From Dehalococcoidia bacterium (lineage in GTDB: Bacteria > Chloroflexota > Dehalococcoidia > Bin125), in contig JAJDYG010000009.1 of assembly GCA_022822855.1 (NCBI GenBank), positions 32,460 through 96,459 of the forward strand: DNA of 64,000 nucleotides. Direction: 5' to 3'. Below the pieces are notes generated by a model. The model was given only the letters and a program-made list of their open reading frames with translations, was not told where the DNA came from and made no database searches. Within the stretch, counting starts at the first letter, position 1. Every line of letters starts with the position of its first letter. Made by a program: the position numbers and the translations under genes. This document shows positions 1 through 64,000 of this stretch, one piece after another.

Positions 1-12
1 CATGTGTAGGCC

Positions 13-29
13 TTTACACTTCGCCAATC
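13..29 (+). promoter_or_regulatory. Conserved motif upstream of SBP gene (TTACACTTCGCCAATC)
   Basis: Related 16-17-mers occur 49-57 nt upstream of the three plus-strand SBP starts (13-29, 2205-2221, 7307-7323). Confidence 0.4.
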
Positions 30-62
30 TGCTGCCGAACCGAACAGCAAAGGAGCAAGCGG

Positions 63-2099
63 ATGAGCGAGCGACAAGACGGTAGGAACTACTGGCAACG
101 CATGGGGCGGAATCGGATGAGCCGGCGTGCATTGCTGCGCGCCTCGGGCCGCGCCGGGGTCGGCGCGACCGGCTTGGCGCTGGTCGGCTGTGGCGACGAC
201 GATGACGACAGCGTCTCGCAGGTCGCTCAACAGCAGCAACAGCAACAGCAGGCGATGCAGCAGCAGGCCGCGCAGCAACAGCAGCAGCAGGCCATGCAGC
301 AGCAGCAGCAAGAGCAGGCTGCCGAACAGGCCGCGCAACAGGCCGACCAGCAGGAAGAGCAGGCGGTCGCCGACGCCGAACAGCAGCAGCAACAACAAGC
401 GGCTGCAGCCGTTCCGGAGACGGGCATTCCAACCTACGGCGGCACGATGCGCCGTTCATCGACGATCGAGACGCACGACTATTGGGACCCGCACCGCGGT
501 GTCTTCGGACCGACCCAGTTCATGCACTCGATGCTCTACAACAACCTGATCCGCTGGAAGAACAAGGAGAAGGCGGAGATGGAGGCAGACATCGCTGGTC
601 TGCCCGAGATCCCCGATCCGACGACGTACGTGTTCTCGCTCAATCCTCGCGCGGCGTGGCACGATGCCTACCCGACCGAGGGTGGCCGCAACATCACCGC
701 CGAAGACATCGTGGTCAACGTCGACCGCAACACGGCCGGCGTCGACTCGACCGGCGCCGAGGATGGTTCATTCCTGGGATTGTCGAGCTGGCGAAAGATC
801 GCGTCGGTCGAGGCAGTTGACGAGACGACGCTGCGCACGACGTCGGACGGGATCGACTCCACGTACCTGTCGGCAACCTTCCTGAGGCCGTTTGGCTGGA
901 TGGCCGCGCCGGAGGGCATCCGCGAGTGGGGCACTGAATCGGACGTCTGGCGCGACGACCCGACCACCTTGCGCGTCGCGGGCTCGGGGCCGTTCATCGC
1001 CGAGAGCTACGAGCCGACCGAGGTGTTCGTCGCGAACCGCAACCCGAACTACTGGAAGGACGACGCCTGGGGCCAGCAATTGCCCTACGTCGACCGGATG
1101 GAGTACTACAACCTCTTCGACGAGACGGCGATCGAAACCGCCTTGCGCTCGAAGGAGTTGGACGGCGCCTGGCTCAACATCAGCCGGGTCGAGTCACTGC
1201 TCGGCGACTTCCCCCAGATGCAGCGCAACACGGTCGGCGGCGGTTTCACGATCATGATCCGCACCAACTACAACCCCGACTGGCCGGGCGAGGACGGCGA
1301 GGGCAACCCCTGGCTCGACCGCCGCGTCGCCGCCGCCTTCCACCTGGCCACCGACCGGTATCTGATGATCGACACGGTCTATCTCGGTTCGGCCAAGCCG
1401 TCGGTGTTGGAAGAAATCCCCTGGTTCTCCACGTTCTGGTCACCTAGCCAGGAGGAGATGACGAACATCCCAGGCTTCCGCGCCGATCACGAGGCTGATC
1501 TTCAGGAAGCCAACGAGCTGATGGACGCCAGCGGCTTCCGCGACACAGGCCGATCGATCTACCTGTTCGCGCCTGACGTCTGGGAGCAGCGCTACCCCGG
1601 CATCGTCGAGACGGCGAAGAACATGTACGAGTCCGGTCTCGGCATCGGGGTCGAAATCAGCATCGACCCGTACACGATCCTGCTCCAGCGATTGGTCGAC
1701 GGCACCTCCACCGGTCAGATTCCCTGCTGGACTAACCCGCCCTCCGACCTCGACCCAACCAGCTACTGGCTCAACGGCCGCGTGCCGGGCGGTTCGGCGA
1801 ACTTCTACAGCTACGAGAACCCGCGCGTGACTGAGATCGCTGAGGAGATGAAGGTCACCCTCGATCTCGAGGCCAAGGGCGAACTCGGACGCGAGATGGT
1901 CGAACTGCAGCTGGGCATCCACCCCGACTATGGCTGGGAATCGCTCTCACCAGGTCTGGGCGTGATGAACCCGGTGTCGAACGAGGCGGCGTGGCCGTGG
2001 TACCACGTCATTCCCGACGGCTACCAGTTCGCTCACCAGGGCCACAAGATCGTCGAAGAGCTGTGGCTCGACACCGCCCACGAGGAGTACCCCGCCTGA
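63..2099 (+). CDS. ABC transporter substrate-binding protein, family 5 (peptide/nickel, DppA/OppA-like); Tat-signal lipoprotein with Q-rich linker
   Basis: N-terminal twin-arginine motif (SRRALLRASGRAGVG) followed by a lipobox (LALVGCGDDDDD). A ~90-aa Gln/Ala/Glu low-complexity linker follows, then a long family-5 SBP-like body. Three paralogs in the window share this architecture. Confidence 0.85.
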   Translation: MSERQDGRNYWQRMGRNRMSRRALLRASGRAGVGATGLALVGCGDDDDDSVSQVAQQQQQQQQAMQQQAAQQQQQQAMQQQQQEQAAEQAAQQADQQEEQAVADAEQQQQQQAAAAVPETGIPTYGGTMRRSSTIETHDYWDPHRGVFGPTQFMHSMLYNNLIRWKNKEKAEMEADIAGLPEIPDPTTYVFSLNPRAAWHDAYPTEGGRNITAEDIVVNVDRNTAGVDSTGAEDGSFLGLSSWRKIASVEAVDETTLRTTSDGIDSTYLSATFLRPFGWMAAPEGIREWGTESDVWRDDPTTLRVAGSGPFIAESYEPTEVFVANRNPNYWKDDAWGQQLPYVDRMEYYNLFDETAIETALRSKELDGAWLNISRVESLLGDFPQMQRNTVGGGFTIMIRTNYNPDWPGEDGEGNPWLDRRVAAAFHLATDRYLMIDTVYLGSAKPSVLEEIPWFSTFWSPSQEEMTNIPGFRADHEADLQEANELMDASGFRDTGRSIYLFAPDVWEQRYPGIVETAKNMYESGLGIGVEISIDPYTILLQRLVDGTSTGQIPCWTNPPSDLDPTSYWLNGRVPGGSANFYSYENPRVTEIAEEMKVTLDLEAKGELGREMVELQLGIHPDYGWESLSPGLGVMNPVSNEAAWPWYHVIPDGYQFAHQGHKIVEELWLDTAHEEYPA

Positions 2100-2108
2100 T
2101 CAACTAGT

Positions 2109-2160
2109 CGCCCGGCTTGCGACTCGGCTCACTACCTGGGAGCCGCGCAGCCGGGCGGCG
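2109..2160 (+). terminator. Intercistronic nested stem-loop after SBP gene 1
   Basis: GCCCGGCT...GACTCGGCTC-actacctgg-GAGCCG...AGCCGGGC, followed by a GTTTGCGCCGTGGTTTTGGG T-rich tract. Confidence 0.4.
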
Positions 2161-2204
2161 TCGTTTGCGCCGTGGTTTTGGGTTGGCGTGTGAGGTGTCA
2201 AATG

Positions 2205-2221
2205 GCTTACACTCTGCCAAT
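2205..2221 (+). promoter_or_regulatory. Conserved motif upstream of SBP gene (CTTACACTCTGCCAATC)
   Basis: Copy 2 of the SBP-upstream motif. Confidence 0.4.
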
Positions 2222-2253
2222 CCAAGGCTGAGCGAGACAATGGGAGGCCCAGG

Positions 2254-4269
2254 ATGAGCGACCGAAACTATTGGCAGCGGCTGAGGCGGAAGCAGATGAG
2301 TCGCCGGACGCTCTTGCGGGCGTCCGGTCGAGCCGGGGTGGGCGCCGCCGGCCTGGCGCTGGTCGGTTGCGGCGGCGACGACGATGACGACAGTGCCTCG
2401 CAGGTTGCTCAGCCGCAGCAACAGCAACAGCAGGCGACGCAGCAGCAGGCCCAACCGCAACAACAGCAGCAGGCCATGCAGCAGCAGGCCCAGCAACAGC
2501 AGGCAGAGGACTCTGCCGATCAGCAGGCCCAACAAGCCGACCAGCAAGAGCAAACCGTTGCTGACGCCGACGATCAGCAGCAGCAACAAGTCGCGGCGTC
2601 CAATATCGTCCGCGGAGGAGACCTGCGGTTCTCAACGCCTGCTGCAACCCACGACTATTTCGACCCGCACAGAGCCGTCTTTGGGCCCACCCAATTCTGG
2701 ATGGGCTTCTACATGAACTATCTGATTCGCTGGCGCAACAAGGAACAGGGGATTCTTGAGGCGGATGTCGCTTCGTTGCCGGAGATTCCCGATGACGAGA
2801 CATACATCTTTCGCGTTGACCAGGGGGCTCGCTACTGGGATCAGTACCCGACGGAAGGCGGGCGCGAGGTCACTGCCGAGGACATCCGATTGAATTTCCT
2901 GCGGCAGATCGAGGCCGTCGACGCTAATGGCGCTGAAGACGGTACCTTCCTTGGGGCATCGGCCTTCCGCAAGACCGCCTCGATGGACGTGCCGGACGAG
3001 ACGACCTTTGTCGCCAAGACGGACGGTCCGGACGCGACTTGGATGGGCGTTCCCCTACGTCCGTTTAGCTGGATCACCAGCCCCGAAGCGATCACGGAGT
3101 TTGGCGACCGCTGGCGCGACGAGCCGTCCAATGTCGAACTGTCGTCGGGAACCGGAATGTTCATCCCCCAGAACTTCGATCCGGACATCGGGATCGATAT
3201 GGTTCGCAACGACAACTACTGGAAGATGGGCGCCGACGGGCAGCCGCTGCCTTACAACGACACTGTCACGCTCTCGAACCTGACTGATCCCACCGCCGTT
3301 GAGGCTGCATACCGCGGACGTGAGATCTTCGTGGGCGGGTTCCCGCTCTCCTCCGTCCAGGCTGAGAGCATTCTTGGCGACTTCCCCGACCACGGCCAGG
3401 GACAGATCGCGTTCGGATTCACGATCATCACCGGCGGCGCGAACTTCAACGCCGATTATCCCGGAGAAGATGGTCTCGGTAATCCCTGGATCGATCGCCG
3501 CTTCACTCAGGCCATGCACGTCGCGGTCGATCGCTACCTGATGATTGACACCGTCTATCTCGGATCAGGAAAGCCCTCCGGGATGGGCGAGACGCCTTGG
3601 TACAACGCCTTCTGGGCGATTCCCGAGGACGAGCTCCTGCAGACGCCGGGCTTCCGCCCGGATCGCGAGGCTGACATCGCAGAGGCCCGGGCACTGTTCG
3701 ATGCGACCGGCTACGACCGGAGCCGCGGACTGACGCTGATTGCGCCTGACATCTGGGAAGGCACCTACCCGGGCATTCTTGAGACTGAGGTTGGCATGTA
3801 TCGCGAGGCCCTCGACCTCGAGGTCAGCTTCGACGTTCAGCCGTACACGGTCATCCTCCAGCGTTGGATCGAAGGCACGTATCCCGGTCAGGGTCCGCAA
3901 TGGACGAACCCGCCCTCCGACCTCGATCCGACAACGTCCTACAACAACAACTACATCCCGGGCGGCAGCACCAACAACCTCGCGTACGATCACCCGCGCA
4001 TGACGGAGATCGCTGAGACCATGACGGTCACCCTGGACCTGGAACAGCGCCAGCAGTTGGCCCACGAGGCTCAGCGGATCCTGCTTGGGACCCATCCTGA
4101 CTATGGGCTCGATGGTGTTGCCAACAGCCCGGGTGTGATGAACGGTATCTCGCCGGCAGTCTGGTGGCCGTTCGTCCATCGCAACGACGACACGCTCCAG
4201 TTTGCCCATGCCAGTCACCGCTACGACGACACCTGGGTCGACACTACTCACCCGGACTACCCGGCTTAG
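2254..4269 (+). CDS. ABC transporter substrate-binding protein, family 5 (paralog 2)
   Basis: Same N-terminal pattern (NYWQRLRRKQMSRRTLLRASGRAGVGAAGLALVGCGGDDDDD) and Q-rich linker. Conserved blocks shared with 63-2099 include FSTPAATHDYFDPHRAVFGPTQFWMGFYMNYLIRW and WTNPPSDLDPT. Confidence 0.85.
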   Translation: MSDRNYWQRLRRKQMSRRTLLRASGRAGVGAAGLALVGCGGDDDDDSASQVAQPQQQQQQATQQQAQPQQQQQAMQQQAQQQQAEDSADQQAQQADQQEQTVADADDQQQQQVAASNIVRGGDLRFSTPAATHDYFDPHRAVFGPTQFWMGFYMNYLIRWRNKEQGILEADVASLPEIPDDETYIFRVDQGARYWDQYPTEGGREVTAEDIRLNFLRQIEAVDANGAEDGTFLGASAFRKTASMDVPDETTFVAKTDGPDATWMGVPLRPFSWITSPEAITEFGDRWRDEPSNVELSSGTGMFIPQNFDPDIGIDMVRNDNYWKMGADGQPLPYNDTVTLSNLTDPTAVEAAYRGREIFVGGFPLSSVQAESILGDFPDHGQGQIAFGFTIITGGANFNADYPGEDGLGNPWIDRRFTQAMHVAVDRYLMIDTVYLGSGKPSGMGETPWYNAFWAIPEDELLQTPGFRPDREADIAEARALFDATGYDRSRGLTLIAPDIWEGTYPGILETEVGMYREALDLEVSFDVQPYTVILQRWIEGTYPGQGPQWTNPPSDLDPTTSYNNNYIPGGSTNNLAYDHPRMTEIAETMTVTLDLEQRQQLAHEAQRILLGTHPDYGLDGVANSPGVMNGISPAVWWPFVHRNDDTLQFAHASHRYDDTWVDTTHPDYPA

Positions 4270-4324
4270 GGGCGGACGACTCACGACGTCTGGACGGCCA
4301 GAAGCGAACTAGTCGGGAGCAGCG

Positions 4325-5950
4325 ATGCAGCGATATCTCATCCAACGCCTAATCCTCGTGATTCCGACGCTTTGGTTGGTGATCTCGCTGCTCTTCTTGG
4401 CTCTGCGGGCACTGCCGGGAGACTTCGTCACCCGTAAGCTCTCCAACCTTGAGAACCAGGGCGCTGAGCAGCGCGAGTCGGAAATCGTCGGCTTCATAGA
4501 AGTCGAGGACACGACACACCGGGTGATCTCGGGCGACACCCTGGAGGACATCGCAACGGAGAACGCCACGACCGTCTCCGCGTTGCTCGCTCAGAACCCG
4601 GATCTCGACACATCGGGCGAGCTCAGGCCCGGCACCCGGATCACCGTCATTCCTGGCCAGTTGCTGTCGCAGATCGCCATCGGAGAGAAAATTTCACTGC
4701 CTGAAGAAGTGGATACCGGCGTGCAGTTGCTGCTCGACCGCAACCCGGACGTTGACTTTCCTCAGTATCAGGGCCAGCCTTACGCGGAAGCAGGGACGAT
4801 TCTGATCCTGCGGAACACTCTGACGCTCGATGAACTGGCGCACGTCAACCGGATCGATGCCAGCGACATCCTCGCGGTCAATCCCACCGGCAGCGCTAGC
4901 AATCCCGACGGGAACTTATCGGCCGACACGCAATTGATCCCAACAGGACTTGTGGTTGCCGAAGAGGGCGACACGCTTGAAGGGCTCGCCGCGGCATTCG
5001 GTCGCGACCTCGAAGCGATGACCGCGGCTAACCGTGGAGTAGACCCGGCCGAACCCTTAGAAGCGGGGACAGACATTCTCATCCCCTCGGACCGGATCGT
5101 GACTCCGACTACCAAAATCACCGAGGCAAACATTCGGCATCGACTGGGCATCGACAAGCCGCTAGGCACTCAGTACATCGATTTCCTCTGGGAGACTGTG
5201 CGGTTGAAGTTCCGGCCGTCCTTCCAGACCCAGGAAGGGTCGCTGGACATCTTCCTGCGCGCCTTGCCGCGGACGTTGCACCTGAATGTCTACGCGTTGA
5301 TCGTGGCCCTGGTGATCGCCCTACCGGTCGGCATTCTGTCCGCGATGCGGCAGGACCGGCCTCTGGACTATGCCTTGCGCGGGTTCGCCATCCTCGCGCT
5401 GGCCGCGCCTTCCTTCTGGATCGCAACGATGATGATCTTTGTCGTCACACCGGGAGGCATTTCAGAAGCCGGGATCTGGTCGATTCCGCTGACATCGGAA
5501 GAGGCGAGATCGGTCTTCTCCTCCTTCACCGGAGCTCTGGCCCTGTACTCGATTCCTGCCGTCGCTGGCGGCATCGCAGCGGGAGCCGGCTTGATGCGGA
5601 TCACCCGGTCCGAACTGCTTGAGGTGCTGCGACAGGACTACGTCCGTACCGCATGGTCCAAGGGGCTCCGCGAACGAACAGTGATTCGCCGTCACGCGAT
5701 GCGCAACGCCCTGGTCAACGTGATGAGCGTCCTCGGCCTGCAGATTGCAGCGCTGGTCGGCGGCAACATCATCCTCGAGCTGCTGTTCAACATCCCAGGC
5801 ATCGGACTGTTGCTCATTCAGCGCATCAATCAGGCCGACCTGCCGGTCGTGCAGACGATGGTGTTCTTCTTCGCCCTGTTCATCATCATCGTGAACATCA
5901 TCATCGACATCTCGTACGCGGTGATTGACCCGCGTATTCGATACACCTAA
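4325..5950 (+). CDS. ABC transporter permease, DppB/OppB-like, with ~230-aa periplasmic insertion containing LysM-like repeats
   Basis: N-terminal TM helix plus the PGD motif typical of DppB. The conserved LGIDKPLGTQYIDFLW segment and C-terminal TM core (ALRNALVNV..IDISYAVIDPRIRY) are present. Between TM1 and the LGIDKP block lie three LysM-like units, e.g. HRVISGDTLEDIATENATTVSALLAQNPDLDTSGELRPGTRITVIPG. Confidence 0.85.
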   Translation: MQRYLIQRLILVIPTLWLVISLLFLALRALPGDFVTRKLSNLENQGAEQRESEIVGFIEVEDTTHRVISGDTLEDIATENATTVSALLAQNPDLDTSGELRPGTRITVIPGQLLSQIAIGEKISLPEEVDTGVQLLLDRNPDVDFPQYQGQPYAEAGTILILRNTLTLDELAHVNRIDASDILAVNPTGSASNPDGNLSADTQLIPTGLVVAEEGDTLEGLAAAFGRDLEAMTAANRGVDPAEPLEAGTDILIPSDRIVTPTTKITEANIRHRLGIDKPLGTQYIDFLWETVRLKFRPSFQTQEGSLDIFLRALPRTLHLNVYALIVALVIALPVGILSAMRQDRPLDYALRGFAILALAAPSFWIATMMIFVVTPGGISEAGIWSIPLTSEEARSVFSSFTGALALYSIPAVAGGIAAGAGLMRITRSELLEVLRQDYVRTAWSKGLRERTVIRRHAMRNALVNVMSVLGLQIAALVGGNIILELLFNIPGIGLLLIQRINQADLPVVQTMVFFFALFIIIVNIIIDISYAVIDPRIRYT

Positions 5951-5973
5951 TCGGTTGGCCCGGGGGTAGCACC

Positions 5974-7215
5974 ATGAGTGACGAACGGCAATCGAATTCT
6001 GCGCAGCTGGAAGAGTTCGCGCAGGCCCAGGGACTTCGCGTCGAGGAACGAAGCACGTTCCAACTGGTCTCGAGAGCGCTCGTCTCATTCTTCAAAACCA
6101 AGCCGCTCGGCGCTGCCGGTCTGATGCTCGTGGTGGTCTGGTCAATCATCGCCGTGGGCACGGTTGGTTCAGGCGGCGGCTGGCTCGGCATCGGTCGCTA
6201 CGACTCGCAGGATGTCTTCAAGGTCGCCAACGCCAGCTTTGCCGACGACAAGATCGCAAACGAACTTGACGGCAAGCCGGCAGACATTTCTGACGGCGAA
6301 CTGCGCGAGCTGCTCCTTAACCCCGCCGTCTACGGCGATCTGGCCAGGGATTCGGGCGTTCTCGATGACATGCTGGAGTATGTCGAAGGGCGAATCGCCG
6401 ACGGCACCTTGCTCACTCATCTACAGGAGATAGACCCAGCGCAAATCGAGATCGCCAACGGCGTCATCGCGGATGTCGATGATCTGCTCGCCACCGGTAC
6501 CAACACTCCGTTGACGACGGCTTCGTTGCAGGGTCCGTCGCCCAAACACTGGTTCGGCACCGACCGCGCCGGGCATGACCTCTTCTCCCGCGTCACCGAA
6601 GGCGCGCGTCTGTCGCTCTACATCGGCTTCTTCGCCACCTTGATAGGTGTTGTCGCCGGAACCGCGATCGGGCTGATCTCTGGCGGCTTGGGCGGCAACA
6701 TCGACCTAGCGATCAACCGCCTGATGGACGCGCTGCTCTCCTTCCCGCCGATTGTGCTGTTGCTGCTCCTTCGTTCAGTCACTGAACCTTCGGCGCTCTG
6801 GGTGACATTGGCTCTCTCGGTGCTGGCGGTCGGACCTGTCCAGCGCATCGTGCGAGGCGCGGTAATCGCACTGCGGGAAATGCCGTTCGTCGAGGCGGCG
6901 CGCACCCTCGGCGCGACCAACGCGCGGATCATGTTGCTGCATATTCTGCCCAACATCGTCGCGCCGCTGATCGTGATCTTCTCGATTACGATCGGCGCCT
7001 TCATCCTCGCCGAGGCAGCGCTCAGCTTCCTCGGCCTGGGCACGCTGGACGTCTCCTGGGGCAAGATGATTGCCGACGGCCGCCAGTTCATCGTCCAGTC
7101 GCCGTGGACGTCACTGTTCGCCGGCCTCGCTCTGACCAGCTTGGTCTTCGGCTTCAACGTCCTCGGTGACGCCTTGCGGGACGTCTTTGATCCCCGTCTC
7201 CGTGGCAGTCGCTGA
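5974..7215 (+). CDS. ABC transporter permease, DppC/OppC-like, with extended N-terminal periplasmic region
   Basis: HWFGTDRAGHDLFSRV motif, EAA-like loop and C-terminal GDALRDVFDPRLRG. About 110 aa longer than typical DppC. Confidence 0.85.
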   Translation: MSDERQSNSAQLEEFAQAQGLRVEERSTFQLVSRALVSFFKTKPLGAAGLMLVVVWSIIAVGTVGSGGGWLGIGRYDSQDVFKVANASFADDKIANELDGKPADISDGELRELLLNPAVYGDLARDSGVLDDMLEYVEGRIADGTLLTHLQEIDPAQIEIANGVIADVDDLLATGTNTPLTTASLQGPSPKHWFGTDRAGHDLFSRVTEGARLSLYIGFFATLIGVVAGTAIGLISGGLGGNIDLAINRLMDALLSFPPIVLLLLLRSVTEPSALWVTLALSVLAVGPVQRIVRGAVIALREMPFVEAARTLGATNARIMLLHILPNIVAPLIVIFSITIGAFILAEAALSFLGLGTLDVSWGKMIADGRQFIVQSPWTSLFAGLALTSLVFGFNVLGDALRDVFDPRLRGSR

Positions 7216-7306
7216 CCAGTCCAGTCCTGAAGCTGAACTGTCCAACCTCTCAGCCGGTCCGGCGGGAGCCTGGCACGTGTCTTTGGCGCGAACTGGGCGT
7301 CGTCAA

Positions 7307-7323
7307 GTAGACTGTGCCAACTG
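7307..7323 (+). promoter_or_regulatory. Conserved motif upstream of SBP gene (GTAGACTGTGCCAACTG)
   Basis: Copy 3 of the SBP-upstream motif, more diverged. It is followed by the hairpin CAGCACG-N9-CGTGCTG. Confidence 0.35.
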
Positions 7324-7363
7324 TCAGCACGCGCCTTAGACGTGCTGAGAAGGAGCGAGATTC

Positions 7364-9376
7364 ATGCCCGAGCGGAACTACTGGCAACGCATTCGACGCA
7401 ACAAGATGAGTCGGCGCGCGCTCTTGCGCGCATCGGGAAGGGCAGGAGTCGGTGCCGCCGGTTTGGCCCTCGTCGGCTGTGGCGGCGACGATGACGACGA
7501 CCAACAGTCCGTTGCTCAGACAGCCGATCAGCAGCAACAGCAGCAGCAGGCCATGCAACAGCAGGCCGATCAGCAGCAGCAACAGCAGGCGATGCAGCAG
7601 CAATCGCAGGAACAGCAAGCTGAGCAGGCTGCACAGCAGGCCGACCAGGAAGAGCAGGAGACGGCAGCCCAGGCCCAACAACAGCAACAGCAACAGGCCG
7701 CCAGCGTCGACCGCTACGGCGGAACACTGCGTTTCTCGACCCCTGCTGCGACCCACGACTTCTTCGACCCACATCGTGGCGTGTTCGGCCCCACCCAGTA
7801 CTGGATGGGGTTCTACATGAACTACATGATCCGCTGGGCCACGAAGGAAGGCGGGGTCATGGAGGAGGACATCACCTCCTTGCCCGAGCTGCCCGATGCC
7901 GAGACCTACATCTTCAGCGTCGACCGAGGCGCGCGCTACTGGGATCAGTACCCCACAGAGGGTGGTCGCGAGGTCACCGCTTCCGACATTCAGCTCAACT
8001 TCGAACGGCAGATCGAGGCGCTCGACGCGGAGGGCAACCCTGACGCCCGCTTCCGCGGCCAGGATGCATTCAAGAAGACCGCCTCGATGGAAGTGCCCGA
8101 CGATGGCACTTTCATCGCCCGCACCGATGGCCCCGATGCGACCTACCTCGGCGGCACCATTCTGCGTCCCTTCTCTTGGATTACCTCACCCGAGGGCATC
8201 CAGGAGTTCGGCACTCGCTGGCGCGACGAGACCGCCAACGTCGAGCTCTCGTCGGGTACCGGGCCGTACATTCCGCAGACCTACGACCCGGACATTGGCA
8301 TCTACCTTGAGCGCAACCCCAACTACTGGAAGAACGCGTCGGATGGCAGCCAGCTGCCGTTCATGGACGCCGTCGAGTTCGTCAACCTGACCGATGCGAC
8401 CGCCGTTGACGCCGCCTATCGCGGCAAGGGCATCGACATCGGTGGATTTCCGCTGTCTGCGGTACAGGTGGAGGAGTTGACCGGTGACTTCCCGGACCAT
8501 GAGGTCCGTGAGGGCGCGTTCGGATTCACCGTCGTCACGGTGATGGGCACGTACCAGCCCGGCTGGGAAGGCTCGGACGGTCTGGGCAATCCTTACCTCG
8601 ACCGGCGCTTCGCGTACGCGATGAACGTGGCGGTCGACCGCGACCTGCTGATCGATGCGGTCTACCTGGGAGCGGCCAAGCCGTCCGCGACACACTTCTG
8701 CCCCTGGTTCTCGACCTACTGGACGATTCCGCCGGAGGAGCTGCGCACGATTCCGGGCTTCCGCCTGAACCGCGACGAGGACATCCAGTTGTGCCGTGAG
8801 TTGATTGCTGCGTCCGGGTTTGACACCGACCGGACAGTCACGATCTACATCCCGGACCTTTGGGAGCAGACCTACCCGGGTATCACCGAGACGACCCGCA
8901 ACATGTACGCCGAGGCGACCGGCATCAACGTCGAGCTGGACATCCAGCCGTACACGGTGATGCAGGACCGCTACGACAACCAGACCTTCCCCGGCCGAGC
9001 GCCGACCTGGACCAACCCTCCGGCCGACCTCGACCCAACCGCGCAGTTCACGCTGTCGCTCAAGGTCGGTGGTGCCTCGAACCTGACCCAGTACAACTAC
9101 GCTCCAACAGAGGAGATCGTTGACGAGATGGCGGTCACGCTGGACACCGAACAGCGCCGCGACATGGGACTCAAGGTGCAGCGAATCGGCCTCGGCGTCG
9201 ATGAAGAGCACGGCCTTGACGGCATCTTCGGCTGGTTCGGTGTGATGAACGGTATCGCGCCGACAATCTGGTGGCCGTACGTCAACCGCCCGGACCACAC
9301 CTGGCAGTTCGCGCACGACTCCCACAACTTCGACACGGCCTGGGTCGACACCCAACACGCCGAGTACCCGGCATAA
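7364..9376 (+). CDS. ABC transporter substrate-binding protein, family 5 (paralog 3)
   Basis: Tat motif plus lipobox, Q-rich linker, and paralogous blocks shared with the other SBPs. Confidence 0.85.
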   Translation: MPERNYWQRIRRNKMSRRALLRASGRAGVGAAGLALVGCGGDDDDDQQSVAQTADQQQQQQQAMQQQADQQQQQQAMQQQSQEQQAEQAAQQADQEEQETAAQAQQQQQQQAASVDRYGGTLRFSTPAATHDFFDPHRGVFGPTQYWMGFYMNYMIRWATKEGGVMEEDITSLPELPDAETYIFSVDRGARYWDQYPTEGGREVTASDIQLNFERQIEALDAEGNPDARFRGQDAFKKTASMEVPDDGTFIARTDGPDATYLGGTILRPFSWITSPEGIQEFGTRWRDETANVELSSGTGPYIPQTYDPDIGIYLERNPNYWKNASDGSQLPFMDAVEFVNLTDATAVDAAYRGKGIDIGGFPLSAVQVEELTGDFPDHEVREGAFGFTVVTVMGTYQPGWEGSDGLGNPYLDRRFAYAMNVAVDRDLLIDAVYLGAAKPSATHFCPWFSTYWTIPPEELRTIPGFRLNRDEDIQLCRELIAASGFDTDRTVTIYIPDLWEQTYPGITETTRNMYAEATGINVELDIQPYTVMQDRYDNQTFPGRAPTWTNPPADLDPTAQFTLSLKVGGASNLTQYNYAPTEEIVDEMAVTLDTEQRRDMGLKVQRIGLGVDEEHGLDGIFGWFGVMNGIAPTIWWPYVNRPDHTWQFAHDSHNFDTAWVDTQHAEYPA

Positions 9377-9383
9377 CAACCGG

Positions 9384-9412
9384 GTCTGTCAGGACGAACC
9401 GCGCTCGGCTCC
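9384..9412 (+). terminator. Intercistronic stem-loop between SBP gene 3 and permease gene
   Basis: GGCTCCCCTGCC-tgca-TGGCAAGGGAGCC, a near-perfect palindrome just after the stop at 9376. Confidence 0.4.
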
Positions 9413-9516
9413 CCTGCCTGCATGGCAAGGGAGCCGAAGCAGCCGGCGAGCGACATCGCCGAGCGAGGCCGGATTTCCCCAGCAGCATCCTGCTCAAGCA
9501 GGAGTGACGGGATCAC

Positions 9517-10998
9517 ATGCAGAAGTACCTGATCCGACGATTCCTGCTTGTGATCCCCACCTTGTGGCTGGTTATCTCGATCCTCTTCCTCGTGCTGAAT
9601 GCGTTGCCGGGCGACTACGTCACAATCAAGCTGTCCAACTTGGAAGCATCAGGCGCGACCAAGATTGAAGCTGAGATCGTCGGCGAGCTGGAGGTCGAAC
9701 GCACCCTGCATCGCGTCGTCGGTGGCGACACTGTCGCCTCAGTTGCGGCGCAGTATGGGGCTGCCGTTGACGACATCGTTGCCGTCAACCCCAATCTTGA
9801 TGCCGGATCTGAGCTTCGGCCCGGCTCGACCATCGTGGTGATCGATGGCCAACTCCTCTCGTCTATCGCCCGGACCTCGAGGCTTTCCCTGCCCGAGGAG
9901 AATGAAGCGGGCATCGCGCTGCTTCAGGAGCGCAACCCCGACGTTGAATTCGGCACCTTCGCCGGTCAGCCGTTCGCGCCCGCCGGCGTCACTCTGACCC
10001 TGCGCGAGAGCACGACCTTACGTGAACTCGCCGAAGTCAACCGCGTCTCCCCCGACGACTACATGAACGTCAACTTGGAGGGCACTCCCGCCAATGAAGA
10101 TGGCTCCTTGACCGTCGATACGCCGCTCTTACCCGGCGACATCTACATCTCGCCGACCCGAGAGATCACCGAGGCGAGCATCAAACATCAGCTTGGCATC
10201 GACAAGCCGCTGGGCCAGCAGTACATCGAGTACCTGTGGGACACGATCCGGTTCCAGTTCCGACCGTCCTTCCAGACCAACGAACCGTCGATGGACATCT
10301 TCCTGCGCTCGTTGCCACGGACGCTGCACCTGAATGCTTACGCGTTGATCGTGGCAGTCACCGTGGCGTTGCCGGTTGGCATCCTCTCGGCGATGCGGCA
10401 GGACCAGGCGCTCGATTACGGACTGCGAGGATTCGCCATCCTGGCCTTGGCCGCGCCTTCCTTCTGGATCGCGACCATGATGATCTTTGTGGTCTCGCCG
10501 GGTGGCATCTTCGAAGGAGGGATTTGGTCGATCCCGCTCACCGACGAGGAGGCGCGGAGCATCTTTACCTCGGTTGATGGGTTCTTTGCGCTCTACACGA
10601 TTCCGGCTGTAGCGGGCGGCATAGCCGCCGGCGCCGGACTAATGCGCATCACTCGCTCCGAGTTGCTCGAGGTCCTGCGTCAGGACTACGTGCGCACGGC
10701 TTGGTCAAAGGGCTTGCGCGAGCGAGCCGTGATCCGCCGGCACGCGCTTCGCAACGCGCTCGTGCCGGTGCTCAGCGTGTTCGGACTGCAGTTGGCGGCC
10801 CTGGTCGGCGGCAACATCATCCTCGAAGTGCTGTTCAACATCCCCGGCGTCGGACTCATGCTGCTGCAGCGGCTCTACCAGGCAGACATCCCAGTGATCC
10901 AGACGGCGGTGTTCTTCCTCGCGCTGTTTGTGATCATCGTCAACATCGTGATCGACATCAGCTACGCGCTGATCGATCCGCGCATCCGCTACACCTAG
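9517..10998 (+). CDS. ABC transporter permease, DppB/OppB-like, with LysM-like periplasmic insertion (paralog)
   Basis: Collinear with 4325-5950. Carries the LysM-like unit HRVVGGDTVASVAAQYGAAVDDIVAVNPNLDAGSELRPGSTIVVIDG and the LGIDKPLGQQYIEYLW block. Confidence 0.85.
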   Translation: MQKYLIRRFLLVIPTLWLVISILFLVLNALPGDYVTIKLSNLEASGATKIEAEIVGELEVERTLHRVVGGDTVASVAAQYGAAVDDIVAVNPNLDAGSELRPGSTIVVIDGQLLSSIARTSRLSLPEENEAGIALLQERNPDVEFGTFAGQPFAPAGVTLTLRESTTLRELAEVNRVSPDDYMNVNLEGTPANEDGSLTVDTPLLPGDIYISPTREITEASIKHQLGIDKPLGQQYIEYLWDTIRFQFRPSFQTNEPSMDIFLRSLPRTLHLNAYALIVAVTVALPVGILSAMRQDQALDYGLRGFAILALAAPSFWIATMMIFVVSPGGIFEGGIWSIPLTDEEARSIFTSVDGFFALYTIPAVAGGIAAGAGLMRITRSELLEVLRQDYVRTAWSKGLRERAVIRRHALRNALVPVLSVFGLQLAALVGGNIILEVLFNIPGVGLMLLQRLYQADIPVIQTAVFFLALFVIIVNIVIDISYALIDPRIRYT

Positions 10999-11024
10999 AA
11001 GTTCGCCAGGTAACCGAGCAGACC

Positions 11025-12257
11025 ATGAGCCAGCAATCCGGCGCCACCGATCAACTCGACGATTTTGCCGCGACTGAGGGTCTGCGCATCGATCAGGCGA
11101 CCGGCCTGCGGCGCGCCCTGGTCTCCTTCCGCGACTTCATGGTGACCAAGCGCCTCGGCGCTGCCGGCGTGATAATCGTCGTGCTCTGGAGCGTGATCGC
11201 CGTTGGTACCGTCGGTGACGGCGGAGGCTGGTTGGGAATCGGGCGCTACGACTCGCGCAGCGTGTTCGAAATCCCTTCCGTCAAGTACGCCGATGACAAG
11301 CTCGCCAACGCGCTTGATGGCCTCTCCGCCGACACCTCGGACGCTGAGCTCCGCGCCATCGTCAGCGAACCCGAGATTTTCGGCGAGCCCGCTGCTGACG
11401 TCAACGTTCAGGCCGAAATGGTCGACTATGCGCTGCAGCAGATCGAGGCCGGACTGCTGCTGGAGACCCTGATCGAAGAGGAACAGATCGAGATCCAGGA
11501 CGGCACCATCGTCGACGTCGACAGCTTGCTCGCCGCTGGAACTGACAATCCACTGATTACCGCCTCGCTGCTGGGACCTTCGGGTAAACACTGGTTTGGA
11601 ACCGATCGTGCCGGACACGATCTGTTCTCGCGGGTCACCGAGGGCGCAAGGCTATCGCTGTACATCGGATTCTTCGCCACGCTGATCGGCGTAATCGCCG
11701 GCACAGCGACCGGTCTAATCTCAGGCTCATTTGGAGGTTCGGTCGATCTGGTCATCAACCGCATTCTTGACGCCGTTCAGAGCTTCCCGCCAATCGCATT
11801 CCTGCTTCTGATCGCTTCGATCACCGATCCCTCAGCGCTGTGGGTGACGCTGTCGCTCTCGGTGTTGGGGATTGCGCCGACTAATCGGATTGTCCGAGGG
11901 AGCGTGATCCAGATTCGCGAGATGCCGTACGTCGAGGCAGCTCGTACGATCGGCGCAAACTCGACACGAGTGATGGGATTCCACATCCTGCCCAATATTT
12001 TCGCGCCCCTGATCGTCATTTTCTCGATCACGATCGGTGCATTCATCCTCGCCGAAGCAGCGCTTAGCTTCCTTGGCTTGGGCACGCTCGATGTGTCGTG
12101 GGGGAAGATGATTGCCGACGGACGCCAGTTCATCGTCTATTCGCCCTGGACATCGCTCTGGGCCGGTCTCGCCTTGACCTCGCTCGTCTTCGGCTTCAAC
12201 GTTCTCGGTGACGCCCTGCGGGATGTCCTCGACCCGCGACTTCGTGGTAGCCGCTAG
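11025..12257 (+). CDS. ABC transporter permease, DppC/OppC-like (paralog)
   Basis: Collinear with 5974-7215. The start is placed at the ATG of MSQQSG (11025) rather than the ORF-track start at 10701, which overlaps the upstream permease. Confidence 0.8.
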   Translation: MSQQSGATDQLDDFAATEGLRIDQATGLRRALVSFRDFMVTKRLGAAGVIIVVLWSVIAVGTVGDGGGWLGIGRYDSRSVFEIPSVKYADDKLANALDGLSADTSDAELRAIVSEPEIFGEPAADVNVQAEMVDYALQQIEAGLLLETLIEEEQIEIQDGTIVDVDSLLAAGTDNPLITASLLGPSGKHWFGTDRAGHDLFSRVTEGARLSLYIGFFATLIGVIAGTATGLISGSFGGSVDLVINRILDAVQSFPPIAFLLLIASITDPSALWVTLSLSVLGIAPTNRIVRGSVIQIREMPYVEAARTIGANSTRVMGFHILPNIFAPLIVIFSITIGAFILAEAALSFLGLGTLDVSWGKMIADGRQFIVYSPWTSLWAGLALTSLVFGFNVLGDALRDVLDPRLRGSR

Positions 12258-13292
12258 ATGGTTGATCTGACGGACGCTCCCGAACTGCCTGGCGGCATCC
12301 TTCGCTTCACCCTGCCCATGTTCCCGCCGCTGGGGCATGTCCATGTCTGGCTGATCCCAACCGGCAATGGCTGGGCGATGTTCGATGCCGGGTTCCCGAC
12401 GCCCCAAGGCGTGGACAAGCTTGAAACCGAGATTGAGCCGCTGCTCACCGACGGCCGTCGACTCGAGGCGGTCTTCATCAGTCACTACCACCCCGATCAC
12501 ACCGCCTTCGCCGGGCGCCTCCAGCGCGCCTTTGGCTGTGACGTTTACGTCCACGAAGCCGATTGGGAGCGCATGCGGCGGATGCAGCAGATGCGCGAGT
12601 CGGACGACGGCAGCGGCGACGCGTTCCGGCGTCGCTTCTCCAGCGGTTGGACTGAGGCGCTCGACGATCACGAGTTCGAAGGCGAACAATCGCAGGAAGC
12701 CGGCGACGGTATGTTCTCGAAGATGCGCGATGCGCTGAAGGACATCGACCTTCCGATGCCCGAACCGAGCTTGCTCTCGGGCGGCGAAACGATTGATATC
12801 GGCGGCCGCGAGTTCGAGGCCATCTGGACGCCGGGTCATACGGAGGGCCACCTGTGTGTCCGTGACCTTGACCAGAATGCTCTCTTCACCGGCGATCATC
12901 TGCTGGGCCGGATCACTCCGCACATCGGTATGTGGCCCGATCAGCGCCGCTCGCCGCTTCCCGACTTCGAACAGTCCCTGGGTTTGGTTCAGGAACTCAA
13001 CGCTTCGATCGCACTGCCTGCCCATGAGGCGGTCATTGAACACCCGGCGGAACGCGCGGGTGAGATACTCGAACATCATCAGATCCGCCGGCAGGACATG
13101 CTCAATGCCGTCGCCGATGGCAACCACACGGTCAGGGACATCGCGATTCGAACCTTTCCCAAGCGGGCGAAGGATCGGATGCAGCTCACGATGGCGATGT
13201 CGGAGACCGCGGCGCACCTTGAAGCGCTCGTCGAAGAGGGCGAGCTCGTTCGCTCCGGCGAGGGCGTCGGGCGACAATACTCGTCCCTCTAG
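12258..13292 (+). CDS. MBL-fold metallo-hydrolase
   Basis: HYHPDHTAF (HxHxDH) motif. The start codon lies 1 nt after the permease stop. Confidence 0.75.
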   Translation: MVDLTDAPELPGGILRFTLPMFPPLGHVHVWLIPTGNGWAMFDAGFPTPQGVDKLETEIEPLLTDGRRLEAVFISHYHPDHTAFAGRLQRAFGCDVYVHEADWERMRRMQQMRESDDGSGDAFRRRFSSGWTEALDDHEFEGEQSQEAGDGMFSKMRDALKDIDLPMPEPSLLSGGETIDIGGREFEAIWTPGHTEGHLCVRDLDQNALFTGDHLLGRITPHIGMWPDQRRSPLPDFEQSLGLVQELNASIALPAHEAVIEHPAERAGEILEHHQIRRQDMLNAVADGNHTVRDIAIRTFPKRAKDRMQLTMAMSETAAHLEALVEEGELVRSGEGVGRQYSSL

Positions 13293-13361
13293 TTCTGCCG
13301 CCGTATGACGTTCGTTACCTTCTAGTTCAGAGTCAGACTCCGCGCGCATCGGAGGCGAGAG

Positions 13362-14237
13362 ATGGCAGATCTGTCAGGCAAGGTTGCATTCATTACTGGC
13401 GCGGGAAGTGGCATCGGTCAAGGGACTGCGGTCCGGCTCGCTCGCGACGGCGCCGACATCTGCATCGCCGAGATCGACCTTGAAGCAGCGGAAGAGACGG
13501 CGTCGATGGTCCGTGAGTTCGGACGCTCGGCACAGATCGTGCGCTGCAACGTCGCCTCGAAGGATCAGGTCCAGGACGCCGCCGACGCCTGCGTCAGCGA
13601 ACTTGGCAGCATCGATATCGCCGTCGCCAACGCTGGAATTGGTCGCGGGGGCTCGGTGCTCGACATGGAGCTGAAGGACTGGCAAGACCAGGTCGACATC
13701 AACCTGACTGGAGTGTTTCTCACCGTGCAGGCAGCGGCCCAGCGGATGGTCGCTGCCGGCAGTGGTGGGCGCATAGTCTGCATCTCATCGCTGGCGGCGC
13801 TCAACACCAGCCAATGGATGTGGAGCTACTCGGCGACGAAGGCAGGCGTCGCGATGATGGTTCGTGGCTGGGCGGGAGACCTCGGACCTCACGGCATCAA
13901 CATCAACGCGATTGGACCCGGTGTGATTGACACGCCCCTCGCCCATTCACTGGCCGGTGATGAGGGAGGACCGATCCGGACGGCACTGGAGGAGGCGACG
14001 CCTCTCGGGCGCTCCGGTGTGCCCTCGGACATCGCCGGACTGATCTCTTTTCTGGTCGGGCCGGACGCCGATTTCATGACCGGCACCTACCTCGTCATGG
14101 ACGGCGGCATCCGTGACGCTCGCGGCGGCGGATTGCTGGAGGACCCGGAGACGCCGCTCGGGCAGGAGCGCGCCCGCCACATGCAGGCCAGCGAAGAGCG
14201 GACGGCCCGCCTTCAGCCTCTGATCGATCAGCGTTAG
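13362..14237 (+). CDS. SDR family oxidoreductase
   Basis: TGAGSGIG Rossmann motif and YSATKAG catalytic YxxxK. Confidence 0.8.
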   Translation: MADLSGKVAFITGAGSGIGQGTAVRLARDGADICIAEIDLEAAEETASMVREFGRSAQIVRCNVASKDQVQDAADACVSELGSIDIAVANAGIGRGGSVLDMELKDWQDQVDINLTGVFLTVQAAAQRMVAAGSGGRIVCISSLAALNTSQWMWSYSATKAGVAMMVRGWAGDLGPHGININAIGPGVIDTPLAHSLAGDEGGPIRTALEEATPLGRSGVPSDIAGLISFLVGPDADFMTGTYLVMDGGIRDARGGGLLEDPETPLGQERARHMQASEERTARLQPLIDQR

Positions 14238-14247
14238 GAGCTGGTTA

Positions 14248-15366
14248 GTGTCAGCCTCTGTGCACCCTTCGCAAATGCCCGAGATTCCAGACTCAGCGCG
14301 CGCGATGGTTCTGACGGGTGTCCGCCAGCTTGAGATGCAGTCGTTTCCTATTCCCGAGCTTGGCCCTGACGATGGTCTGCTGCGGATGGAAGTGTGCGGC
14401 ATTTGCGGCTCCGACTACGAGCAGTTCAACGGACACTTCTCGTCCCAGGTCCCTGTGATTCCCGGACATGAGCCCGTCGGCCGGATCGCGGCCTTGGGAG
14501 AGCGCGCCCGCGAGCGATGGGGCGTTGAGGTCGGCGATCTCGTCTCGGTCGAGCCCGGGGTTCGCTGCGGGCGATGCGCGCACTGTCTCGACGGTCGTCA
14601 GTGCAGCGACGGCGCCGGCATTGGCTACACGCTCACCGACCGATCGCCCGGCCTCTGGGGCGGCTATGCCGAGTATCTCTATCTGCATCGCTCGACCGTG
14701 ATGCACCGGATGCCGAATGACATGCCACCTCGGCTCGCTGCTCTCTACAATCCGCTGGGCGCCGGATTCTCCTGGGCGGTCAATGCCGCCAACCTGCAAG
14801 TCGGACAAACCGTGGTCGTGCTCGGTGCCGGACAGCGTGGGATCTGCTCGATCATCGCCGCGCGCGCGGCCGGAGCGGGGACGATCATTGCCACCGGATT
14901 GGCGCGCGATGAGCACAAGCTGTCGCTCGCTCGCGAGTTCGGGGCAGACCTCACCCTCGTCGCAGACAGTGACCCGGTGGTCGAACGAGTCCTCGAAGCC
15001 ACTGACGGCCGCGGGGCTGACGTGGTCATCGATGTCACGCCGTACGCGACCGATCCCGTCTCGGAGGCGATGAAGATGGCTCGCCGCGGCGGCACTGTTG
15101 TGCTGGCCGGACTCAAGGGCGGACGCCGCGTCCCCGAGTTCAACTCCGACGACATCGTCATGCGCCACCTGCAGGTTCGGGGCGTCTTCGGCGTCGACCA
15201 TGAATCCTTCGTCCAGGCGGTCGAGACGATTCGCTCCGGCCGCTTCCCGTTGGAGCGTCTGCATACGCACGCGTTCGGACTGGAGGACGCCGCCACCGCG
15301 ATCGATACGCTCGCCGGCGAAACCGGCGAGCCAGCGGTCAACGTAACGATTGAGCCCTGGCTCTGA
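14248..15366 (+). CDS. Zinc-dependent alcohol dehydrogenase (MDR family)
   Basis: GICGSDYEQ and GHEPVGRI zinc-binding motifs, and a GAGQRG Rossmann segment. Confidence 0.8.
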   Translation: MSASVHPSQMPEIPDSARAMVLTGVRQLEMQSFPIPELGPDDGLLRMEVCGICGSDYEQFNGHFSSQVPVIPGHEPVGRIAALGERARERWGVEVGDLVSVEPGVRCGRCAHCLDGRQCSDGAGIGYTLTDRSPGLWGGYAEYLYLHRSTVMHRMPNDMPPRLAALYNPLGAGFSWAVNAANLQVGQTVVVLGAGQRGICSIIAARAAGAGTIIATGLARDEHKLSLAREFGADLTLVADSDPVVERVLEATDGRGADVVIDVTPYATDPVSEAMKMARRGGTVVLAGLKGGRRVPEFNSDDIVMRHLQVRGVFGVDHESFVQAVETIRSGRFPLERLHTHAFGLEDAATAIDTLAGETGEPAVNVTIEPWL

Positions 15367-15488
15367 GCCGGTCAGGAACCACTGCGACATAGGAGGCCGT
15401 TCGATGGTCGGTTAGGATTGCCCTATGCGTTGCATCGTCTCTGCCGGTGCCGCGGCGTGGATCTTCCGATGACTCGAAGGGGACAGTG

Positions 15489-16139
15489 ATGCCCGAACTT
15501 TCTATCAGCGATCAGATCGTCCTGTTGGGACTAGGCGAAGACGGAGTGCTCGACCGGCCATACGACGGCCGGCTCGACTACGCGATTGCCGGAGCGTCGC
15601 TGCTGGACCTGTCGTTCCTGAATCGGATCGATACCGACCCCAACCGGCTGTTCATCATCTCCGCTGACTCGACCGGCAATCCGCTGCTCGACAGTGTGCT
15701 TCATCAGATCAATTCCGGCCCGCCCAATCAGCCGATCTCATACTGGATCTCCGAGATCGCGCGATACTCGCTCGTGCTTCGACAGCAGATCATTGAAGAC
15801 CTGACCGATCGACACGTCATCCAGCGGGAAGCCGGACGCCGGCTGATCGTGCTCAAGTCGGAGAAGTTCCCGCCGGTCGATCCACAGGTTGTCCGCGATG
15901 TCCAGCGCAAGCTGATCGATACCCTCCTCTCCGACGAGATCCCCGACCCCGAGACGGTCGCCCTGATCGGTCTGGCGCGGGCCAGCCGTCTGCTCGAGCT
16001 CTTGCTTCCCCGCGAGTACCTCGACCGCGTCGAAACCCGCATCGAACAGCTCGCCCGCATGGACCTGATCGGCATGAGCGTGAACCGCACCCTGGACGAA
16101 ATCCAGGCGGCCGTCGCGCTCGCGGTGCCGGGCCTCTAG
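15489..16139 (+). CDS. GPP34/GOLPH3-like family protein (hypothetical)
   Basis: N-terminal pattern LSISDQIVLLGLGEDG ... YAIAGASLLDLSFLNRI resembles the GPP34 family. Start taken at the internal Met (MPELSIS). Confidence 0.5.
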   Translation: MPELSISDQIVLLGLGEDGVLDRPYDGRLDYAIAGASLLDLSFLNRIDTDPNRLFIISADSTGNPLLDSVLHQINSGPPNQPISYWISEIARYSLVLRQQIIEDLTDRHVIQREAGRRLIVLKSEKFPPVDPQVVRDVQRKLIDTLLSDEIPDPETVALIGLARASRLLELLLPREYLDRVETRIEQLARMDLIGMSVNRTLDEIQAAVALAVPGL

Positions 16140-16181
16140 GCGTTCGTGACTCCTGCGACCTGAGCGAGACGGGACATTCCG

Positions 16182-17390
16182 ATGGACTGGAACGACACGC
16201 CCGAACAGGCCGCGTTCCGCGGCCAGGTGTCGTCTCTGATCGCCGAGCGTCTGCCCAGGCGCTACCGCGATCTGGCCGCTCGCGGCGCGATGCCAGAGCG
16301 AGCCTGGGAGAACGACCGCAAGTCCAGTGACCCGGTCGAGTACGCGGCGGCCATTGACTGGCACGCCGCGCTTGCCGAGCGGCACTGGGTGGCGCCGCAT
16401 TGGCCGTCCGAGTACGGCGGCGGCGGCCTGACGCCGATGGAGCAGTTCATCTTCAACCAGGAGATTGCAGAAGCCGGTGCGCCAGGCGTCGGCGGATCCG
16501 GTGTGAACATGCTCGGCCCAACGTTGATCGTCCACGGGTCGGACGAGCAGAAGGCGAAGTATCTGCCGCCGATCCTCGACGGCAATGTCACCTGGGCTCA
16601 GGGCTACAGCGAACCCGGCTCCGGCTCCGACCTTGCCTCGCTGACCACCCGCGCCGTTCGAGACGGCGACGATTTCATCATCAACGGACAGAAGATTTGG
16701 ACCTCCGCCGCGCATACGGCCGACGCCATGTTCGCCCTCGTCCGCACCGACCCGGACGCGCCCAAGCATCGCGGCATCTCGTTCGTGATGATCGACGACA
16801 TCAAGACGCCCGGGATCACGGTGCGGCCGTTGATCAACATCAACGGCGACCACTACTTCAACGAGGTCTTCTTCGAGGATGTCCGCATTCCCGCGAACAA
16901 CCTCGTGGGCGAGCTCAATCGCGGTTGGTACGTGGGGATGACGCTGCTGGACTTCGAGCGCTCTAACATCGGTGGCACGGTCGCGGCGCGCCGCCAGCTT
17001 CGCCAGTTGATCACGCACATCCAGAACAACGACCAGGGCGCCCGCGAGCGTGTCACGCCGGAGTTGCGGCAGGAGATCGTCGACCGCTACGTCGAGACCG
17101 AAACGCTGTACCAGTTCAGCTTCCGCATCATCTCGATGCAGTCGGCGGGTCTGGTGCCGAACTACGAGGCTTCGACGGCAAAGCTGTTCGCCTCCGAGCT
17201 GAGCCAGCGCCTGGCGCTGACCGCGACCAAGGTCTTCGGCCTCCACGCTCAGCACTGGAGCGACTCGCCGCCGGCCAGCACATTCACTCGCAACTACGTC
17301 GGGATGGTTCCCGCCACGATCCGAGGCGGAACCTCAGAGGTTCAGCGCAACGTGATCGCCACCCGAGGTCTGGGCCTGCCTCGGGCCTAG
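16182..17390 (+). CDS. Acyl-CoA dehydrogenase
   Basis: ACAD middle and C-terminal domain motifs (GYSEPGSGSDLASL, QKIWTSAAH, IRGGTSEVQRNVIA). Confidence 0.85.
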   Translation: MDWNDTPEQAAFRGQVSSLIAERLPRRYRDLAARGAMPERAWENDRKSSDPVEYAAAIDWHAALAERHWVAPHWPSEYGGGGLTPMEQFIFNQEIAEAGAPGVGGSGVNMLGPTLIVHGSDEQKAKYLPPILDGNVTWAQGYSEPGSGSDLASLTTRAVRDGDDFIINGQKIWTSAAHTADAMFALVRTDPDAPKHRGISFVMIDDIKTPGITVRPLININGDHYFNEVFFEDVRIPANNLVGELNRGWYVGMTLLDFERSNIGGTVAARRQLRQLITHIQNNDQGARERVTPELRQEIVDRYVETETLYQFSFRIISMQSAGLVPNYEASTAKLFASELSQRLALTATKVFGLHAQHWSDSPPASTFTRNYVGMVPATIRGGTSEVQRNVIATRGLGLPRA

Positions 17391-17453
17391 CTCGCCCAGC
17401 CACTCACACGAGAATTTCCTGTGTCTGCGCATATCATCCTCTGAGATGCGACA

Positions 17454-20132
17454 GTGCAGGATTTCTCCATGACCAACGACGAACATCTCCTTGACGGCGT
17501 GCGCGTGATCGAAGTCGGGGACGAGGTCTCCGCTTACGCCGGCAAGCTGTTTGCTGGCCTCGGCGCAGAAGTGATCAAGGTTGAGCCCCCCGATGGATGC
17601 TCTACTCGGAGCATCGGACCGTTTTACCAGGATGACCCAGGTCTCGAGCGGTCGCTGTTCTGGTGGCACTACAGCATCGGCAAACGATCGTTGACGCTCA
17701 ATCTGAACGCCGATGATGGTCGCTCGACGTTGCTGAACCTGCTTGGCACGGCTGACCTGTTCCTCGACGCTCGACCGAAGTCCGACCTTGAGCAACAGGG
17801 ACCCGACGAGGAGGCCGTCCGCGAGGCGAACCCGGACATCGTGATTGCCCGGATGTCTCCGTTTGGCGATTCGGGGCCGTGGGCTGACTATCGGGGTTCG
17901 GATCTGGTCCACCTGGCGCTGGGTGGGCCGATGATGAACTGCGGCTATGACCCTCGGCCCGACGGCACGTACGACACTCCCCCTATCGCGCCGCAGATGT
18001 GGCAGGCGTACCACATCGCCGGGGAGCTGACCGTGATGAATGCGATTGGGGCGCTGATTGATCGGGGGCGTTCCGGCCGAGCGCAGACATTGCACACCGC
18101 GGTGCATGACGCGGTTGCCAAGAACACCGAGCTTGATCTGATGAGTTGGGTCTATCGGCGGGCGCGGTTCTTCCGGCAGACCTGCCGCCATGCGGCTGAG
18201 GTGGTCTCGCCGTTGCCGATGATTGGTCCGACCAAGGATGGGCGCTGGGTAATGGCGCTGCCGCGCGGACGGTCTCAGTCGTTGATCGACTTCCTGGACA
18301 GCTACGACATGGCGGCCGATTTGAAGGACAAAGCGCCGGAGTCGGGCGGCGCGAACACGCGCTCCAGAGGCGAGACCGCCGCCCACCTGCAGGAGGTGTC
18401 GCAGCGGTTGATCCGCAAGTTCCGGTTCGAAGACGTGCCCTGGCGCGAAGCGCAGGACCTGGGTCACCTCTGGGCGCCGTTGCGCAAACCGCATGAGAAC
18501 GCGCTCGATCCTCACTGGTGGGAGCGGGGGAGCTTCGCCAGGGTGGCGCATCCAGAACACGAGGTTGATGGCAAACCGGCAGAGTTCATCTACACGTCGA
18601 GCAAGTGGGTTTCGTCGGAGACGTCGTGGCAGGTCGGGCCGCGCGCCCCGCTGCTCGGAGAGCACAACGAGGAGATCCTCGGCGAGCTGGACGCCGGCTC
18701 CTTGCGTGTGGGGCAGGCTTCTGGCATCTCTCTCCGCGGAGCGGGCGGAGAACAGAACGGGAATGGCCGAGCCGATATCCCGGAAGGGGAGTGCTCGGTG
18801 TCCAGGTGGGGGACGCCGTTTCCGCTCGAGGGGGTTCGCATTCTCGACTTCACCTGGTGGCTCGCCTCGGGCGGCGCGCCGCGATTCCTGTCGGCGCTGG
18901 GCGCGGAGGACATCAAGGTCGAGTGGCATCAGAACATGGACCTGCGGGTCGGCATGGCTCAGTTTCCGCAAGGCGGCAAGGGAGCTCGTGAAGTCCTGGG
19001 GATCAACGATGGACCGTTGCCGCCCGACAACTCGACGATCAACCGCTCAGGGCAGTTCAACGACTTCCACGCAGGACATCGCGGACTCTCACTCAATCTG
19101 CGCGACCCCCGCGGGCTGGAGATTGCCAAGCAACTGGTGTCAATTTCGGACATCGTCGCCGAGGGCTTTTCGCCCGGCGTGATGGAGCGCTGGGGCCTGG
19201 GCTATGAGGTGATGAAGGAGATCAAGCCGGACATCATCTACCTGTCGCAATCGGGGATGGGCCAGGTCGGCGTCTACGGGCGATACCGCACCGTCGGTCC
19301 GATCGCCGCGTCCTTCGGCGCGATCTCCGAGTTATCGGGCCTGCCGGAGCCATATGCTCCGGCCGGTTGGGGGTACAGCTACCTCGACTGGTTCGGCGCG
19401 TACAACCTCGCCAACGCGATGATGGCGGCACTGTACTACCGCGACCGGACCGGCAAGGGTCAGTGGATCGACTCCTCACAGGTTGACGCGGGCATCTATC
19501 TGAACGGCACGTCGGTCCTCGAGTGGTCGGCCAACGGGACGATCTGGCAGCGCTACGGCAACCGCTCGCCGTACAAGCCGGCCGCCCCGCATGGCGCGTT
19601 CCGATGCCGCGACGACATCGAGTCCAGCGACCGCTGGGTCGCGTTCGGCTGCTTCGACGAGTCGGACTGGCAGTCGCTGCGGCGGGTGATGGGCGACGCG
19701 GAGTGGGCGGCATCGGACCGCTTCGCCACGTTGGCGGATCGGCTGGCTAACCAGGACGAATTGGACGAGCGGATTTCGGAGTGGACGCGTCAACATGACC
19801 GCTGGGACTTGATGACGAGACTGCAGGAGGCCGGAGTCGCCGCCGGCGTTTGCCAGGACGCCCAGGACCGGTTCGAGGGCGACCCGCAGCTCGCCCACCT
19901 CAACTGGCTGACCGAGGTCGAACATTCCGAGATGGGTCCCTGGCCGACCAAGGAGGTGCCGGTCAAGTGGAGCGAGACTCCGCCGTTCATGGGCGGGCCG
20001 ATCGACCGGGGCGCGCCGCGTTACGGCGAGGACAACCACTATGTGCTCGGCGAGCTGCTCGGCCTGAGCTCGTCGGAGATCTCCCGGCTGGCGGATGACG
20101 GGGTGATCGCCGAGGGTCTCGCGAAGGTCTGA
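17454..20132 (+). CDS. Family III CoA-transferase (CaiB/BaiF-like), tandem-duplicated fused protein
   Basis: Two CoA-transferase III-like halves. The N-terminal half has VRVIEVGDEVSAYAGKLFAGLGAEVIKVEPP. The second half (from ~aa 460) has VRILDFTWWLASGGAPRFLSALGAEDIKVEW. Confidence 0.8.
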   Translation: MQDFSMTNDEHLLDGVRVIEVGDEVSAYAGKLFAGLGAEVIKVEPPDGCSTRSIGPFYQDDPGLERSLFWWHYSIGKRSLTLNLNADDGRSTLLNLLGTADLFLDARPKSDLEQQGPDEEAVREANPDIVIARMSPFGDSGPWADYRGSDLVHLALGGPMMNCGYDPRPDGTYDTPPIAPQMWQAYHIAGELTVMNAIGALIDRGRSGRAQTLHTAVHDAVAKNTELDLMSWVYRRARFFRQTCRHAAEVVSPLPMIGPTKDGRWVMALPRGRSQSLIDFLDSYDMAADLKDKAPESGGANTRSRGETAAHLQEVSQRLIRKFRFEDVPWREAQDLGHLWAPLRKPHENALDPHWWERGSFARVAHPEHEVDGKPAEFIYTSSKWVSSETSWQVGPRAPLLGEHNEEILGELDAGSLRVGQASGISLRGAGGEQNGNGRADIPEGECSVSRWGTPFPLEGVRILDFTWWLASGGAPRFLSALGAEDIKVEWHQNMDLRVGMAQFPQGGKGAREVLGINDGPLPPDNSTINRSGQFNDFHAGHRGLSLNLRDPRGLEIAKQLVSISDIVAEGFSPGVMERWGLGYEVMKEIKPDIIYLSQSGMGQVGVYGRYRTVGPIAASFGAISELSGLPEPYAPAGWGYSYLDWFGAYNLANAMMAALYYRDRTGKGQWIDSSQVDAGIYLNGTSVLEWSANGTIWQRYGNRSPYKPAAPHGAFRCRDDIESSDRWVAFGCFDESDWQSLRRVMGDAEWAASDRFATLADRLANQDELDERISEWTRQHDRWDLMTRLQEAGVAAGVCQDAQDRFEGDPQLAHLNWLTEVEHSEMGPWPTKEVPVKWSETPPFMGGPIDRGAPRYGEDNHYVLGELLGLSSSEISRLADDGVIAEGLAKV

Positions 20133-20221
20133 CGCCGGCCCAGGGGCTGTGTTCGGCGGGGACTTTTCCGGCGGTTTGTCAGCTCACGGCGAAGCTGAGA
20201 GCAGGTGAGTCCTCCCCAGAA

Positions 20222-20272
20222 AAAAAACAGGCGCGAAAAAAAAGAGAAGACCCGCGTTACAACGGGTCGTCA
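20222..20272 (-). terminator. Rho-independent terminator (minus strand)
   Basis: Hairpin GACCCG-cgttacaa-CGGGTC. On the minus strand it is followed by TCTCTTTTTTTTCGCGCCTGTTTTTTTTCTG. T-runs are rare in this GC-rich sequence. Confidence 0.5.
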
Positions 20273-20562
20273 TCTTGCTCGGACAGCTCCTCCTCCTCGA
20301 TGCGGGCGTCGCAGGATGGTCCATGTTCGGAGGCGGGGACGGCTGGTTCGCGGTCGTAGAGGTCGCGGAGCTTATGGCGTGCGAGCTCGAATGCGTCGGT
20401 GGCCTGGAGCATCTGTTGGATGATTCGGCGTTGGGGGTTGGCGGGGGAGAGCATGCGTGCGAGGGCACCCGCGGCGGCGACGGCAATGTAGGCCGGCCTG
20501 GATGGGTCGGCGAGGCAGGCGAGTCGGTGGACGGTGGCGCGGTAGTGGAGCGGAGTTGGCAT
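20257..20562 (-). CDS. Hypothetical small protein with acidic C-terminus
   Basis: ORF ending inside the terminator hairpin, downstream of the esterase gene on the same strand. No recognisable domain. Confidence 0.3.
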   Translation of the reverse strand: MPTPLHYRATVHRLACLADPSRPAYIAVAAAGALARMLSPANPQRRIIQQMLQATDAFELARHKLRDLYDREPAVPASEHGPSCDARIEEEELSEQDDDPL

Positions 20563-20749
20563 GAGGATGGCCTCCCTGTTCAGAACGGACTGATGTTCTT
20601 ATCCTACGCAGTTTGGGAGGCGATAGGGGAACGGCGGGAGTCTGATCCGGGGTGTGTAGCGTCGAAGACGGGGGCGAAGGGAGAGCCGGGCGGGTCCCCC
20701 CGATCAGGTCGGGGGCAGGCTCCGAGTGAATCGGGGACTGGAAGACTCG

Positions 20750-21910
20750 TTAGAGGGACGCGTAGAGGGCGTCGATGAGGACGGTGCAGCGGGGGTCGTG
20801 GGCGACTTCGGTGCCCATCTGGTTCATGACGTAGCCGAAGCCGATGTTGGCGTCGAGGTCGGCGTAGCCGAGGGAGCCTCCGGCGCCAGAGTGGCCGAAG
20901 GCTCGGGGATTGGGGCCGTAGGGCGTGGATTCTCCGGTGAGGGCCCAGCCGAGTGCGAAGCGGGTGTTGATGCCGATGCAGGCGTCGGGGCCGTTGGTCT
21001 GTTCCTCGATGCCGTTCTCGATGGTTTCCGGACTGAGGACATGGACGCCGTCGATCTGGCCGCCGTTGGCGGCGGCGCCGTAGATGCGGGCCAGGGCGCG
21101 GGCGGTCGCGTGTCCGTTGGCGGCGGGGATCTCGGCGGCCCGCCAGTCGCGTCGCGACGCCATCGCCGGCCCGCCGGGGTTGAAGACCGGCGGATTGACG
21201 ACGGCGACGATGCCAACGCTGTCGGGGTCGCCGAACAGGTCGCTGGTGGGCGGGAACTCGGCGGCGATCTGGGGTTCGATCACGGTCGAGATGCGGGCGT
21301 CGAATTCAGGACCGGTGCCGATGTGGGCGTCGAGGCCTAGGGGCGCGGCGAACTCCTCGCGGAAGTACGTACCCAGCGAGCGGCCGTCGATCCGGCGGAC
21401 CACCTCGCCGACCAGCCAGCCGAAGGTCATGGCGTGGTAGCCGTGCTTCTCGCCGGGTGTCCACCAGGGCTCCTGCTCGGCGAGGGCCGAGGTCATGGTT
21501 TCCCAGTTGAACATGTCCTCGGCGACGAGCTCGCGCTTGACGGCGGCCATGCCTGCCTTGTGGCAGAGCAGCCAGCGGACCGGGATGTCCTGTTTGCCGG
21601 CGGCGGCAAACTCGGGCCAGTACTCGGCGACTGGGGCGTCGATATCGAGCCTGCCCTGTTCGACCAGCCGGTGAGCGCAGAACGCTGTGAGCCCCTTGGT
21701 CGAGGAGTAGACGTTGACGAGCGTGTTGCGATCCCATTCGCGCTCACGGTCGGGCGCGTACCAGCCGCCCCAGAGGTCGACGACGGGCTCTCCGTTGAGG
21801 TAGATGGCGACGGCTGCGCCGACTTCGTTGCGCTCGTCGAAGTTGCTCTCGAACGCTCGTCTGACGGCGTCGAAGCGCGGGTCGTTCCATCCGTGGATTG
21901 GAGTGGTCAT
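20750..21910 (-). CDS. Serine hydrolase, beta-lactamase/esterase (class C-like) family
   Basis: S-x-x-K motif (YSSTKGL). Start placed at MTTPIHGW by alignment with paralog 22084-23244. The upstream part of the ORF-track frame is encoded by the hairpin repeats. Confidence 0.8.
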   Translation of the reverse strand: MTTPIHGWNDPRFDAVRRAFESNFDERNEVGAAVAIYLNGEPVVDLWGGWYAPDREREWDRNTLVNVYSSTKGLTAFCAHRLVEQGRLDIDAPVAEYWPEFAAAGKQDIPVRWLLCHKAGMAAVKRELVAEDMFNWETMTSALAEQEPWWTPGEKHGYHAMTFGWLVGEVVRRIDGRSLGTYFREEFAAPLGLDAHIGTGPEFDARISTVIEPQIAAEFPPTSDLFGDPDSVGIVAVVNPPVFNPGGPAMASRRDWRAAEIPAANGHATARALARIYGAAANGGQIDGVHVLSPETIENGIEEQTNGPDACIGINTRFALGWALTGESTPYGPNPRAFGHSGAGGSLGYADLDANIGFGYVMNQMGTEVAHDPRCTVLIDALYASL

Positions 21911-21930
21911 GGTTGGTCCTTGTGGCTGGG

Positions 21931-22075
21931 AGCCCCCCTCTGCCTTCGGCATCTCCCCCCAGAGGGGGGAGAGAAGGATGGGAGTCAGCATCTCCCCAGA
22001 AGGGGAGAGAGTGAGAGAGGAAGCGGCGTCTCCTTCAGATGGGGAGAGTGGGTAGGAGTCGGCAGCTCCCTATGC
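21931..22075. repeat. Three tandem GC-rich palindromic hairpin units (CTCCCC..GGGGAG type)
   Basis: Units gcatctccccccagagggggagag, gcatctccccagaaggggagagag and gcgtctccttcagatggggagag lie between two co-directional paralogous genes. Confidence 0.75.
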
Positions 22076-22083
22076 GCTAGAAG

Positions 22084-23244
22084 CTAGAGCGAGGCGTAGA
22101 CGGCGTCGATGAGGCCGTTGACTCGAGGGTCTCCACTGAGGTTGTTCTGCATCTGGTTCATGGTGTAGCCGAAGCCGATGTTGGCGTCGATGTCTCCGTA
22201 GCCGAGGGATCCGCCGGCGCCGGGATGGCCGAAGGCTCGGGGGTTGGGTCCGAGGGGCATGAACTCGCCGGTGAGCATGAATCCGAGGCCGAAGCGGGTG
22301 GGGATCATCAGGCAGGTGTCGGGACCCTTGGACTGTTCGGCGATGGCGTTCTCGAGGGTGTCGGGGTTGATCACGTGGATGCCGTCGATCTCGCCTCCGT
22401 TGGCCGCGCCTCCGTAGAGGCGGGCCAGCGAGCGCGCTGTGGCGTGTCCGTTGGCTGCGGGGATTTCCGCGCCGCGCCAGCCTCGGCTGCCGGTGATGTT
22501 GTCTTCGTCGGGTCCGGCGATGGGTGGGTTGGAGAATGCTGCCGCGCCGACGCTGTCCTCGCCCATCATTTCAACGAGGTTGGGGGCATCGGGATCGACC
22601 GGCGCGTTGATCAGGGTCGAGATGCGGCCGTCGAACTCGGGTCCGGTGCCGATGTGCGCGTCCAGTCCGAGGGGCGCGGCGAACTCATCCCACCAGTAGC
22701 GGCCGATGGAGCGTCCGTCGATGCGGCGGACGACCTCGCCGACGAGCCAGCCGTAGGTCAGGGCGTGGTAGCCGTGCTGTTCACCCGGCGTCCACCAGGG
22801 CTCCTGCTCGGCCAGTGCCTCGCACATGGTGTCCCAGTTGTAGAGGTCTTCCATGACCAACGGTCGGCGGACGGCGGCCATGCCGGCGCGGTGCGACATC
22901 AACCAGCGGACGGGCATGTCGCCCTTGCCAGCCTGGGCGAACTCGGGCCAGTATTCGGAGACCGGCGCATCGAAGTCGAGCCGGCCTTCCTCGGCGAGCC
23001 GGTGGGCGCAGAAGGCGGCCAGGCCCTTGGTCGTGGAGAAGACGTTGACGAGCGTGTTGCGGTCCCACTCGCGCTCATGGTCGGCGTCGTACCAGCCGCC
23101 CCAGAGGTCGACGACGGGCTCGCCGTTGAGGTAGACGGAGACCGCTGCGCCGACTTCTCCGTGCTCGGCAAAGTTTGTCGCGAAGGCTTCGCGGACCGCG
23201 TCGAATCGTGGCTCGGTCCATCCGCCGATTGGCGCGTCGGTCAT
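22084..23244 (-). CDS. Serine hydrolase, beta-lactamase/esterase family (paralog)
   Basis: FSTTKGL S-x-x-K motif. Collinear with 20750-21910. Confidence 0.8.
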   Translation of the reverse strand: MTDAPIGGWTEPRFDAVREAFATNFAEHGEVGAAVSVYLNGEPVVDLWGGWYDADHEREWDRNTLVNVFSTTKGLAAFCAHRLAEEGRLDFDAPVSEYWPEFAQAGKGDMPVRWLMSHRAGMAAVRRPLVMEDLYNWDTMCEALAEQEPWWTPGEQHGYHALTYGWLVGEVVRRIDGRSIGRYWWDEFAAPLGLDAHIGTGPEFDGRISTLINAPVDPDAPNLVEMMGEDSVGAAAFSNPPIAGPDEDNITGSRGWRGAEIPAANGHATARSLARLYGGAANGGEIDGIHVINPDTLENAIAEQSKGPDTCLMIPTRFGLGFMLTGEFMPLGPNPRAFGHPGAGGSLGYGDIDANIGFGYTMNQMQNNLSGDPRVNGLIDAVYASL

Positions 23245-23378
23245 GGTTGAAGTCCTTGTCTGTGTGGAGTTTCCATGTGTCCGCAGGCAACGCTAGCAGG
23301 TCGGCCAACGAGTAGCCTGTGCGCGTCAATCTGACCTGGATCGATGACCTGGCTTGATGACCTAGAGGGGGACCTCCA

Positions 23379-24329
23379 ATGCCGAACGTACCGACCGAAG
23401 CTGACGTGCTGGCGATGATGGACTCGCTGTCCAACTGGGGACGATGGGGCGACGATGATCAGTTGGGCACGCTGAACTATGTGACGCCCGAAGTGCGCCG
23501 GGCGGCTGCGGCGCTGGTGACTGAGGGCGTGTCTGTATCGTGCGCCTGGGACATCGAGAACACGCATCAGCCGGACCACGCGATGGGCACGCCGCAGCGG
23601 TTCATGGTTGCGACCGGTGAGTCGGCGGCGGCGATCGCCGAGGCTGGGGTGTCGCGTATGGGCGGTGCGATGGAGTTTTTCGGACTGGTCTATCACGGAT
23701 ATGCGATCACACATCTGGACGGACTGTGTCACATCTTCTGGGACGGAAAGATGTACAACGGCAAGGAGGCGCGGCTGGTGAACTCGACCGCGGGCGCGAC
23801 CAACCTGCCGATCACTGAGCTGCGGGACGGGATCGTGACTCGCGGAGTGCTGCTGGATGTGGCGGCGGCCAAGGGCGTCGATTGGATGGAACCGGGTGAG
23901 GGCGTCTTCCCGGAGGATCTCGAAGCGGCCGAGGAACGCCAGGGCGTCAGGGTGCGCGTGGGCGACGCAGTTCTATTGCGCACGGGCTACGGCAAGCGCA
24001 AGCGAGAGGTTGGGCGGGAGGCGCTGCTGGAGACCGGATTCCCCGGATACCACGTCGCCTGTCTGCCGTGGCTGCACGAGCGCGGAGCGGCGGTGATCGG
24101 CGCGGACACGGCGACCGATGTCAACCCGTCGGGCTATCAGACGCTGGGCATTCCGATCCACGCCGTCGGGATTGTGCATATGGGACTCTGGCTGATGGAC
24201 AACATGCAACTCGAGGATGTCGCCGAAGCCGCCAATCGCTACGGACGGCACGAGTTCCAGTTCGTGCTCAGTCCGCTGCGGATCATCGGCGGGACAGGGA
24301 GTCCGGCGAATCCGTTGGCGATCTTCTAG
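23379..24329 (+). CDS. Cyclase family protein (kynurenine formamidase-like)
   Basis: HGYAITHLDGLCH motif (HxGTHxDxxxH-like), typical of the putative cyclase family. Confidence 0.7.
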   Translation: MPNVPTEADVLAMMDSLSNWGRWGDDDQLGTLNYVTPEVRRAAAALVTEGVSVSCAWDIENTHQPDHAMGTPQRFMVATGESAAAIAEAGVSRMGGAMEFFGLVYHGYAITHLDGLCHIFWDGKMYNGKEARLVNSTAGATNLPITELRDGIVTRGVLLDVAAAKGVDWMEPGEGVFPEDLEAAEERQGVRVRVGDAVLLRTGYGKRKREVGREALLETGFPGYHVACLPWLHERGAAVIGADTATDVNPSGYQTLGIPIHAVGIVHMGLWLMDNMQLEDVAEAANRYGRHEFQFVLSPLRIIGGTGSPANPLAIF

Positions 24330-24446
24330 TACGGCACTCCCTCGCCAAGGGGCGGCAACGGCTCCAACCCCTGATTCATTCAGGTGGCTGCCTGAGGACC
24401 AAGCGGGTCCCCGAACGAGTCGGGGACTGGGAGAGGGAGCGCGCCT

Positions 24447-25487
24447 TCACGCGTTTGGCGTGATGTGGACCTTGATCGACTTTGAGCTCTTGTCGAGGGC
24501 GGTATCGAATGCCTGGTTGATGCCGTCAAGGCCGAATCGATGGGTGATCAGTGACCGCGCCTCTTCCGTGCAGCCGGCGAGGACTTCCAGCGCCTGCTGG
24601 TAGTCGGGGGCTCGTCCACCCAGGGCCCCGTAGGTGACGGCGCCGACCATCGTGATCTCTTTGCCGAGCAAGGTGAGCGGATTGAAGCCGGCGTTGTCGA
24701 TGGCGAAGACGCCGAGCACGATGACGCGGCCGAGGCGGCGGACGACGTCAACGGACTGGCGGATGGTGTCGGCGTGCCCGCCGACGCACTCGGCGACGAC
24801 GTCGATGGCGTCGTCGTCGGTAAGCTCCTTGAGGCGTTGTTGCCCGGCATCGTCCTCGCCGATCACCTCGGCCGCTCCGAGCGCTCGGGCGGCTTCCTGT
24901 TGATGCGGATGTCGAGCGAGGACGATGACGTTGGCTCCGGCGGCCTGGGCCGCGAGTTGGGCGGTGAGGCCGATGGTGCCGGCTCCGATGACGAGGACGG
25001 TTTCTCCCTGGCCCAGGGTGGCCATGTTGTAGCCGTGGACGCCGCAGGCGAGCGGCTCGGCGATAGCTGCGACTTCGCCGTCGACGTTGGGCGGTGCTTT
25101 GAAGACGGCAACGCCCGGCGCGAAGACGTCCTGTGCCATGCCTCCGTCGACCGCGATGCCGATCAGTCCTCCGGCGACCTGGCACTGGTTGTAGTGGCCG
25201 GAGATGCAATGTCCGCATTGACCGCAGCGCAGCAGCGGCTCGACGCCGACGACATCGCCTTCCTTGACATGATCGACGCCTGGGCCGACGGCGGCGACGA
25301 TCCCGCCGATCTCATGGCCGGGCGTGCGCATCGACGTTGGCTCGAAGTCTCCGCGGTACCAGTGCAGGTCGGAGCCGCAGATGCCGGCGTTGACGACCTG
25401 GACTCGCACTTCGCCCTCGCCGGGAGCACGCTGCGGGTCGTCGAGGAGGCTGAGGGTTCGGTCAGAATTCCAGGCGGCGCGTCGCAT
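24447..25487 (-). CDS. Zinc-dependent alcohol dehydrogenase (threonine/sorbitol dehydrogenase-like)
   Basis: AGICGSDLHWY and GHEIGG motifs, and a GAGTIG Rossmann segment. Start set at the internal Met MRRAAW. Confidence 0.8.
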   Translation of the reverse strand: MRRAAWNSDRTLSLLDDPQRAPGEGEVRVQVVNAGICGSDLHWYRGDFEPTSMRTPGHEIGGIVAAVGPGVDHVKEGDVVGVEPLLRCGQCGHCISGHYNQCQVAGGLIGIAVDGGMAQDVFAPGVAVFKAPPNVDGEVAAIAEPLACGVHGYNMATLGQGETVLVIGAGTIGLTAQLAAQAAGANVIVLARHPHQQEAARALGAAEVIGEDDAGQQRLKELTDDDAIDVVAECVGGHADTIRQSVDVVRRLGRVIVLGVFAIDNAGFNPLTLLGKEITMVGAVTYGALGGRAPDYQQALEVLAGCTEEARSLITHRFGLDGINQAFDTALDKSSKSIKVHITPNA

Positions 25488-25587
25488 CGGTGGCTCCCAT
25501 CGGCTGCCTTCAGGCATCGGCTCGTGCGCCGCAAGGCTAACAGTCAGCAAAGCGGCCCGGCAGTCGACTGCCGATAGGCTGATTGCC

Positions 25588-27594
25588 ATGCGCTCCATCG
25601 CCCTGCTCATTCTGGGACTGCTGATCGTCGCGGCGGTGTCGGCCGGCTGCGGCGAAGACGAGGCCTCCGAGCCGTTGGCCGAGCAATCTGAGCAAGTGGC
25701 GGAATCAGGTTCAGGCGATCAGCGAGCGGACACTCAGCGGCAGCAGCAAGCGCAACCACAGCCTCAGCCGGAGCAACCCGAGCGGAGCGAAGAGTCCGGC
25801 GAACCGAAACAACAGTCGGCCGCGCAACAATCCGAGCAGCCTGAGGCTGCGCCATCCGAGCAAGATCAATCGCAGCCGGAGCAACAGGCCGAAGCACAGA
25901 CACAGCAACAACAAGTGCAAGCGCAAGCGGAGGCAGAAGCTGAGACCAAGCTCGTCATTGGAGGCGACCGGCCGGCCACTCTGCTCCTGCCTGAGGAGGG
26001 AGATCGGTCGCAACCACGGCCGCTGATCGTCCTGCTGCACGGGTACGGCAGTCGTTCGGCCGAGGCGGACGCGTACTTCCGGTTCTCGCAATGGGTGGAC
26101 AAGGATGAGTTGGGACTGCTGCTGCCCGACGGGACGGTGGACGAGATTAGCAATCGGTTCTGGAATGCCACCGACGAGTGCTGCGACATCTTCGCGACTG
26201 AGCCGGACGATGTCGGTTACATCAAGTTGCTGATCGATGAAGCGCGAACGATCGCCGAGTTCGACCAGGTCTTCGCCGTCGGGCACTCCAACGGCGGGTT
26301 TATGGCCTATCGGCTCGCCTGCGAGGATGTGCCAGGCCTCACGGCGATCGTCAGTCTCGCCGGCGGCGCGTTCGCTAATCCCGAGGATTGCCGTGCGCCC
26401 GCTCCGCTGTCGGTGCTGCAGATTCATGGCACCGATGACAGTATTGTGCTCTACGAGGGCGGGCGCTTGCCCGCTCATCCCGATCCCGACCGCCAGCCCG
26501 TTCCCGGTGCGAAGGACTCGATGCTCCGATGGGCGGAGCGAGCCGGCTGCGACGCTGACAGAGCTGGAAGGCGTCCGCCGATCGATGGCGACACCGCAGT
26601 CGATGGGCGCGAGACGTCGGTGGTCCGCTTCTCCGACGGCTGTGCCGGTGGGACTGTGATGGAACTCTGGACAATCAAGGGCGGCGGTCACATACCGCTG
26701 GTCCGGGATACGGACTTCACGCCCGGGATCCTGAAGTGGCTCGGGGCGATCTACGACCCGAGCTCGGTCGCGGGCGGTCCCCCGAGCCGCAGCATCAGTT
26801 CGCACGCGATCGGGAATGAGCGGCAGGCGGAGTTGCTGTTGCCAGAGGGCCGCGAGGGCGAGACGTTGCCGCTGATCCTGTCGCTGCACGGCTACCAGGG
26901 CGACGCGGCGGCGCACGACTGGTACTTCGGACTTTCGGAACGGATCCTGGGCTACAACTTCGCGTTGATCACGCCGCAGGGCACAACAGATTCGCGGGGC
27001 AACCCCTTCTGGAACGCGACCGACGGCTGTTGCAACTTCCATGGCAGCGAGGTTGACGACTACGGCTGGCTGACCGGTCTGGTCGCGGACGCGCGTGAGA
27101 TCGTTGATATCTCGGGCGTGTACGTGGTTGGCTACTCAAACGGCAGTTTCATGTCGTATCGGCTCGCCTGCGACGGACTTGAGGGTCTGGTCGCGATCGC
27201 CAGTCTGGCCGGCTCGTCCTTTGGGGATCCCGAGCGCTGCGCCGACGCCATGCCGATCTCGGTGCTGCAGGTCCATGGCACCAACGACCTGGACATCCCG
27301 TACGCGGGAACGCTCGAACATGCAGGAGGCTATCCCGGAGCGGTTGAGCTCACTCAGCGCTGGGCCGAGCGCGCCGGCTGCGACGCGACTGCGGTCGAAG
27401 AGTTGGCCGGCATCGATCTCGAGGCGCAGATCGACGGGGCCGAGACCGCGGTTCAGCGAATCCGCGACGGCTGCGCTGACCGCATCACCATCGAACTGTG
27501 GACGATCGAAGAAGCAGATCACTTTCCCATGTTCCAGGACGACTGGCCCGATCGTCTCTTGGACTGGCTGTTCAACGAATCGCGGACGAACTAG
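25588..27594 (+). CDS. Lipoprotein with tandem esterase (PHB-depolymerase-like, alpha/beta-hydrolase) domains
   Basis: Signal peptide plus lipobox (LLIVAAVSAGCG), then a Q/E/P-rich linker. Two homologous domains follow, each with LHGY..G.H / G-x-S-x-G (VGHSNGGF and VGYSNGSF) and repeated FWNATD(E/G)CC. Confidence 0.75.
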   Translation: MRSIALLILGLLIVAAVSAGCGEDEASEPLAEQSEQVAESGSGDQRADTQRQQQAQPQPQPEQPERSEESGEPKQQSAAQQSEQPEAAPSEQDQSQPEQQAEAQTQQQQVQAQAEAEAETKLVIGGDRPATLLLPEEGDRSQPRPLIVLLHGYGSRSAEADAYFRFSQWVDKDELGLLLPDGTVDEISNRFWNATDECCDIFATEPDDVGYIKLLIDEARTIAEFDQVFAVGHSNGGFMAYRLACEDVPGLTAIVSLAGGAFANPEDCRAPAPLSVLQIHGTDDSIVLYEGGRLPAHPDPDRQPVPGAKDSMLRWAERAGCDADRAGRRPPIDGDTAVDGRETSVVRFSDGCAGGTVMELWTIKGGGHIPLVRDTDFTPGILKWLGAIYDPSSVAGGPPSRSISSHAIGNERQAELLLPEGREGETLPLILSLHGYQGDAAAHDWYFGLSERILGYNFALITPQGTTDSRGNPFWNATDGCCNFHGSEVDDYGWLTGLVADAREIVDISGVYVVGYSNGSFMSYRLACDGLEGLVAIASLAGSSFGDPERCADAMPISVLQVHGTNDLDIPYAGTLEHAGGYPGAVELTQRWAERAGCDATAVEELAGIDLEAQIDGAETAVQRIRDGCADRITIELWTIEEADHFPMFQDDWPDRLLDWLFNESRTN

Positions 27595-27600
27595 CGGCTG

Positions 27601-28185
27601 ATGCTGCGCAAGCTGGGTATGGTCGGACTTGGCGTTCCGCTGATCGCGATCGTTGGCGCACTGATCTACCTGTTCCTGTTCGGTACCTCCGAGCCGACCT
27701 TCGATGCCGCGACACGGGAACTGGCCCGCGACCACACCGTCCTGCGTATCCGCGATGAGCCGCCGGCTGCGCTCATCGCTCCCGACGAGCCGCCCGAGTC
27801 GGTCATCCTGGTTCTCGTCCTGCCCGACGACGCGCGGCACGTCTGGTCGGCGACCCAGGCGCTCGGACTTCTGGACGAGGTCGATAGCCACGGATTGGCC
27901 GTGATTCCGGTCAACACCCCGCTTGAACGCGATCAACTGTCGGAGTTGGTCGAGCTCGCCGCCGAGTTCGTCACGCCGAGCCGCATCTACCTTGCTGCCT
28001 TCAAAGGCGGGCCACTCTCCGCCGTCTGCGAGGGCGAGCTACCGGACGGCTGGTCGGGCGTCGCAGTCGTGGATGTGGCGGGACGCGAGTCGTTGGATCA
28101 CTGCGCCGATCTGCCCGTCTTGCGGATCGAGGGACAGCACAATCCGGCCCCTCGTATCGTGCAGTGGATGCTGGAGCCGGAATGA
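27601..28185 (+). CDS. Membrane-anchored degenerate esterase-like protein (catalytic Ser replaced)
   Basis: N-terminal TM. Its layout parallels the upstream esterase domains (LAVIPVNTP ~ LLLPDGTVD; LPVLRIEGQHN ~ LSVLQIHGTDD). The nucleophile elbow is changed to AAFKGGP. Confidence 0.4.
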   Translation: MLRKLGMVGLGVPLIAIVGALIYLFLFGTSEPTFDAATRELARDHTVLRIRDEPPAALIAPDEPPESVILVLVLPDDARHVWSATQALGLLDEVDSHGLAVIPVNTPLERDQLSELVELAAEFVTPSRIYLAAFKGGPLSAVCEGELPDGWSGVAVVDVAGRESLDHCADLPVLRIEGQHNPAPRIVQWMLEPE

Positions 28186-28640
28186 CGTTGTCTGAAGCCC
28201 TCCGCGACCTGTCCCTCGATCGCAGCGACGACATCGCTATCGCCGTGTCGGACCGCTTGCCGGGTGATGCCGCGGCGCGCCTGGCCCAGGCGATCACGGC
28301 TCGCCTGCAAGAGGCGGCCGTGCCGCGCGATCAGCGCACATGGATCATCGCGACACGCAATGACGACGAAGCCGCGGCCTCGCTTGTGGCTGCCGTCTCG
28401 GACCACATCGATGGAGCTCGGCTGATCATCCATGACTCGCGCGAGACCGACGACCTGACCTTCCAGCGTCGAATTCCCGGCCAGCGAAGAGGCGGCATCT
28501 ATCTCAGTCACGCGTGGCAGTCGGCCAGCGTCAGAATCGCGTGCGGCGAGCCGCGACGAGTGCTGTTCGGCCTCAGCGCGTGGTTCAACGGCCCGAGGCA
28601 ATTGGACGAGTCTGACCTGAACGCCACGGTGTGCCTATAG
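28182..28640 (+). CDS. Hypothetical protein
   Basis: ORF with its start in an ATGA overlap with the upstream stop (translational coupling). No recognisable domain. Confidence 0.35.
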   Translation: MTLSEALRDLSLDRSDDIAIAVSDRLPGDAAARLAQAITARLQEAAVPRDQRTWIIATRNDDEAAASLVAAVSDHIDGARLIIHDSRETDDLTFQRRIPGQRRGGIYLSHAWQSASVRIACGEPRRVLFGLSAWFNGPRQLDESDLNATVCL

Positions 28641-28685
28641 GGGCGATCACAAGGGTCGCCACGCCAGGTTGGCTCGTTCGGAGAG

Positions 28686-29912
28686 TTAGCCGCGAGGCAA
28701 GCCGAGGCCGCGGGTGGCGATGATGTTGCGCTGGATCTCCGAGGTGCCGCCCTCGATCGTGTTGGCGATCGAGCGGATGAACGCGTACGAGTGGCGACCG
28801 CGACGCGGTGCTTCCTTGCCCTGGAGTTGGCCGTGCAGGCCGAGCACCTTGACCGCTGTGCTCTGGATGCGCTGGTTGAGTTCCATTGCGAACAGCTTGG
28901 CCATTGAGGCCTCGTGGTTGGGGATCAGGCCCTGGTTCTGCATTGAGACAATCCGGTAGGAGATCATCCGGGCGGTCTGCGTCTCGATGTAGCGGTCAGT
29001 CAGCGCCAGCTGAGTCTCGCGCCTGTCGACCGACGAGAGGCCGCTGCCGCGGTTCTCCTTGGCGTAGCGGATGATGTCCTCGACCGACTGCTGCATGCCG
29101 ACGGCGGAGCCGATGCTGGAGCGCTCGAAGTCGAGCGTGGTCACTGCGCCGTACCAGCCTCTGTTGACTTCGCCCAGCACGTTGCGCTGCGGGATGCGGA
29201 CATCCTCGAAGAAGACCTCGTTGAACTCGTGCGTGCCGGCCATGTTGACCAACGGGCGCGTCGAGACGCCGGGCGAGTGCATATCGAGCACGAAGTAGGT
29301 AATGCCCCGGTGCTTGGGCGCGTCGGGGTCGGTACGGGCCAGGAGGATCATCCAGTCCGACTTGTGCGCGCCCGATGTCCAGATCTTCTGGCCGTTGACG
29401 ACGAAGTCGTCTCCGTCCTTGACGGCGCGAGTCTGCAGCGAGGCGAGGTCGGAACCGGAGCCCGGCTCGGAGTATCCCTGACACCAGATCGCGTCGCCGC
29501 TGAGGATCGGCGGCAGGTGCTCTTCCTGCTGATCCTCCGTGCCAATCGTGATGATCGTGGGGCCGGCCATGCCGATCGCGATGCCGCCTGGTCGCGGCGC
29601 GCGCGCCTCGGCCATCTCCTCGTTGAAGATGAACTGCTGCATCACGGAGAGTCCGGCGCCGCCGTATTGCTTCGGCCAGGCGGGAGCGATCCAGCCGCGG
29701 TCGGCCAGCTCCTTCTCCCACTCCCGCTGGGTCGGCGGGCGGTCAAACGGTTGCGCGGCTCGCGCTTCCTCGCGCATCTTGTTGCGCCGAGGCTGGAATT
29801 CGTCCTTGATGAACGACTTCACCTCGGTGCGGAATGCGGCTTCTTCGTTGTTGTCGTGGAAGTCAACCATCATGCGTCTCCATCCGGGCCAGTTCACAGC
29901 ATCGTATCTCAA
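28686..29912 (-). CDS. Acyl-CoA dehydrogenase (paralog of 16182-17390)
   Basis: Collinear ACAD motifs (GYSEPGSGSDLASL, QKIWTSGAH, IEGGTSEIQRNIIA). Confidence 0.85.
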   Translation of the reverse strand: MRYDAVNWPGWRRMMVDFHDNNEEAAFRTEVKSFIKDEFQPRRNKMREEARAAQPFDRPPTQREWEKELADRGWIAPAWPKQYGGAGLSVMQQFIFNEEMAEARAPRPGGIAIGMAGPTIITIGTEDQQEEHLPPILSGDAIWCQGYSEPGSGSDLASLQTRAVKDGDDFVVNGQKIWTSGAHKSDWMILLARTDPDAPKHRGITYFVLDMHSPGVSTRPLVNMAGTHEFNEVFFEDVRIPQRNVLGEVNRGWYGAVTTLDFERSSIGSAVGMQQSVEDIIRYAKENRGSGLSSVDRRETQLALTDRYIETQTARMISYRIVSMQNQGLIPNHEASMAKLFAMELNQRIQSTAVKVLGLHGQLQGKEAPRRGRHSYAFIRSIANTIEGGTSEIQRNIIATRGLGLPRG

Positions 29913-29926
29913 GTGAGGGCTAGACT

Positions 29927-30670
29927 TTGGCCATGGTTCGCAAACGGATGCTCGAGGACGACGCCCGGCGGTTGCTGGGCGGATCGCCGGTGGCGATCGT
30001 CAGCACGAACTGGCGAGGCGTCGGCAATGCGGCGCCGATTGCCTGGTCGATGCCGGTCTCGGTCAATCCGCCCCTGGTCGCGATCGCAGTGCATCCTTCG
30101 CGGCGCACCCACGACATGATCAAGTTTGGGGAAGAGTTCGCGATCAATATCCCATCGAAGGTGCTGCTCAATCACACGCAGTGGCTGGGTATGGTATCGA
30201 ACACGATCGGCGACAAATTAGAAGCATCCCGTGTGCCCTCGTTCAAAGGCAAGGAGATTGATTCACCCTTGCTCGAGGGTTGCATCGGTTGGATTGAATG
30301 TACGCTTCATGACTTCTACACAGTGGGCGATCATACGTTATTCATCGGCAAAGTTGTGTCGGCTCAGGCCGATACGGACGGTTTCGATTTCAACACCGGT
30401 ATGTGGTCGCTGGACGACGATGAGTACAAGCCGCTGATGTACCTGGGCGGCCGCAGCTACAGCATCCTCGACGATCTCTTCGACGCGACGGTCGAGCAAC
30501 GCCCGGTCGAACAGATGCTTGAGGAGGGTATCGGGCGGGAGCTGGAGGAGGCTGAGGCTGAGCGCCGCATCAAGCGCGAGGAAGAAGCCGAGCGTCGTGA
30601 GGAAGAAGAGCGTCGCGGGGAGGCCGAGCCCGATACGTCAAGCCTGCCGCGAGAGCTACCCGATGCGTAG
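29927..30670 (+). CDS. Flavin reductase-like domain protein with Glu/Arg-rich C-terminal tail
   Basis: Flavin reductase-like core (LLGGSPVAIVSTNWRGVGNAAPIAWSMPVS). C-terminal EAEAERRIKREEEAERREEEERRGEAE charged segment. Confidence 0.7.
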   Translation: MAMVRKRMLEDDARRLLGGSPVAIVSTNWRGVGNAAPIAWSMPVSVNPPLVAIAVHPSRRTHDMIKFGEEFAINIPSKVLLNHTQWLGMVSNTIGDKLEASRVPSFKGKEIDSPLLEGCIGWIECTLHDFYTVGDHTLFIGKVVSAQADTDGFDFNTGMWSLDDDEYKPLMYLGGRSYSILDDLFDATVEQRPVEQMLEEGIGRELEEAEAERRIKREEEAERREEEERRGEAEPDTSSLPRELPDA

Positions 30671-32882
30671 TCGCCATGTGCGCCATGTCCCTGTCGAGCT
30701 GGCTGCCGCTGCGTTCATCGTGGTTGCTCTCGTCCTCGTCGCGCTGTCAGGGACTCCAGGTAGCGACCCAACGTCGGCCCAGGACCAAGATGAAGCGGTC
30801 ACGGCGCGGGTCGTGGCCCGAGATGCGACGGGCAACCGAATTGAGTTCGGGATCCGCACTGGGGAAAGGACATACCTTCCCGACGAGCGCTTCATGTCTC
30901 GAAACAGGAGGAGCGTGCGCTGGGCGCAGAGTTCTGAGGTCGTCATCGCGGACGGGCGGGCGCTACATGTGACTGCGCGGCGACTCACGAGCGGCAGCTT
31001 CGAGTTTGGGATTCGCGTCGACGGTGTGACAGAGCGGCTCCTGCCCCAGTCACGTTTCGTATCGGCCGACCGGGACCTCGACGAGTGGCTCGACAGCAGC
31101 CCCGTCACACTGCCACATCCGGAGATACTGCGGACCGTCACGCCTGTCTCGCCGGAATTGCTCGGGCTTGGGAGCAGTCATAGCTGTGCCGTGACGGGCG
31201 ATGGAAGCATCGAGTGCTGGGGTTCCCACGAGTACGGTCAGAATGACCCGCCAGACGGGCAGTTCCTGACGATCAGCGCCGATGCAGTCCAGAGTTGCGC
31301 TTTGAATGTCGGCGGCGGCATCGTCTGCTGGGGCGACAACAGCCTGGGTCAACTCGATGCGCCGGTGGGACGCTATGTTGCGCTCGGCATAGGCGGTGTT
31401 CATGGCTGCGCACTGGATGAGGACGGGGCCATCGATTGCTGGGGACTCGACTTCAATGGGCAGGCAACATCGCCGGAGGGCAGGTTTGTCGCCCTGAGCT
31501 CGGGCACCGGCCACAACTGCGCCATCACCACATCCGGCGAAGTGGAATGCTGGGGCGACAATCTGTGGGGTCAGTCTGACGCTCCCGAGGGGCGCTTCGT
31601 TGCTGTTGACGCGGGAGGCGCCCATAGCTGCGCTCAGGATGCAGCAGGCGCGATTCAATGCTGGGGCTACGGTGGCGATGGTCAGTTGGGCATTCCACCC
31701 GGCCGATACACCAGTTTCGTCGCCGGAGCCTGGCATACCTGTGCCATTGACGGCGACGGTCATCTCGGCTGTTGGGGTTGGGACGGTCACAACCAGAGCA
31801 GTCCGCCGCCGGGATCCTACGCTGCAGTTGGCGCAGGCGGTGCACACACCTGCGGCGTTGCGACCGACGGCAGCGTCCGCTGTTGGGGCTCAAACGGCGC
31901 CGGTCAGACCGAGTCGCCGAGTGGAGAGTTCAGCGAGGTTGTGGCAGGTTTCTTACACACCTGTGCTCTCGACGAGGAGGGCGCCGCCTCATGTTGGGGC
32001 ACAAACGGAGATGGTCAATCGGACGCACCGGAAGGGTCGTTCATCTCAATCGGTCCCGGCCTGTCACATACCTGCGCGGTCGACCAGGACAATGAGTTGG
32101 TCTGTTGGGGCTGGGATGGCTACGGCCAGACCGATGCGCCTGTCAGCGAGCTACCCGAGGATGAATCGCGGTTGGTTCCGTTCAGACTCGGGGACAGCGA
32201 CTGCGAACAGGACGAGTTCGGCGCCTTCAGCAGAGATACCTGTTGGGGCAGCGACGAGGATTCTCCGCTCAGTCCACCGAGGGTAAGTCACTACCAGACG
32301 GTCGGCAGCGGAGGTTCATTCTCTTGCGCCCTCACGCTCAACAACGAGATCGACTGCTGGGGCACCGGGCGAAGCGGGCAACTGGAGTCGCCTTCTGGCC
32401 AGTGGCGGAGGCTGAGCGTCGGCTTTGCGCATGCCTGCGCACTGGACGAAGCTGGCGAGATCACCTGCTGGGGGGCGAACTCATACGGACAGTCTGATGC
32501 GCCGGAAGGGCCATTCGTGTCCATCTCGGCGGGAATCGTGCATACCTGCGCACTTGATGCCGCAGGTCAGGTCACCTGCTGGGGCGACGACGAATACGGA
32601 CAACTCGAGATCACGCCAGGGTCCTACGAAGTCGTGTCGTGCGGCGGGGAACACACTTGCGCGATGACCGCCTCGGGCGAGATCTCCTGCTGGGGACGCG
32701 ACGTCTGGGGTCAGGCGAGCCCGCCTGAAGGCGTGTACACCGCGCTGTCGGTGGGCGCCGAGCACAGTTGCGCCCTGAACGAGGAGGGCGAGATCGTCTG
32801 CTGGGGCATCAACAGGTACGGGAACACCGACGTCCCGGAAGCGCTCCAGCAGCCCGGCGCCGTCTCGGTTGCGAGCGAATAG
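30663..32882 (+). CDS. Membrane-anchored RCC1-repeat (beta-propeller) protein with N-terminal novel tandem repeat module
   Basis: N-terminal TM (AAAFIVVALVLVAL), then two ~55-aa repeats (ARxxxGxxEFGIR...LP..RF). About 15 RCC1-like blades follow, each with H-x-C-A ... C-W-G-x-(N/D)-x-x-G-Q. Start at the ATG overlapping the upstream stop. Confidence 0.8.
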   Translation: MRSRHVRHVPVELAAAAFIVVALVLVALSGTPGSDPTSAQDQDEAVTARVVARDATGNRIEFGIRTGERTYLPDERFMSRNRRSVRWAQSSEVVIADGRALHVTARRLTSGSFEFGIRVDGVTERLLPQSRFVSADRDLDEWLDSSPVTLPHPEILRTVTPVSPELLGLGSSHSCAVTGDGSIECWGSHEYGQNDPPDGQFLTISADAVQSCALNVGGGIVCWGDNSLGQLDAPVGRYVALGIGGVHGCALDEDGAIDCWGLDFNGQATSPEGRFVALSSGTGHNCAITTSGEVECWGDNLWGQSDAPEGRFVAVDAGGAHSCAQDAAGAIQCWGYGGDGQLGIPPGRYTSFVAGAWHTCAIDGDGHLGCWGWDGHNQSSPPPGSYAAVGAGGAHTCGVATDGSVRCWGSNGAGQTESPSGEFSEVVAGFLHTCALDEEGAASCWGTNGDGQSDAPEGSFISIGPGLSHTCAVDQDNELVCWGWDGYGQTDAPVSELPEDESRLVPFRLGDSDCEQDEFGAFSRDTCWGSDEDSPLSPPRVSHYQTVGSGGSFSCALTLNNEIDCWGTGRSGQLESPSGQWRRLSVGFAHACALDEAGEITCWGANSYGQSDAPEGPFVSISAGIVHTCALDAAGQVTCWGDDEYGQLEITPGSYEVVSCGGEHTCAMTASGEISCWGRDVWGQASPPEGVYTALSVGAEHSCALNEEGEIVCWGINRYGNTDVPEALQQPGAVSVASE

Positions 32883-33726
32883 AGCTTTGACTCAGGAGAT
32901 CGTGCGCAGGATCGTTGAGGGCGACAACCTGCCAATCCTGCAGGGGTTGCCCAATGAGAGCGTGCAGCTCGCATACACCGATCCGCCGTTCAACACCGGC
33001 AATGTGCGGACGTATCAGCGATTTCGGACAACCCAAGATGAACAGGGCGACCGTACCGGATTCGGTGGTCGCCGATACCGCTCTGAGGAGACATCGTCGC
33101 ACTCGTACTCCGATGCGTTCGAGGAGTACATCGGCTTTCTCGCTCCCAGGCTCGCCGAGATCTGGCGGGTCTTGCGCTTGGATGGAACCCTGTATCTGCA
33201 CCTCGACGCACGCGAGGTCCACTATGTGAAAGTCTTGCTCGACAGCATCTTCGGTCGCGACTGCTTTCTCAATGAAATCGTCTGGGCTTATGACTTTGGC
33301 GGCCGGCCCAAACGGCGTTGGCCGGCCAAACATGACAACATCCTGGTCTACGTCAAGGATCGGGAGCAGTACGTGTTCAACCGAGACGAGATCGATCGCA
33401 TTCCCTATCTGGCGCCGGGCTTGGTTGGGAAGGAGAAGGCAGCGCGAGGGAAACTGCCGACGGATGTCTGGTGGCACACGATCGTCGGGACCAGCGCCAA
33501 GGAACGGACCGGATATCCGACGCAGAAGCCCGTTGCACTGGCGGAGCGGATCATTCGGGCGTCCAGCGATGCGGGGGAATTGGTGCTCGATCCGTTCGCC
33601 GGCAGCGGGACCGTCGGCGCGGCCTCAGCGCATCTCGGTCGCCGATACCTATTGGTCGACAGCAATCCCGAGGCTGTCGCGGTGATGTCGGAGCGATTGC
33701 CCGACGCCGAGGTGGTCAGACCGTGA
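32869..33726 (+). CDS. DNA methyltransferase (N6-adenine/N4-cytosine, beta-class), apparently orphan
   Basis: Motif IV TDPPFNTG precedes motif I PFAGSGT near the C-terminus. The start overlaps the RCC1 gene end. No restriction enzyme gene is adjacent. Confidence 0.8.
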   Translation: MRANRALTQEIVRRIVEGDNLPILQGLPNESVQLAYTDPPFNTGNVRTYQRFRTTQDEQGDRTGFGGRRYRSEETSSHSYSDAFEEYIGFLAPRLAEIWRVLRLDGTLYLHLDAREVHYVKVLLDSIFGRDCFLNEIVWAYDFGGRPKRRWPAKHDNILVYVKDREQYVFNRDEIDRIPYLAPGLVGKEKAARGKLPTDVWWHTIVGTSAKERTGYPTQKPVALAERIIRASSDAGELVLDPFAGSGTVGAASAHLGRRYLLVDSNPEAVAVMSERLPDAEVVRP

Positions 33727-34771
33727 TATTCGGCGCGCATTCCTGCATGAACAGACTCATCGACTTCGTCACCTGATCGTGCGGCACCATTCCTCCTGGG
33801 TTGCACCAGGTGAGGAAGTGACCGACTCCGTAACGCTCGCTCAAGGCTGAGAGCTTGGCCGTGACCTCGTCCGGATTGCCGATCGCGCAGAGCTTGTCGA
33901 CGACCTCTTCGTAGGTGGCGTTTCGATTCCGAGCCAGCAGTGGGGGCAGGTCATTGGGGTCGCCGCCGCGTCGGGTCCAGCCGCGGAAGCCGGTATCACT
34001 GACGACCTTCATGTAGCTCATCATGCTTGCTTCGACTTCCGCCCTTGCAGTTTCCGACGACTCGTGGACATGCACCGGCAGCAACAGTCCGGCGTCAGAC
34101 GCGGTCGCGTCGGGCCGCGCCTGCCAGTACATCTCGAAGCGGCGATCGAGATCTTCGTCGAATGCGGTGATCGGACTTGCGAACACCCGCCACTGCTCGT
34201 CGCTGGCTCGTACGAACGATTCGTCGCTATTCGCCGCCATCCGTAGCGGCGGTCCCGGACGCTGGATCGGCTTTGGCACGACTTGCACGTTGCGGTAGCT
34301 GAAGTGGTCGCCCTCGAAGTTGACGGGACCATCGGCCCAGGCCTGCTGGATCACGGCCAGCGCCTCGTTGAAGCGTCCGGCGCGGTCGGCCATGCGCACA
34401 TTGAACCCGGCGAAGTGCTCGGCGATGCTCCCGCGTCCGATGCCGAACTCGAGCCGACCACCGGAAATGATGTCGACTGTGGCGGCATCTTCAGCGGCGC
34501 GAATCGGATCGGACAGGGCGAGCAGCGCGACTCCGGTGCCCAGGCGGATCCGTTCAGTCTGCGACGCTGCCGCCGCCATGGTCACCATCGGCGACGGCAG
34601 CACGGAGAATTCGCGGACGAAGTGCATCTCGGCCAGCCAGGCGGCATCCCAGCCGATCCGGTCGCCGTGGACAATCTGGGCGATGGTGTCGCGATAACGC
34701 CGCGGCACGTCCTGCCCGTCGGCCTGGGGTAGCTGGAAGAAGAGCCCGAACTCTGCAGGTTGGCCCGGCAT
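33716..34771 (-). CDS. LLM-class flavin-dependent oxidoreductase (luciferase-like monooxygenase)
   Basis: Luciferase-like monooxygenase N-terminal pattern (FGLFFQLP..., AEMHF). The 3' end overlaps the MTase 3' end by 11 nt (convergent). Confidence 0.8.
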   Translation of the reverse strand: MPGQPAEFGLFFQLPQADGQDVPRRYRDTIAQIVHGDRIGWDAAWLAEMHFVREFSVLPSPMVTMAAAASQTERIRLGTGVALLALSDPIRAAEDAATVDIISGGRLEFGIGRGSIAEHFAGFNVRMADRAGRFNEALAVIQQAWADGPVNFEGDHFSYRNVQVVPKPIQRPGPPLRMAANSDESFVRASDEQWRVFASPITAFDEDLDRRFEMYWQARPDATASDAGLLLPVHVHESSETARAEVEASMMSYMKVVSDTGFRGWTRRGGDPNDLPPLLARNRNATYEEVVDKLCAIGNPDEVTAKLSALSERYGVGHFLTWCNPGGMVPHDQVTKSMSLFMQECAPNITV

Positions 34772-34888
34772 CGTCGCCCTCCGCTCTTCCCAGCTTCGGA
34801 TAGTGGCAGGCTAACCGACGACCTCATGGGCAGACCTCACAGACCTATACTCGACGCCAGAACGCAAGAGGCATGAGAGGGTCCGACG

Positions 34889-35476
34889 ATGACCACCGCC
34901 ACATACACGGTCCAAGATTTTGTCAGGGATGCTCAGCGGATTGTTGATCGGGGCGATTCGGGGGATCAACAGATTGCTCAGATCGCCGGACCGTTGGAGC
35001 GGTTGATCCAACGCAAGGACTGTTTGCTCGACCTGCCGGAGTGCGATGACGCGGATCCGGAACAGGGCTTCATCATTCATCGCTCCGACAATCTGACCGT
35101 CTCGGCCGTCGTCTGGCAGCCAGATTCGGGCGCACCGATCCACAATCACAACGGCTGGGCGATGGAGGGCGTAATCTCAGGCGTTGAGCTAAATCGCAAC
35201 TACCAGCGCATTGACGACGGATTAACGCCCTGGCGCGCTGAGTTGGAAGAACTGGAACCATCGCTCGTGCCGGCCGGCACGACGACCTACCTGCGCGAAC
35301 CGCCGGCGGACATCCACGCAGTGGAGATCAACCAGGGCAAGACCCTCGCGATCCACGTATACGGACTCGACCTGCTCCGCCAGTGGCGCTACCGCTTCAA
35401 CCTGGAAACCGGCGAGGTCGAACCGTTTGGCATGCGGACTCGCCGCCAGCTCGACAGCGCGCAACAAGCGAAGTAG
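34889..35476 (+). CDS. Cupin domain protein (cysteine dioxygenase type I-like)
   Basis: PIHNHNGWAMEGVISG cupin motif with His residues. Confidence 0.5.
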   Translation: MTTATYTVQDFVRDAQRIVDRGDSGDQQIAQIAGPLERLIQRKDCLLDLPECDDADPEQGFIIHRSDNLTVSAVVWQPDSGAPIHNHNGWAMEGVISGVELNRNYQRIDDGLTPWRAELEELEPSLVPAGTTTYLREPPADIHAVEINQGKTLAIHVYGLDLLRQWRYRFNLETGEVEPFGMRTRRQLDSAQQAK

Positions 35477-35512
35477 AGGGTCAGCAGCGACGACCGACTC
35501 GGGAGGTTCACA

Positions 35513-36292
35513 ATGGGCAAGCTTGACGGACAGGTCGCGCTGATATCCGGCGCCGCGCGAGGTCAGGGCGAAGCACAGGCTCGGCTGTTCGCTCGCGAGG
35601 GCGCCGCTGTCGCGCTCGGTGATGTGCTTGTGGAAGATGGCCAGCGCGTCGCCGAAAGCATCAATGACACGGGCGGCCAGGCGATGTTCCAGAAGCTCGA
35701 TGTGACCGAAGTGTCGAGCTGGAAGTCGATGGTCGATGAGACCCTGGCCCAGTTTGGCCGGTTGGACATTGTGGTCAACAACGCCGGCATCGCCAGGGTG
35801 AAGCTGATCGAAGAATCGTCGCTCGAGGAGTATCTCGAGGTGGTCCGGATCAACCAGCTCGGCGTCTGGCTGGGGATGAAGGCGGCGATTCCCGCGCTCA
35901 AGGAAGCCGGAGGCGGTTGCATCATCAACACCTCCTCAACCGCAGGCCTCGAGGGCTATTCGGGTCTCGGCGCGTACGTGTCGTCGAAGTTCGCCGTGCG
36001 CGGGATGACCAAGGTCGCGGCCATCGAGCTGGGGCCATACAACATTCGCGTCAACTCGGTGCATCCCGGACCAATCGACACACCGATGATCCGCGATCCG
36101 CAGATTGCTCGAAGCGGAGACCAGGACTTTGACATCGCGCGAACGTCGCCGATCCCCCGAGTCGGGCATGTGGACGAAGTCGCTGCGATGATGCTATTCA
36201 TCGCAGCCGACGCGACGTACAGCACCGGTTCGGAGTTCGTAATCGACGGCGGCGTCACAGCCGGTTCGACGATCGCTCGGTCCAACGACTGA
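35513..36292 (+). CDS. SDR family oxidoreductase
   Basis: GAARGQG Rossmann motif, NNAG, and YVSSKFAV (YxxxK). Confidence 0.85.
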   Translation: MGKLDGQVALISGAARGQGEAQARLFAREGAAVALGDVLVEDGQRVAESINDTGGQAMFQKLDVTEVSSWKSMVDETLAQFGRLDIVVNNAGIARVKLIEESSLEEYLEVVRINQLGVWLGMKAAIPALKEAGGGCIINTSSTAGLEGYSGLGAYVSSKFAVRGMTKVAAIELGPYNIRVNSVHPGPIDTPMIRDPQIARSGDQDFDIARTSPIPRVGHVDEVAAMMLFIAADATYSTGSEFVIDGGVTAGSTIARSND

Positions 36293-36362
36293 TGCGGATC
36301 ATGGTCGGGCCAACGAGATTCCCGCGTTCGCGGAATGAAGAAACTGGATGGGTAGGAGCGAC

Positions 36363-37133
36363 ATGGGCAAGTTAGATGGACAGGTTGCGCTGATCTCGGG
36401 CGGCGCGCGAGGTCAGGGTGAGCAACAAGCACGCCTCTTTGCTCGTGAAGGGGCGGCAATCGCGATCGGCGATGTGCTCGAGGAAGACGGCAACCGCGTC
36501 GCCGAGAGCATCAACGACACCGGCGGCCAGGCGATGTTCCGCAAGCTGGACGTCGCCGACCAGTCGAGCTGGGCCGAGATGGTCGATGCGACGACGGAGC
36601 AATTCGGCAAACTGAACATCCTAATCAACAACGCCGGGATCCTGCGCAACGGGTCTATCGAGGACACGACTGTGCAGGAGTACCTGGAGGTGATCAAGAT
36701 CAACCAGGTCGGTGTCTGGCTGGGCATCCGCGCAGCGATCAAACCGATGCGCGAAGCCGGCGGCGGCTGCATCATCAACACTTCGTCGACGGCCGGTCTC
36801 GAAGGGTATCCAGATTCCAGCGCCTATGTCTCGTCCAAATTTGCCGTAACCGGCCTGACAAAGGTCGCCGCGTTGGAGCTGGGACCGTACAACATCCGCG
36901 TCAACTCGGTCCATCCCGGTCCGATCGATACGCTGATGACGGCCCCCCCAGGCACCCCGCGACGTCCGAACGGCGACATCCCGGTGAACCTGGTGCTGAC
37001 CCGTTTCGGCCACGCCGACGAGGTGGCCAAGATGATGCTCTTCATCGCCGCCGAGGCCACCTACAGCACGGGCGCCGAGTTCGTCATCGACGGAGGCCTG
37101 ACGGCGGGTCGGTCGCTTCAGGTCGGGGAGTAG
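36363..37133 (+). CDS. SDR family oxidoreductase (tandem paralog)
   Basis: Strong similarity to 35513-36292 (MGKLDGQVALISGGARGQGE...). Confidence 0.85.
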   Translation: MGKLDGQVALISGGARGQGEQQARLFAREGAAIAIGDVLEEDGNRVAESINDTGGQAMFRKLDVADQSSWAEMVDATTEQFGKLNILINNAGILRNGSIEDTTVQEYLEVIKINQVGVWLGIRAAIKPMREAGGGCIINTSSTAGLEGYPDSSAYVSSKFAVTGLTKVAALELGPYNIRVNSVHPGPIDTLMTAPPGTPRRPNGDIPVNLVLTRFGHADEVAKMMLFIAAEATYSTGAEFVIDGGLTAGRSLQVGE

Positions 37134-37145
37134 CGGACTCGCTCG

Positions 37146-37505
37146 CTAACTCCTCTGTATCGGCTTCGCGAACGAGATCTCGTGGCCGTCCGGGTCGACG
37201 ATGTGGAAGTAGCGCTCCCGCCAGGGTGCGTCTCGCGGCTCGGCCTCGGGAGTCAGGCCGGCGCTGACGGCGTTCGCGTGGAAGGCATCGACGTCGTCGA
37301 CATAGAAGATCGCTCGTCCCCAGAAGCCTGAACCGTGGTCGGCGGCGATCAGGTTGAGATAGCTCTGACCGGCTCGGTACGAGGTGAACCCTGCATCGTG
37401 GCCGCCGTATATCTTCTCGAAGCCCAGTGCCTCGTAGAACGCCGTGGCCGCCGACATATCGCCGACCGCCAGCGTGACCGCGCTCAGCGCCGTGACCTGC
37501 GGCAT
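37146..37505 (-). CDS. VOC (glyoxalase/bleomycin-resistance) family protein
   Basis: Small protein of the right size for a VOC fold. It sits adjacent to a second, similar gene. Confidence 0.65.
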   Translation of the reverse strand: MPQVTALSAVTLAVGDMSAATAFYEALGFEKIYGGHDAGFTSYRAGQSYLNLIAADHGSGFWGRAIFYVDDVDAFHANAVSAGLTPEAEPRDAPWRERYFHIVDPDGHEISFAKPIQRS

Positions 37506-37507
37506 GG

Positions 37508-37918
37508 TCAGGTGAGGTCCGTGAACGGGTTGTAGGCCAGTTCCCAGAGGTAGCCGTCGGGGTCGCTGAAGTATCCCGCATACCCGCCCCAGAAGACTTC
37601 CCTTGGCGGCTGAACGGGTGTCGCGCCTGCCTCAACTGCTTCCCGCATCGTGGAGTCGACCGCCTCGCGCGAGGGCAGGTTGTGAGCCAAGGTGATGGTC
37701 GGCGTGCCGGCCGACGGTTGGGCGAAGTCGACCGGCGCTTCGTCACGAAACAGCTCTCGTCGATAGAGCGCCAGCGTGATGTTCTCCAGCTCGAGGAACA
37801 CGATGTTCTCGAAGCTGTCGTCGTCGCGCATCGGCCAGCCCAGTCCGTCGCGGTAGAAGCGGACGGAAGCGTTGAGGTCGGATACTCCGAGCGTGATGAT
37901 GCTGATCTTGGGTTTCAT
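37508..37918 (-). CDS. VOC (glyoxalase/bleomycin-resistance) family protein
   Basis: Small protein of the right size for a VOC fold. The ITLGVSDL start is typical of this family. Confidence 0.65.
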   Translation of the reverse strand: MKPKISIITLGVSDLNASVRFYRDGLGWPMRDDDSFENIVFLELENITLALYRRELFRDEAPVDFAQPSAGTPTITLAHNLPSREAVDSTMREAVEAGATPVQPPREVFWGGYAGYFSDPDGYLWELAYNPFTDLT

Positions 37919-37938
37919 GGGATCAGCGTAGCGTCGAT

Positions 37939-39036
37939 CTACGGGGTTGCAGCTTCCACGCGCCGCCTGATGCCATCGAAACTCGTCCCCGCGTTGATCC
38001 CGTTGACATGAACCACGGGACCGTATCTGATTCCAATCGCCGCTGCGTCACGGACAATCTGGTTATGAGCCTGGCGCGTGGCCGGATCGTCGTAGCACCG
38101 CTCGAAGCTGTCGGTGTCGAGCCCGATCTCACCGGCATAGTCAATGAGCTGGTCGCGCGAAGCTGCACGGCTGCCGTCAACAAGGAACCGATCATGGAAC
38201 TCCCAGAAGGCGGCGCCGCTTTGCTCGGTGGCGCAGACCATCGCATAGCCGACCCGCTCGGACGCCGCGCCGACGTAGGCGATGTTGACGAACTGGAACC
38301 GGGCGATGCCGGTGCGGACGTACTCTTCAATCACGCGCGGCTCAACCTGAGTCGCGATTCTGCGGCAGTTTGGTCAAAACGGATCGCCGTACTCGACAAT
38401 CAGCACCGGCGCATCCGGATCGCCGACGATGCTGCCTTCCACGATCAGGCCGTCGCGGTGGGTCCCGCTGATTCTCTCCACGTCGGATGCTTCGGTCGTC
38501 CCTTCCCCGGTGTCGTCGTCCGTATCGTCTGGTTCAGGCACCGATTCAGGCAGTGACTCGGGCTCGTCGTGTTCGTCGTCCTGTTCGCGAGCAGGCAGCA
38601 GGATCGGCGTGCTCGAGCGCCACGCTCCTACGGTCGACGCGCGCGGGAAGTACCGCCTCGTGGGCAGGAACTCCTGTCGCGGCTCGTCAATCCTAAGGCC
38701 GAACTCGACCCGAGTCTCGCCGTTGCGGCGGGCAATGACTCGTACCTCAGTGCCGTCCGACAGTTCGACGAGGGAACTCTCTCTCCAGCCTTCGTCGCTG
38801 ATAGCGGCCGAGAAGACGCGCAGACGCGGCAGTTGGTTGCCTTCTGAGGTTCGCAGCCCGAACTCGATGTCGCCGTCAACCTGGAGCCGGGCGATGATCC
38901 GGACCGTTTCCCCGCCCTCGGAGCCGTGCCCGCTGATTGCGATCAGGCTGGCCAGCGATGACACAGCGATCAGCGCGAGCAGATTGATGGTTCGAATGGC
39001 GCTTGCGCGAATCATGGTGTCCGGATCATAAGACAA
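37939..39036 (-). CDS. DsbA/BdbD-like thiol-disulfide oxidoreductase interrupted by an in-frame TGA at the first Cys of the CxxC motif (candidate selenoprotein U-P-N-C, or pseudogene)
   Basis: Two ORFs (38374-39036 and 37939-38334) lie in the same frame, separated by 13 sense codons after a TGA at 38374-38376. The junction reads APVLIVEYGDPF-[TGA]-PNCRRIATQVEPRVIEEYVRTGIARFQFVNIAY. This matches the DsbA/BdbD active-site region (VEFGDY-C-PSC...FSFVNV). The N-terminal part has a TM plus the tandem repeat module also seen in the RCC1 protein. Confidence 0.6.
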
Positions 39037-39094
39037 GGGGCGGGGCGAATGCCCCGCCCCTTGCCTGGCGGTTCGTTGAACCGGGTGTCCGGAG

Positions 39095-40387
39095 CTAGAA
39101 CGCCAACGGCGCCGGGTCGGCCTGGCCGGTCTCCATGCCCTGCGGCCACCAGTGGTCTTCCCAACCTTCGTCGTCCCAGATGTGCTTGAGGTTGGGCAGC
39201 ACCTGCTGGGCGGTCATCTCGATGTTGGGGATGGCCAGTTCCTTGGGAATCGAGCCGAACTGGTTGAGGATCATCAGGTGTCCGACGTGGAGCGTGCGAA
39301 TCACTTCCTCGAGCTGTTCGGTGACCTGGCTCGGCGTGCCGGCGACGATGTTGCCTTCGCGGATCAGGTCGGCCCAGGTGATCTCGGAGTTGGCCTTGGA
39401 TTCGACCATCTTCTCGGCGGTTTTCTCGCCTTCGAACTTCTTCGAGTCGCCGAAGACCGGCTTGAGGCCCTGACTGCGAGTGAAACCCTGCTCGATGGTG
39501 CGGACGGTCCGATAGCCGGGCGGGTCGGCGTAGCGCGGGTCGATGTGGAGCATCTTGTTGTAGAAGTACTCCGCGTGCGGCCCGAACTTGTCGGCCACTT
39601 CCTGCTCGGTTTCGCCGACGGCGACGAGCTGGAGGAATCCGGCGTGGTACGGGTTGAGCGGCTTCTCGCGCTGCTGCATCGTGCGCCAGAATCCGTCGAC
39701 GTTCTTCTGACCGGCCTTGTAGCCGCCGTAGGAGAGGTAGCAGTAGACGTAGTTGTGGTCGGCGCACCACTCCCAGGTCTCGACCGAGCCGCCGCCGGGA
39801 ATCCAGACGGGCGGGTGCGGCTGCTGGATCGGTCGCGGCCAGATGTTGATGTAGCGCAGCTGGTTGTAGCGGCCGTTGTAGGAGAAGACCTCGGGCCGCG
39901 TCCAGGCCTGCGTGATCACATCGGCGGCCTCGTAGTACTTGTCGCGCAGGTGCGACGGGTTGGCGCCGTAGCAGAAGCAGTCGTCCATCGGCGTGCCGAC
40001 GGGGAAGCCGGCGACGAGGCGACCGCCCGAGATGCAGTCGAGCATCGCGAACTCTTCGGCGACGCGAGTTGGCGGGTTGTAGAGCGCAATCGAGTTGCCG
40101 AGCACGACGATCGCGACGTCCTTGGTGCGCCGGCAGAGGTTGGCGGCCATCAGGTTGGGCGACGGCATCAGGCCGTAGGCGTTCTGGTGGTGCTCGTTGA
40201 TGCAGATGCCGTCGTAGCCGGCAGCAGCGGCGGCCTCGAGCTCGTCCAGGCCGTCGTTGTACATCTCGTGCGCCTTGGCCGGGTCGAACAGCTTGGAGTC
40301 GACGTCTACCCAGACCGAGTTGTTCGTCTCTGCGAAGTCGGGCGGCAGATCCCGATACGGCATCAGATGGAAGAACTCAAATTTCAC
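39095..40387 (-). CDS. LLM-class flavin-dependent oxidoreductase (luciferase-like)
   Basis: Luciferase-like monooxygenase family pattern (MKFEFFHLMPY..., GGRLVAGFPVGT). Confidence 0.8.
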   Translation of the reverse strand: MKFEFFHLMPYRDLPPDFAETNNSVWVDVDSKLFDPAKAHEMYNDGLDELEAAAAAGYDGICINEHHQNAYGLMPSPNLMAANLCRRTKDVAIVVLGNSIALYNPPTRVAEEFAMLDCISGGRLVAGFPVGTPMDDCFCYGANPSHLRDKYYEAADVITQAWTRPEVFSYNGRYNQLRYINIWPRPIQQPHPPVWIPGGGSVETWEWCADHNYVYCYLSYGGYKAGQKNVDGFWRTMQQREKPLNPYHAGFLQLVAVGETEQEVADKFGPHAEYFYNKMLHIDPRYADPPGYRTVRTIEQGFTRSQGLKPVFGDSKKFEGEKTAEKMVESKANSEITWADLIREGNIVAGTPSQVTEQLEEVIRTLHVGHLMILNQFGSIPKELAIPNIEMTAQQVLPNLKHIWDDEGWEDHWWPQGMETGQADPAPLAF

Positions 40388-40597
40388 GGCGTACTCCGTT
40401 CGGTTCCACGTTCACAGCATCGCCCATCCGGCAGGCGGTCTCTGGGGCAAGGTATTGAAGAAGGTGCGTCAGTGTCAATCAGCGTCGCGCTCCATCAGGT
40501 GTGGAAGAGGTGGTGGAACCGGGGCGCGGCGACCGAGGTGAGCTGCCTGGAGGCGGCCCCCGGGGCCGCCCTCACAGGCGGACGCGGTGAAGACTCC

Positions 40598-42613
40598 TTA
40601 GGCCGAGTACTCCGGATGCGTCGTGTCAAGCCAGGTGTCGTCGTAGCGATGCGAGGCATGGGCGAACTGGTAGACGTCCTCGGAGTTGTGCACGTAGGGC
40701 CACTCGACCTGCGGCGAAATGGCGTTCATCACGGACGGCTGACCGGTCATCCCCTCAACCCCATGGTCGGGATGGACACCGAGGAAGATCTTGAGCAGTT
40801 CGGAGGCTGTCTCCTTGCGTTTGTCGACATCGAGTTCGGTCCGCATGCCCCTGATCATCTCCTCCGCAGGCGGGTAGTTGTACTGCGAGAAGTTGGAGCT
40901 GCCACCGGCGACGTGAGTGATGTTCCACTCACCGGTCGGGTCAAGGTCTTGCGGCGGGTTGGTCCAGGCTGGCGTTTGGCCGGGGTGGGTGCCCTCCAGC
41001 AGACGCTGAAGAATGACGGTGTACGGCTGGATGTCCATCGACAGCGTGACCCCCAAGGCCTGCTCGTACATCGAGCGCACCGTCTCCGTGATGCCCGGAT
41101 AGGTCTGTTCCCAGACGTCCGGCGTGATCCAGTAGAAGGTCCGGCTGTCGCGATCGACGCCCGCGGCATCCAGCAGTTCATTCGCCATCTGGATGTCGGC
41201 ATCGCGATTCGGCCGGTATCCGGGCCACGTGGCGAGTTCTTCGGGCGGGACCGTCCAGGCCTGGTTGAACCACGGTGCCTGAGCGATCGCGCTGATCTTG
41301 GCCGAGCCCAGGTAGACGGCATCGATCAACAGGTAGCGGTCGGTGGCCACGTGGAAGGCATAGGCCAAACGACGGTCCGCCCACGGATTGCCCAGTCCAT
41401 CCTCACCCGGCCAGTCCGGGTTGAAGTTGTAGCGGATCTGAATCGTGAAACCGAAGGGAACGTCGAAGACGTTGTGTTCGGGGAAGTCGCTCAGAATGCC
41501 CTCAACCTGCAGGCTCGAAAGCGGGAATCCGCCAATGTCGATCCCCTTGCCGCGATACGCGGCGTCGACAGCAGTCGCGTCGACGAGGTTCGTGAACTCG
41601 ACCCGATCCAGATATGGCAGCGCGCCGCCGTCTGCCCCGTTCTTCCAGTAGTTCGGGTTGACATCGAGATTGATGCCAAGGTCCGGGTCGTAGTTGAGCG
41701 GCATGTACGCTCCCGTGCCGGAAGAGAGCTCGACGTTCGTCTGCTCGTCACGCCAGCGGTTACCGAACTCGGTGATCGCCTCGGGTGAGGTGATCCAGGA
41801 GAACGGGCTCAGGTGCGCGCCCAGATAGGTCGAGTCAGGCTCGGCGGTCGTGTAGGTAATCGTCGTGTCATCGACGACTTCGAGCTTGTCCGTCTGCTGG
41901 TATTTGCTCGCGGTCAGGAATGACGTGTCCTCAACGCCGTCCGCGTCAACGGAATCGATCTGCCGCTGAGAGTTGAATCGAATATCCTCCGCCGTGACCA
42001 GCCGTCCACCCTCCGTCGGGTAGCGGTCCCAGAACCGCGCGCCCTGGTCGACGCTGAAGATGTAGGTGGTGTCGTCGGGAATCTCTGGCAGCGACGCAAT
42101 GTCGCTCTCCATGATTCCCTTTTCCTTGTTTCGCCAGCGGATGAGGTAGTTCATGTAGAACCCCATCCAGAACTGGGTCGGACCGAACACCGCGCGGTGC
42201 GGATCGAAGTAATCGTGGGTGGCCGCCGGAGTCGAGAAGCGAAGCGTGCCGCCTCTTGTCAGGCCTGAGGTGTCGGCGACGGCCTGCTGTTGCGCCTGAT
42301 CCGCTTGGTCCTGTTGAGTCTGCTCTTGCTGATCAGCCTGCGAGGCCGACTGGTCGGCCTGTTGCTCCTGGTCCTGCTGCATGGCCTGTTGCTGTTGTTG
42401 CTGCATGGCCTGCTGTTGCGCGGCTTGCTGTTGCGCTTGCTGCTGTTGTTGCGCAGCGGTGACGGCCTGCTGGCCGTCGTCGTCATCGTCGCCGCAACCG
42501 ACCAACGCGAGGCCAGCCGCGCCGACACCGGCGCGCGACGAGGCTCGCAGGAGCGAACGCCTGCTCATTCGCTTACGCGCCATTCGCTGCCAGTAGTTCT
42601 GTCGCTCGGTCAT
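40598..42613 (-). CDS. ABC transporter substrate-binding protein, family 5 (paralog 4)
   Basis: Same Tat/lipobox N-terminus (NYWQRMARKRMSRRSLLRASSRAGVGAAGLALVGCGDDDDD), Q-rich linker and paralogous blocks. It stands alone with no adjacent permeases. Confidence 0.85.
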   Translation of the reverse strand: MTERQNYWQRMARKRMSRRSLLRASSRAGVGAAGLALVGCGDDDDDGQQAVTAAQQQQQAQQQAAQQQAMQQQQQQAMQQDQEQQADQSASQADQQEQTQQDQADQAQQQAVADTSGLTRGGTLRFSTPAATHDYFDPHRAVFGPTQFWMGFYMNYLIRWRNKEKGIMESDIASLPEIPDDTTYIFSVDQGARFWDRYPTEGGRLVTAEDIRFNSQRQIDSVDADGVEDTSFLTASKYQQTDKLEVVDDTTITYTTAEPDSTYLGAHLSPFSWITSPEAITEFGNRWRDEQTNVELSSGTGAYMPLNYDPDLGINLDVNPNYWKNGADGGALPYLDRVEFTNLVDATAVDAAYRGKGIDIGGFPLSSLQVEGILSDFPEHNVFDVPFGFTIQIRYNFNPDWPGEDGLGNPWADRRLAYAFHVATDRYLLIDAVYLGSAKISAIAQAPWFNQAWTVPPEELATWPGYRPNRDADIQMANELLDAAGVDRDSRTFYWITPDVWEQTYPGITETVRSMYEQALGVTLSMDIQPYTVILQRLLEGTHPGQTPAWTNPPQDLDPTGEWNITHVAGGSSNFSQYNYPPAEEMIRGMRTELDVDKRKETASELLKIFLGVHPDHGVEGMTGQPSVMNAISPQVEWPYVHNSEDVYQFAHASHRYDDTWLDTTHPEYSA

Positions 42614-42883
42614 GTCGTCCCTCCATCTCCGTTGGTCGGGAAAATTCTAGGGAATTCTGACCGGGCCTGTTCGCCTCGGTGCCCACCGACACCACCCACT
42701 GCATCGTGAGCGTCCCCCAAAAGAGGCGTGCGCGTGCAGAGAGGATGATGCCCAACAGCGCTCAACCGCCGGGAGCGCACCCAGAACCCTGCAAACTCAC
42801 CCAATATCCACCGGAGCGGAGCCTCATCCCATGGCAAGCAAGCCCATCTGCACAAGTTCCGGGAGTGCAGATGAGGAGAGAGT

Positions 42884-43387
42884 TCAGAGAGGCCGAATGC
42901 GCAGCGTCGGCGCATCACCAGTCGCGCTGCCAAACACCTCCCGCAGCTTCTTCGCCCGGAAATGGAAGATGTGGCGCAACTGCGGAACGACCGCGAAACT
43001 CGCGACCGGCGCAGAGATCGGATCGAGCGGCAATGACCAGTGGACCTGGTCGGTCGCAAGCACGCCGCCGTCGACCTCCTGGAAGTGATGCTCGTGATGC
43101 CAGAGCGCATAGGGTCCGGCGATCTGGTCATCGGCGAAGTAGTAGGGCGCGTTGACCTGAGAGATCTCCGTTGCCCAGGAGACCCGGAGCGGCAGGATCG
43201 GCAACGGAGTCAGGCGATAGGTGATGATCAGGCCCGGATGCACCGCCTCCGGCGGATCGCCGGTAATCTCGAAGCGCATCTCTGGCGGAGTAATCACCGC
43301 AAGATTGCGCGGGTTTGAGAAGAAGTTCCAGGCTGACCGCAGGTCGGTCGAGAGCGTCTGGGCAGCGTCGAGCCTATAGAATGGCAT
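42884..43387 (-). CDS. SRPBCC (START/Bet v1-like, polyketide cyclase/CoQ-binding type) family protein
   Basis: Size and pattern resemble COQ10/SRPBCC proteins. Confidence 0.55.
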   Translation of the reverse strand: MPFYRLDAAQTLSTDLRSAWNFFSNPRNLAVITPPEMRFEITGDPPEAVHPGLIITYRLTPLPILPLRVSWATEISQVNAPYYFADDQIAGPYALWHHEHHFQEVDGGVLATDQVHWSLPLDPISAPVASFAVVPQLRHIFHFRAKKLREVFGSATGDAPTLRIRPL

Positions 43388-43504
43388 GGTTCATTCAGAC
43401 TGATACTATGCGCCTATCGCAGAGCGGCGACGTGAGGGTCGGAAGTGGCGATCATCGATCGTCTCAGGGTTGTCGACACTCTGAAGTAGCGTCTCGGAGA
43501 AGAC

Positions 43505-43789
43505 GTGTCTCGCGAGTTTACCGACGCGCTGCAGGACGAGATGGCTCCGATGATGACGAAGGAGGAGATCCAGATGATGATCTCCGGCCTGGTCGATCAA
43601 ATCGAGGCTCGCATGTGGCGCGTGGTGGCATTTGCCACAGGGATTCTGATTGGCGTGATCGCGATTGCCACGACACTCATCCTGACACTCAATCGATTAC
43701 AGCGTCGCGAGCACGCCGCCCAGACCGATCAGCGCGCCGACCAGCAGATGCAACTGCGCCGTCCGTTTCAGCATCGGGTTGAGCGCTGA
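43505..43789 (+). CDS. Hypothetical small membrane protein
   Basis: One predicted TM segment (VVAFATGILIGVIAIATTLILTL). Its 3' end overlaps MenA on the opposite strand. Confidence 0.25.
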   Translation: MSREFTDALQDEMAPMMTKEEIQMMISGLVDQIEARMWRVVAFATGILIGVIAIATTLILTLNRLQRREHAAQTDQRADQQMQLRRPFQHRVER

Positions 43790-44608
43790 TCCTTCCCGAC
43801 CAGTCACGATCTCGCGGGCGAGCCACATGGCCGGCGGCAATCCTATCCAGGCGATGTAACAGTAGTAGGGGATCAACCCGACCGATGCGAAGACGGCGAT
43901 GCCGACGAACGCGCCAATCGTCAGAACGACGTATTCGATCCTGGTGTTTCGTTCCCCGATCGTGACCGCGAGGGTCCGTTTGTGGCTCGCGCGATCCGTG
44001 TGAATGTCGCGCAGATTGTTGACTACCAGGATCGCCGTGACCAGGCAACCCACGGGCACAGAAGCAGCGGCCAGCTCCCACGTCAGCTCCTCAATCTGGA
44101 CGTAACCCGCGCCCATCACGGCGACGAAGCCGAAGAAGAGGAAGCAGATCACGTCGCCCAGGCCTCGGTAGCCGTACGGCAGCGGTCCGCCTGTGTAAGT
44201 GACGGCCGCGATCAGGGAAAGCGCGCCAATTGGCAGGATCGGCCAGCCCACGATGATGATCAGCACGATCCCGACGATCAGGGCAGCCGCGGTCGCCAGC
44301 GCGATACCGACAGTCATCTCTCGTTGCGACAACCAACCCTGGGCGACGGCGCGCGGCGGTCCGAGGCGGTCCGGCGTATCAGCGCCGCGGCGGAAATCGG
44401 AGAGGTCGTTGGCGAAGTTGACGACGATCTGGATGAAGATCGCGCCGATCAGGGCGAGGAAGAAGCGGCCGGCCTCGAAGTCGCCGTCAACGGCCGCAAT
44501 GCCTGTGCCGGCGAGCACCGGCGATACCGCCGCTGGGAGGGTCGGCGGGCGGACCGCGAGGAGCCAGGCTCGGCGTTTGGGTGGGGCGGGAGGCGCCGCG
44601 GCCGACAT
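43697..44608 (-). CDS. menA: 1,4-dihydroxy-2-naphthoate polyprenyltransferase (UbiA family)
   Basis: UbiA-family Asp-rich motif NDLSDFRRGAD, a multi-TM protein. Adjacent to menB, which it overlaps. Confidence 0.8.
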   Translation of the reverse strand: MSAAAPPAPPKRRAWLLAVRPPTLPAAVSPVLAGTGIAAVDGDFEAGRFFLALIGAIFIQIVVNFANDLSDFRRGADTPDRLGPPRAVAQGWLSQREMTVGIALATAAALIVGIVLIIIVGWPILPIGALSLIAAVTYTGGPLPYGYRGLGDVICFLFFGFVAVMGAGYVQIEELTWELAAASVPVGCLVTAILVVNNLRDIHTDRASHKRTLAVTIGERNTRIEYVVLTIGAFVGIAVFASVGLIPYYCYIAWIGLPPAMWLAREIVTGREGSALNPMLKRTAQLHLLVGALIGLGGVLATL

Positions 44609-45459
44609 CAGGGGAATCGCGGGTACTTCGAGAAGTCGGGCTTGCGCTTCTCGAGGAACGCCGTCTTGCCCTCCTTGGCTTCCTCAGAGAGGTAATACAG
44701 CAGGGTCGAGTCGCCAGCGAACATCTGCATTCCGGACAGCCCGTCGGTGTCGGCCACGAGGGCTCGCTTGATGAAACGCAGCGCGGTCGGCGACATGCAC
44801 AGAATCTCGCGACAGCGGTTGACGACTTCCAGCTCAAGCTCGTCGACTGGGAACACCTCGCAGGCGAGCCCCATCTCGACGGCCTCGGCCCCGCTGTACT
44901 GGCGGCACTGCATCCAGATCTCGGCGGCCTTCTTGTGACCCACCAGCCGCGCCAGCAGCATCGTGCCGTATCCGGCGTCGAACGATCCAACCTTCGGTCC
45001 GGTCTGGCCGAACCAGGCGTTGTCGGCCGCGTAGGTCAGGTCGCAGACCGTGGCCAGGACATTCCCGCCGCCGATCGCGTAGCCCGAGACCATCGCAATC
45101 ACCGGCTTGGGAATCGATCGCATGTAGCGGTGCAGATCAAGCACATTGAGTCGCGGCACGCCGTCGTCGCCCACATAGCCACCGTCGCCGCGGATCCGCT
45201 GGTCGCCGCCCGAGCAGAACGCCTCCTTGCCCTCGCCGGTCAGAATGATCACACCGACCGACATGTCCTCGTGTGCGCGTTTGAAGGCGTCCAGCAGCTC
45301 GAACAGGGTCTTGGGACGGAAGGCGTTGCGCACCTCGGGCCGGGCGATCGTGATCTTGGCGATGCCCTCGGCGACGTCGTAGTAGATGTCGCCGTAATCG
45401 CCCGACCGCTCCCAATCCGGGAGACCGGTGCGTTCGACGGTGACGGTTGGACGGGACAT
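44608..45459 (-). CDS. menB: 1,4-dihydroxy-2-naphthoyl-CoA synthase (crotonase family)
   Basis: Crotonase-fold signature plus MenB-specific C-terminal pattern ([13 protein letters not shown]..., [13 protein letters not shown]). Confidence 0.85.
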
Positions 45460-45465
45460 AACTCG

Positions 45466-46119
45466 TTACTCCTTCGATGGGTGTGAATTCGAATTGGATT
45501 GGAGCGGAACGCCGGCGCTGCGCAACAGCAATCGCCGAAGTTCGGGATAGATGCGGTCAATCGGCATCGCGACGCGGCCGGCGGCCCAGGCCGACAGAGT
45601 CGACTGAACCATGCCGACCCAGGCGCGCGCCGTGAGGTCGGGATCGAGCGGCGCGTCGAGCTGACTCAGACGGCCGCCGTCGAGCGCGCTTCGGAGCTCC
45701 AGCGAGATCAGGGCGACGAACTCGTCCTCGATCTCGGCCACCCGCTCGCGCGCCGCCGCCGATCCGCCCAGCGTCTCGCTGGCCAGGACGCGGGCCAGCG
45801 AGCGGTGCGCGGAAAGCGTCTCAATCAGCGTCGCCAGCGCGGCGTCAGCTCGCGCCACCGGGTCGGAGCCGGCGGCGCTCATCGCATTATCGACCCGCCG
45901 TCGGAGAACATCCCCTGCGCGTCCGATCACCGCCGCGATCAGCGCCTCCTTGGTCGGGAAGTGAAAGTACAGCCCGCCCTTGGACGTGTCGGCAGCGGCC
46001 GCGATCTCGTCCATCTGCGCGTCGGAGTATCCCCGACGGGCGAAGACGCGAGCAGCAGCGTCGAGCAGCAACTCGCGCCGCTCGACCGCGCGGGCCTGAC
46101 GTGGCTGTGTCGTGGTCAT
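45466..46119 (-). CDS. TetR/AcrR family transcriptional regulator
   Basis: N-terminal HTH (AAARVFARRGYSDAQMDEIAAAADTSKGGLYFHFPTKEAL). Start set at the internal Met MTTTQ. Confidence 0.75.
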   Translation of the reverse strand: MTTTQPRQARAVERRELLLDAAARVFARRGYSDAQMDEIAAAADTSKGGLYFHFPTKEALIAAVIGRAGDVLRRRVDNAMSAAGSDPVARADAALATLIETLSAHRSLARVLASETLGGSAAARERVAEIEDEFVALISLELRSALDGGRLSQLDAPLDPDLTARAWVGMVQSTLSAWAAGRVAMPIDRIYPELRRLLLRSAGVPLQSNSNSHPSKE

Positions 46120-46124
46120 CCGCT

Positions 46125-46145
46125 GCTCCAGGACAAAACAAATCC
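46125..46145. promoter_or_regulatory. Candidate TetR operator palindrome CCGAC-N6-GTCGG in divergent TetR/menG promoter region
   Basis: Sequence ccgacgcaccggtcgg lies between the divergent starts at 46119 and 46178. Confidence 0.3.
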
Positions 46146-46177
46146 GACGCACCGGTCGGTTTCTGTACTGTATCAGC

Positions 46178-46879
46178 ATGGATCGTCGGACCGCCGCTCA
46201 ACAGCGCACACGCACCATCGAGGAGATGTTCAGCCGTCTGGTCCCCCACTACGACCGCATGAACCGCCTGATGACCGGCGGTCGAGATGGTCGCTGGCGG
46301 ACCCTGGCCGTAGAGACGTCGCAGCCGCAAGATGCAGTCGTGCTCGATCTTGGCGCGGGCACCGGCGACCTCAGCGCAGAGTTCCGTCGCCAGGGCGCTG
46401 GTCACGTACTCGGCTTCGATGTCTCGGCCTCGATGCTCGCGCGGGCCGACGAGAAGTTCGGGCGCGACGGCATCGACTGGCTGCAGGGCGACGCGCTGCA
46501 CCTGCCCTTCCCCCACGAGTCGTTCGATGTGGTCGCCTCCGCCTTCGTCATGCGCAACCTGCCCGACCTGGCCGGCTCCTTCGAGGAGATGGCCCGAGTC
46601 CTCAAGCCGGGCGGCCGCCTGGTCGGCCTCGACATCACACACCCGCCGGACACGCCCTGGGGCCGAGTGCTGCGCGTCGGCTTCGAACAGGGCGTCACCA
46701 GGGTGGCGGGTCTGCTCTCAGGCGACCGCTCCGCCTATCGCTATCTGCCCAACTCGCTCAGCGGCTACCCGACCGCGGACGAGTTGTCGCGAATGCTTGA
46801 GTCAGCTGGCCTGGTCGATGTGTCATACCGCCGCCTGTCAATGGGCGCGGTCGCGCTGCACCTGGGTCGGAAGAGCTAG
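46178..46879 (+). CDS. ubiE: Demethylmenaquinone methyltransferase / ubiquinone-menaquinone C-methyltransferase
   Basis: EMFSRLVPHYDRMNRLMTGG signature of UbiE/MenG and an LDLGAGTGD SAM motif. Sits in the men cluster. Confidence 0.8.
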   Translation: MDRRTAAQQRTRTIEEMFSRLVPHYDRMNRLMTGGRDGRWRTLAVETSQPQDAVVLDLGAGTGDLSAEFRRQGAGHVLGFDVSASMLARADEKFGRDGIDWLQGDALHLPFPHESFDVVASAFVMRNLPDLAGSFEEMARVLKPGGRLVGLDITHPPDTPWGRVLRVGFEQGVTRVAGLLSGDRSAYRYLPNSLSGYPTADELSRMLESAGLVDVSYRRLSMGAVALHLGRKS

Positions 46880-47502
46880 CGCTGAGCGTCCAACGCGACC
46901 ATCGCCCGTCCGCTGCCCTTGACCAGCCGACCGCCCCAGGTCGTCGGCGGGGCTTGATCGACGCTCAGCCACTCGGAGCGGGTGATGCGAAAGCCGGCCG
47001 CCTCCAGTGGATCACGTAGCGACTTCCGAACCTTCTCAGGTGTCGGCCGATCGAACCCCTCGGGCACTGCCTCGGCGTTGAGCACGATGCTGAGTCTGGC
47101 TCTCGGCGCGGCCAAGTCGTTGAGGATGTCGCCGATCAGCGCGTCGCCGCCGAGGATCAACCTCAGCAACGCAGCCCAGGGGAAGTAGATCGTGATCCAG
47201 TCGCCTGTGCCTTGCAGCTCGGCCGGGAGCGATTCGACGCTCGCCGCGACGTACAGTGCGTTGGGCGCGCCGCCGCGAGCCGGTTTGCGGTCGGCGAGCT
47301 TCGCGGCTTCGCCGAGTGCATCCCGGTCAGGATCAACCCCAATGGCGAGAACGTTGCTGTACTCCCGGGCGAAGCGCCGCGGCCAGGCTCCGTCACCCGT
47401 GCCCAGATCGACCAGAGTCGACGCGTATCCCGTACGCAGTTCGTAGAACTCGCTCTGGTCCATGTTGCGTGGACCGCGACGGCTGATGATTTCCAGTGAC
47501 AT
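46876..47502 (-). CDS. Class I SAM-dependent methyltransferase; possible 16S rRNA (adenine1408-N1) methyltransferase (KamB/NpmA-like)
   Basis: The GTGDG motif I, KPARGGAPNALY and FPWAALLRLILG segments recall aminoglycoside-resistance 16S m1A1408 MTases. This rests on motif similarity recalled from memory. Confidence 0.45.
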   Translation of the reverse strand: MSLEIISRRGPRNMDQSEFYELRTGYASTLVDLGTGDGAWPRRFAREYSNVLAIGVDPDRDALGEAAKLADRKPARGGAPNALYVAASVESLPAELQGTGDWITIYFPWAALLRLILGGDALIGDILNDLAAPRARLSIVLNAEAVPEGFDRPTPEKVRKSLRDPLEAAGFRITRSEWLSVDQAPPTTWGGRLVKGSGRAMVALDAQR

Positions 47503-47603
47503 CTCAGAGCCCAGAGTAGACTTGCGGCGGTACGTCCTCAGTCGCACCGCGACAGTTCCCCCTGTTGAGAGGGGGGCTGCAGTTGCTGGAAAGGAACTCT
47601 CCA

Positions 47604-48710
47604 ATGCCGACTCCCGCGCGCGTGATTTTTCTCCCCGAAGCCGACGAGCCGCTGGCTATCGAACGCGTCGACCTCCCCGACCCAACAGACTTCCAGGTCG
47701 TGGTGCGACAGTTCGCGTCGGGCATTTGCCACTCGCAGTTGCACCAGATGCACAACCCGCGCAACGGCGACCAGATCCTGGGGCACGAAGCGACAGGCGA
47801 AGTGATCAAGATCGGCTCTCAGGTCACGAACGTTCAGGTCGGCGACATCGTCTTCGTCACCTGGGTGCCGCGTAGCCCCGACACGGCGAAGCGCGAAGTC
47901 GACGCAATCGTGGTTGAGCGGCCCAACGGCCGCACCGCGACCACCCGCAACGTGTTCACCTGGGCCGACACGACGATCGCAGACGAGAAGTACATTGTCA
48001 AGGTCCCGCAGGACACACGTCGCGATGTGACCTCGATCATCGGCTGCGCCGTGCTCACCGGCTCGGGCGCGGTCTACAACACCGCCGCGGTGCGCGAGGG
48101 CGACAGCGTCGTGATCTTCGGTGTCGGCGGCGTGGGGCTATCCGCCGTCGTAGCCGCCTCGGTCGTCAAGGCGGACCCGATCATCGCGGTGGATCTGGAC
48201 GACGAAAAACTGGAGTTCGCCAAGCGGTTCGGCGCGACCCACGGCGTGAACGCCTCTGGCGGCGATGCCATCGAACAGATTCACGCGCTGACCCAGGGCG
48301 ACGGCATGACCAGCTTTGGCGAGCCCATCTCGGGTGCCGACTTCGCCTTCGACTGCATCGGTCGCGAGGTGACGATGGGCCAGATTTTGCGGGCCGTACG
48401 TCCCGGCATCCTGGGCGCCGAGACCGGTGGCACGGCAGTGTTGGTCGGCGTCCCGCAGTCGGGCGTGACCTTCAGCGAGGTCGATATGCGCGGCATGTTG
48501 ATCAACGAAAAGAAGTACATCGGCTCTATCGGCGGCAGCTGTCATCCCGACCGAGACTTCCCGATGTTCCTCGCCTGGGCCGAGGACGGCGCCCTCGACC
48601 TCGACGCGATGGTCACCGAACGCTTCAAGATCGGTCAGATCAACGAGGCAACCGCCGCGCTCGAGCAGGGCGAAATCTTCGGTCGCGCAATCATGGAGTT
48701 TGACGACTAG
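47604..48710 (+). CDS. Zinc-dependent alcohol dehydrogenase (MDR family)
   Basis: GICHSQLH and GHEATGEV motifs, and a GVGGVG Rossmann segment. Confidence 0.8.
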   Translation: MPTPARVIFLPEADEPLAIERVDLPDPTDFQVVVRQFASGICHSQLHQMHNPRNGDQILGHEATGEVIKIGSQVTNVQVGDIVFVTWVPRSPDTAKREVDAIVVERPNGRTATTRNVFTWADTTIADEKYIVKVPQDTRRDVTSIIGCAVLTGSGAVYNTAAVREGDSVVIFGVGGVGLSAVVAASVVKADPIIAVDLDDEKLEFAKRFGATHGVNASGGDAIEQIHALTQGDGMTSFGEPISGADFAFDCIGREVTMGQILRAVRPGILGAETGGTAVLVGVPQSGVTFSEVDMRGMLINEKKYIGSIGGSCHPDRDFPMFLAWAEDGALDLDAMVTERFKIGQINEATAALEQGEIFGRAIMEFDD

Positions 48711-48712
48711 GG

Positions 48713-49933
48713 TCAGGCCAGCAGCAGCGGGATCTCCATCTCCTCCGAGCGCATGCCGGCGTGGTAACCGTTCAGCGCGGAGACCCGATTACCCGCCTCG
48801 CCGTAGACCAGCACATTTCTCGTCGCAGACACGGCGATGTGGCTGCCGATGCGCTCTGCTGCCACGCTGCTCAGCGGCTTTGGGCCGAAGAGTTGCAACT
48901 CCTCAGACTCCGCCAATGTCAGCAGCGCCCAATGGCGGCCCCAACGCTCGCGGAACTGCCCCGCGAAAGCGTCTTCACGACCGGCGCGTACGCAGAACAT
49001 TGGTACTCGAGGCTCGCCATGCGGCGGCGTGTGCAACTCGTCGATAATCTCGTCGTCGGGCAGGAACAGGCCCTTCTCCGCAGCCGTGACTTTGAGCTCG
49101 CCATGGTCGGCGCTGATCGCGATTCGAGCGCGACCGTCGACCTTTTCTGCGATGATCGTCAGGGCTTCGTCCACAGCTTGCAGCGCGCGAAGCGTAGCGG
49201 GCGCGTCGGGCCCATCACGGTGTGCGGCGGTATCGACCATCGGCAGGTAGAGGTAGTGGATGCCGGTCTCTTCCTGATCGACCAATCGCGTGACGACTGT
49301 GTCGGCGGCGTCACGCAGGTGATCGAACGGGTCGGTCTGGGCCTCACCGCGCTGGTAGTTGGTGAACTCACTGTTGGAGATGTTGCGCGGGTGATAGGTG
49401 CGAAGCCGACCGCTGATCGTGGCCATACGCGACGGATGGACGAAGGCGTCCTCAGGTTGAACGCCGAACTCCTGCAGGCGGCGCTCTGAGTCTCGTTCGA
49501 CGAACGGCAGGATCGTGGCCGTGATGTCGTGGCGATGGAGGTGCGTGTACCAGGCGGGGACTCCGTGTTGAGCGGGCCACGCGCCAGTGGCGAGCGTCGT
49601 CAACGCAGCGGCGGTGGTCGAGGGAAAGACTGAGCGAAGCTGAATTCCCTCAGCGCCCGCCAGCAGCCCTCCCGGCTTCGCGAGTTCGTCAAAGACGCAG
49701 CCGAGACCGTCGACCAGAACGAAGAGCAAAGGTCGCTCACGACCGATTCGCTCTGCGAGTTCAGCGGCTCTGGTGTCCTCATCGGAGAGCGGAGCGCCGC
49801 CGATCGAGGCGATCGCTCGAGCAAGATCCACCGTCGATGGCGGTGCGTCGCCCTCGAACGGGTGAAGTAAGTCGCCCTCGCGGAACCAGCCCTCTACACG
49901 TTCGACATCGGCGGATGCCACGGCAGTGCCCAA
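48713..49933 (-). CDS. Alkaline phosphatase superfamily protein (nucleotide pyrophosphatase/phosphodiesterase-like)
   Basis: LVDGLG, FPSTTAAALTTLATGAWPAQHG and SADHGE motifs of type I phosphodiesterase/NPP. Confidence 0.7.
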   Translation of the reverse strand: MGTAVASADVERVEGWFREGDLLHPFEGDAPPSTVDLARAIASIGGAPLSDEDTRAAELAERIGRERPLLFVLVDGLGCVFDELAKPGGLLAGAEGIQLRSVFPSTTAAALTTLATGAWPAQHGVPAWYTHLHRHDITATILPFVERDSERRLQEFGVQPEDAFVHPSRMATISGRLRTYHPRNISNSEFTNYQRGEAQTDPFDHLRDAADTVVTRLVDQEETGIHYLYLPMVDTAAHRDGPDAPATLRALQAVDEALTIIAEKVDGRARIAISADHGELKVTAAEKGLFLPDDEIIDELHTPPHGEPRVPMFCVRAGREDAFAGQFRERWGRHWALLTLAESEELQLFGPKPLSSVAAERIGSHIAVSATRNVLVYGEAGNRVSALNGYHAGMRSEEMEIPLLLA

Positions 49934-49971
49934 CTAGGCCGCCGCGCATTGAGTCGACGGCTTGGCGGCGG

Positions 49972-50829
49972 CTAGATCTGAGAGTAGCCCGAACCCGGCG
50001 ACGTGACACCGGTGCCCGCCGGCTCCTTGCCATCCATGTCCCAGCCGAATTCCTTGAGGATTTCCTGGGAGTAGGTGACGCGGCCGGAGACCTTGTCCAG
50101 CGGTTCGGTCGCCAGCAGCAGCGCCGCCTGCGCCATGATCTCCACTGACTCGCTGTCGTTCGGGTCACGGCCTTCCATCAGCCGATGGTGGACGACGCCC
50201 GGCGTTGGCACGATCTGCGAGGGGCTGTAGCAGGTCACCGAAATGCCGTACTGGTGAACCTCGGAGGCCAGACCCTGCGTGAAGCGCTCCAGCGCGGCCT
50301 TCTCTGCGCCGTACAGCGTGCCGCCGCCACCGTCACCCTCGTATGGGCCTCGGCCCGGGCCGATGGCCGCTGCCGAGGAGACGTTGACGATCGCGCCCGC
50401 GCCGCGCTCGATCATGCCGCCCTCGTTGAGGCAGAGCTGGCTCATGTAGAACGGTCCGTGGAAGTTCACGGCCGTCGAGCGCAGCCAACGGCGGACAGGG
50501 AAGTCCTTGACCGGGATGAAGTAAGTCAGCGCCGCGTTGTTCACAAGCACATCGGGCTGTCCGTAGGTGTCGATGCAGGCTTGCACGATTCCCGCGCACT
50601 CCTCGTACTCGGAGACGTTCCCGGCAACCGCTGTCGCCTCGCCCCCAGCGTCGCGGATGTTCTTGATGGTCATTTCCAGCGAACCGGGCAGTGGGTGTGT
50701 GCCCTCCTGCACCGTACGCGCGGTCGCGACCACCTTCGCGCCCTCAGCCGCGAAACACTCGGCGATCGCCGCGCCGATGCCGCGGCTCGCGCCCGTCACG
50801 ATGGCAACCTTGCCGTCCATCTTGCCCAT
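49972..50829 (-). CDS. SDR family oxidoreductase
   Basis: TGASRGIG and NNAA motifs, and YGAEKAA (YxxxK). Confidence 0.8.
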   Translation of the reverse strand: MGKMDGKVAIVTGASRGIGAAIAECFAAEGAKVVATARTVQEGTHPLPGSLEMTIKNIRDAGGEATAVAGNVSEYEECAGIVQACIDTYGQPDVLVNNAALTYFIPVKDFPVRRWLRSTAVNFHGPFYMSQLCLNEGGMIERGAGAIVNVSSAAAIGPGRGPYEGDGGGGTLYGAEKAALERFTQGLASEVHQYGISVTCYSPSQIVPTPGVVHHRLMEGRDPNDSESVEIMAQAALLLATEPLDKVSGRVTYSQEILKEFGWDMDGKEPAGTGVTSPGSGYSQI

Positions 50830-50934
50830 GAGGTTCTCCAGTCATGTGGTTGGGGTGCTGCTATGGGTATCGAGAGCATCATAGCGAAGCATTTCACAAG
50901 CGAGACCAGATGACTCCCGCGATAGCCTCTGCGC

Positions 50935-52170
50935 ATGGAACGAGTTGTGATCGTCGGCGCTTCACTGGCAGGTCTCAACGCCGCTGAAGCGTTGCGAGAC
51001 GAAGGATTCCAGGGTCAGATCACGCTGATCGGGAACGAGCCGGAGATCCCTTACGACCGGCCGCCGCTGTCCAAGCAACTGCTGACCGGCGAATGGGACG
51101 TCGATCGGCTGCCGCTGCGCTCCGCCGAAGATCTCGACGCGCTGAAGTTGGAGTTCCTTCGCGGCAGAACTGCGGTCCGGTTGGACCCCCAGGCGTCCAC
51201 GGTGGAACTCGATGATCACTCGCTGGTCGAGTACGACGGAATGATCATCGCAACCGGCGCGCGAGCGCTCACGCTGCCGTTCAGCCACGAGCTGAGCGGA
51301 GTGCACACCCTTCGAACGCAGCAGGACGCTCTGCGGATTCGTGAGGACCTGGATTCAGCCACGAGGGTCGCGGTGATCGGCGCCGGATTCATCGGTGCGG
51401 AGGTGGCCTCCTCCGCGAGAGCGCGTGGACTCGACGTCACGATGGTCGAAGCGCTGTCCGCGCCGATGCTTGGCCCGTTGGGGGCAGACCTCGCCGCGTG
51501 GGCAACAGGGCTTCACGAGCAAGCAGGCGTTCAAATGCGATTCAACGCCAGGGTCTCAAGGCTGATCGGCGAGTCTCGCGTCGAAGCGGTCGAGTTGCAG
51601 GACGGCACACGTCTCGAGGCCGACACGGTGGTTGTCGGAATCGGCGTTCGGCCGAATGTCCAGTGGCTGGAGGATTCGGGTCTGACGATCGGTGATGGCG
51701 TGATCTGCGATCAGTTCTGTCGGGCAGCGCCGATGATCTATGCGGCCGGTGATATCGCGCGCTGGCCCAACGAGCTGTTCATGCACTTTCGCTACGGCGA
51801 ACCCCAGCGCACGATGCGGATTGAGCACTGGACCAACGCAATCGAGCAGGGAATGGCGGCAGCCCGAAATCTCATGTTGGAGAGTCGAGGCGAGCGGATG
51901 GAGGCATTCACTCCGGTGCCGTACTTCTGGTCCGACCAGCACGGCCTGAGCATCATGGCCTCCGGCATCACCGCGCCGCGCGATGAGTTCCGGCTGGTGC
52001 ATGGCTCGCTCGAGTCGAACCGGTTCGCCGCGATCTACGGTCTCCGCGGATACCTGACCGGCGTGGTCGCCGTCGGCTGGCCGAGAATGCTGCGTCGCTA
52101 TCAGGGCTTGATTCGCAAGCAGGTGAGCTGGGATGAGGCCCTGGAGACCGCTCGAGAGATCGAGGGATAG
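50935..52170 (+). CDS. FAD-dependent NAD(P)H oxidoreductase (ferredoxin/rubredoxin reductase family)
   Basis: Two dinucleotide-binding motifs (VVIVGASLAGLNAA; VAVIGAGFIGAEVA). Confidence 0.8.
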   Translation: MERVVIVGASLAGLNAAEALRDEGFQGQITLIGNEPEIPYDRPPLSKQLLTGEWDVDRLPLRSAEDLDALKLEFLRGRTAVRLDPQASTVELDDHSLVEYDGMIIATGARALTLPFSHELSGVHTLRTQQDALRIREDLDSATRVAVIGAGFIGAEVASSARARGLDVTMVEALSAPMLGPLGADLAAWATGLHEQAGVQMRFNARVSRLIGESRVEAVELQDGTRLEADTVVVGIGVRPNVQWLEDSGLTIGDGVICDQFCRAAPMIYAAGDIARWPNELFMHFRYGEPQRTMRIEHWTNAIEQGMAAARNLMLESRGERMEAFTPVPYFWSDQHGLSIMASGITAPRDEFRLVHGSLESNRFAAIYGLRGYLTGVVAVGWPRMLRRYQGLIRKQVSWDEALETAREIEG

Positions 52171-52171
52171 C

Positions 52172-53362
52172 TCAGGATCCGTCCTGCCACGCAGCGGTCC
52201 GCCGTCCTCGGCGCTCCGCGAATCCGGCGGCGACATCGACCAGCGCTTTCGCCGGACCCAACCGGCTCTGGAACGATGTGTAGGTCGACTCTCCCCGGAC
52301 GATCCGGCAGAACGCGGTCCAGAAACGGTCGGAGCGGCGCAGCAACTGCACATACGGCCACGGGCTTTGGTGGAACAGGGCCTGGAGTTGTCGTGCGACC
52401 CTCAACTCGGGTTCAATCTCCGCCTCAATGGCCGATTGGTATGAAGAGAAATCGGTCGACTCGCCGGCAATGAGATCACGGGCAGCATCGGCAGCAAGCT
52501 GCCCGCTGCGGATTGCGTTGCCAATGCCCTCACCGGACAACGGATCGACCAAGCCTGCTGCGTCCCCGACGAATGCGGTTTGTCCTGAAACCAGCGCGCT
52601 ATCCGGATCTCTAAGCGGCAAGTGGTGCCCGCGAAGTTCGGTCAGCGAGCCGCCATCGAACGATTCGCAGCCCGCGTACTTCGATAGCTCGTCACGGAGT
52701 GTCGGCGCTACCGCCGGGAAGCCGCCGAGTCCGACGTTGCAGTGGTCGCCCTTGGGAAAGACCCAGCCGTAACCACCGGGCATCGAACCAAGTTCCAGTC
52801 CGACGGCGTCGCTCCATCGTTCGCCAGCCGTTTGCCGCGAGCGATCGGCATTGCCTTCCAGAGCCACCGCCCCACGGAGCCTCGGGAGTCCGAGCGCGCG
52901 CCGCACGATTCCGTTGGCGCCGTCCGCGGCAATGACCGCGTCGGCACGGTGATTGTCACCGTTCGCGAGCGAGAGTGAAGTCCCCTCAATGCCCCGAACA
53001 GGCGAACCGTCTCGGAACTCCGCGCCGACCTCGACTGCCCGCTCGACCATGAACGCGTCCAGACGCGAGCGCTGCGTCATGATCGCCAGGGGTTCGTGAT
53101 AATGGTGTTCGAACTCCCAGGAGCGCTTGTAGCGCACGCGAAACGAGGCGATGGTCTGCTCGGTCACCGCGTCGAGTGAGTATGGCAGCAGGTTGACCGC
53201 CGAGATCAGAACGCCGCCGCCGCACGGTTTGTCGCGAGGGAACTCGGCGCGGTCGACCAGCAGCACCTCGGCGCCCGCCGTGGCGAGGTCGTAAGCCGCC
53301 GTCGATCCGCCGGGTCCGGCCCCAACGACTATGACGTCCCAGCTTCTTGCCATTTGTCCCAC
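52172..53362 (-). CDS. Geranylgeranyl reductase family FAD-dependent oxidoreductase
   Basis: DVIVVGAGPGGSTAA FAD motif and DKPCGGG. Confidence 0.8.
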   Translation of the reverse strand: MGQMARSWDVIVVGAGPGGSTAAYDLATAGAEVLLVDRAEFPRDKPCGGGVLISAVNLLPYSLDAVTEQTIASFRVRYKRSWEFEHHYHEPLAIMTQRSRLDAFMVERAVEVGAEFRDGSPVRGIEGTSLSLANGDNHRADAVIAADGANGIVRRALGLPRLRGAVALEGNADRSRQTAGERWSDAVGLELGSMPGGYGWVFPKGDHCNVGLGGFPAVAPTLRDELSKYAGCESFDGGSLTELRGHHLPLRDPDSALVSGQTAFVGDAAGLVDPLSGEGIGNAIRSGQLAADAARDLIAGESTDFSSYQSAIEAEIEPELRVARQLQALFHQSPWPYVQLLRRSDRFWTAFCRIVRGESTYTSFQSRLGPAKALVDVAAGFAERRGRRTAAWQDGS

Positions 53363-53898
53363 ACCGTCTTGAGGCCGGCTGCGATCGGCGCGGCGAAACA
53401 GAAGATGATCGACTCAATCGGCTCGCCGAAGGCGATCGCCAGGAAGGGCAGAGGCGCCGCGACCAGCAGGATGCCGAGTTCGGCGATCCGGGTGATGAGG
53501 TAGGTCAGCCCGCCGACGACGAACGTCACACCGAATTGCCAGGGCAGAAACGCACCTGCCGCGCCGAGCCCGGTCGCGGCCGCCCGCCCACCATTGAAGC
53601 GCAGAAACAGCGGCCACATGTGGCCAACCATTACCAGACCGCCAGCCGCCATCCACCAGCCGAGGTCCAGGCCCCAGAATCGGGCAATCGAGACGGCCAG
53701 CAGCCCTTTGCCGATGTCCAGCACGATGATCACCGCGCCGAAGAAGTGTCCAGCTCCCATCCGCGCAGCGTTGGCCGCGCCGACGTTCCCGTCCCCGGCC
53801 TGTCGCAAGTCCTGACCCGTCCGCCAGCGGAACACCAGCCAGGAAACGGGCACGGAGCCCAGCAGGTAGGCGAGGATGAGCGTGACCGCCTCTGGCAT
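53329..53898 (-). CDS. plsY: Glycerol-3-phosphate acyltransferase
   Basis: AYLLGSVP..., GDGNVGAAN and DIGKGLLAV motifs. The 3' end overlaps the GGR start. Confidence 0.8.
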   Translation of the reverse strand: MPEAVTLILAYLLGSVPVSWLVFRWRTGQDLRQAGDGNVGAANAARMGAGHFFGAVIIVLDIGKGLLAVSIARFWGLDLGWWMAAGGLVMVGHMWPLFLRFNGGRAAATGLGAAGAFLPWQFGVTFVVGGLTYLITRIAELGILLVAAPLPFLAIAFGEPIESIIFCFAAPIAAGLKTVWDKWQEAGTS

Positions 53899-53934
53899 TG
53901 CCGATCCTTGGGCGGTGTTCCGGCCGTCCGGCGA

Positions 53935-54864
53935 TCAGTCGTTCGCGTACACCGGCGTCAGCCAGTGTGAGTATGAATCGCGGTTGCCGATGATCGCGTC
54001 AAAATAGAGGCGCTCCAGTTGCGCAGTGATCGGGCCCGTCTCGCCTCCGTTGATCACCCGCCGGTCGACCGAAGAAATGGGCGTGACATGGGCAGCCGTA
54101 CCGGTCATGAAGACTTCGTCGGCCAGCCACAGTTCCGAGCGATCAAGCGTGCGCTCGACCGTCGGAATCCCAAGTTCTTGCTCGGCCAGCTCCATGACGG
54201 TGTTTCGCGTAATCCCGACCAGGATGTTGTCGGAGCTTGGCGGCGTGTAGATCACCCCGTCGTTGATGATGAAGATGTTTTCGCCCGAGCCCTCCGAGAC
54301 GTGCCCGTCCTCGTTGAGCATGATCGCCTCGTCGAACCCCGCCGTCTCCGCCTCGGTCTTGGCCAACGCCGAGTTGATGTATGCGCCGGTCACCTTGGCT
54401 CGAACCGGAATCGACTGGTCTTCAGTCCGCCGCCAGGACGATGTCACAACATGCACGCCGCCGGCCGCATCGAGGTATGCGCCCCAGGGGATCAGGAAGC
54501 AGAGGAAATCGTCGGCAATCCCGTGCAGCCGGACGCCCAGCGCTTCGGCCGACTTGTAGACCATCGGACGCACGTACACGTCCTGCTTGAATTCGCTCCG
54601 GCGCACGAGATCAACAGTGATGTCGCAGAGCTCATCGTCCGACAGCGGCAGGTCCATCATCAGCGCGTGAGCTGACTTGCGCAGCCGCTCGTAGTGTTCG
54701 CGCATGCGGAACAGGTAGAGCTCCTCGTGGTCGGCGTTCCAGTTGGCGCGGATGCCCTCGAATACGGCCGTACCGTAGTGCAGAGCATGGGTCATGACGC
54801 TGATCTTGGCGTCGGCCAGGGGCATGACTTCGCCCTGGAGGTAGGCCATTTCCGTGCCGGACAT
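53935..54864 (-). CDS. ilvE: Branched-chain amino acid aminotransferase
   Basis: BCAT class IV aminotransferase pattern (HALHYGTAVFEGIRA, ...EGSGENIF). Confidence 0.85.
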   Translation of the reverse strand: MSGTEMAYLQGEVMPLADAKISVMTHALHYGTAVFEGIRANWNADHEELYLFRMREHYERLRKSAHALMMDLPLSDDELCDITVDLVRRSEFKQDVYVRPMVYKSAEALGVRLHGIADDFLCFLIPWGAYLDAAGGVHVVTSSWRRTEDQSIPVRAKVTGAYINSALAKTEAETAGFDEAIMLNEDGHVSEGSGENIFIINDGVIYTPPSSDNILVGITRNTVMELAEQELGIPTVERTLDRSELWLADEVFMTGTAAHVTPISSVDRRVINGGETGPITAQLERLYFDAIIGNRDSYSHWLTPVYAND

Positions 54865-54988
54865 CGCGCGCTCCTCGTGAACCTGAGGTCAGTGCCGAAG
54901 CATTACCCGTCACGATACACGCGAGTTCGGCCGCGTTCGATTGTTGTGATCACTACTTGATGAGGTTCTACGGCTCGTGCTCTGGTCT

Positions 54989-55402
54989 CTACAGCACCAT
55001 CTGAGTCTGCGTCACCTGGGCGACCAGCTTGCCCTCCGGATTGAGAATCGTCGTCTGCCAGACCTGTGTCCGCCGACCGCGGTGCATCGGCCGGCACTCG
55101 CCTCGCAGAGTCGTCCCCTCGGCGCCCCCGCGGAAGAAATTGGTTTTCGACTCGATCGTCGTCGTCCCCGCGCCCGGAGGCAGATTCGCGCTCGTCCCGA
55201 CCGCTCCCAGCGTATCGGCGAACGCCATGATCGCCCCGCCGTGCATCAGCCCCGGCGCCGTACACAGTTCGCGACGGACATCGATCTCCCCGACGATCAA
55301 TTCCGCCTCAACCGACACAAGCCGTAGCCCGATGTGCTCGGGCAGAAGCCCCTCGAACCCTCGTCGGAACGGCTCTACATCTCGCGAAACTGCGTCTGGC
55401 AT
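54989..55402 (-). CDS. PaaI-family hotdog-fold thioesterase
   Basis: LHGGAIMAFADTLG motif. Confidence 0.7.
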   Translation of the reverse strand: MPDAVSRDVEPFRRGFEGLLPEHIGLRLVSVEAELIVGEIDVRRELCTAPGLMHGGAIMAFADTLGAVGTSANLPPGAGTTTIESKTNFFRGGAEGTTLRGECRPMHRGRRTQVWQTTILNPEGKLVAQVTQTQMVL

Positions 55403-55467
55403 CGATCGGACCCTTCGATTCTCTGCTCAGGACTGAATCAAGCCTGGTGTGGTGATAACGTCACGCC

Positions 55468-56373
55468 ATGAGCGCTACGCCAATCTATCGCGTCGGATCC
55501 CGTGAAGTTCGCGTCCTCTCCGACGGCGTGATCTGGCTCGACGCCGGCGCCGTCTTCGGCCTCGTCCCCAAGATCATGTGGCAGCGCGTCACCGGCGAGA
55601 CCAACGACCTGAACCAGATTCCCCTAGCCCTCAACTGCCTCCTGCTCGAATCCGACGGCAAGACCGTCCTGATCGAGACCGGTCAGGGCAACAAGGACTT
55701 CGAACAGACCCGCCGCCGCGGCTGGGAGCCTGATCACGGCAAGCTGATCGACGATCTGGCCCGCAACGGCATCCAGCCTGCCGATGTCGACATCGTGATC
55801 AACACCCACCTACACAACGACCACACCGGCTGGAACACCATCGAAGACGCCGACGGCGACTTGAACGTCACCTTTCCCAACGCCCGTTACTACATCCAGC
55901 GCGGCGAGTGGGAAGATGCGATGCACCCAAACGAGCGAACCCGCGCCACCTACCTGCCCGAGAACCTCCTGCCGGTCGACGCGGCTGGCCAGATCGAATT
56001 CATCGACGGCGAAACCCAGGTCACCTCGGACATCACCGTGATCGAGACGCCCGGCCACACCGCCGAGCACGCCTCGGTCGTGATCGCTAACGGCGGCGAG
56101 TCGGCCGTCTACCTCGGCGACATGATCCAGCATCAGGTCCAACTGGAGCGGGTCGCCTGGCTGTCGGCCTTCGACGTGCTCCCGCTGATCAACCTCGAGA
56201 CCAAGAAGCGTCTGATCGCCGACGCGATCAAGAACAGATCCCTGTTGGTCGCGGTACACAATCCATTCCCCGGCGTCGGTCGCATGAGCGCCGGCGAGCG
56301 CGGACGCAACGTCTGGACCTCGGAAGAGCCGCACGCGACCGCCGAGACGCTGGAAGTCGTCGGAACCGACTAG
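55468..56373 (+). CDS. MBL-fold metallo-hydrolase
   Basis: HLHNDHTGW motif and a downstream His/Asp. Confidence 0.75.
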   Translation: MSATPIYRVGSREVRVLSDGVIWLDAGAVFGLVPKIMWQRVTGETNDLNQIPLALNCLLLESDGKTVLIETGQGNKDFEQTRRRGWEPDHGKLIDDLARNGIQPADVDIVINTHLHNDHTGWNTIEDADGDLNVTFPNARYYIQRGEWEDAMHPNERTRATYLPENLLPVDAAGQIEFIDGETQVTSDITVIETPGHTAEHASVVIANGGESAVYLGDMIQHQVQLERVAWLSAFDVLPLINLETKKRLIADAIKNRSLLVAVHNPFPGVGRMSAGERGRNVWTSEEPHATAETLEVVGTD

Positions 56374-56420
56374 GGAAGCACCCCAGAAAGAACGCGAAGA
56401 GAACGCGCGAGGGCAAGAAC

Positions 56421-57071
56421 ATGGCATTTGGTGAACACCCGCTCGGCGGCGGCATGGGCATGGACATGGACCCCGCCGAGGTCATGAAGCACCTCCCCAA
56501 GCCGCGGCGCAAGCTGTGGCGGCAAGAGAAGCTGGTCGACGACGTCTACCTCCAGTACCGCGACCAGACCGAAGAGCTGCCCGAGCCGGACCTCGTCGAG
56601 CGCATCTTCCTCATCGTCATGCGCCGCGACCGCTGCCTCGTCGTCCGTCACGGCGACCGCCACCAGCCATGGATGCTCCCAATCCTCGAGTTCGACATCG
56701 AACCGCGACCCGAACCGCTGGACCCTGAACTTGATCAGGACGCCCGCCGCGCCGCGCTGACCCAGACCATCCGCAGCGTCGTCGAAGACACCTGGCAGGT
56801 CCCGATCGTCGACTGGTCGCAGCACACCCGAGTCCAGATGACTGCGCGGGAGTTGCAAGTCGATGTCGAAGTCGGCGCGCGCCGCTACGAGATGGTCGTG
56901 ATGGCTGAGGCCGGCGAGCCGCTCGATCTGGTGGAAGACACGGAGTGGACTCGCCGCTTCTTCCAGCCTCGGGACATGAACAAGCTGCTGCGGGAGCGCT
57001 ACTACGACTACCCAGAGGTCGAGCAGGCCTACGAAGTCCAGGTCATCGAGGCCGCCAAAGCCGCAACCTGA
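56421..57071 (+). CDS. Hypothetical protein
   Basis: ORF with coding-like composition. No recognisable domain. Confidence 0.4.
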   Translation: MAFGEHPLGGGMGMDMDPAEVMKHLPKPRRKLWRQEKLVDDVYLQYRDQTEELPEPDLVERIFLIVMRRDRCLVVRHGDRHQPWMLPILEFDIEPRPEPLDPELDQDARRAALTQTIRSVVEDTWQVPIVDWSQHTRVQMTARELQVDVEVGARRYEMVVMAEAGEPLDLVEDTEWTRRFFQPRDMNKLLRERYYDYPEVEQAYEVQVIEAAKAAT

Positions 57072-57379
57072 TCACTCGGGAACAGACGGTCCGTGAACAG
57101 ACGCAATGCGTGGAAACTAGTACAGTCAGGGCAACCATGACAGAGTGCGCGCCCGTCCCAGATTCGGTCGAGCCGAGCAGACAGCGCTCCGGCCTCCGGG
57201 GTGTCCGTGCGCGGTGGGTACAAGTTGCTGTAGCAGGCGGTCGCGCGTTCCACGCCTGAGTGATCGGCGCTCAGACAAGACATCGGGACCAGGGCCGCTT
57301 CCTCCGAATCGCCGAACCACTACGACCAACAACTCAACACACTGAATGAGTGCACAACGCCCGCCGACGAGAGCGGGTG

Positions 57380-59077
57380 ATGGCTGAGGAGAACGCCATG
57401 CGTTTGACCGGTGCCCGAATCCTGATGGAATGCCTGCGCGCGGAAGGCGTCGAGGTCTTCTTCGGCTACCCCGGCGGCGTCGTCCTGCCGCTCTACAACA
57501 CGCTCGGCGAGTACCCGGACATCAAGCACGTCCTCGTCCGACACGAACAGGCCGCCGCCCACGCCGCCGACGGCTACGCCCGCGTCGCCGGTCGCACCGG
57601 CGTCTGCCTGGCCACCTCCGGACCCGGCGCGACCAACCTCGTCACCGGCATCACCACCGCCTACATGGACTCCGTGCCGATGGTCGTGCTGACCGGCAAC
57701 GTCGCCCGAGACCTGATCGGCCGCGACGGCTTCCAGGAAGCCGACATTACCGGCATCACCCTGCCGATCACCAAGCACAACTACCTGCTCATGCGCGCTT
57801 CCGAGATCGCGCCCGCGGTCAAAGAGGCCTTCCACATCGCCTCGACCGGCCGCAAGGGCCCGGTCCTCGTCGACATCCCCAAGGACGTCTTCATCGAGGA
57901 GGCGGAATGGGACGGCTACCCGCAGGGCGTCTCGCTGCGCGGCTACCCGATCATGGACGTGCCGCGTGAGGAAGAGGTCGACAAGGCTGCTGAGATCATC
58001 AACGCCGCCAAGAAGCCGATCATCATCGCGGGGCACGGCGTCGTCCAGTCGGACGCCCAGGACGAGCTGCTCGAGTTCGCCGAGCGTTCCGACACGCCGG
58101 TGCTGACCACCCTCCTCGGTATCTCCGGAATGCCCGAGGATCACGAGCTGTCCTACGGCTTCCTCGGCATGCACGGACACTTCTACGCCAATATGGCCGC
58201 CGACAGCGCCGATGTCGTGATCGGCATCGGCATGCGCTTCGACGATCGCGCGATGGGCCGCTTTGCTGACTTCAACAAGACAGCGAAAATCGTTCACATC
58301 GACATCGACCCGGCGGAAATCGGCAAGAACTTCAAGACCCACGCGCCCGTCAACGGCGATGTCAAGGAGACGCTCTCGCGGCTGCTCCCCCAGATCGAAC
58401 GGAGTTCGCACCCCGAGTGGCGGACTGAGATCGATCAGATCATGGAACAGCATCCGACCGATTACATCGAGGAAGGCACCGGACTCGGCGGACCCTGGTT
58501 GGTCCGCGCGCTCGCCGAAGCGACCGAGGGCCAGTCCACGATCGTCACGGGCGTCGGCCAGCACCAGATGTGGGCCGCCCAGTACTACCCCTACACGAAA
58601 AAGCGTCAATGGGTCACCTCCGGTGGTCTCGGCACCATGGGCTACGAAGTCCCCGCCGCGATGGGCGCCCAGTTCGCCCAGCAGGAGCCGATCTGGTCAA
58701 TCTGCGGCGACGGCGGCTTCCAGATGACCTCGCAGGAGCTACAGACGGTCGCCGATCACAACCTGCCGGTGCGCTTCGCCATCTTCAACAACGGCTTCCT
58801 CGGCATGGTCCGCCAGTGGCAGGAGCTGTTCTACGAGAACAACTACCACTCGGTGGACTTGGGCCAGCCCGACTTCGTCAAGCTCGCCGAGGCCTACGGC
58901 ATCCGGGGCATCCGCGCCGCCACCCGCGCCGAGGCGATGCAGGTCTTCCGCGACCTCGAGGGCTACGACGGACCCGTCGTGATCGACTTCCAGCTCGAGC
59001 GCGAAGAAAACGTCTGGCCGATGGTTCCCGCCGGCGCGGCGCTCTCGGAAACGATTGAATCGGCCGACGACCTCTAG
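57380..59077 (+). CDS. ilvB: Acetolactate synthase, large (catalytic) subunit
   Basis: TPP-enzyme signature (GYPGG, GPGATNLVTGI, GDGGFQM) and ilvBN arrangement. Start set at MAEENAMRLTG. Confidence 0.9.
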   Translation: MAEENAMRLTGARILMECLRAEGVEVFFGYPGGVVLPLYNTLGEYPDIKHVLVRHEQAAAHAADGYARVAGRTGVCLATSGPGATNLVTGITTAYMDSVPMVVLTGNVARDLIGRDGFQEADITGITLPITKHNYLLMRASEIAPAVKEAFHIASTGRKGPVLVDIPKDVFIEEAEWDGYPQGVSLRGYPIMDVPREEEVDKAAEIINAAKKPIIIAGHGVVQSDAQDELLEFAERSDTPVLTTLLGISGMPEDHELSYGFLGMHGHFYANMAADSADVVIGIGMRFDDRAMGRFADFNKTAKIVHIDIDPAEIGKNFKTHAPVNGDVKETLSRLLPQIERSSHPEWRTEIDQIMEQHPTDYIEEGTGLGGPWLVRALAEATEGQSTIVTGVGQHQMWAAQYYPYTKKRQWVTSGGLGTMGYEVPAAMGAQFAQQEPIWSICGDGGFQMTSQELQTVADHNLPVRFAIFNNGFLGMVRQWQELFYENNYHSVDLGQPDFVKLAEAYGIRGIRAATRAEAMQVFRDLEGYDGPVVIDFQLEREENVWPMVPAGAALSETIESADDL

Positions 59078-59111
59078 AGCAGTACTGACCGAAACAGAGG
59101 AGACTCTCTGA

Positions 59112-59699
59112 ATGGCTTCCCGCAATACCATCGTCGCCCACGTCGAAGACCGCCCGGGCGTTCTGGCGCGCGTCGCGTCGTTGTTCCGCCGCCGAGGTTT
59201 CAATATCGAGTCGCTCACCGTCGGTCACTGCGAAGAGCCCGGCCTCAGCCGCATGACCATCGTCGTCGACGGCGACGATCACCAGGTCGACCAGGTCTGC
59301 CGCCAACTGTTCAAACTGATCGACGTCGTCTCCGTTCAGGACATCACCTACGTCCCGATGGTTGACCGCGAACTCGCGCTGATCAAAGTCTCGGCCAGCA
59401 ATTTCAACCGCCGCGAGGTCCTCGACGTGGTCGAGGTGTTCCGCGCCGATGTCGTCGACGTCCATTCGGATGCGCTGATCGTCCAGGTGCTCGGCGACGA
59501 GGGCAAGGTCGACGCCGCTCTCAAGATGTTCGAGCAGTTCGGCATCCTCGAGATGGTCCGCACCGGTCGCGTCGCCATGCTGCGCGGCACCGAGACCACC
59601 AAGCCGCCAGCCATCTCCGACTCCCAGCAGGCCGCCGCCGCCATCCGAGCCATGCTCGGCCGCCGACCCGAAGGCGCCCTCCCCTTCGCCAGCGACTAA
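59112..59699 (+). CDS. ilvN: Acetolactate synthase, small (regulatory) subunit
   Basis: ACT domain N-terminus (TIVAHVEDRPGVLARVASLFRRRGFNIESLTVG). Lies immediately downstream of ilvB. Confidence 0.85.
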   Translation: MASRNTIVAHVEDRPGVLARVASLFRRRGFNIESLTVGHCEEPGLSRMTIVVDGDDHQVDQVCRQLFKLIDVVSVQDITYVPMVDRELALIKVSASNFNRREVLDVVEVFRADVVDVHSDALIVQVLGDEGKVDAALKMFEQFGILEMVRTGRVAMLRGTETTKPPAISDSQQAAAAIRAMLGRRPEGALPFASD

Positions 59700-59715
59700 C
59701 CGCCGAACAAATCCC

Positions 59716-59790
59716 CACTCCCTTTCTCCCCCCGCGAAGCGGGGGGAGATGCCGAAGGCAGAGGGGGGTCCCCGCTTGCCCTACCCTCCT
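59716..59790. repeat. GC-rich palindromic hairpin element; inverted copy of the element at 21931-22075
   Basis: tctccccccgcgaagcggggggaga hairpin. The reverse complement of 59741-59773 shares the 28-nt core cccccctctgccttcggcatctcccccc with 21934-21961. Confidence 0.75.
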
Positions 59791-60229
59791 CCCGAGTCAC
59801 TTCTCCCTCCGCGGGGCTGCGCGCAAATCGCCTCAGCACACCATCGCGCCCACGTAGGGGGCGACCCTCGTGGTCGCCCTGTCCGCTGAAAACGAAGGAC
59901 GAGGCCAACCCTCCAATGCCCCGCACTTACCCTCCGATGCCCCGTGCTTGCCTGCCCCTGGCTTGAACAGGGGACACGGGGCCCAGACCTCAGCCGTTGC
60001 AATCGCGAAAGCCTCGGCCTCACTTCGGCCTCAGCCACGAAAGTCCCATCTGCAAGCCAAACAACGCTCCACCTCTAAGAGAACCTATGTACGGTTAGAA
60101 TCAGCCAGCACCAAATCCAACCACCTGAAGGGGAGGCACTATGCCCATGCCGACGCAACATCAGCCTCGCGGTTTCCCCCTGCCCACCAACCGTTCTCCT
60201 CACACAGATCCGAACAAGCCCGAACACGC

Positions 60230-60440
60230 GGAACACTCCCCTCTGCCCCGTTCAGCTCACCCTGTCGCTGTCCAGCAAACCTTGGACCAACCGGAACATG
60301 GCTGAACACAGCTGAACCAGGCTGAACGATCCTGACCACCCTGAACGCACGATCCTCAGCAATACACTGGAGATCGTCCCATTGATCCGCCAAACACAGA
60401 TTTCACCTGAACACCTGAACACCTGAACCGCGAACAACTG
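60230..60440 (+). repeat. Cluster of CTGAAC(A/G) hexamer repeats in G-depleted ilvN-ilvC spacer
   Basis: About 10 copies, e.g. ggctgaacacagctgaaccaggctgaacgatcctgaccaccctgaacgc and cacctgaacacctgaacacctgaacc. Confidence 0.6.
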
Positions 60441-60512
60441 CCCAATACCCAATCCACGCCTACACTCAGGCGAGAACAACGATCACCCAACCCCAACCCG
60501 CAGGAGACCCGT

Positions 60513-61517
60513 ATGCCCGCCCAGATGTACTACGACGCCGACGCCGACCTTGATCTGATCAAGGACAAGAAAATCGCCGTGATCGGCTTCGGCTCCCAGG
60601 GTCACGCGCACGCGCTCAACCTTCGCGACTCAGGCTGCGACGTCATCGTCGGCCTCTATCCCGGCTCGCGAAGCTGGAACAAGGTCCAGGACTCCGGACT
60701 CCAGGTCGACACCGTCGCCGACGCCGCAGCCGCCGCCGACATCGTCATGGTCCTCACCCCCGACCACGTCCAGAAGGCGATCTACGACCAGCACATCGCC
60801 CCCTCGATGACCGAGGGCAAGACCCTGATGTTCGCTCACGGCTTCGCCATCCACTACAACCAGGTCGCTCCGCCGCCCGAGGTCGATGTCACGATGATCG
60901 CCCCGAAGGGCCCCGGTCACCTCGTCCGCCGAGTCTTCGAAGAAGGCGGCGGCGTCCCGGCGCTGCTCGCCATCTACCAGGACGCTTCCGAGACCGCCAG
61001 GGAGGTCGCCCTCGCCTACGCCAAGGGCATCGGAGGCACCCGCGCCGGCGTCCTCGAAACCACCTTCCTCGAGGAAACCGAAACCGACCTCTTCGGCGAG
61101 CAGTCCGTCCTCTGCGGCGGCGTCACCGCCCTGATGCAGGCCGGATTCGAGACCCTCGTTGAGGCCGGTTACCAGCCCGAGTCCGCTTACTTCGAGACGA
61201 TCCACGAGGTCAAGCTGATCGTCGACCTGATCTACGAGGGCGGCTTCGCCAACATGCGCTACTCGGTCTCCGACACCGCCGAGTATGGCGACCTGACCCG
61301 GGGCCCGCGCATCGTCGACGAGTCCGTCAAGGCCAGGATGAAGCAGATCCTCGACGACATCCAGGACGGCACCTTCGCCCGAGAGTGGATCATGGAAAAC
61401 CAGACCGGCCGCCCTGGCTTCGATAAGCTCCGAGCCCGCGCCGCCAGCCACCCCAGCGAAGAGGTCGGAGCCGAGCTCCGAGGCATGATGTCCTGGCTCA
61501 ACGAAGAAGCCGACTAA
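60513..61517 (+). CDS. ilvC: Ketol-acid reductoisomerase
   Basis: [19 protein letters not shown]ossmann motif and KARI C-terminal domain. Confidence 0.9.
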
Positions 61518-61529
61518 CCCGACTCGCGC

Positions 61530-62030
61530 TCAGCCGGAGCGTTCGTCCAGAGCAAGTTGATACGGCAGCGGATCGCCCAGGTCACCGTCGCGCCAGTGGG
61601 TGAGCGAGTGGGCGAGGTCTGACAGCTCCGACGCCGATTGACCCTCGGTCGCCCGCAGGATCTGCTCCGTCGTCGCGATCTCGGCGCCGTTGAAGCCGAA
61701 CAGGTCGGCACTGGTCAGCGCCATCGGACGGTACTGCGTGTACCCGCCCAGGTCCGACGGTTGGATCACGATGCTGCCGTCATCGATCAGCGGGTCCAGG
61801 TACAGCTCGAACTTGACCAGCCACGGCCCGTGCTCGGCGACCACATAGTCCGCCCCGGTGATCGACTCCCCGTGCCGGCGATAGTGCAGAAAGTCGCTCA
61901 GGCAGAGCAACGTGTTCAGTTGACTCGTCCCGAACGAGCGCGCCGTGATCCGCCGCTCGCACAGATAGATGATCAACTCGCGCAGCTTGGGTTCTCCCAA
62001 CTCCGAGGTGAAGCGGGTGAGCGTGGTCAT
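61530..62030 (-). CDS. Panacea (DUF4065, SocA-like) domain protein - candidate antitoxin
   Basis: Pattern KLRELIIYLC...LCLSDFLHYRRHGESITGADYVVAEHGPW and the C-terminal SASELSDLAHSLTHW resemble the DUF4065/Panacea domain. Confidence 0.55.
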   Translation of the reverse strand: MTTLTRFTSELGEPKLRELIIYLCERRITARSFGTSQLNTLLCLSDFLHYRRHGESITGADYVVAEHGPWLVKFELYLDPLIDDGSIVIQPSDLGGYTQYRPMALTSADLFGFNGAEIATTEQILRATEGQSASELSDLAHSLTHWRDGDLGDPLPYQLALDERSG

Positions 62031-62042
62031 ACGATCTCCAGT

Positions 62043-62432
62043 TCAGCCGCTCGTCCGGGCGGGCTTGGCCGCCCTGGGTTTCGCATGGCGTAGCTCGTGC
62101 GGCACGCCGCGGGCTTCGAACAGGTCGACCCACTCCTGCTGAGTCCGGTTGCGCAAGGCCTCAGTGATCACCGTCGATAGCTCCGAGGCGTGCTGAAGTC
62201 GCAACTCCGCCGTCGCAAAGCGCGGGTCGTCCTCGATCTGAAGCTGAAACTCCGGCAGATACGCCTCGCCGTCGGCTGGATGGCGCTCGTGATGATCCCA
62301 CATGTGATCGGCGAGTGCAGCCTCACCCAGTGTGTCGCGCAGCCGTTGCCACTCCGCGTCGGTCGCAATCGTCAGATGGACCCAGCCGTCTGTCGCGCGG
62401 TACGCCCTCTGCAATGCGTTGAAGTCCGCCAT
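62043..62432 (-). CDS. Hypothetical protein, upstream partner of the Panacea-domain gene (candidate toxin)
   Basis: 129-aa ORF lying 13 nt upstream on the same strand. No recognisable domain. Confidence 0.4.
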   Translation of the reverse strand: MADFNALQRAYRATDGWVHLTIATDAEWQRLRDTLGEAALADHMWDHHERHPADGEAYLPEFQLQIEDDPRFATAELRLQHASELSTVITEALRNRTQQEWVDLFEARGVPHELRHAKPRAAKPARTSG

Positions 62433-62527
62433 CTTCCGGTTCCTCTTCTCTGCCTCAACTTGGGCGCAGGCTAGCGGTTAGCCTGCCCTCGAGTTCACTG
62501 GCAATGAGGACCGAAAAGGAGCAAGCC

Positions 62528-63556
62528 ATGCGTGCTGTGGCATCACGAAACGGTCAACTGCGAATCGCCGACGTTGACAAACCGGAACCGGTCGAGGGCG
62601 AGGCGCTGGTCAAAGTCCTGGCCTGCGGCATCTGCGGCTCGGACCTGCATTTCGTCAGGTTCGGCGAGGACATCGTCAAGGGCTCGATGGACTCCGGCAA
62701 CGCGCGCTTCGCGCCCGACCTCAGCCGCGACATCATCATGGGCCACGAGTTCTGCGTCGAGGTCGTCGAATACGGCCCCAACACCAACGGACCCGTCGGG
62801 ATCGGCGATCGGACGACCTCGGTGCCCACCCGCGGCGCCTACAGCAACGACTACCCCGGCGGCTACAGCGAGTACATGGTGCTCGACGCGTCGATGCTGC
62901 TTCCCGTCGAGGACAGCGTCGAGACCGAGCACGCCGCCACCACCGAGCCGATGGCCGTCGGCATGCACGCCGTCCGCGCCGGACAACTGAGCGGCGGTGA
63001 GCCGACGGTCGTCTACGGTTGCGGACCGGTCGGCCTGGCCACCATCGCCAGCCTGCGCAACGAGGGCTCGGGCATAATCATCGCCTCCGACTTCTCTCCC
63101 CGCCGCCGTGAACTCGCCGGAATCATGGGTGCCGACGTGGTCGTCGACCCGCGAGAAACGCCGCCGATCGCCGCCCTCGAACAGCGCGGCTACACAGCCG
63201 GCAACGAGGTCGTCATGTTCGACGCCATCGGTGTCCGGGGCACGATCGCGCTGCTGATGAAGGAAGCGCCTTCGCGAGGCGCCCGCCTGGTCATCGTCGG
63301 CGTCTGCATGCAGGAGGACACGATCGTCCCGATGGCCGGTATCGAGAAAGAAATCCAGATGAAGTTCGTCCTTGGTTACACGCCGGACGAGTACGCCGAG
63401 ACCCTCGACGCCATCACCTCAGGCGGCATTAGGCCAGGCCCAATCGTCACCGGCCGAGTCGGCCTCGACGGAGTCGCCGGAGCCTTCAACACCCTCGGAG
63501 ACCCCGAAGAGCACTGCAAGATCATGGTCACCCCGCACGAGGACAATGTGCTCTAG
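62528..63556 (+). CDS. Zinc-dependent alcohol dehydrogenase (MDR family)
   Basis: ACGICGSDLHFV and GHEFCVEV motifs, and a GCGPVG Rossmann segment. Confidence 0.8.
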   Translation: MRAVASRNGQLRIADVDKPEPVEGEALVKVLACGICGSDLHFVRFGEDIVKGSMDSGNARFAPDLSRDIIMGHEFCVEVVEYGPNTNGPVGIGDRTTSVPTRGAYSNDYPGGYSEYMVLDASMLLPVEDSVETEHAATTEPMAVGMHAVRAGQLSGGEPTVVYGCGPVGLATIASLRNEGSGIIIASDFSPRRRELAGIMGADVVVDPRETPPIAALEQRGYTAGNEVVMFDAIGVRGTIALLMKEAPSRGARLVIVGVCMQEDTIVPMAGIEKEIQMKFVLGYTPDEYAETLDAITSGGIRPGPIVTGRVGLDGVAGAFNTLGDPEEHCKIMVTPHEDNVL

Positions 63557-63635
63557 TTCAACTGCGAGAACGGAGGGCGTTCCGCGTAGAGAACAGATGT
63601 ATCAGGGACGCGATATATTGGTTGTAGGTCCAGCA

Positions 63636-64000
63636 GATGGAGGGGTTGACAGTGGGCGAAATCGTCGTCGAGATCCATCTGGAGAATGACCGTGATCGTG
63701 CGCTCTTCGAGGAAGGGCACCTCGAGGAACGCGAAGTCCGCAGCACCAGTGTTCGGGCCATCGTTGACACAGGCGCCGTGATGTTGGCGCTGCCTGAAGA
63801 TGTAGTCGATCGGCTCGGACTTCTTCAGGTGGACACGATCGCCGCGACATTGGCCGACGGCAGCCGCTGCGAGATGCCGGTCGTCGAACGGGTTTCCGTC
63901 CACATCGGCGACCGGAGGATGTTGACTGATGCTGTCGTCATACCCACTGGAGCGGATCCGCTCGTTGGTCAGCTGATCATGGAGCGGCTCGATCTGATCG
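63636..64000 (+). CDS. Retropepsin-like (clan AA) aspartic protease, partial (3' end beyond window)
   Basis: Frame not in the ORF track. It reads ...SVRAIVDTGAVMLALPEDVVDRLGL... with a D-T-G-A active-site motif. An ATG lies at 63636 and a GTG at 63652. Confidence 0.45.

Follow-up and report, generated by a model that had tools for sequence, protein, structure and literature searches.

What role can a tandem array of LysM-type folds have in the membrane-spanning subunit of an ABC importer? The question is raised by B1, a permease encoded in the 64,000-nucleotide stretch of Dehalococcoidia DNA analysed here (the window), in which an initial annotation, made from the letters alone, had noticed an insertion of about 230 residues with LysM-like repeats. 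The features of the locus are collected in Table 1.

B1 is a DppB-type permease with an interrupted scoop motif

In agreement with the initial annotation, B1 belongs to the DppB/OppB class of permeases. It combines a BPD_transp_1 core (PF00528, residues 332-539, E=1.7e-37 in a Pfam scan) with an EAA-type coupling loop, carries in addition a BPD_transp_1_N fragment (Pfam; positions 49-73) in the region of scoop helices alpha2 and alpha3, and is homologous to solved DppB/OppB structures, with E. coli DppB (8z1v_A) matching at E=2.3e-44 in an alignment that pairs DYVRTAWSKGL with DYIRTARAKGL. The two proteins can be aligned over TM1, the PGD motif, helices alpha2 and alpha3 (LG.DKP..QY), the core of six helices and the RTA coupling loop; the 'RTA' coupling helix of E. 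coli DppB has been named as such in earlier work (PMC12136057). The unusual length claimed for the protein is also borne out, since ordinary DppB-like relatives have 303-340 residues, compared with 541 in B1 and in its counterparts from 36 related genomes.

Residues 2-35 of B1 align with residues 2-35 of E. coli DppB and residues 267-540 with residues 49-337, and ~231 residues of B1 (36-266) therefore stand in place of ~13 in the E. coli protein, close to the insert size first proposed. In E. coli, DppB residues 32-62 form a scoop motif of ~30 residues (alpha1-loop-alpha2, including E41/R42), which enters and plugs the cleft of the docked DppA in the DppABCDF complex (PMC12136057). When the alignment is read against this definition (PMC12136057), it is the scoop motif that the LysM module of B1 interrupts: instead of the short, ~30-residue scoop of the E. 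coli type, B1 retains helices alpha1 and alpha2 with ~210 additional residues, comprising four LysM-type folds, inserted between them. In the AlphaFold2 (AF2) models, residues 31-59 comprise a helix (31-44) and two strands (49-53 and 57-59), and residues 257-292 a strand (257-261) followed by two helices (262-274 and 280-292), the alignment resuming here at DppB residue 49. The lead segment (residues 31-59) has a dN/dS of 0.03, the lowest in B1, with N41 and E43 invariant. Because the insert lies inside the scoop and three membrane spans separate it from the cytoplasmic EAA loop, it belongs to the first extracytoplasmic loop, as had been supposed when it was called periplasmic. The interruption of the scoop itself is a point on which the initial annotation was silent.

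Table 1. Features of the SBPa-C2 region, in window coordinates.
Feature	Coordinates	Strand	Residues	Description and basis
SBPa	63..2099	+		Family-5 solute-binding lipoprotein; Tat signal, lipobox, poly-Q linker; Pfam SBP_bac_5
SBPb	2254..4269	+		Family-5 solute-binding lipoprotein immediately upstream of B1; Pfam SBP_bac_5
B1	4325..5950	+	541 aa	DppB/OppB-type ABC importer permease with LysM-array insert; ORF and Pfam
TM1	4349..4405	+	9-27	Hydropathy peak 2.78; aligns to DppB residues 2-35
Scoop helix alpha1, conserved lead segment and short beta stalk	4415..4501	+	31-59	..PGDFVTRKLSNLENQGAEQRESEIVG..
Unit 1	4502..4654	+	60-110	Canonical LysM, GDTL motif, Asn91; Pfam 40.0 bits, E=3.9e-10
Unit 2	4655..4798	+	111-158	Degenerate LysM-like beta-alpha-alpha-beta, invariant Asn140
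Unit 3	4799..4945	+	159-207	Degenerate LysM-like unit, invariant Asn186
Unit 4	4946..5092	+	208-256	Canonical LysM (EGDTLEGLA...AANRG...ILIP); Pfam 28.6 bits, E=1.4e-6
Return strand and scoop helices alpha2, alpha3	5093..5200	+	257-292	..VTPTTKITEANIRHRLGIDKPLGTQYIDFLWE..
Transmembrane core	5318..5941	+	332-539	BPD_transp_1; EAA-type coupling loop DYVRTAWSKGLRER; Pfam and DppB alignment
C1	5974..7215	+	413 aa	DppC/OppC-type partner; Pfam BPD_transp_1 229-410
SBPc	7364..9376	+		Family-5 solute-binding lipoprotein immediately upstream of B2; Pfam SBP_bac_5
B2	9517..10998	+	493 aa	Paralogous permease, units 1-3 only; unit 1 nt 9694-9846, units 2-3 nt 9847-10131
C2	11025..12257	+		Paralogous DppC-type partner, same acidic insert; Pfam, start codon checked

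The module contains four LysM-type folds

A Pfam scan of the whole of B1 recovers LysM (PF01476) at E=9e-18 over two stretches, residues 65-108 and ~217-254. These correspond to units 1 and 4, the two peptides that the initial annotation had singled out as the clearest examples; scanned alone, both exceed the Pfam gathering score of 20.9 bits (Table 1) and thus belong to the LysM profile family (PF01476 / CBM50). The GDTL and Asn motifs are seen in both, and hhalign relates unit 4 to unit 1 with a probability of 95%. The AlphaFold models of the insert contain four consecutive beta-alpha-alpha-beta units. The original description of three LysM-like units was correct as regards the presence of genuine LysM domains, but not as regards their number, with four in the predicted structure, of which the LysM profile recognises two, units 1 and 4.

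The module model, which was computed from shallow input alignments drawn from a single family, is compact and confident (pLDDT 87.3, pTM 0.76). In Foldseek searches with the AF2 model, single solved LysM domains match at an rmsd of 1.2-1.6 Å over 46-48 columns, and the top multi-domain matches are Ecp6, LysM receptor ectodomains and the LysM pair of Thermus thermophilus P60. The nearest solved sequence is also that of the chitin-binding Ecp6 (E=4e-5). The module as a whole is acidic.

Units 2 and 3 are not recognised as LysM by sequence. Neither gives a Pfam match at E<=10; hhalign against unit 1 yields E=1e-3 with a probability of 8% for unit 2 and E=1e-4 with 30% for unit 3; in PDB profile searches, the best matches of unit 2, LysM receptor kinases, are non-significant (E=0.23), and no LysM is found among the matches of unit 3. 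Because all of these searches are non-significant, the two units are termed LysM-like by fold only. In the AF2 model, unit 2 is built of a strand (111-113), two helices (114-120 and 126-139) and a second strand (151-155), and unit 3 of a strand (159-161) and two helices (168-174 and 179-185); this predicted fold, together with the Asn of helix 2 that is invariant in units 1-3, suggests a LysM ancestry.

Paralogs, conservation and distribution

B2 and B1 share 64% identity, and the one gap in their alignment, of 48 residues, corresponds to unit 4 of B1. B2 has only one Pfam LysM match (unit 1, E=5.9e-8, 33 bits); it does not, as had been stated, keep the same insert. Unit 4 is confined to the 541-residue class and is absent both from B2 and from a 492-residue sister class. 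Unit 1 is present in B2 as well as in two of the three representatives of the B3 class; in both classes its GDT motif is relaxed (GNT, GDS, EDS).

The same 541-residue protein is found with zero indels in 36 orthologs from related genomes, and the insert in B1 is far beyond chance. Across these orthologs, dN/dS amounts to 0.13-0.20 for the units versus 0.06 for the core, with units 2 and 3 the best conserved of the four (0.13-0.14), and the LysM module is under purifying selection. The architecture is as unusual as first claimed: about 6 insert carriers were found among 1.84 billion representative proteins (a library at 50% identity), and across the representatives searched the insert is confined to one lineage of Dehalococcoidia MAGs. 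Two of the ~6 representatives could be matched to contigs, both of them Dehalococcoidia contigs of the window's relatives; the close relatives of the window are all Dehalococcoidia MAGs, and at least one MAG of the insert-bearing lineage, bin125, comes from the sponge Aplysina. No description of LysM within an ABC permease was found in the literature, and the LysM/permease fusion is real, conserved and undescribed. An apparent Anaerolineae permease with LysM (locus L058) is in fact an ordinary M23 peptidase with two LysM domains. A haloarchaeal origin of the window, which its acidic proteins, its Tat lipoproteins and a GC content of 63-65% might have suggested, is rejected on the strength of these Dehalococcoidia relatives.

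Partner subunits, binding proteins and neighbouring genes

A DppC/OppC-type partner (C1, C2) is adjacent to each permease, with SBP_bac_5 proteins upstream, and this synteny is kept across 48 loci. Two ABC importers of the Dpp/Opp class are represented here, with B1 and B2 as their DppB-type subunits and, in either case, a DppC-type subunit and family-5 binding lipoproteins as partners; at least four binding-protein paralogs are found for the two permease pairs. C1 carries an acidic insert of its own between TM1 and TM2 (~120 aa, residues ~65-185, nt 6166-6528; pI 4.05), which has no Pfam match; OppC (8z21_B) aligns with C1 only from query residue 189 and chain residue 79 onwards, and C1-type proteins are 410-415 residues long in all relatives. 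This extra extracytoplasmic domain of the DppC-type partner is a further point absent from the initial annotation.

No ABC_tran protein is present among the scanned ORFs of the window, nor does the window contain a Walker A/signature pair, and the cognate DppD/DppF-type ATPases are presumably encoded elsewhere. Walker A/signature matches upstream in 14 related loci were considered as candidates and rejected, both of the loci checked with Pfam (L027 and L046) encoding ABC-2 exporters. The neighbouring genes encode an MBL-fold hydrolase, an SDR, an ADH, an acyl-CoA dehydrogenase and a CoA-transferase; no amino-sugar genes occur among the scanned ORFs of the window, and the neighbours give no indication that amino sugars or muropeptides are catabolised. 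Genes of the PF00144 family, considered as D-peptidases, resemble LipL-type esterases instead. The binding proteins score 24-43 bits against characterised ones, which is too distant for a substrate call, and have no homology above background to MppA or to chitobiose-binding proteins.

Comparison with known systems

In MalF of E. coli MalFGK2, the P2 domain, a folded Ig-like domain in the TM3-TM4 periplasmic loop, binds MalE. Like P2, the module of B1 is an accessory domain in an extracytoplasmic loop of a type I ABC importer subunit, by the docking site of the binding protein; unlike P2, it belongs to another subunit family, lies in another loop and has a LysM fold, and a docking role would be assigned here by analogy, contact with the docked binding protein being plausible from its place in the scoop. 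Other DppB-like permeases also have inserts in the TM1-TM2 loop, namely a BNR/Ycf48-like propeller in P0147, P0196 and P0229 and an Ig-like domain in P0178. The propeller follows alpha3 and so leaves the scoop uninterrupted, unlike the insert of B1, and the folds are unrelated. In GlnPQ/OpuA-type importers, domains with the periplasmic-binding-protein fold are fused at a terminus of the membrane subunit. B1 resembles these in bearing a putative ligand-binding domain covalently on the extracytoplasmic side of the membrane subunit, but its LysM array forms part of a loop, and the locus retains genes for separate binding proteins; with an insert that is LysM-type and not of the periplasmic-binding-protein fold, it falls outside the fused-substrate-binding-domain class.

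Tandem LysM folds are shared with Ecp6 (4b8v), plant LysM receptor ectodomains (4eby, 5ls2, 5jcd) and T. thermophilus NlpC/P60 (4uz2/4uz3), and Foldseek matches of the AF2 model to the multi-LysM receptors have E=1.6e-5 to 1e-3. However, global superposition is poor (TM ~0.2, rmsd >10 Å) and the packing between units differs; the multi-LysM receptors are secreted or single-pass ectodomains, and two of the four units of B1 are degenerate.

With respect to cargo, Dpp/Opp-class systems with family-5 binding proteins elsewhere import murein tripeptide (MppA-OppBCDF), chitobiose and other oligosaccharides, and because these importers handle such material, wall-derived peptides or GlcNAc oligomers are compatible with the class of transporter found here. 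To our knowledge, specificity in the MppA-Opp and chitobiose systems lies wholly in the soluble binding protein, and their permeases have no glycan-binding domain.

Possible functions of the LysM module

The role that we consider most likely, and put forward tentatively, is that of a built-in glycan-binding co-receptor at the mouth of the transporter, because the module would be held no more than a few nm from the membrane, where the translocation path opens. A GlcNAc-containing glycan would be bound by the canonical LysM units, namely unit 1 throughout and, in B1, also unit 4, with units 2 and 3 serving as a structural spacer; the module might in this way capture soluble GlcNAc-bearing molecules (peptidoglycan fragments, chitin-type oligomers) and hold them beside the docking binding protein, which could raise their local concentration or select glycan-tagged cargo. 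In its favor are the LysM identity of units 1 and 4, the confident compact model, the extracytoplasmic position in the scoop, the constraint on the module and the wall- or chitin-derived cargo of importers of this class elsewhere. The extra canonical LysM, unit 4, is present in one subclade only, a pattern more in line with selection for multivalent binding of glycans than for a fixed surface between proteins. Against a co-receptor speak the flanking genes, which are not those of amino-sugar or muropeptide catabolism, the distance of the binding proteins from characterised ones, the relaxed GDT motif of unit 1 in B2 and B3, the two units with no LysM detectable by sequence and the shallow alignments behind the AlphaFold models; protein docking would be an equally possible role for a module in the scoop. 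The more far-reaching proposal, that the scoop-position array is a glycan receptor borne by the membrane subunit of dedicated importers of muropeptides or chitin-type oligomers in sponge symbionts, is in our estimation unlikely.

Alternatively, the ligand of the LysM units might be the peptidoglycan of the cell itself, or else nascent glycan strands or lipid II at the membrane surface, and the translocator would then be held beneath the wall or where the wall is turned over, whatever the cargo. Units 1 and 4 are canonical, LysM classically binds peptidoglycan, and the module is common to all paralogs regardless of the adjacent binding protein. The lineage may also be among the basal Dehalococcoidia that keep peptidoglycan genes. 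The GTDB order Bin125 corresponds to TK10/Ca. Umbricyclopia (PMC10608941), MAGs of TK10 contain flagellar genes (PMC6169038), and in the class Dehalococcoidia the loss of flagella coincided with that of peptidoglycan (PMC10284905); on the cell wall of the order Bin125 nothing was found in the literature. Sponge SAR202, cultured SAR202 and the Dehalococcoidales, however, are without peptidoglycan synthesis, and because peptidoglycan is absent in many Dehalococcoidia (PMC10284905, PMC10444878, PMC6306507), a tether to the cell's own wall is not to be assumed. The dimensions are also unfavorable: the periplasm of Tepidiforma measures 40 nm and encloses a peptidoglycan layer of ~20 nm (PMC10284905), and a compact, membrane-anchored module of 230 residues, probably only a few nm tall, would not reach that layer. 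The literature yielded no precedent for ABC importers anchored to the wall, and we regard such a tether as somewhat doubtful.

Somewhat improbable, too, is a platform for proteins only, in which the LysM array and the acidic insert of the DppC-type subunit would form a protein-protein scaffold that binds no glycan and replaces or extends the scoop, giving the several large binding lipoproteins, with their long tethers, a wider area on which to land. Such a scaffold would be in keeping with the placement of the insert exactly in the scoop, by which E. coli DppB contacts its binding protein, with the extra extracytoplasmic domains on both membrane subunits, with the service of two permease pairs by at least four binding-protein paralogs, and with the occurrence of unrelated folds, a BNR propeller or an Ig-like domain, in the corresponding loop of other DppB-like permeases; it would also suit units 2 and 3, which lack LysM sequence signatures and yet are the best conserved. 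On the other hand, the LysM signatures of units 1 and 4 are complete and canonical, the second canonical LysM added in one subclade is more than a fixed docking surface would need, and LysM domains that serve solely for protein contacts are uncommon. A functionless, lineage-specific expansion of the loop, tolerated but unused, could be read from the restriction to one lineage and from a dN/dS of the units two to three times that of the core, but is very improbable in view of the constant length of the 36 orthologs, dN/dS values far under neutrality, the retention of the module in three paralog classes and its confidently predicted fold.

Implications

In the prevailing view, substrate recognition by Dpp/Opp-class importers rests entirely with the soluble binding protein, and the short scoop loop of the membrane subunit does no more than enter the cleft of that protein. 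Here, a module of carbohydrate-binding type with more than 200 residues occupies the scoop position and is kept across a symbiont lineage and three paralog classes. If the module binds glycans, a translocator can supply its own receptor, and uptake of wall- or chitin-derived material by the abundant sponge Chloroflexota would be suggested. Under the more far-reaching proposal of dedicated importers, this would be the first ABC importer whose translocator recognises part of the cargo in cooperation with the soluble binding protein, and the propeller- and Ig-bearing DppB relatives would become further cases of a general principle, an accessory receptor in the TM1-TM2 loop. If the module instead binds the binding protein, it would represent a new docking solution in monoderm cells with long-tethered lipoprotein receptors. 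On either reading, it is a concrete, expressible domain of 230 residues.

A LysM module within the scoop motif of a DppB-type permease

The permease B1 is a member of the DppB/OppB family, with residues 332-539 assigned by Pfam to BPD_transp_1, the ABC importer membrane domain (E=1.7e-37), and residues 268-292 to a fragment of BPD_transp_1_N. In addition, two stretches of the whole protein match LysM (PF01476, E=9e-18), and as separate 60-aa pieces residues ~60-110 and ~208-256 score 40.0 bits (E=3.9e-10) and 28.6 bits (E=1.4e-6), respectively, against a Pfam gathering score of 20.9. These two units, which are members of the LysM family, are the same peptides that the initial annotation had offered as its clearest examples of LysM-like repeats. 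The 98 residues between them match nothing in Pfam, even at E<=10.

Alignment to Escherichia coli DppB (8z1v_A, E=2.3e-44) pairs B1 residues 2-35 with DppB 2-35 and 267-540 with 49-337, such that ~231 residues of B1 stand in place of ~13 of DppB. By hydropathy, TM1 spans residues 9-27 and TM2 residues 322-340. The coupling loop DYVRTAWSKGLRER has to lie on the cytoplasmic side, facing the ATPase, and three membrane spans run between this loop and the insert, which places the insert outside the cytoplasm, as initially predicted. In the cryo-EM structure of E. coli DppABCDF, DppB residues 32-62 form a periplasmic 'scoop motif' (alpha1-loop-alpha2, with E41/R42) that reaches into the interlobe cleft of docked DppA and whose deletion impairs transport (PMC12136057). 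The insertion point falls within this motif, a location missed by the initial annotation: helix 31-44 of B1 is the counterpart of alpha1 and helix 262-274 that of alpha2, so that the LysM module sits on the tip of the very element by which the permease normally contacts the binding protein. B1 differs from the DppB/OppB family both in lacking the short scoop and in an operon without ATPase genes.

In the literature searched, no description of a LysM domain inside an ABC permease was found. Six unrelated DppB-like permeases of 423-699 aa (P0147, P0196, P0229, P0178, P0221 and P0170) carry other inserts in the extracytoplasmic TM1-TM2 region, comprising a BNR/Ycf48-like beta-propeller (placed after helix alpha3), a segment that matches Big_2 (Ig-like) weakly and below threshold, or domains without any match. 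This assortment of unrelated domains suggests that accessory domains have entered this loop repeatedly.

Architecture of the insert and its paralogs

AlphaFold2 models of whole B1 (pLDDT 72 overall, 83-90 across the insert) and of the insert alone (pLDDT 87.3, pTM 0.76) both predict four successive beta-alpha-alpha-beta units, U1-U4, flanked by a short beta stalk; all structural statements depend on these models, which were built on shallow, single-family alignments. The top Foldseek matches in the PDB are all LysM proteins (E=1.6e-5 to 1e-3), namely Ecp6, plant LysM receptor ectodomains and the Thermus P60 LysM pair, and single LysM domains superpose with rmsd values of 1.2-1.6 Å across 46-48 columns. 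By hhalign, U4 is clearly related to U1 (probability 95%), while U2 and U3 reach 8% and 30%, respectively, and profiles of the latter two gave no significant LysM match among PDB sequences. An invariant Asn ends helix 2 in U1-U3 (N91, N140, N186), its equivalent in U4 being Asn233. We conclude that the insert comprises two canonical LysM domains with two degenerate LysM-like units between them. Where three LysM-like units had been annotated, the models thus give four, and LysM is demonstrable from sequence in only two.

Features of the transporter locus and of B1 (nucleotide positions unless residues are stated; dN/dS across 36 orthologs)
Feature	Position	Strand	dN/dS	Basis or remark
Family-5 binding protein	63-2099	+		upstream of permeases
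Family-5 binding protein	2254-4269	+		upstream of permeases
B1, permease, 541 aa	4325-5950	+		ORF and Pfam
C1, DppC-type partner	5974-7215	+		Pfam; after B1
Family-5 binding protein	7364-9376	+		upstream of permeases
B2, paralogous permease, 493 aa	9517-10998			Pfam and alignment to B1
C2, DppC-type partner	11025-12257	+		Pfam, start checked; after B2
Fourth family-5 binding protein	40598-42613	-		
B3-C3, third pair (locus L004)	18093-19502 and ~19500-20608			~40% identity
B1 lead segment	residues 36-59		0.03	
B1 beta stalk	residues 49-59, 257-261			AlphaFold2
U1	residues 63-109		0.16	AlphaFold2
U2	residues 111-155		0.14	AlphaFold2
U3	residues 159 to ~207		0.13	AlphaFold2
U4	residues 208-253		0.20	AlphaFold2
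B1 core (transmembrane BPD_transp_1 part)			0.06	

B2 is 64% identical to B1 with a lone 48-aa gap, the exact loss of U4, and has one LysM match in Pfam; it does not, as had been supposed, keep the same insert. B3 retains units 1-3, but its EAA coupling loop is gone and its match to BPD_transp_1 is only marginal; it is probably not a working permease. The B3-C3 pair, absent from the window, also occurs in L005, L014-L016, L018, L035, L038, L041-L043 and L048. U4 is limited to one subclade and is missing from the nearest class (81% core identity), B2 and B3, which favours a single gain.

Operon context and distribution

The DppC-type partners C1 and C2 exceed solved DppC/OppC structures by ~110 aa, with an acidic insert (~120 aa, pI ~4; no Pfam match) between TM1 and the region aligning from OppC residue 79 (TM1-TM2), and in every relative their length stays at 410-415 aa. 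Enlargement on the outer face is thus common to both membrane subunits. All four binding-protein paralogs have a Tat motif (SRRxLLR) and lipobox (LVGC) at the N-terminus and an unusually long (~85 aa) poly-Q/acidic linker before the folded domain. The 64-kb window has no ABC ATPase gene, and thus none of DppD/DppF type beside the two permease pairs. Among the related loci, 14 have ATPase motifs upstream; Pfam was applied to two of these (L027, L046), where the ATPases adjoin exporter-type ABC-2 membrane proteins and belong to ABC-2 exporters.

The insert-bearing gene was found at 48 loci (one genome per species), all titled as Dehalococcoidia or Chloroflexi(ota) MAGs and one being Aplysina aerophoba bin125 (PMC5649159). 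The kept order is [2-5 binding proteins]-B1-C1-SBP (binding protein)-B2-C2-(B3-C3 in some)-MBL-SDR-ADH-GPP34-ACAD, the 3' genes encoding an MBL-fold hydrolase, SDR, Zn-ADH, GPP34-family protein, acyl-CoA dehydrogenase and CoA-transferase. The GPP34 (Golgi phosphoprotein 3) gene of the window (15447-16139, +) keeps its syntenic place 3' of the transporter across most of the related genomes. Close homologs, all Chloroflexota/Dehalococcoidia MAG proteins, form two classes (541 and 492-493 aa), all with precomputed PF01476+PF00528 annotation, and are already public as 'ABC transporter permease subunit'. Among 1.84 billion representatives at 50% identity, searched exhaustively with HMMER, only ~6 carry the insert, including P0094 (B2 class) and P0122 and P0123 (matched to L041 and L014, respectively). 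Ordinary permeases of 303-340 aa (43-44% identity) rank next, in line with the ~310-340 aa originally quoted for the family.

Possible roles of the module

The scoop of this transporter thus holds a folded, conserved LysM-type module exposed on the outer face, while the partner subunit has an extra domain of its own and separate binding proteins are still encoded. The selection data (dN/dS, Table) speak against a useless but tolerated loop expansion, which is very improbable; the 36 B1 orthologs show no indels. As LysM family members, U1 and U4 would bind GlcNAc-containing glycan, and the compact, membrane-anchored 230-aa module would stand only a few nm tall at the transporter mouth. Next to the docking binding protein, it could there capture or retain soluble molecules that bear GlcNAc (muropeptides or oligomers of chitin type). 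Because of this height and siting, capture or retention is our preferred reading, albeit a tentative one; selection for multivalent binding of glycan would fit the gain of a further canonical LysM by one subclade. Counting against it, the neighbouring genes give no sign of amino-sugar catabolism and the binding proteins are too divergent for substrate assignment.

The module might instead tether the transporter to the cell's own wall or to nascent glycan, which we regard as rather unlikely. Literature priors on peptidoglycan in this lineage conflict: the pathway is absent from sponge SAR202 genomes (PMC6306507), cultured SAR202 (PMC10444878) and Dehalococcoidales (PMC10284905) and is retained, along with flagella, in basal Dehalococcoidia orders (PMC10284905). 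The GTDB order named after bin125 is treated as equivalent to TK10/Ca. Umbricyclopia (PMC10608941), MAGs of which have flagellar genes (PMC6169038), and the lineage may well be walled. By analogy with MalF-P2, the module could also be a docking platform independent of glycan, which we regard as just as unlikely as the tether.

Other genes in the window

The catabolic repertoire of the window is rich in paralogs, with CoA-transferase, esterase and monooxygenase genes as well as several SDR, ADH and acyl-CoA dehydrogenase genes. These include an 892-aa protein with two CoA-transferase III stretches (17454-20132, +), two adjoining LipL-like esterase/beta-lactamase-fold genes (20750-23244, -) and luciferase-like monooxygenases (33716-34771 and 39095-40387, both -). 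A 787-aa protein of eukaryote-like RCC1 repeats (30519-32882, +) overlaps the start of an N6/N4 DNA methylase gene (32869-33726, +). The gene at 46876-47604 (-) matches the NpmA family of 16S rRNA (adenine1408-N1) methyltransferases (PF24675, E=3e-48), which is known for aminoglycoside resistance.

Follow-up and report, generated by a model that had tools for sequence, protein, structure and literature searches.

Two intergenic spacers in the 64,000-nt stretch of Dehalococcoidia DNA analysed here (the window), one between tandem beta-lactamase paralogs (locus A) and the other downstream of ilvN (locus B), share an identical word of 28 nt, which raises the question of what kind of element these spacers carry. 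The window contains exactly two copies of this 28-mer, CCCCCCTCTGCCTTCGGCATCTCCCCCC, at 21933-21960 (+) and 59741-59768 (-), neither with a mismatch; 100 dinucleotide-preserving shuffles contained no match. The more general pattern TCTCCCC-N3-12-GGGGAGA is found three times in the window against an expectation of 0.01. The identical core described in an earlier note on this DNA is thus borne out (two exact copies with none expected), although the position given there for locus A, 21934-21961, was one base off. The opposite orientation ascribed to the two copies is true of the window strands only; relative to the flanking genes, both copies have the same orientation and are sense.

On the gene-sense strand, the full unit consists, in order, of a pyrimidine arm (Y arm, TCTCCCCCC), a loop, a purine arm (R arm, GGGGGGAGA), a single T, a mini-hairpin designated P3 (GCC-GAA-GGC), and a tail (AGAGGGGGG) that is the mirror image of the purine arm. 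It follows from this order that the 28-mer corresponds to purine arm, P3, and mirrored tail rather than to the pair of hairpin arms for which it had been taken. The three tandem hairpins previously proposed at locus A were confirmed at 21952-21972, 21991-22008, and 22029-22047 (the third containing G-T pairs), and the loop at locus B, GCGAAGC, does differ as claimed. What had been missed is the third tract mirroring the purine arm. This tract is the defining feature of the family and places it with the intrastrand-triplex repeats designated BoxC/PIT/TMECO. Table 1 shows the location of each copy and its parts.

Table 1. Copies of the repeat in the window and their component tracts.
Feature	Position	Strand	Sequence and context
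Locus A spacer	21911-22083 (173 nt)		Between two co-directional minus-strand Beta-lactamase (Pfam) paralogs, 20750-21910 and 22084-23244
Locus A, full unit 1	21933-21972	-	TCTCCCCCCTCTGGGGGGAGATGCCGAAGGCAGAGGGGGG (5' to 3'); its end lies 22 nt before the start codon (ATG, 21910) of the downstream paralog
Unit 1, Y arm	21972-21964	-	TCTCCCCCC
Unit 1, loop	21963-21961	-	TCT
Unit 1, R arm	21960-21952	-	GGGGGGAGA, then T at 21951
Unit 1, mini-hairpin P3	21950-21942	-	GCC-GAA-GGC
Unit 1, mirrored tail	21941-21933	-	AGAGGGGGG
Locus A, unit 2	21991-22020	+	Short-loop class II motif TCTCCCC-AGAA-GGGGAGA-GAGTG-AGAGAGG, one mismatch
Locus A, unit 3	22029-22047		Degenerate hairpin TCTCCTT-CAGA-TGGGGAGA with G-T pairs
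Locus B, full unit	59725-59768	+	Begins 26 nt beyond the stop codon (59699) of ilvN
Locus B, Y arm	59725-59733	+	
Locus B, loop	59734-59740	+	GCGAAGC; two extra base pairs and a GAA triloop
Locus B, R arm	59741-59749	+	Then T at 59750
Locus B, P3	59751-59759	+	
Locus B, mirrored tail	59760-59768	+	
Pyrimidine tract 5' of locus B unit	59713-59724	+	CCCCACTCCCTT; can pair with the tail to give the P1 three-way junction
Decayed subfamily B/C unit	47533-47576	-	CCCCCCT-CTCAAC-AGGGGGAA-CT-GTCGCGGTGCGAC-T-GAGGACG, in a 101-nt divergent spacer
Decayed in-frame copy	18716-18753	-	Within the linker between the two CoA-transferase III domains of an 892-aa ORF

Read on the minus strand, unit 2 of locus A is truncated after GGGGAGATGC, inside P3, and unit 3 (...GGAGACGCCG...) retains only the start of the core and also stops inside P3. 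The element at locus B is double-faced: the pyrimidine tract CCCCACTCCCTT can pair with the tail and is also complementary to GAGTGGG on the minus strand, which forms a second third tract, though an imperfect one. The looser relative noted earlier at 47553-47580 is a genuine but decayed copy that is best read on the minus strand; its P3 is GTCGC-GGT-GCGAC, its CT and T linkers are typical of another subfamily, and its plan is that of subfamily B/C elsewhere.

The in-frame copy lies in an ORF (17454-20132) in which a linker at ~18700-18790 connects the two CoA-transferase family III domains. Orthologous loci that are 83% identical to the window (L099, at 1671-1759, and L045) contain an intact repeat at the matching linker site. 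It looks as though the repeat was exonised as a domain linker or two tandem genes were fused through it. The longest ORF of the downstream beta-lactamase paralog (20750-21991) runs 81 nt beyond the likely ATG and through unit 1, and gene callers could over-extend this paralog into the repeat; exact-protein look-ups for both paralogs, with three start variants, found none on record. The window also contains nine copies of a repeat with a period of 111 nt inside a gene (31179-32815; RCC1-like units, ...CTGCTGGGG...), and large diverged paralogous blocks (75-12000 versus 40600-42600) that are 70-80% identical, direct and inverted, with Gln-rich CAG tracts.

An ITxF-like scan for triplex motifs returned four in the whole window, all of which fall at loci A and B, on both strands; 30 dinucleotide shuffles gave none, so that motifs of class II are over-represented. 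The class II tract order, in which pyrimidine, purine, and reverse-Hoogsteen purine tracts follow one another on one strand, is found at 21972-21933 (-) and 59725-59768 (+). By sequence, both full units provide nine of nine triads of the C-G*G / T-A*A type, with stems in the range of 6-15 nt and at most one mismatch. The loops are less conventional. Published limits are 1-6 nt in ITxF and 0-10 nt in the work of Hoyne et al. (PMC4666352); loop 2 of the window units measures 10 nt, which falls outside the former and within the latter, and reaches 12-16 nt in many relatives, while loop 1 has 3 nt in the full unit of locus A and 7 nt in that of locus B. Because its loop 2 exceeds 1-6 nt, the family would not be listed by the published ITxF search. 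Across 706 kb of fetched Chloroflexota loci, the scan found 212 triplex-type motifs, compared with two in 340 kb of unrelated control contigs, one of them in the nearest relative (L128). Loop 2 of the 212 motifs peaks at 10, 14, 12, and 16 nt, the lengths of the hairpin forms; only 14 motifs contain the 3-nt loop 2 (TTA, CTA, CCG) of the TMECO types.

Comparison of copies supports both hairpins. When the 13 nt between the tracts were taken unconstrained, 19 of 21 distinct sequences formed perfect or wobble 5-bp hairpins closed by a triloop, with stems GTCAC/GTGAC, GTCCC/GGGAC, GTCGC/GCGAC, CCCGC/GCGGG, GCCGC/GCGGC, GCCCC/GGGGC, and GGCGC/GCGCC. In the formal count for P3, 100% of cells were paired and both sides had changed in three of the five pairs; the covariation score of 0.553 (0.165 in shuffles) was equalled in none of 500 shuffles. 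The first hairpin keeps its base, with an apex that can be as small as a 3-nt loop or extended by ~25 nt. Both hairpins are therefore supported by compensatory variation. The asymmetry of P2 mismatches (23 G-T versus 4 A-C) was set aside as evidence, since the search pattern fixed the purine arm and thereby biased the count.

The third tract co-varies with the other two. Anchoring on P3 only, we found four subfamilies, in which purine arm and tail are GGGGGGAGA and AGAGGGGGG (A), GGGGGAG and GAGGGGG (B), GGGGGAAG and GAAGGGGG (C), and GGGGGGAGG and GGAGGGGGG (D). Each has a complementary pyrimidine arm, and each tail mirrors its purine arm with no mismatches versus 2-4 if the tail is read as a direct repeat, a comparison that amounts to about three independent subfamily events among copies collected with a pattern fixing part of the tracts. 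The lengths of the G runs in arm and tail correlate (rho of 0.51 overall and 0.79 in low-GC genomes). A mirror repeat cannot arise by duplication or inversion, and a symmetric protein dimer would not see it as two equal sites. The arrangement appears suited to contacts of strand with strand, the principle on which a purine-motif triple helix is built.

The repeats BoxC/PIT/TMECO of E. coli (Bachellier in the 1990s; Hoyne et al. 2000; Holder et al. 2015) contain a class II intrastrand triplex motif, CCCTCNCCC-N3-6-GGGNGAGGG-N3-GGGNGAGGG, are always intergenic, and form inverted pairs of type A and type B (PMC4666352). TMECO folds into a stable triplex in vitro as judged by CD and NMR, in vivo DMS footprinting gave no sign of a stable triplex, and the repeat is strongly associated with spacers that vary between strains (PMC4666352). 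The window family resembles TMECO in its succession of pyrimidine tract, loop, purine tract, loop, and mirrored purine tract on one strand, in its 9-nt stems with predicted C-G*G and T-A*A triads, and in being G/C-rich, intergenic, and multi-copy, with inverted pairs of two types and strain-variable spacers. It differs in its tracts (G6AGA/AGAG6 rather than GGGNGAGGG), in a loop 2 that is a stem-loop of 10-16 nt (GCC-GAA-GGC, GTCAC-GGA-GTGAC, and others) rather than 3 nt, in a loop 1 that is often extended into a longer hairpin, and in its hosts, which are Chloroflexota and several other phyla rather than Proteobacteria.

The canonical TMECO/BoxC consensus has no match in the window. Eleven matches to the canonical TMECO pattern were found in related Chloroflexota loci (~1 Mb), and these copies share genomes and spacers with the window family. 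One of them, compared with E. coli genomes, is 92% identical over 37 nt and matches a median of 16 places per genome. The canonical motif, CCCTCTCCC-N-GGGAGAGGG-TTA/CTA/CCG-GGGTGAGGG, occurs in L103 (4228-4270), L030, L036, L056, L067, L070, L085, L108, and L120. Because the window family fails the TMECO consensus and the ITxF loop limit, its second loop being a stem-loop, we regard it as a sibling of TMECO and not a member. Purine arm and tail also form a spaced mirror repeat, as in the homopurine/homopyrimidine mirror repeats of H-DNA. What sets the unit apart from H-DNA is that the complementary pyrimidine arm is on that strand too, so that one strand can supply all three strands of a triplex; H-DNA needs only supercoiled duplex DNA.

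How widely is the family distributed? A scan with the 20-nt core GGAGAYGCCGAAGGCRGAGG, using one genome per species, found it in at least 119 genomic stretches, mostly from sponge-associated Chloroflexota/Dehalococcoidia. About 85 of the stretches listed come from metagenome-assembled genomes (MAGs) of this kind with many copies per chromosome, and OZ242281.1 alone contains at least 14 loci. The core is therefore not limited to two loci, as the earlier note allowed it might be, and its view of a dispersed, extragenic, hairpin-forming family holds. Genuine copies, with the hairpin context kept, are also found in Bacteroidota, including the isolates Aequorivita nionensis, Fulvivirga marina, and Salegentibacter tibetensis, and in Cyanobacteria, Dialister, Christensenellaceae, Cloacimonas, Chlorobiota, Abditibacteriales, and one gammaproteobacterium. 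Identical 20-mers are shared across Chloroflexota, Bacteroidota, Cyanobacteria, and Bacillota. Five of the genome stretches listed are chance matches in coding sequence that lack the hairpins, as are three of five matches in viral contigs; the other two viral matches are real, with a much longer first hairpin. We conclude that the family is real, abundant in the sponge-associated Chloroflexota from which the window comes, and present in other phyla. A literature search for the core in either strand or alphabet found no paper.

Some copies are embedded in larger structures. In Dialister and Paludibacteraceae MAGs (L016, L061, L063, L084, L095), the unit lies inside a longer block, AATGATAGGTCCGTAGGAC-unit-GTGTATTTCC; this block is common to two phyla of gut bacteria and possibly belongs to a larger mobile element or RNA that they share. 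Loci of the OZ242281.1 type (such as L085, L049, L076, and L110) contain a composite repeat of ~230 nt with ends GGAGACC...GGTCTCC, in which one unit with GCCGAAGGC as P3 is joined to an inverted unit with GTCACGGAGTGAC as P3, analogous to the inverted pairs of type A and type B TMECO in E. coli. An association with CRISPR in Fulvivirga (L118) was rejected, the repeat-like word being present only once, and a presumed resemblance to the 5' end of tRNA-Ser (GGAGAGAUGCCGGAG) was dropped as unsupported.

Copies are gained and lost in the intergenic spacers of close relatives. At locus B, strain L001 is 98.4% identical to the window up to the ilvN stop and again from 60437; the intervening sequence (738 nt in the window versus 411 nt in L001) cannot be aligned, and in L001 it contains other CT/GA hairpins. 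The ilvN protein is identical in GCA_022823685.1, where the flanking DNA is 98.4% identical. At locus A, the raw sequences, read in place of a MAFFT alignment that misplaced the gap, show the same two paralogs 27 nt apart in relative L129, with no repeat between them. L054 is empty where L075 is filled, and one orthologous spacer contains TMECO in L103, the window family in L105, and nothing in L121. In tandem clusters (L025, L105, L062), the upstream copies are truncated inside P3, as they are in the window. In the 3' half of the ilvN-ilvC spacer (59700-60512), both strains retain arrays of CCTGAA / CTGAAC / CCGAAC words, possibly a regulatory leader of ilvC.

We consider it somewhat better than an even bet (roughly 55%) that the window copies represent a dispersed non-coding DNA repeat with a class II (purine-motif) intrastrand triplex architecture, in which a hairpin forms the second turn and copies turn over because of the structure. 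A hairpin-looped variant of the intrastrand-triplex repeats is the description best supported by the sequences; folding into a triplex in vivo, the mode of spread, and the cellular role are matters that we infer. In the mechanism we envisage, the purine-rich strand would fold into a hairpin whenever the DNA becomes transiently single-stranded during replication, repair, or transcription. The tail could then lie in the major groove to complete nine triads of the C-G*G / T-A*A type, a fold demonstrated in vitro for the E. coli relatives. Such a folded obstacle would be expected to stall polymerases, and stalling may lead to slippage, template switching, deletion, and local sequence turnover, through which copies would be both spread and eroded. 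No dedicated gene-regulatory role would be necessary. The exact 20-mers common to several phyla are not explained by instability alone.

The unit could instead act at the level of RNA, as two hairpins or a junction of P1, P2, and P3 at the 3' ends of genes that terminates transcription without a U tract or, like REPs, stabilises the upstream mRNA as a barrier to 3' exonucleases. We view this as a distinctly less probable, though respectable, alternative. The two intact copies in the window have the sense orientation with respect to the genes that flank them. By crude gene calls, most copies are intergenic and gene 3' ends are favoured (20 in convergent versus 9 in divergent spacers); the bias in co-directional gene pairs is weak (24 sense versus 13 antisense copies, not significant), and antisense and promoter-side copies are known, such as the one at 47533-47576. 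All three non-Watson-Crick cells of P3 are G-U in the sense orientation and none is A-C. In Chloroflexota copies, the tail can pair with the 5' pyrimidine tract through G-U/G-T wobbles to form P1, with at least five contiguous pairs in 65% of copies versus 13% of controls. At locus B, the P1 three-way junction is also the minimum-free-energy fold of the DNA (z = -4.3) with a tool that models Watson-Crick and wobble pairs only. Because neither low-GC genomes nor subfamilies C and D show this pairing, we rejected P1 as the sole reason for the tail across the family and retain it as an alternative fold in Chloroflexota. A plain two-hairpin RNA leaves unexplained why the tail mirrors the purine arm, and purine-motif triplexes do not form in RNA (PMC4666352).

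Terminator function was considered separately. A search for U-tract terminators found no terminator-like site at loci A and B, where the hairpins are followed by AGAUGCC... and CUCCC/UCCCC, and earlier work that tested the PIT/TMECO relatives in E. coli found neither terminator nor promoter activity (PMC4666352). GC-rich hairpins without U tracts, of the type GGGTCCCCGA...TCGGGGACCC, are present at 20696-20715 and 24409-24425, 20-35 nt after gene ends; lacking both core and tail, they are probably ordinary terminator-like hairpins of the lineage. Since these other U-less hairpins follow genes in the window, there is room for a lineage-specific terminator role. Among known RNAs, the nearest is the Whalefall-1 motif (Rfam RF01762; Weinberg et al. 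2010), a non-coding RNA whose function is not known and which comes from whale-fall metagenomes only (PMC2864571). Whalefall-1 shares with the window family a hairpin of the CUCUCC/GGAGAG type and a 3' tail rich in purines (AGGGUGAGGAC), as well as a second internal segment; the window family does not match the model's middle hairpin. Searched against Rfam at the gathering threshold, the whole window gave no match, and E-value scans returned sub-threshold Whalefall-1 and chance microRNA matches only. Whalefall-1 is the top Rfam match both for unit 2 (21988-22022), at 21.9 bits, and for a copy from Chitinophagales, at 21.5 bits; these scores, and a second in the window of 12.8 bits, are far under the gathering threshold of 37.

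Less probable still is a non-autonomous transposable element, similar to REP/REPIN or MITE, whose hairpins are recognised by a single-stranded DNA transposase encoded elsewhere and acting in trans. Dispersed copies whose presence differs between relatives, inverted pairs such as the ~230-nt composite of some Dehalococcoidia, and exact 20-mers across phyla together with copies on two viral contigs, suggesting horizontal spread, are all consistent with such an element. So is the finding that, in the Chloroflexota loci L004-L122, the strand of the units that is rich in purines coincides with the strand that is locally C>G 84 times versus 44, in counts that ignore shared ancestry and gene orientation; this skew hints at a replication-strand bias and is reminiscent of strand-specific single-stranded DNA transposition. 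Like REP, BIME, and REPIN sequences, the family is a short extragenic palindromic repeat in many copies, occurring singly, in tandem, or as inverted doublets at gene ends. Its second hairpin and mirrored third tract are lacking in REPs, and its cores are identical across phyla whereas REPs are lineage-specific.

REPs are described as having a tetranucleotide tag, GTAG or CGTC, at one of the two ends of the palindrome (PMC3733652); such a tag lies within 10 nt of either end in at most 6 of 172 units. The earlier label of REP palindrome and terminator is thus apt for a hairpin repeat and misplaced for a simple REP palindrome or a U-tract terminator. As for the proposal of a MITE-like mobile element, the unit has neither terminal inverted repeats nor a target-site duplication, and ends resembling such repeats occur only in the ~230-nt composite of other genomes. 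Wherever empty and filled sites were compared, they differed by replacement of the whole spacer rather than by clean insertion, and we saw no clean junctions or target duplications. REPs typically flank the gene of a RAYT (Y1 transposase); tblastn with Y1/RAYT queries (IS200 TnpA, YafM) found no related ORF at E<0.3 in the window and ~1 Mb of related loci, and the plasmid and phage collections searched contained no match to the repeat. Genes between paired units in L006, L075, and L085, considered as candidate transposases, are instead housekeeping genes (metF-like, SDR, pyruvate kinase, ABC transporter). Overall, the earlier interpretation is partly supported.

Chance likeness of low-complexity G/C runs or an assembly artefact, for which one could cite the low complexity of the tracts and the chance coding-sequence matches in some genomes and viral contigs, is refuted by the expectation of zero in shuffles, by an architecture conserved with covariation, and by copies in isolate genomes (Aequorivita, Fulvivirga, Salegentibacter) and independent assemblies.

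Returning to the intrastrand-triplex reading, it is tempting to speculate that the three tracts co-vary to keep a nine-triad triplex with a mini-hairpin turn and that selection maintains this fold in a cosmopolitan element, with a trans-acting factor or a copying mechanism recognising the folded single strand. We regard this bolder proposal as doubtful at present, with odds clearly against it.

Intrastrand triplex repeats of the BoxC/PIT/TMECO type have been known for decades and have no assigned function. To our knowledge, evidence for the third strand has so far been biophysical and confined to E. coli-type sequences. In the window family, the tracts are asymmetric, so that mirror and direct arrangements can be distinguished, and in several subfamilies the three tracts have changed in concert. 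The hairpin in loop 2 would escape existing triplex finders, and this suggests that published censuses under-count such elements. The repeat also bears on annotation: it explains spurious small ORFs, odd 5' extensions of genes (20750-21991), and a repeat-derived protein linker. The family is a marker of spacers undergoing turnover between strains with 98% identity. Owing to its asymmetric tracts, its co-changing subfamilies, its abundance, and its unstable spacers, the family lends itself, as a natural data set, to the question of whether selection acts on triplex potential. If covariation of the triads is indeed kept by selection, it would constitute comparative evidence that intrastrand triplexes are maintained by selection in bacteria.

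Follow-up and report, generated by a model that had tools for sequence, protein, structure and literature searches.

The locus

The window, as we call the whole 64-kb stretch of DNA that was analyzed, carries on its minus strand a reading frame extending from 39036 to 37939 that is interrupted by one internal stop only, a TGA at 38376–38374. Reading this frame confirmed what the initial annotation had described, namely two minus-strand ORFs in one frame, separated by a single TGA (38374–38376) and 13 sense codons, after which the listed downstream ORF begins at a GTG (38334) and continues for 131 residues. When the TGA is read through, the junction becomes VLIVEYGDPF-*-PNCRRIATQVEPRVIEEYVRTGIARFQFVNIAY. 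The complete candidate selenoprotein gene (37939..39015, minus strand) would run from an ATG at 39015 to a TAG at 37941–37939, and would comprise 358 codons including Sec214. The UGA codon (38374..38376, minus strand), if read as Sec, is residue 214 and the first position of a U-P-N-C redox motif. The TGC at 38365..38367 (minus strand) encodes Cys217, the putative resolving cysteine of the UxxC; a cysteine at this +3 position is invariant in all copies of the family.

Where does the gene begin? The initial annotation had taken a TTG at 39036–39034 as the start codon. This is less likely, because the TTG sits within a GC-rich, terminator-like hairpin (39034..39062, minus strand) that lies between the 3' end of the upstream luciferase-like monooxygenase gene and the selenoprotein gene. 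Most of the orthologous loci likewise have a hairpin here, with energies of −30 to −44 kcal/mol but with different stem sequences. The ATG at 39015 is therefore the more likely start, judging from this overlap. Most homologs begin with M-x-R, followed directly by a hydrophobic segment. A promoter and terminator scan around the gene yielded nothing useful.

At its N-terminus, the predicted protein has a hydrophobic signal anchor or signal peptide (residues ~4–26; 38938..39006, minus strand), recognized from the sequence and from an AlphaFold2 (AF2) model of the N-terminal 213 residues that was built on 75 sequences. It is followed by two tandem beta repeats of ~50 residues (residues ~36–140; 38596..38910, minus strand), an acidic low-complexity linker (residues ~145–185; 38461..38583, minus strand) and a DsbA/BdbD-like thioredoxin-fold domain (residues ~190–358; 37942..38448, minus strand). 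In the AF2 model, a helix spans residues 4–19, the all-beta domain at residues ~36–140 is predicted with very high confidence (pLDDT 95–97), and the linker is disordered, with a pLDDT of ~50 and no secondary structure. The beta repeats matched no Pfam or NCBIfam family and had no clear structural neighbor. Residues 1–213 of the window protein contain no cysteine at all, and there is consequently no lipobox. Helix 4–19 is presumably a signal anchor, in which case the protein would be exported and anchored in the membrane; the initial annotation had proposed just such a location, with which the N-terminal hydrophobic helix predicted by AF2 is consistent.

The gene order at the locus is conserved in essentially all of the loci: a family-5 solute-binding protein (SBP), the luciferase-like monooxygenase (LLM), the Sec-DsbA gene, two VOC/glyoxalase genes and two divergently oriented SDR genes. 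The NCBIfam assignments of these neighbors were all generic (LLM, SDR, VOC and SBP), and thus give no clue to a pathway.

A stop codon in place of a catalytic cysteine

Homology to the thioredoxin fold continues across the TGA. When the U was replaced by C in the query, residues 194–343 matched the Pfam family PF13462 (Thioredoxin_4) with 72.7 bits against a cutoff of 23.2 (5e-20), spanning profile positions 5–151 of 165. The match to PF01323 (DSBA) was weak to marginal (29.0 bits against a cutoff of 25.6) and covered residues 248–339 only, with the UxxC region outside the match. Among proteins of known structure, the Bacillus subtilis BdbD (PDB 3eu3) aligned at 4.8e-13, with the stop opposite the first cysteine of its CPSC motif, and an actinobacterial DsbA (PDB 4pwp/4pwo) was also matched by sequence (6.6e-09). 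In all 14 Cys-containing relatives examined, the UGA pairs with the first cysteine of CPxC. The placement of the TGA exactly at the first cysteine of a CxxC motif, as originally suggested, is thus upheld by the alignments with BdbD and with the Cys relatives.

In structural terms, the UGA is placed between strand beta1 (VLIVEYGDPF) and helix alpha1, and the dithiol-type motif U214-P-N-C217 directly follows this strand. Further downstream, YGPVVHVNG corresponds to GTPAFFVNG of the Cys relatives in an alignment made by eye; this would be the conserved-proline, or cis-Pro, loop, in which the cis conformation is putative.

Conservation of the UGA and of the downstream frame

The read-through protein was searched against 5.8 billion clustered proteins. 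This yielded 78 close homologs (42–96% identity) from Chloroflexota metagenome-assembled genomes, all of them 198–264 residues long and terminating exactly at ...EYGDPF, a few with Y or L at the end. Those that have a source name are without exception labeled "hypothetical protein". At the DNA level, the set consisted of 39 copies: 31 loci from the representative genomes of different GTDB species (each of them Dehalococcoidia or Chloroflexota, and many from sponge projects), 3 contigs with an identical neighboring gene, 3 family members from JGI metagenomes, the window copy and a tandem paralog in one locus (L025).

Comparing orthologs at this codon had been proposed at the outset as a check, and the outcome was uniform: TGA is present in 39 of 39 copies (36/36 Chloroflexota genome or assembly loci and 3/3 from JGI), and neither a Cys codon (TGC or TGT) nor TAA or TAG is found in any. 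The TGA is kept down to an N-terminal identity of 42%, and x-x-Cys follows it in frame in every copy. By comparison, the terminal stops of the same genes vary between TAG, TGA and TAA, with TGA at the end of 11 of the 36 orthologs checked.

The downstream frame is exactly 145 codons long in 31 of the 36 copies checked. Over 465 pairwise comparisons, the mean differences per site in this part were 0.25 at the first codon position, 0.22 at the second and 0.47 at the third. Third-position differences are thus about twice those at the other two positions, which indicates that the downstream part is translated and under purifying selection.

Are there relatives that have retained a cysteine? An exhaustive HMMER scan of 1.84 billion cluster representatives, in which the query was the stretch of 144 residues that follows the UGA, gave as its closest matches fragments of 100–137 residues; these are C-terminal ORFs left orphaned in other members of the family that carry the TGA. 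Even the best of the full-length relatives reach no more than 41% identity, and those that align from residue 1 of the query have a Cys just before it, in a C-P-x-C motif. No Cys-containing ortholog was found among the 1.84 billion representative proteins; distant metagenome matches have TGC at the position of the UGA. As far as public data go, the subfamily thus apparently exists in the Sec form only, while the wider superfamily uses Cys. In the public databases, each copy without exception appears as a truncated "hypothetical protein" of ~215 residues, sometimes with an orphan DSBA fragment of ~100 residues alongside.

A SECIS-like hairpin downstream of the UGA

Beyond the UGA lies a hairpin with the sequence CGCG-A-CUCA / GGU / UGAG-C-CGCG (38336..38356, minus strand). 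It had been reported in the initial annotation, with its 5' arm 18–25 nt after the TGA, GGU in the apical loop and a loose likeness to bacterial SECIS elements, and it is present as described at 38356–38336. Its parts are cgcgacuc (38356–38349), AGGUU (38348–38344) and gagccgcg (38343–38336); the two arms form 7 pairs plus one A·C mismatch. The hairpin as a whole occupies nucleotides 18–38 after the UGA, and the apical GGU loop (38347–38345) is found 26 nt after it. The likeness to SECIS elements has been borne out by covariation, by an absence of synonymous variation and by the geometry of the hairpin.

Taken alone, the window hairpin folds at −8.9 kcal/mol with z = −0.56, indistinguishable from shuffled sequences, and a wider 86-nt region around it gave z = +1.4. 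What lifts the hairpin above chance is the comparative evidence rather than the window sequence by itself. Codons +7 to +12 (GCG ACT CAG GTT GAG CCG) are entirely free of synonymous variation across 31 distinct sequences. They include ACT and GTT, whose T endings are rare elsewhere in these GC-rich genes, and the third positions of the conserved residues on either side vary freely. The peptide QVEP, for which the hairpin codes, is conserved as well, and some of the conservation at the nucleotide level is accordingly due to constraint on the protein. In the gap-free alignment (A2), 85% of the cells of a 9-pair helix are paired, as against only 23–44% for control helices slid by 1–3 columns. Two of the pairs covary: pair 27–47 (CG 15, UA 8, GU 3, UG 2) and pair 26–48 (UA 18, GC 3, UG 2). 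The observed covariation score was reached by 0 of 500 shuffles. In one locus (L034), the loop amino acids have changed from QV to RS, while the stem is kept and the triloop is still led by a G (GUC).

[quoted passage not shown] The window hairpin lies within all four limits, with a loop of GGU, an upper stem of 4 bp, a spacing of 26 nt and an energy of −8.9 kcal/mol, as do the hairpins of 35 of the 39 copies; in 3 others the energy alone lies outside its limit, by 0.1 kcal/mol, and the remaining copy (L015) has a different local fold. Rfam gave no SECIS or tRNA-Sec match, either for the whole window at the gathering threshold or for the site at a permissive E-value, only two chance snoRNA hits. 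When the hairpin core, CTCAGGTTGAG, was looked for across the window, one mismatch being allowed, additional matches occurred at chance level only. Judged from the comparison of orthologs, the hairpin is an RNA element under selection, with the geometry of a SECIS.

A conserved codon context, GAT CCG TTT (38377..38385, minus strand), is found just upstream of the UGA. All 31 sequences have TTT for Phe−1, and 87% have GAT for Asp−3, although TTC and GAC are the codons preferred elsewhere in the genome. This upstream context may affect the efficiency of UGA recoding.

Selenocysteine machinery and the genetic code

The genes for selenocysteine synthesis and insertion are not located near the selenoprotein gene. 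No selA, selB, selC or selD was found in the 64-kb window, nor in the DNA flanking the gene at the 34 loci L001–L034; a Pfam scan of ~55 ORFs in the window detected no SelA, SelB or SelD domains, and ARAGORN found no tRNA genes of any kind in the window or in the same 34 loci. SelA and SelB co-occur in most of the Aplysina sponge-symbiont bins (Slaby et al. 2017, PMC5649159), and the supplementary COG table of that study lists one each of SelA, SelB and SelD for the Chloroflexi bin125 (PMC5649159). The same bin, with accession MPNM, carries an ortholog (L019) with the TGA, on contig MPNM01000004.1.

About 13 of the 42 Pfam-supported genes in the window terminate in TGA. Since TGA is the stop codon of about one in three confident window genes, UGA has not been reassigned. 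No second TGA-split gene was found in the window among adjacent coding segments in the same frame; two candidates, at 53329–54888 and 61530–62477, were rejected, being merely adjacent genes in the same frame.

How is the UGA read?

The in-frame TGA is very probably a genuine Sec codon in the gene for an exported, DsbA/BdbD-like oxidoreductase of sponge-associated Chloroflexota. The conservation of the TGA, the continuation of the coding frame and the conserved SECIS-like hairpin together lend strong support to a U-P-N-C selenoprotein, the first of the two options given in the initial annotation and the one that it had favored. In the process that we envisage, the hairpin 18–38 nt past UGA214, with its GGU loop, would recruit SelB–GTP–Sec-tRNA(Sec), Sec would be inserted at residue 214, and translation would go on for 144 more codons to give a selenoprotein of 358 residues. 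The N-terminal helix would anchor the product on the outer face of the cytoplasmic membrane, with Sec in the exposed, nucleophilic position of the U-P-N-C active site. U214 and C217 would presumably cycle between the selenol/thiol and selenylsulfide forms, and could in this way oxidize, reduce or isomerize the disulfides of exported proteins. The most likely function would be that of an extracytoplasmic thiol-disulfide (selenylsulfide) oxidoreductase, either a BdbD-like oxidase or a DsbG-like reductase or isomerase.

The other option was that of a fresh pseudogene, to which a sequencing or assembly error may be added: in either case, one TGC/TGT-to-TGA substitution would have killed an ordinary Cys-DsbA gene. 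A single substitution is indeed enough to turn a Cys codon into a stop, and gene callers do split the gene and annotate its N-terminal piece as a hypothetical protein. Against this, the identical TGA is present in all 39 independent copies, 31 of which are from different species-level genomes, with no TGC or TGT among them; the 145-codon downstream frame is intact and under purifying selection; and no Cys ortholog exists among the 1.84 billion representatives. The conserved TGA and the intact downstream coding frame refute the fresh pseudogene, and a systematic fault shared by Illumina, hybrid and long-read projects is implausible. We consider this explanation, in either form, to be extremely unlikely.

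Alternatively, the UGA could be read without selenium, by a near-cognate or suppressor tRNA that inserts Trp, Cys or Gly or through a reassignment of UGA, in which case the hairpin would do no more than delay the ribosome or keep out release factor 2. The inserted residue is not identifiable from sequence, and the Sec machinery is not seen in the 64-kb window, both of which leave some room for such a mechanism. Reassignment, however, is contradicted by the use of TGA at the end of roughly a third of the confident window genes and 11 of 36 orthologs. Moreover, the position is that of the catalytic cysteine, whose chemistry only Cys or Sec would keep, the small, G-containing apical loop and its spacing are typical of a SelB-dependent SECIS, and a genome that bears an ortholog (bin125) has SelA, SelB and SelD. 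Decoding without selenium is accordingly rated as very improbable. It is very unlikely, too, that the locus makes two products, a 213-residue anchored beta-repeat protein and a separate thioredoxin part translated from an internal start. Such an arrangement would fit the GTG-initiated ORF of 131 residues downstream and the C-terminal fragments of 100–137 residues reported by gene callers, and selenium limitation probably does yield an N-terminal fragment by termination at the UGA. The stop nevertheless falls inside the thioredoxin fold, between beta1 and the active-site helix, so that neither piece would be a complete domain. The GTG of the window is replaced by CTG (Leu) in 74% of the orthologs, which means that there is no conserved start codon; the xxC motif would be lost with any downstream start; and in no copy is there a spacer or a change of frame between the two parts.

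Implications

If the gene is read with Sec, as we favor, at least 31 species of sponge-associated Chloroflexota gain a selenoprotein once the family is recognized. This agrees with the enrichment of SelA and SelB that has been published for sponge symbionts, and the family provides a clean alignment of a Chloroflexota SECIS. An apparently Sec-only enzyme of the DsbA type would also be a natural case in which to consider the benefit of Sec over Cys at an exposed, extracytoplasmic nucleophile. The general knowledge of recoding and of thioredoxin-fold selenoproteins is left unchanged by the family.

A more far-reaching reading can be entertained, in which this is an obligately selenium-dependent, exported DsbA-like subfamily, confined to sponge-associated Dehalococcoidia, lacking a Cys form, fused to a novel beta-repeat module, locked into a conserved gene cluster and having a redox role related to symbiosis. 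This we regard as speculative and rather unlikely. In the same reading, the beta-repeat module would be shared with a Cys-rich, RCC1-like surface protein of the same genome, the cluster would include a near-invariant luciferase-like monooxygenase, and the extracytoplasmic redox role would be a specialized one as opposed to general disulfide-bond formation.

Comparison with known selenoproteins and SECIS elements

UxxC "DsbA-like" selenoproteins (COG2761/PF01323) were first reported in 2005 from the Sargasso Sea (PMC1088965), and the family was counted in 41 organisms in 2016 (PMC5029168). A 2026 review lists both DsbA-like and DsbG-like UxxC selenoprotein families (PMC13188914). Common to the window protein and the DsbA-like family are the DsbA-type fold, the replacement of the first CxxC cysteine by Sec and, just downstream, a SECIS hairpin whose small apical loop contains a G. 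That family, however, belongs to the FrnE/COG2761 type, and its Cys homologs are widespread, whereas the window protein is of the BdbD/Thioredoxin_4 (PF13462) type; the N-terminal architectures of the two also differ.

The best curated match was to NF041057 (1.1e-33, residues 157–340), the "Rcas_1661 family thioredoxin-like (seleno)lipoprotein", which corresponds to the "DsbG-like protein" UxxC selenoprotein family of the 2026 review (PMC13188914). Named after a locus tag of Roseiflexus, another member of the Chloroflexi, NF041057 is likewise an extracytoplasmic, thioredoxin-fold family with a UxxC or CxxC motif in which Sec comes first. It is, however, a lipoprotein family, while the window protein has no lipobox cysteine, its N-terminal part being made up of a signal anchor, the pair of novel beta repeats and the acidic linker; nor have Cys forms been found for the subfamily of the window protein. 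With 116.8 bits against an equivalog cutoff of 190, and not being a lipoprotein, the window protein is a relative of NF041057, not a member. The score below the cutoff would explain why annotation has missed the full gene. No description of the subfamily was found in the literature on SAR202/Chloroflexi selenoproteins or on Rcas_1661.

The closest solved structures by sequence, BdbD (3eu3) and the actinobacterial DsbA (4pwp/4pwo), resemble the window protein in their membrane-associated, extracytoplasmic topology and in the signature VEFGDxxCPxC ... FxFVN, but use Cys and are without the beta-repeat module and the acidic linker. As for the hairpin, it resembles the bSECISearch model, which is of the Escherichia coli fdhF type, in its 3-nt loop beginning with GG, its upper stem of at least 4 bp, its 26-nt spacing and its MFE below the limit of −7.5 kcal/mol, but is short and weak by comparison, with an A·C mismatch that splits the stem into 4 + 4 bp, and has no match in Rfam. 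The UxxC DsbA-like selenoproteins are thus an already known class, to which the gene in the window is an unannotated addition with a distinctive N-terminal module.

Conservation at the selenoprotein locus

Directly upstream of the selenoprotein gene lies a gene for a luciferase-like monooxygenase of 430 residues (39095-40387, minus strand; at ~1500-2900 in the compared loci L004-L034), and the protein is 93-100% identical between different species-level genomes. At the nucleotide level, identity is 91-96% (nine loci compared as DNA). The gene has a GC3 of 0.91, yet differences affect no more than 11-23% of its third codon positions, versus ~47% in the thioredoxin-fold domain of the selenoprotein (Sec-DsbA). 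The SBP_bac_5 gene upstream of the monooxygenase is likewise 91-95% identical. The conservation of these two genes reflects either a recent sweep or unusually strong constraint.

Between the monooxygenase and selenoprotein genes there is a GC-rich, terminator-like hairpin (39034-39062, minus strand; -30 to -44 kcal/mol), found at the same position in most loci. Its position is conserved, while the stem sequences vary by lineage.

Variants of the selenoprotein gene

One Dehalococcoidia chromosome (OZ241375.1, L025) carries two tandem selenoprotein paralogs, at 2424 and 3460, both of which have the TGA and the SECIS-like hairpin. The clearest exception to an intact frame downstream of the TGA is L021 (OZ219805.1, ~3592-3870), where the frame ends at 93 codons rather than 145, possibly through a frameshift, pseudogene formation or a long-read assembly error.

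A shared beta-repeat module

The selenoprotein shares a module of tandem beta repeats, each ~50 residues long (36% identity, E 8e-20), with a 787-residue ORF that has a transmembrane segment (30519-32882, plus strand), in which the module is followed by many Cys-rich, RCC1-like "CWG.N..GQ" repeats. This ORF matched no family in an NCBIfam scan, and the Pfam record for its L001 ortholog likewise lists none. Within this lineage, the repeat pair appears to form an extracytoplasmic module not described before.

Other genes in the window

Another stretch considered as a selenoprotein (61530-62477, minus strand) was rejected: a truncated CoA-transferase III fragment, matching only profile positions 262-308, is followed by a TGA and then, in the same frame, by a separate SocA/Panacea-domain, antitoxin-like gene, which looks like an insertion disrupting the CoA-transferase. 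A clear bacterial GPP34/GOLPH3 homolog (PF05719, 1.9e-36; 15393-16136, plus strand) is surrounded by acyl-CoA metabolism genes. Two ABC-transporter permeases (BPD_transp_1; 4313-5947 and 9508-10995, plus strand), whose genes adjoin three large SBP_bac_5 genes, each have an N-terminal LysM domain, an unusual fusion.

Follow-up and report, generated by a model that had tools for sequence, protein, structure and literature searches.

A predicted intrinsic 16S rRNA (adenine1408-N1) methyltransferase of the Kam/NpmA family next to the menaquinone genes of a Dehalococcoidia lineage

Methyltransferases that produce m1A1408 in 16S rRNA give very high-level resistance to many clinical aminoglycosides. 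Characterised examples are, to our knowledge, few (NpmA, NpmB, NpmC, the KamB-type enzymes, Kmr, CacKam and WarA), and all those we know of are resistance determinants. A small methyltransferase gene of a Dehalococcoidia bacterium, located within a window of 64 kb (the whole stretch of DNA analysed here), raises the question of whether such an enzyme is present in this lineage and, if so, whether it acts in resistance, in ribosome maintenance or in the metabolism of its neighbours. The preliminary description of this DNA had tentatively assigned the gene to the KamB/NpmA type and had guessed that, in a non-producer, such a homolog would serve intrinsic resistance or housekeeping. In the reading that we consider probable, the product is a SAM-dependent class I methyltransferase of the Kam/NpmA type, predicted to methylate N1 of A1408 and to provide intrinsic resistance, and its gene is vertically inherited, being neither mobile nor part of a producer's repertoire.

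The coding sequence occupies positions 46876..47502 of the minus strand and encodes 208 amino acids followed by a TAG stop at 46878-46876, as delimited from the open reading frame listing, the PF24675 match, the ortholog N-termini and the AF2 model. The frame as listed is longer (46876..47604, minus strand, 242 aa from a TTG), and the coordinates 46876-47502 proposed previously correspond to an internal ATG that gives the 208-aa form beginning with MSLEIISRRG. We also prefer the ATG at 47502, because a 206-aa form starting with MEIITRRG, found in 74 of the 120 homologs, aligns to query residue 3, because position 9 of the PF24675 profile is reached at query residue 12, and because the TTG at 47604 coincides with the ATG of the upstream gene. 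The 242-aa form, which would overlap the start of this divergent gene head-to-head, was rejected.

At its 3′ end the methyltransferase gene is convergent with ubiE/menG (46178-46879, plus strand) with zero spacer, and their two overlapping stop codons form a CTAG palindrome (46876..46879). Beyond it follow, all on the minus strand and identified by Pfam, tetR (45466-46119/46179), menB (ECH_1, 44608-45459) and menA (UbiA, 43697-44608), so the gene indeed lies next to a menaquinone cluster, as had been suggested. On the other side, a Zn-dependent alcohol dehydrogenase gene (ADH; Pfam ADH_N/ADH_zinc_N, 47604..48710, plus strand) is divergent from the methyltransferase gene, and the 101-bp intergenic region between them (47503..47603) presumably holds both promoters. 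Within it, 10 nt upstream of the methyltransferase ATG, there is a conserved block, AAGTCTACTCTG (47512-47523, minus strand), with the consensus +A+TCTA++CTG in an alignment of 35 orthologous upstream regions. A scan of 46700-47750 for sigma-70 promoters and terminators found none, and no recognisable Shine-Dalgarno sequence precedes the methyltransferase ATG in the window. Hairpins can be seen in the 101-bp region, but its folding was not significant on either strand (z of -1.26 and -0.55). An Rfam scan of the whole 64-kb window gave no match, and thus no rRNA, known leader or riboswitch. The gene is monocistronic and chromosomal. A functional tie to menaquinone was considered, since respiration is needed for aminoglycoside uptake, and set aside: as the genes are convergent, long-term synteny accounts better for their being neighbours.

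In regard to family membership, the protein matches PF24675 (NpmA, 16S rRNA adenine1408-N1 methyltransferase) with 165 bits, well above the gathering score of 60 bits (E 1.9e-48, residues 12-206), and the match spans positions 9-212 of the 214 in the profile, i.e., its full length. All generic methyltransferase Pfam domains remain under their own cutoffs. The top four NCBIfam matches are KamB (115.7 bits, cutoff 350), WarA (91.2 bits, cutoff 305), NpmB (75 bits, cutoff 460) and NpmA (65.8 bits, cutoff 470); with all NCBIfam/AMRFinder scores far under the cutoffs, identity with any of these named alleles was rejected. A sequence search of the PDB matched seven m1A1408 methyltransferases with E-values from 7e-30 to 2e-17 (Kmr 7e-30, KamB 7e-23, CacKam 4e-22, NpmB1 8e-22, NpmA 1e-18), which puts the resemblance well outside chance, and identity to the characterised enzymes of the family ranges between 29 and 39%. 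The AF2 model (pLDDT 90.3, pTM 0.88) shows a class I SAM-methyltransferase fold of the Kam/NpmA type, with the family-specific N-terminal beta-hairpin (E3-7/E10-14) ahead of the Rossmann core. Compared with this model by Foldseek, all seven solved family members rank first, and ranks 1-19 are occupied by m1A1408 methyltransferases only (E 5e-21 to 1.5e-14, TM 0.76-0.87); after a gap follows a second tier of TrmB and generic methyltransferases (E of about 1e-8, TM ≤0.61). The comparison by profile and sequence thus bears out the KamB/NpmA-type assignment, with best matches in this family and not among generic small-molecule methyltransferases. Judged by its sequence, the gene is a genuine member of the Kam/NpmA family (EC 2.1.1.180), distinct from every named allele.

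These results also bear on whether the gene could encode a generic small-molecule methyltransferase serving the adjacent menaquinone pathway, an idea invited by its contact with ubiE/menG and the other men genes and by the deep conservation of that adjacency. We give it hardly any credence, given the full-length PF24675 match at the expense of generic domains and the rRNA methyltransferases that make up the structural neighbourhood. Furthermore, the gene is convergent with menG and is for that reason not co-transcribed with it, and menaquinone synthesis has a single methylation step, which is already covered by MenG/UbiE.

The residues point in the same direction as the profiles. Alignment to NpmA, KamB, Kmr and CacKam, with conservation counted among 120 homologs, recovers all three motifs quoted in the preliminary description, namely GTGDG of SAM motif I (residues 34-38), KPARGGAPNALY (residues 73-84) and FPWAALLRLILG (residues 107-118), all encoded on the minus strand. 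Motif I in full, D32-L-G34-T-G36-D-G38 (47389..47409, minus strand), is found in 119/119 homologs, its GxGxG forms the SAM loop, and its D32 corresponds to D30 of NpmA and KamB, a water-mediated SAM contact (PMC4705659). The complete SAM-site set consists of D32, G34, G36, G38, D57, E90 and T187, equivalent to NpmA D30, G32xG34xG36, D55, E88 and S/T195. Of these, D32, the three glycines and D57 are present in 119/119 homologs and E90 in 113/120, while position 187 is T in 113 and S in 6. The basic beta2/3 linker K68..R72-K73-P-A-R76-G-G78 (47269..47301, minus strand) aligns with NpmA K66/K70/K71/K74 and is the predicted 30S docking surface, the role described for this positively charged linker (PMC4705659); R72 is conserved in 119/120 homologs, R76 in 120/120, and position 73 is K in 113 and R in 7. 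In F107-P108-W109 (47176..47184, minus strand; 120/120 homologs), W109 corresponds to the first of the two tryptophans that place the flipped A1408, NpmA W107 and KamB W105; replacement of the latter by A or F abolishes resistance (PMC2995053). The second stacking tryptophan, W189, lies by alignment in the beta6/7 linker T187-T-W189-G-G-R192-L-V-K-G-S-G-R199 (46906..46944, minus strand), where T187 takes the position of the SAM carboxyl contact. W109 and W189 are both present in 120/120 homologs and in 106-107 of 108 representatives across the family. R192 (KamB R196, NpmA R200) and R199 (NpmA R207) are each conserved in 119/120. This stretch has a lower pLDDT in the AF2 model (59-70), as expected from the mobile or disordered state of the linker in Kmr and CacKam. 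With residue roles and mutagenesis data taken from PMC4705659 and PMC2995053, residues essential in KamB or NpmA are mostly present in the query, the exception being the position of KamB R201 (NpmA R205), which is S197.

The beta5/6 linker differs most. Linker lengths were counted over 108 family representatives and the 4 reference enzymes, and this linker, which is a coil in the AF2 model (residues 143-154; 47041..47076, minus strand), has 12 residues instead of the 18-19 in NpmA, KamB, Kmr and CacKam; the four characterised references all exceed it by 7 residues, as do 79 of the other 105 representatives of the family. In NpmA the same linker rearranges upon 30S binding and provides E146 and R153. 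E144 of the query stands opposite NpmA E146 in only one of two alignments, and the position of R153 is non-basic (F150 in one alignment). Such a truncation could have shifted the target of a Kam-fold enzyme to another rRNA or tRNA nucleotide, the more so as the tRNA m7G46 methyltransferase TrmB is the closest structural relative of the family (PMC2995053), also appearing in the second Foldseek tier. We nevertheless consider a shifted target improbable. The features that serve specifically in flipping A1408 and in docking to the 30S subunit are near-invariant in the clade (both tryptophans, the FPW motif, R192 and R199, and the basic beta2/3 linker), the TM-scores to Kam enzymes (0.76-0.87) exceed those to TrmB (at most 0.61), and the beta5/6 linker is already variable, dynamic and poorly conserved among active members of the family (PMC4705659).

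Taking the favoured reading of an A1408 methyltransferase further, we infer the target nucleotide, the activity and the phenotype by analogy with the complex of NpmA and the 30S subunit. The enzyme would dock on the assembled 30S subunit through K68, R72, K73 and R76 of the beta2/3 linker, whereupon A1408 of helix 44 would flip into the pocket between W109 and W189 and could be held there by the beta6/7-linker arginines R192 and R199. SAM, bound by D32, G34xG36xG38, D57, E90 and T187, would donate its methyl group to N1. The resulting m1A1408 in the decoding site is expected to weaken the binding of kanamycin-, neomycin- and apramycin-type aminoglycosides, and the host would in consequence be intrinsically resistant. 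Resistance methylations of the A site interact with the nearby modifications made by RsmF, RsmI and RsmH.

As for the distribution of the locus, the block SDR / phosphodiesterase / ADH / Kam / menG / tetR / menB / menA is found in 37 species-representative genomes (L001-L037), all labelled Dehalococcoidia or Chloroflexota; many genomes of the host lineage are MAGs from sponge microbiomes, and one of them, bin125 (L029), is abundant in Aplysina aerophoba. The Kam gene adjoins ADH in 40/40 close loci, most of which were found through the Kam gene itself, so that presence counts carry this selection. A metagenome scan seeded with ADH, run to look for relatives without the Kam gene, gave 3 close loci, with the Kam gene in 3/3, while its remaining 77 loci hold ADH homologs of ≤65% identity in unrelated contexts. 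The men block accompanies the Kam gene in all the related lineages (L001-L037, L038, L118-L123). Sister lineages in which identity has fallen to 38-43% for Kam and 70-73% for MenB, and in which GC varies between 0.46 and 0.70, still retain the Kam-menG-tetR-menB linkage. Over the 37 orthologs, the Kam gene is under purifying selection with dN/dS of about 0.19, which makes it the fastest-evolving gene of the block (0.02-0.13 for its neighbours), and its dS of 1.15 is within the 0.64-1.18 of these neighbours. Beside the intact Kam gene, additional degraded 3′ fragments occur in two loci, L005 and L019; in L005, a 3.3-kb insert between the methyltransferase gene and menG has no Pfam families in its ORFs. 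In the literature on Kam-family enzymes in Chloroflexi or sponge symbionts, the only mention found was of Chloroflexi homologs of another family, m7G1405.

Such a distribution can be set against the histories known for other members of the family, since KamB-type genes are classically producer genes and NpmA-type genes are acquired, and some other family members adjoin APH or MFS/TetR genes. A producer self-resistance gene, or a mobile resistance gene of recent acquisition, is nevertheless very improbable here. Pfam searches of about 47 ORFs across the 64-kb window revealed no transposase or integrase domains and no aminoglycoside-biosynthesis genes (2-deoxystreptamine pathway, sugar aminotransferases, glycosyltransferases), the neighbours being men genes, dehydrogenases, ABC transporters and ilvBNC. 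Moreover, tblastn against plasmids gave no match for the Kam gene, its GC3 is typical of the window, its dS is that of its neighbours, and its synteny extends over 37 species and deep sister lineages. For the 64-kb window, such an origin is thus largely refuted. Instead, as far as sequence comparison can tell, the Kam gene belongs to the chromosome of uncultured, sponge-associated Dehalococcoidia/Chloroflexota and has long been passed on vertically there, which agrees with the earlier guess of an intrinsic resistance or housekeeping homolog, and it most likely confers a predicted intrinsic m1A1408 modification.

It is possible, on a tentative view, that this modification is a constitutive native housekeeping mark tuning decoding or ribosome function, with resistance as its by-product. 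The persistence of the locus beside primary-metabolism genes over the deep divergence described above, the Kam gene in all 40 close loci, the purifying selection and the lack of a resistance-island, transporter or mobile context would all be in line with it. Another family member, P0127, is placed between an rRNA pseudouridine synthase plus an MTS methyltransferase and the 30S-maturation GTPase RsgA, and KamB has been reported, in the account given by PMC12406665, to raise translational accuracy in E. coli. On the other hand, the gene is less constrained than all others of its block, which one would not usually expect of a core ribosome-biogenesis factor, the degraded fragments in L005 and L019 suggest turnover at the locus, presence in the wider lineage is known mostly from loci found via the Kam gene, and no characterised member of the family is known to be anything but a resistance determinant. 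With similar reserve, m1A1408 might be regarded as an ancient constitutive modification of a deep Chloroflexota/Dehalococcoidia branch, in which a short-linker Kam subfamily would have co-descended with the men block. If so, the resistance enzymes of producers and pathogens would derive from enzymes that natively modify the ribosome, and sponge symbionts of an abundant group would be intrinsically insensitive to aminoglycosides as a class.

The locus reveals a subfamily of its own, which is well conserved, shares about 29-39% identity with known enzymes and has a shorter beta5/6 linker. It enlarges both the environmental reservoir of the family and its sequence diversity. As a natural variant it could help to show how much the beta5/6 linker contributes to 30S recognition, and it provides a specific instance in which one can ask whether methylation of A1408 may be a native ribosomal feature of a whole lineage as well as an antibiotic defence. 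Close homologs are named 'class I SAM-dependent methyltransferase' at NCBI, and standard annotation and allele-based resistance screens would overlook such genes.

Among the known systems, the nearest characterised enzyme, by identity (about 39%) as well as by NJ distance, is Kmr of Sorangium cellulosum So ce56 (PDB 4RWZ/4RX1; phmmer 7e-30, Foldseek TM of about 0.8). It comes from the chromosome of a bacterium that does not produce aminoglycosides, and it shares the arginine of the ...SGR position (R199 in the query) and the T-x-W in the beta6/7 linker. However, its beta5/6 linker has 19 residues compared to 12, it has Q in place of E88 and H in place of R200, residues that are kept in the query as E90 and R192, and its host phylum and gene context are unrelated to those of the query. 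KamB of Streptoalloteichus tenebrarius (PDB 3MQ2; identity 32%, TM 0.86) agrees in D30, D55, T191, W105, W193 and R196, equivalent to D32, D57, T187, W109, W189 and R192, and differs at R201, where the query has S197 and the NpmA-type R199 instead; it is a producer self-resistance gene, whereas the query adjoins no biosynthetic cluster in the window. The mechanistic template is NpmA of E. coli ARS3 (PDB 3MTE, 3P2E and, as the 30S complex, 4OX9; identity 29%), whose stacking W107/W197, phosphate-contacting R207 and docking K66/K67/K70/K71 correspond to W109/W189, R199 and K68/R72/K73/R76, while its R153 is not kept and its beta5/6 linker is longer. NpmA itself is acquired and mobile (PMC12271512). 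CacKam of Catenulispora acidiphila is the top Foldseek match (5BW4, E 5e-21, TM 0.87); together with UncKam from an uncultured bacterium (PDB 7JLZ), it represents members of uncharacterised origin for which A1408 methylation is shown or assumed. The beta6/7 linker of CacKam is extended and sequesters W203, and the protein has a C-terminal extension (267-aa construct), in contrast to the compact 208 aa of the query. Finally, the best conceptual analogue is WarA of Nocardia wallacei, which PMC13493296, citing Hershko et al. 2024, presents as a chromosomal, species-intrinsic m1A1408 methyltransferase of a non-producer with intrinsic high-level aminoglycoside resistance. In that account WarA is described for one Nocardia species, whereas the gene studied here is syntenic across at least 37 species and in deeper sister lineages of the Chloroflexota.

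The minus-strand ORF that holds the Kam gene, encoding a putative Kam/NpmA-family A1408 methyltransferase, spans 46876-47604 and gives 242 aa if counted from a TTG codon, while an internal ATG at 47502 gives a protein of 208 aa (MSLEIISRRG...). The TTG start at 47604 was disfavoured, as it would overlap head-to-head with the start codon (ATG) of the divergently oriented alcohol dehydrogenase (ADH) gene. In line with this overlap, the N-termini of the homologs, the majority of which have 206 aa and start with MEIITRRG, aligning to query residue 3, and the match to the PF24675 profile, which begins near the profile N-terminus, make the ATG at 47502 the better start. All three motifs quoted for 46876-47502 in the preliminary description are found in the 208-aa translation: GTGDG at residues 34-38, KPARGGAPNALY at residues 73-84 and FPWAALLRLILG at residues 107-118.

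The KamB/NpmA-type identification, proposed there from the sequence alone, holds in profile, sequence and structure searches. In Pfam, nearly the whole protein matches PF24675 (NpmA; 16S rRNA adenine1408-N1 methyltransferase) with 165 bits (E 1.9e-48) against a gathering score of 60, and no generic methyltransferase domain scores above threshold. The best four NCBIfam models are KamB (115.7 bits), WarA (91.2), NpmB (75) and NpmA (65.8), all far under the cutoffs set for them at allele or equivalog level (305-470), so the protein is a family member, yet none of the named enzymes. The PDB sequence search recovered all solved family members, i.e., Kmr (4RWZ, 7e-30), KamB (3MQ2, 7e-23), CacKam (4X1O/5BW5, about 4e-22), NpmB1 (7EHF, 8e-22), NpmA (3MTE, 1e-18) and UncKam (7JLZ, 2e-17), with further matches only at E > 1e-3. 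Pairwise identity amounts to 38.6% with Kmr, 33.2% with CacKam, 32.1% with KamB and 28.6% with NpmA, for which the reference sequence used is identical to PDB 3P2E/3MTE. The AlphaFold2 model, built with 34 homologs, reached a pLDDT of 90.3 and a pTM of 0.88, displays the family-typical N-terminal beta-hairpin, and has lowered confidence only in the beta6/7 linker (residues about 181-200). When this model was compared with the PDB by Foldseek, m1A1408 methyltransferases occupied ranks 1-19 (E 5e-21 to 1.5e-14, TM 0.76-0.87), followed after a clear gap by TrmB and generic methyltransferases (E about 1e-8, TM at most 0.61). Some homologs were already labelled '16S rRNA (adenine(1408)-N(1))-methyltransferase' by JGI. 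The protein and its whole subfamily are uncharacterised members of a known enzyme family.

With one genome scanned per GTDB species, 37 Kam loci were obtained, each from a record titled as a Dehalococcoidia or Chloroflexota MAG; isolate names among them such as SB0664/SB0665, RHO and IRC are those of sponge-microbiome binning projects. The bin125 locus (L029) belongs to a symbiont that reaches high coverage in the sponge Aplysina aerophoba (PMC5649159), and the Kam gene is likely present lineage-wide in abundant sponge symbionts. Every locus long enough to judge has the gene order of the window: SDR, phosphodiesterase, Zn-ADH (divergent), Kam, ubiE/menG (convergent), tetR, menB and menA. Kam also adjoins ADH in all three additional close metagenome loci, found independently via the ADH gene. 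Identity to the window is 63-78% for Kam orthologs and 75-99% for the neighbour proteins. According to Nei-Gojobori estimates, Kam is the least constrained gene in its block, with a dN/dS of 0.19, followed by tetR (0.13), phosphodiesterase (0.10), menA and menG (both 0.08), ADH (0.055), SDR (0.035) and menB (0.02). This value, together with a dS of 1.15, similar to that of the neighbours (0.64-1.18), indicates purifying selection. The comparison of dS with the block neighbours gave no sign of a separate history, and GC3 of the gene is typical of the window.

The adjacency to the menaquinone cluster was likewise confirmed, with ubiE/menG convergent with Kam and followed by tetR, menB and menA. 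Such a neighbourhood could be taken to mean that the Kam gene serves menaquinone synthesis. This is very unlikely, however, because Kam and menG are convergent, with stop codons overlapping each other within a CTAG palindrome, which makes Kam its own transcription unit. The Kam-menG junction is a variable slot (loci L005, L008, L009, L011, L015, L016, L018, L019, L025-L031, L035, L036, L118), abutting or overlapping in the window and in about a dozen loci and holding inserts of 1-4 kb elsewhere. An 804-aa ORF at the L118 junction and the ORFs of the L005 insert have no Pfam match. A second, degraded copy of the last ~60 codons of Kam lies 0.7-1.3 kb downstream of the intact gene at L005:9878-10072 (68% identity, in-frame stop) and L019:9291-9476 (48%); these copies look like remnants of insertion, duplication or allele replacement at the junction.

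About 47 ORFs spread over the 64 kb window were scanned with Pfam. Besides the men genes and ilvBNC, they encode components of peptide ABC transporters, dehydrogenases, luciferase-like monooxygenases, glyoxalases, a DNA methylase, a protein with RCC1 repeats and two serine hydrolases of PF00144; no aminoglycoside-biosynthesis gene, transposase or integrase is among them. PLSDB plasmids encode no detectable relative, and Rfam at gathering thresholds found zero RNA families (no tRNA-like, riboswitch or rRNA) in the whole window. The PF00144 'Beta-lactamase' genes (413 and 386 aa, about 245 bits each) are in tandem at 20750-23244 (-). A 787-aa protein with RCC1 repeats and an RCC1-like domain, followed by an overlapping N6/N4 DNA methylase (PF01555), lies at 30519-33726 (+); eukaryote-like repeat proteins of the RCC1 type are well known as a hallmark of sponge symbionts. 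The regions 63-12257 and 40598-42613 encode four paralogs of 670 aa from solute-binding protein family 5 (SBP_bac_5), along with ABC permeases, the permease at 4325-5950 having an unusual fusion to an N-terminal LysM domain. An 892-aa protein at 17454-20132 (+), in which CoA-transferase family III is matched by two stretches (445 bits), is apparently a fused double-domain form.

In the divergent intergenic region of 101 bp upstream of Kam, the ATG is preceded at a distance of 10 nt by AAGTCTACTCTG (47512-47523 on the minus strand), a block whose core TCTA..CTG is kept in most of the 35 orthologous loci. The block could be a -10-like element producing a near-leaderless mRNA. A GAGGA-like ribosome-binding site, present in most orthologs, is missing in the window. 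A consensus promoter scan of the region found nothing, and its predicted folding is no better than that of shuffles.

In regard to the depth of the association with the men block (menA, menB, tetR, ubiE/menG), an exhaustive HMMER search of 1.84 billion representatives gave 421 clusters at E <= 1e-10, of which the query's own clade accounts for just two (P0093, P0113); the best cluster outside it has 148 bits and 39% identity. The clade is an isolated subfamily within a family of modest size. Neighbour-joining of 108 representatives and references placed it as monophyletic, with homologs P0121, P0122 and P0123 as sisters and Kmr as the nearest characterised enzyme. The P0121 gene and ubiE-tetR-menB converge directly, an arrangement also seen in the window, while the same block is separated from Kam by a single luciferase-like gene for P0122, and by a luciferase-like gene plus a 2-oxoacid:ferredoxin oxidoreductase pair for P0123. 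We infer that these three genomes belong to Chloroflexota. Across the sister lineages, identity is 70-73% for MenB, 50-53% for MenG, 41-45% for TetR and 38-42% for Kam, and their GC spans 0.46 to 0.70. The simplest reading is that the Kam gene and the men block have long descended together vertically.

The lineage may keep the gene for intrinsic aminoglycoside resistance, for which the closest analogue is WarA, the chromosomally encoded m1A1408 enzyme that is intrinsic to Nocardia wallacei (PMC13493296). Alternatively, a native, constitutive rRNA modification role is suggested by the very deep synteny, by KamB reportedly raising translational accuracy (PMC12406665), and by the ribosome-biogenesis neighbourhood of the homolog P0127. 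The latter gene (39% identical; L124:72-3673, GCA_964631745.1) has an S4/pseudouridine-synthase gene for rRNA and an MTS-family methyltransferase on one side and, on the other, overlaps at its 3' end with the gene of RsgA, a 30S-maturation GTPase; such a setting is unusual for a 'resistance' family. Further members, P0133 (L126:2070-5684) and P0278 (L125:3715-8069), occur in resistance-like contexts, the former with an APH-family phosphotransferase, a SpoU methylase and DUF371 nearby, the latter after a DUF371/TP_methylase gene and adjoining an MFS transporter and TetR. DUF371 recurs beside both Kam genes, and family-wide contexts are mixed.

Residue roles follow Witek and Conn 2016 (PMC4705659) and, for mutagenesis of KamB, a table in Macmaster et al. 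2010 (PMC2995053). The SAM site comprises D32 (NpmA/KamB D30, SAM contact), G34xG36xG38 (GxGxG of motif I, SAM loop), D57 (D55, ribose), E90 (E88, adenine N6) and T187 (S195/T191, SAM carboxyl). The stacking tryptophans lie in F107-P108-W109 (NpmA W107/KamB W105) and at W189 (W197/W193), R192 corresponds to the beta6/7-linker arginine (KamB R196/NpmA R200), R199 to NpmA R207, which holds the A1408 phosphate, and K68, R72, K73 and R76 to the basic beta2/3 linker for 30S docking. W109, W189, F107, P108 and R76 are present in 120/120 homologs, D32, the three motif I glycines and D57 in 119/119, and R72, R192 and R199 in 119/120. By analogy with the NpmA-30S complex (PMC4705659), the enzyme would bind SAM, dock through the basic beta2/3 linker onto the mature 30S subunit, flip the helix 44 nucleotide A1408 between W109 and W189 while R199 and R192 fix the backbone, and methylate N1 of A1408, a modification that blocks kanamycin, neomycin and apramycin-type drugs (PMC4705659). 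The analysis establishes family membership, fold, conserved residues and selection, and the protein is probably an A1408-N1 methyltransferase with an NpmA-like mechanism; its target nucleotide, activity and phenotype are predicted.

Sisters P0121-P0123 retain the catalytic residues. Differences from the characterised enzymes concern KamB R201, replaced by S197 at the equivalent position, and the beta5/6 linker, which has 12 residues in the query, between N142 and P155, whereas NpmA, KamB, Kmr and CacKam have 18-19 and 79/105 other family representatives have 19; the pairing of E144 with NpmA E146 varies with the alignment used. Two of the three sisters also have a 12-residue linker, and under co-descent the short form would be a shared derived trait. 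Our literature searches turned up no report of Kam-family enzymes from Chloroflexi, where the m7G1405 family alone has been noted. In comparison with the known systems, the present analysis thus adds a distinct Chloroflexota Kam subfamily, with a shortened beta5/6 linker and a linkage with the men block that is apparently deep and vertically inherited.
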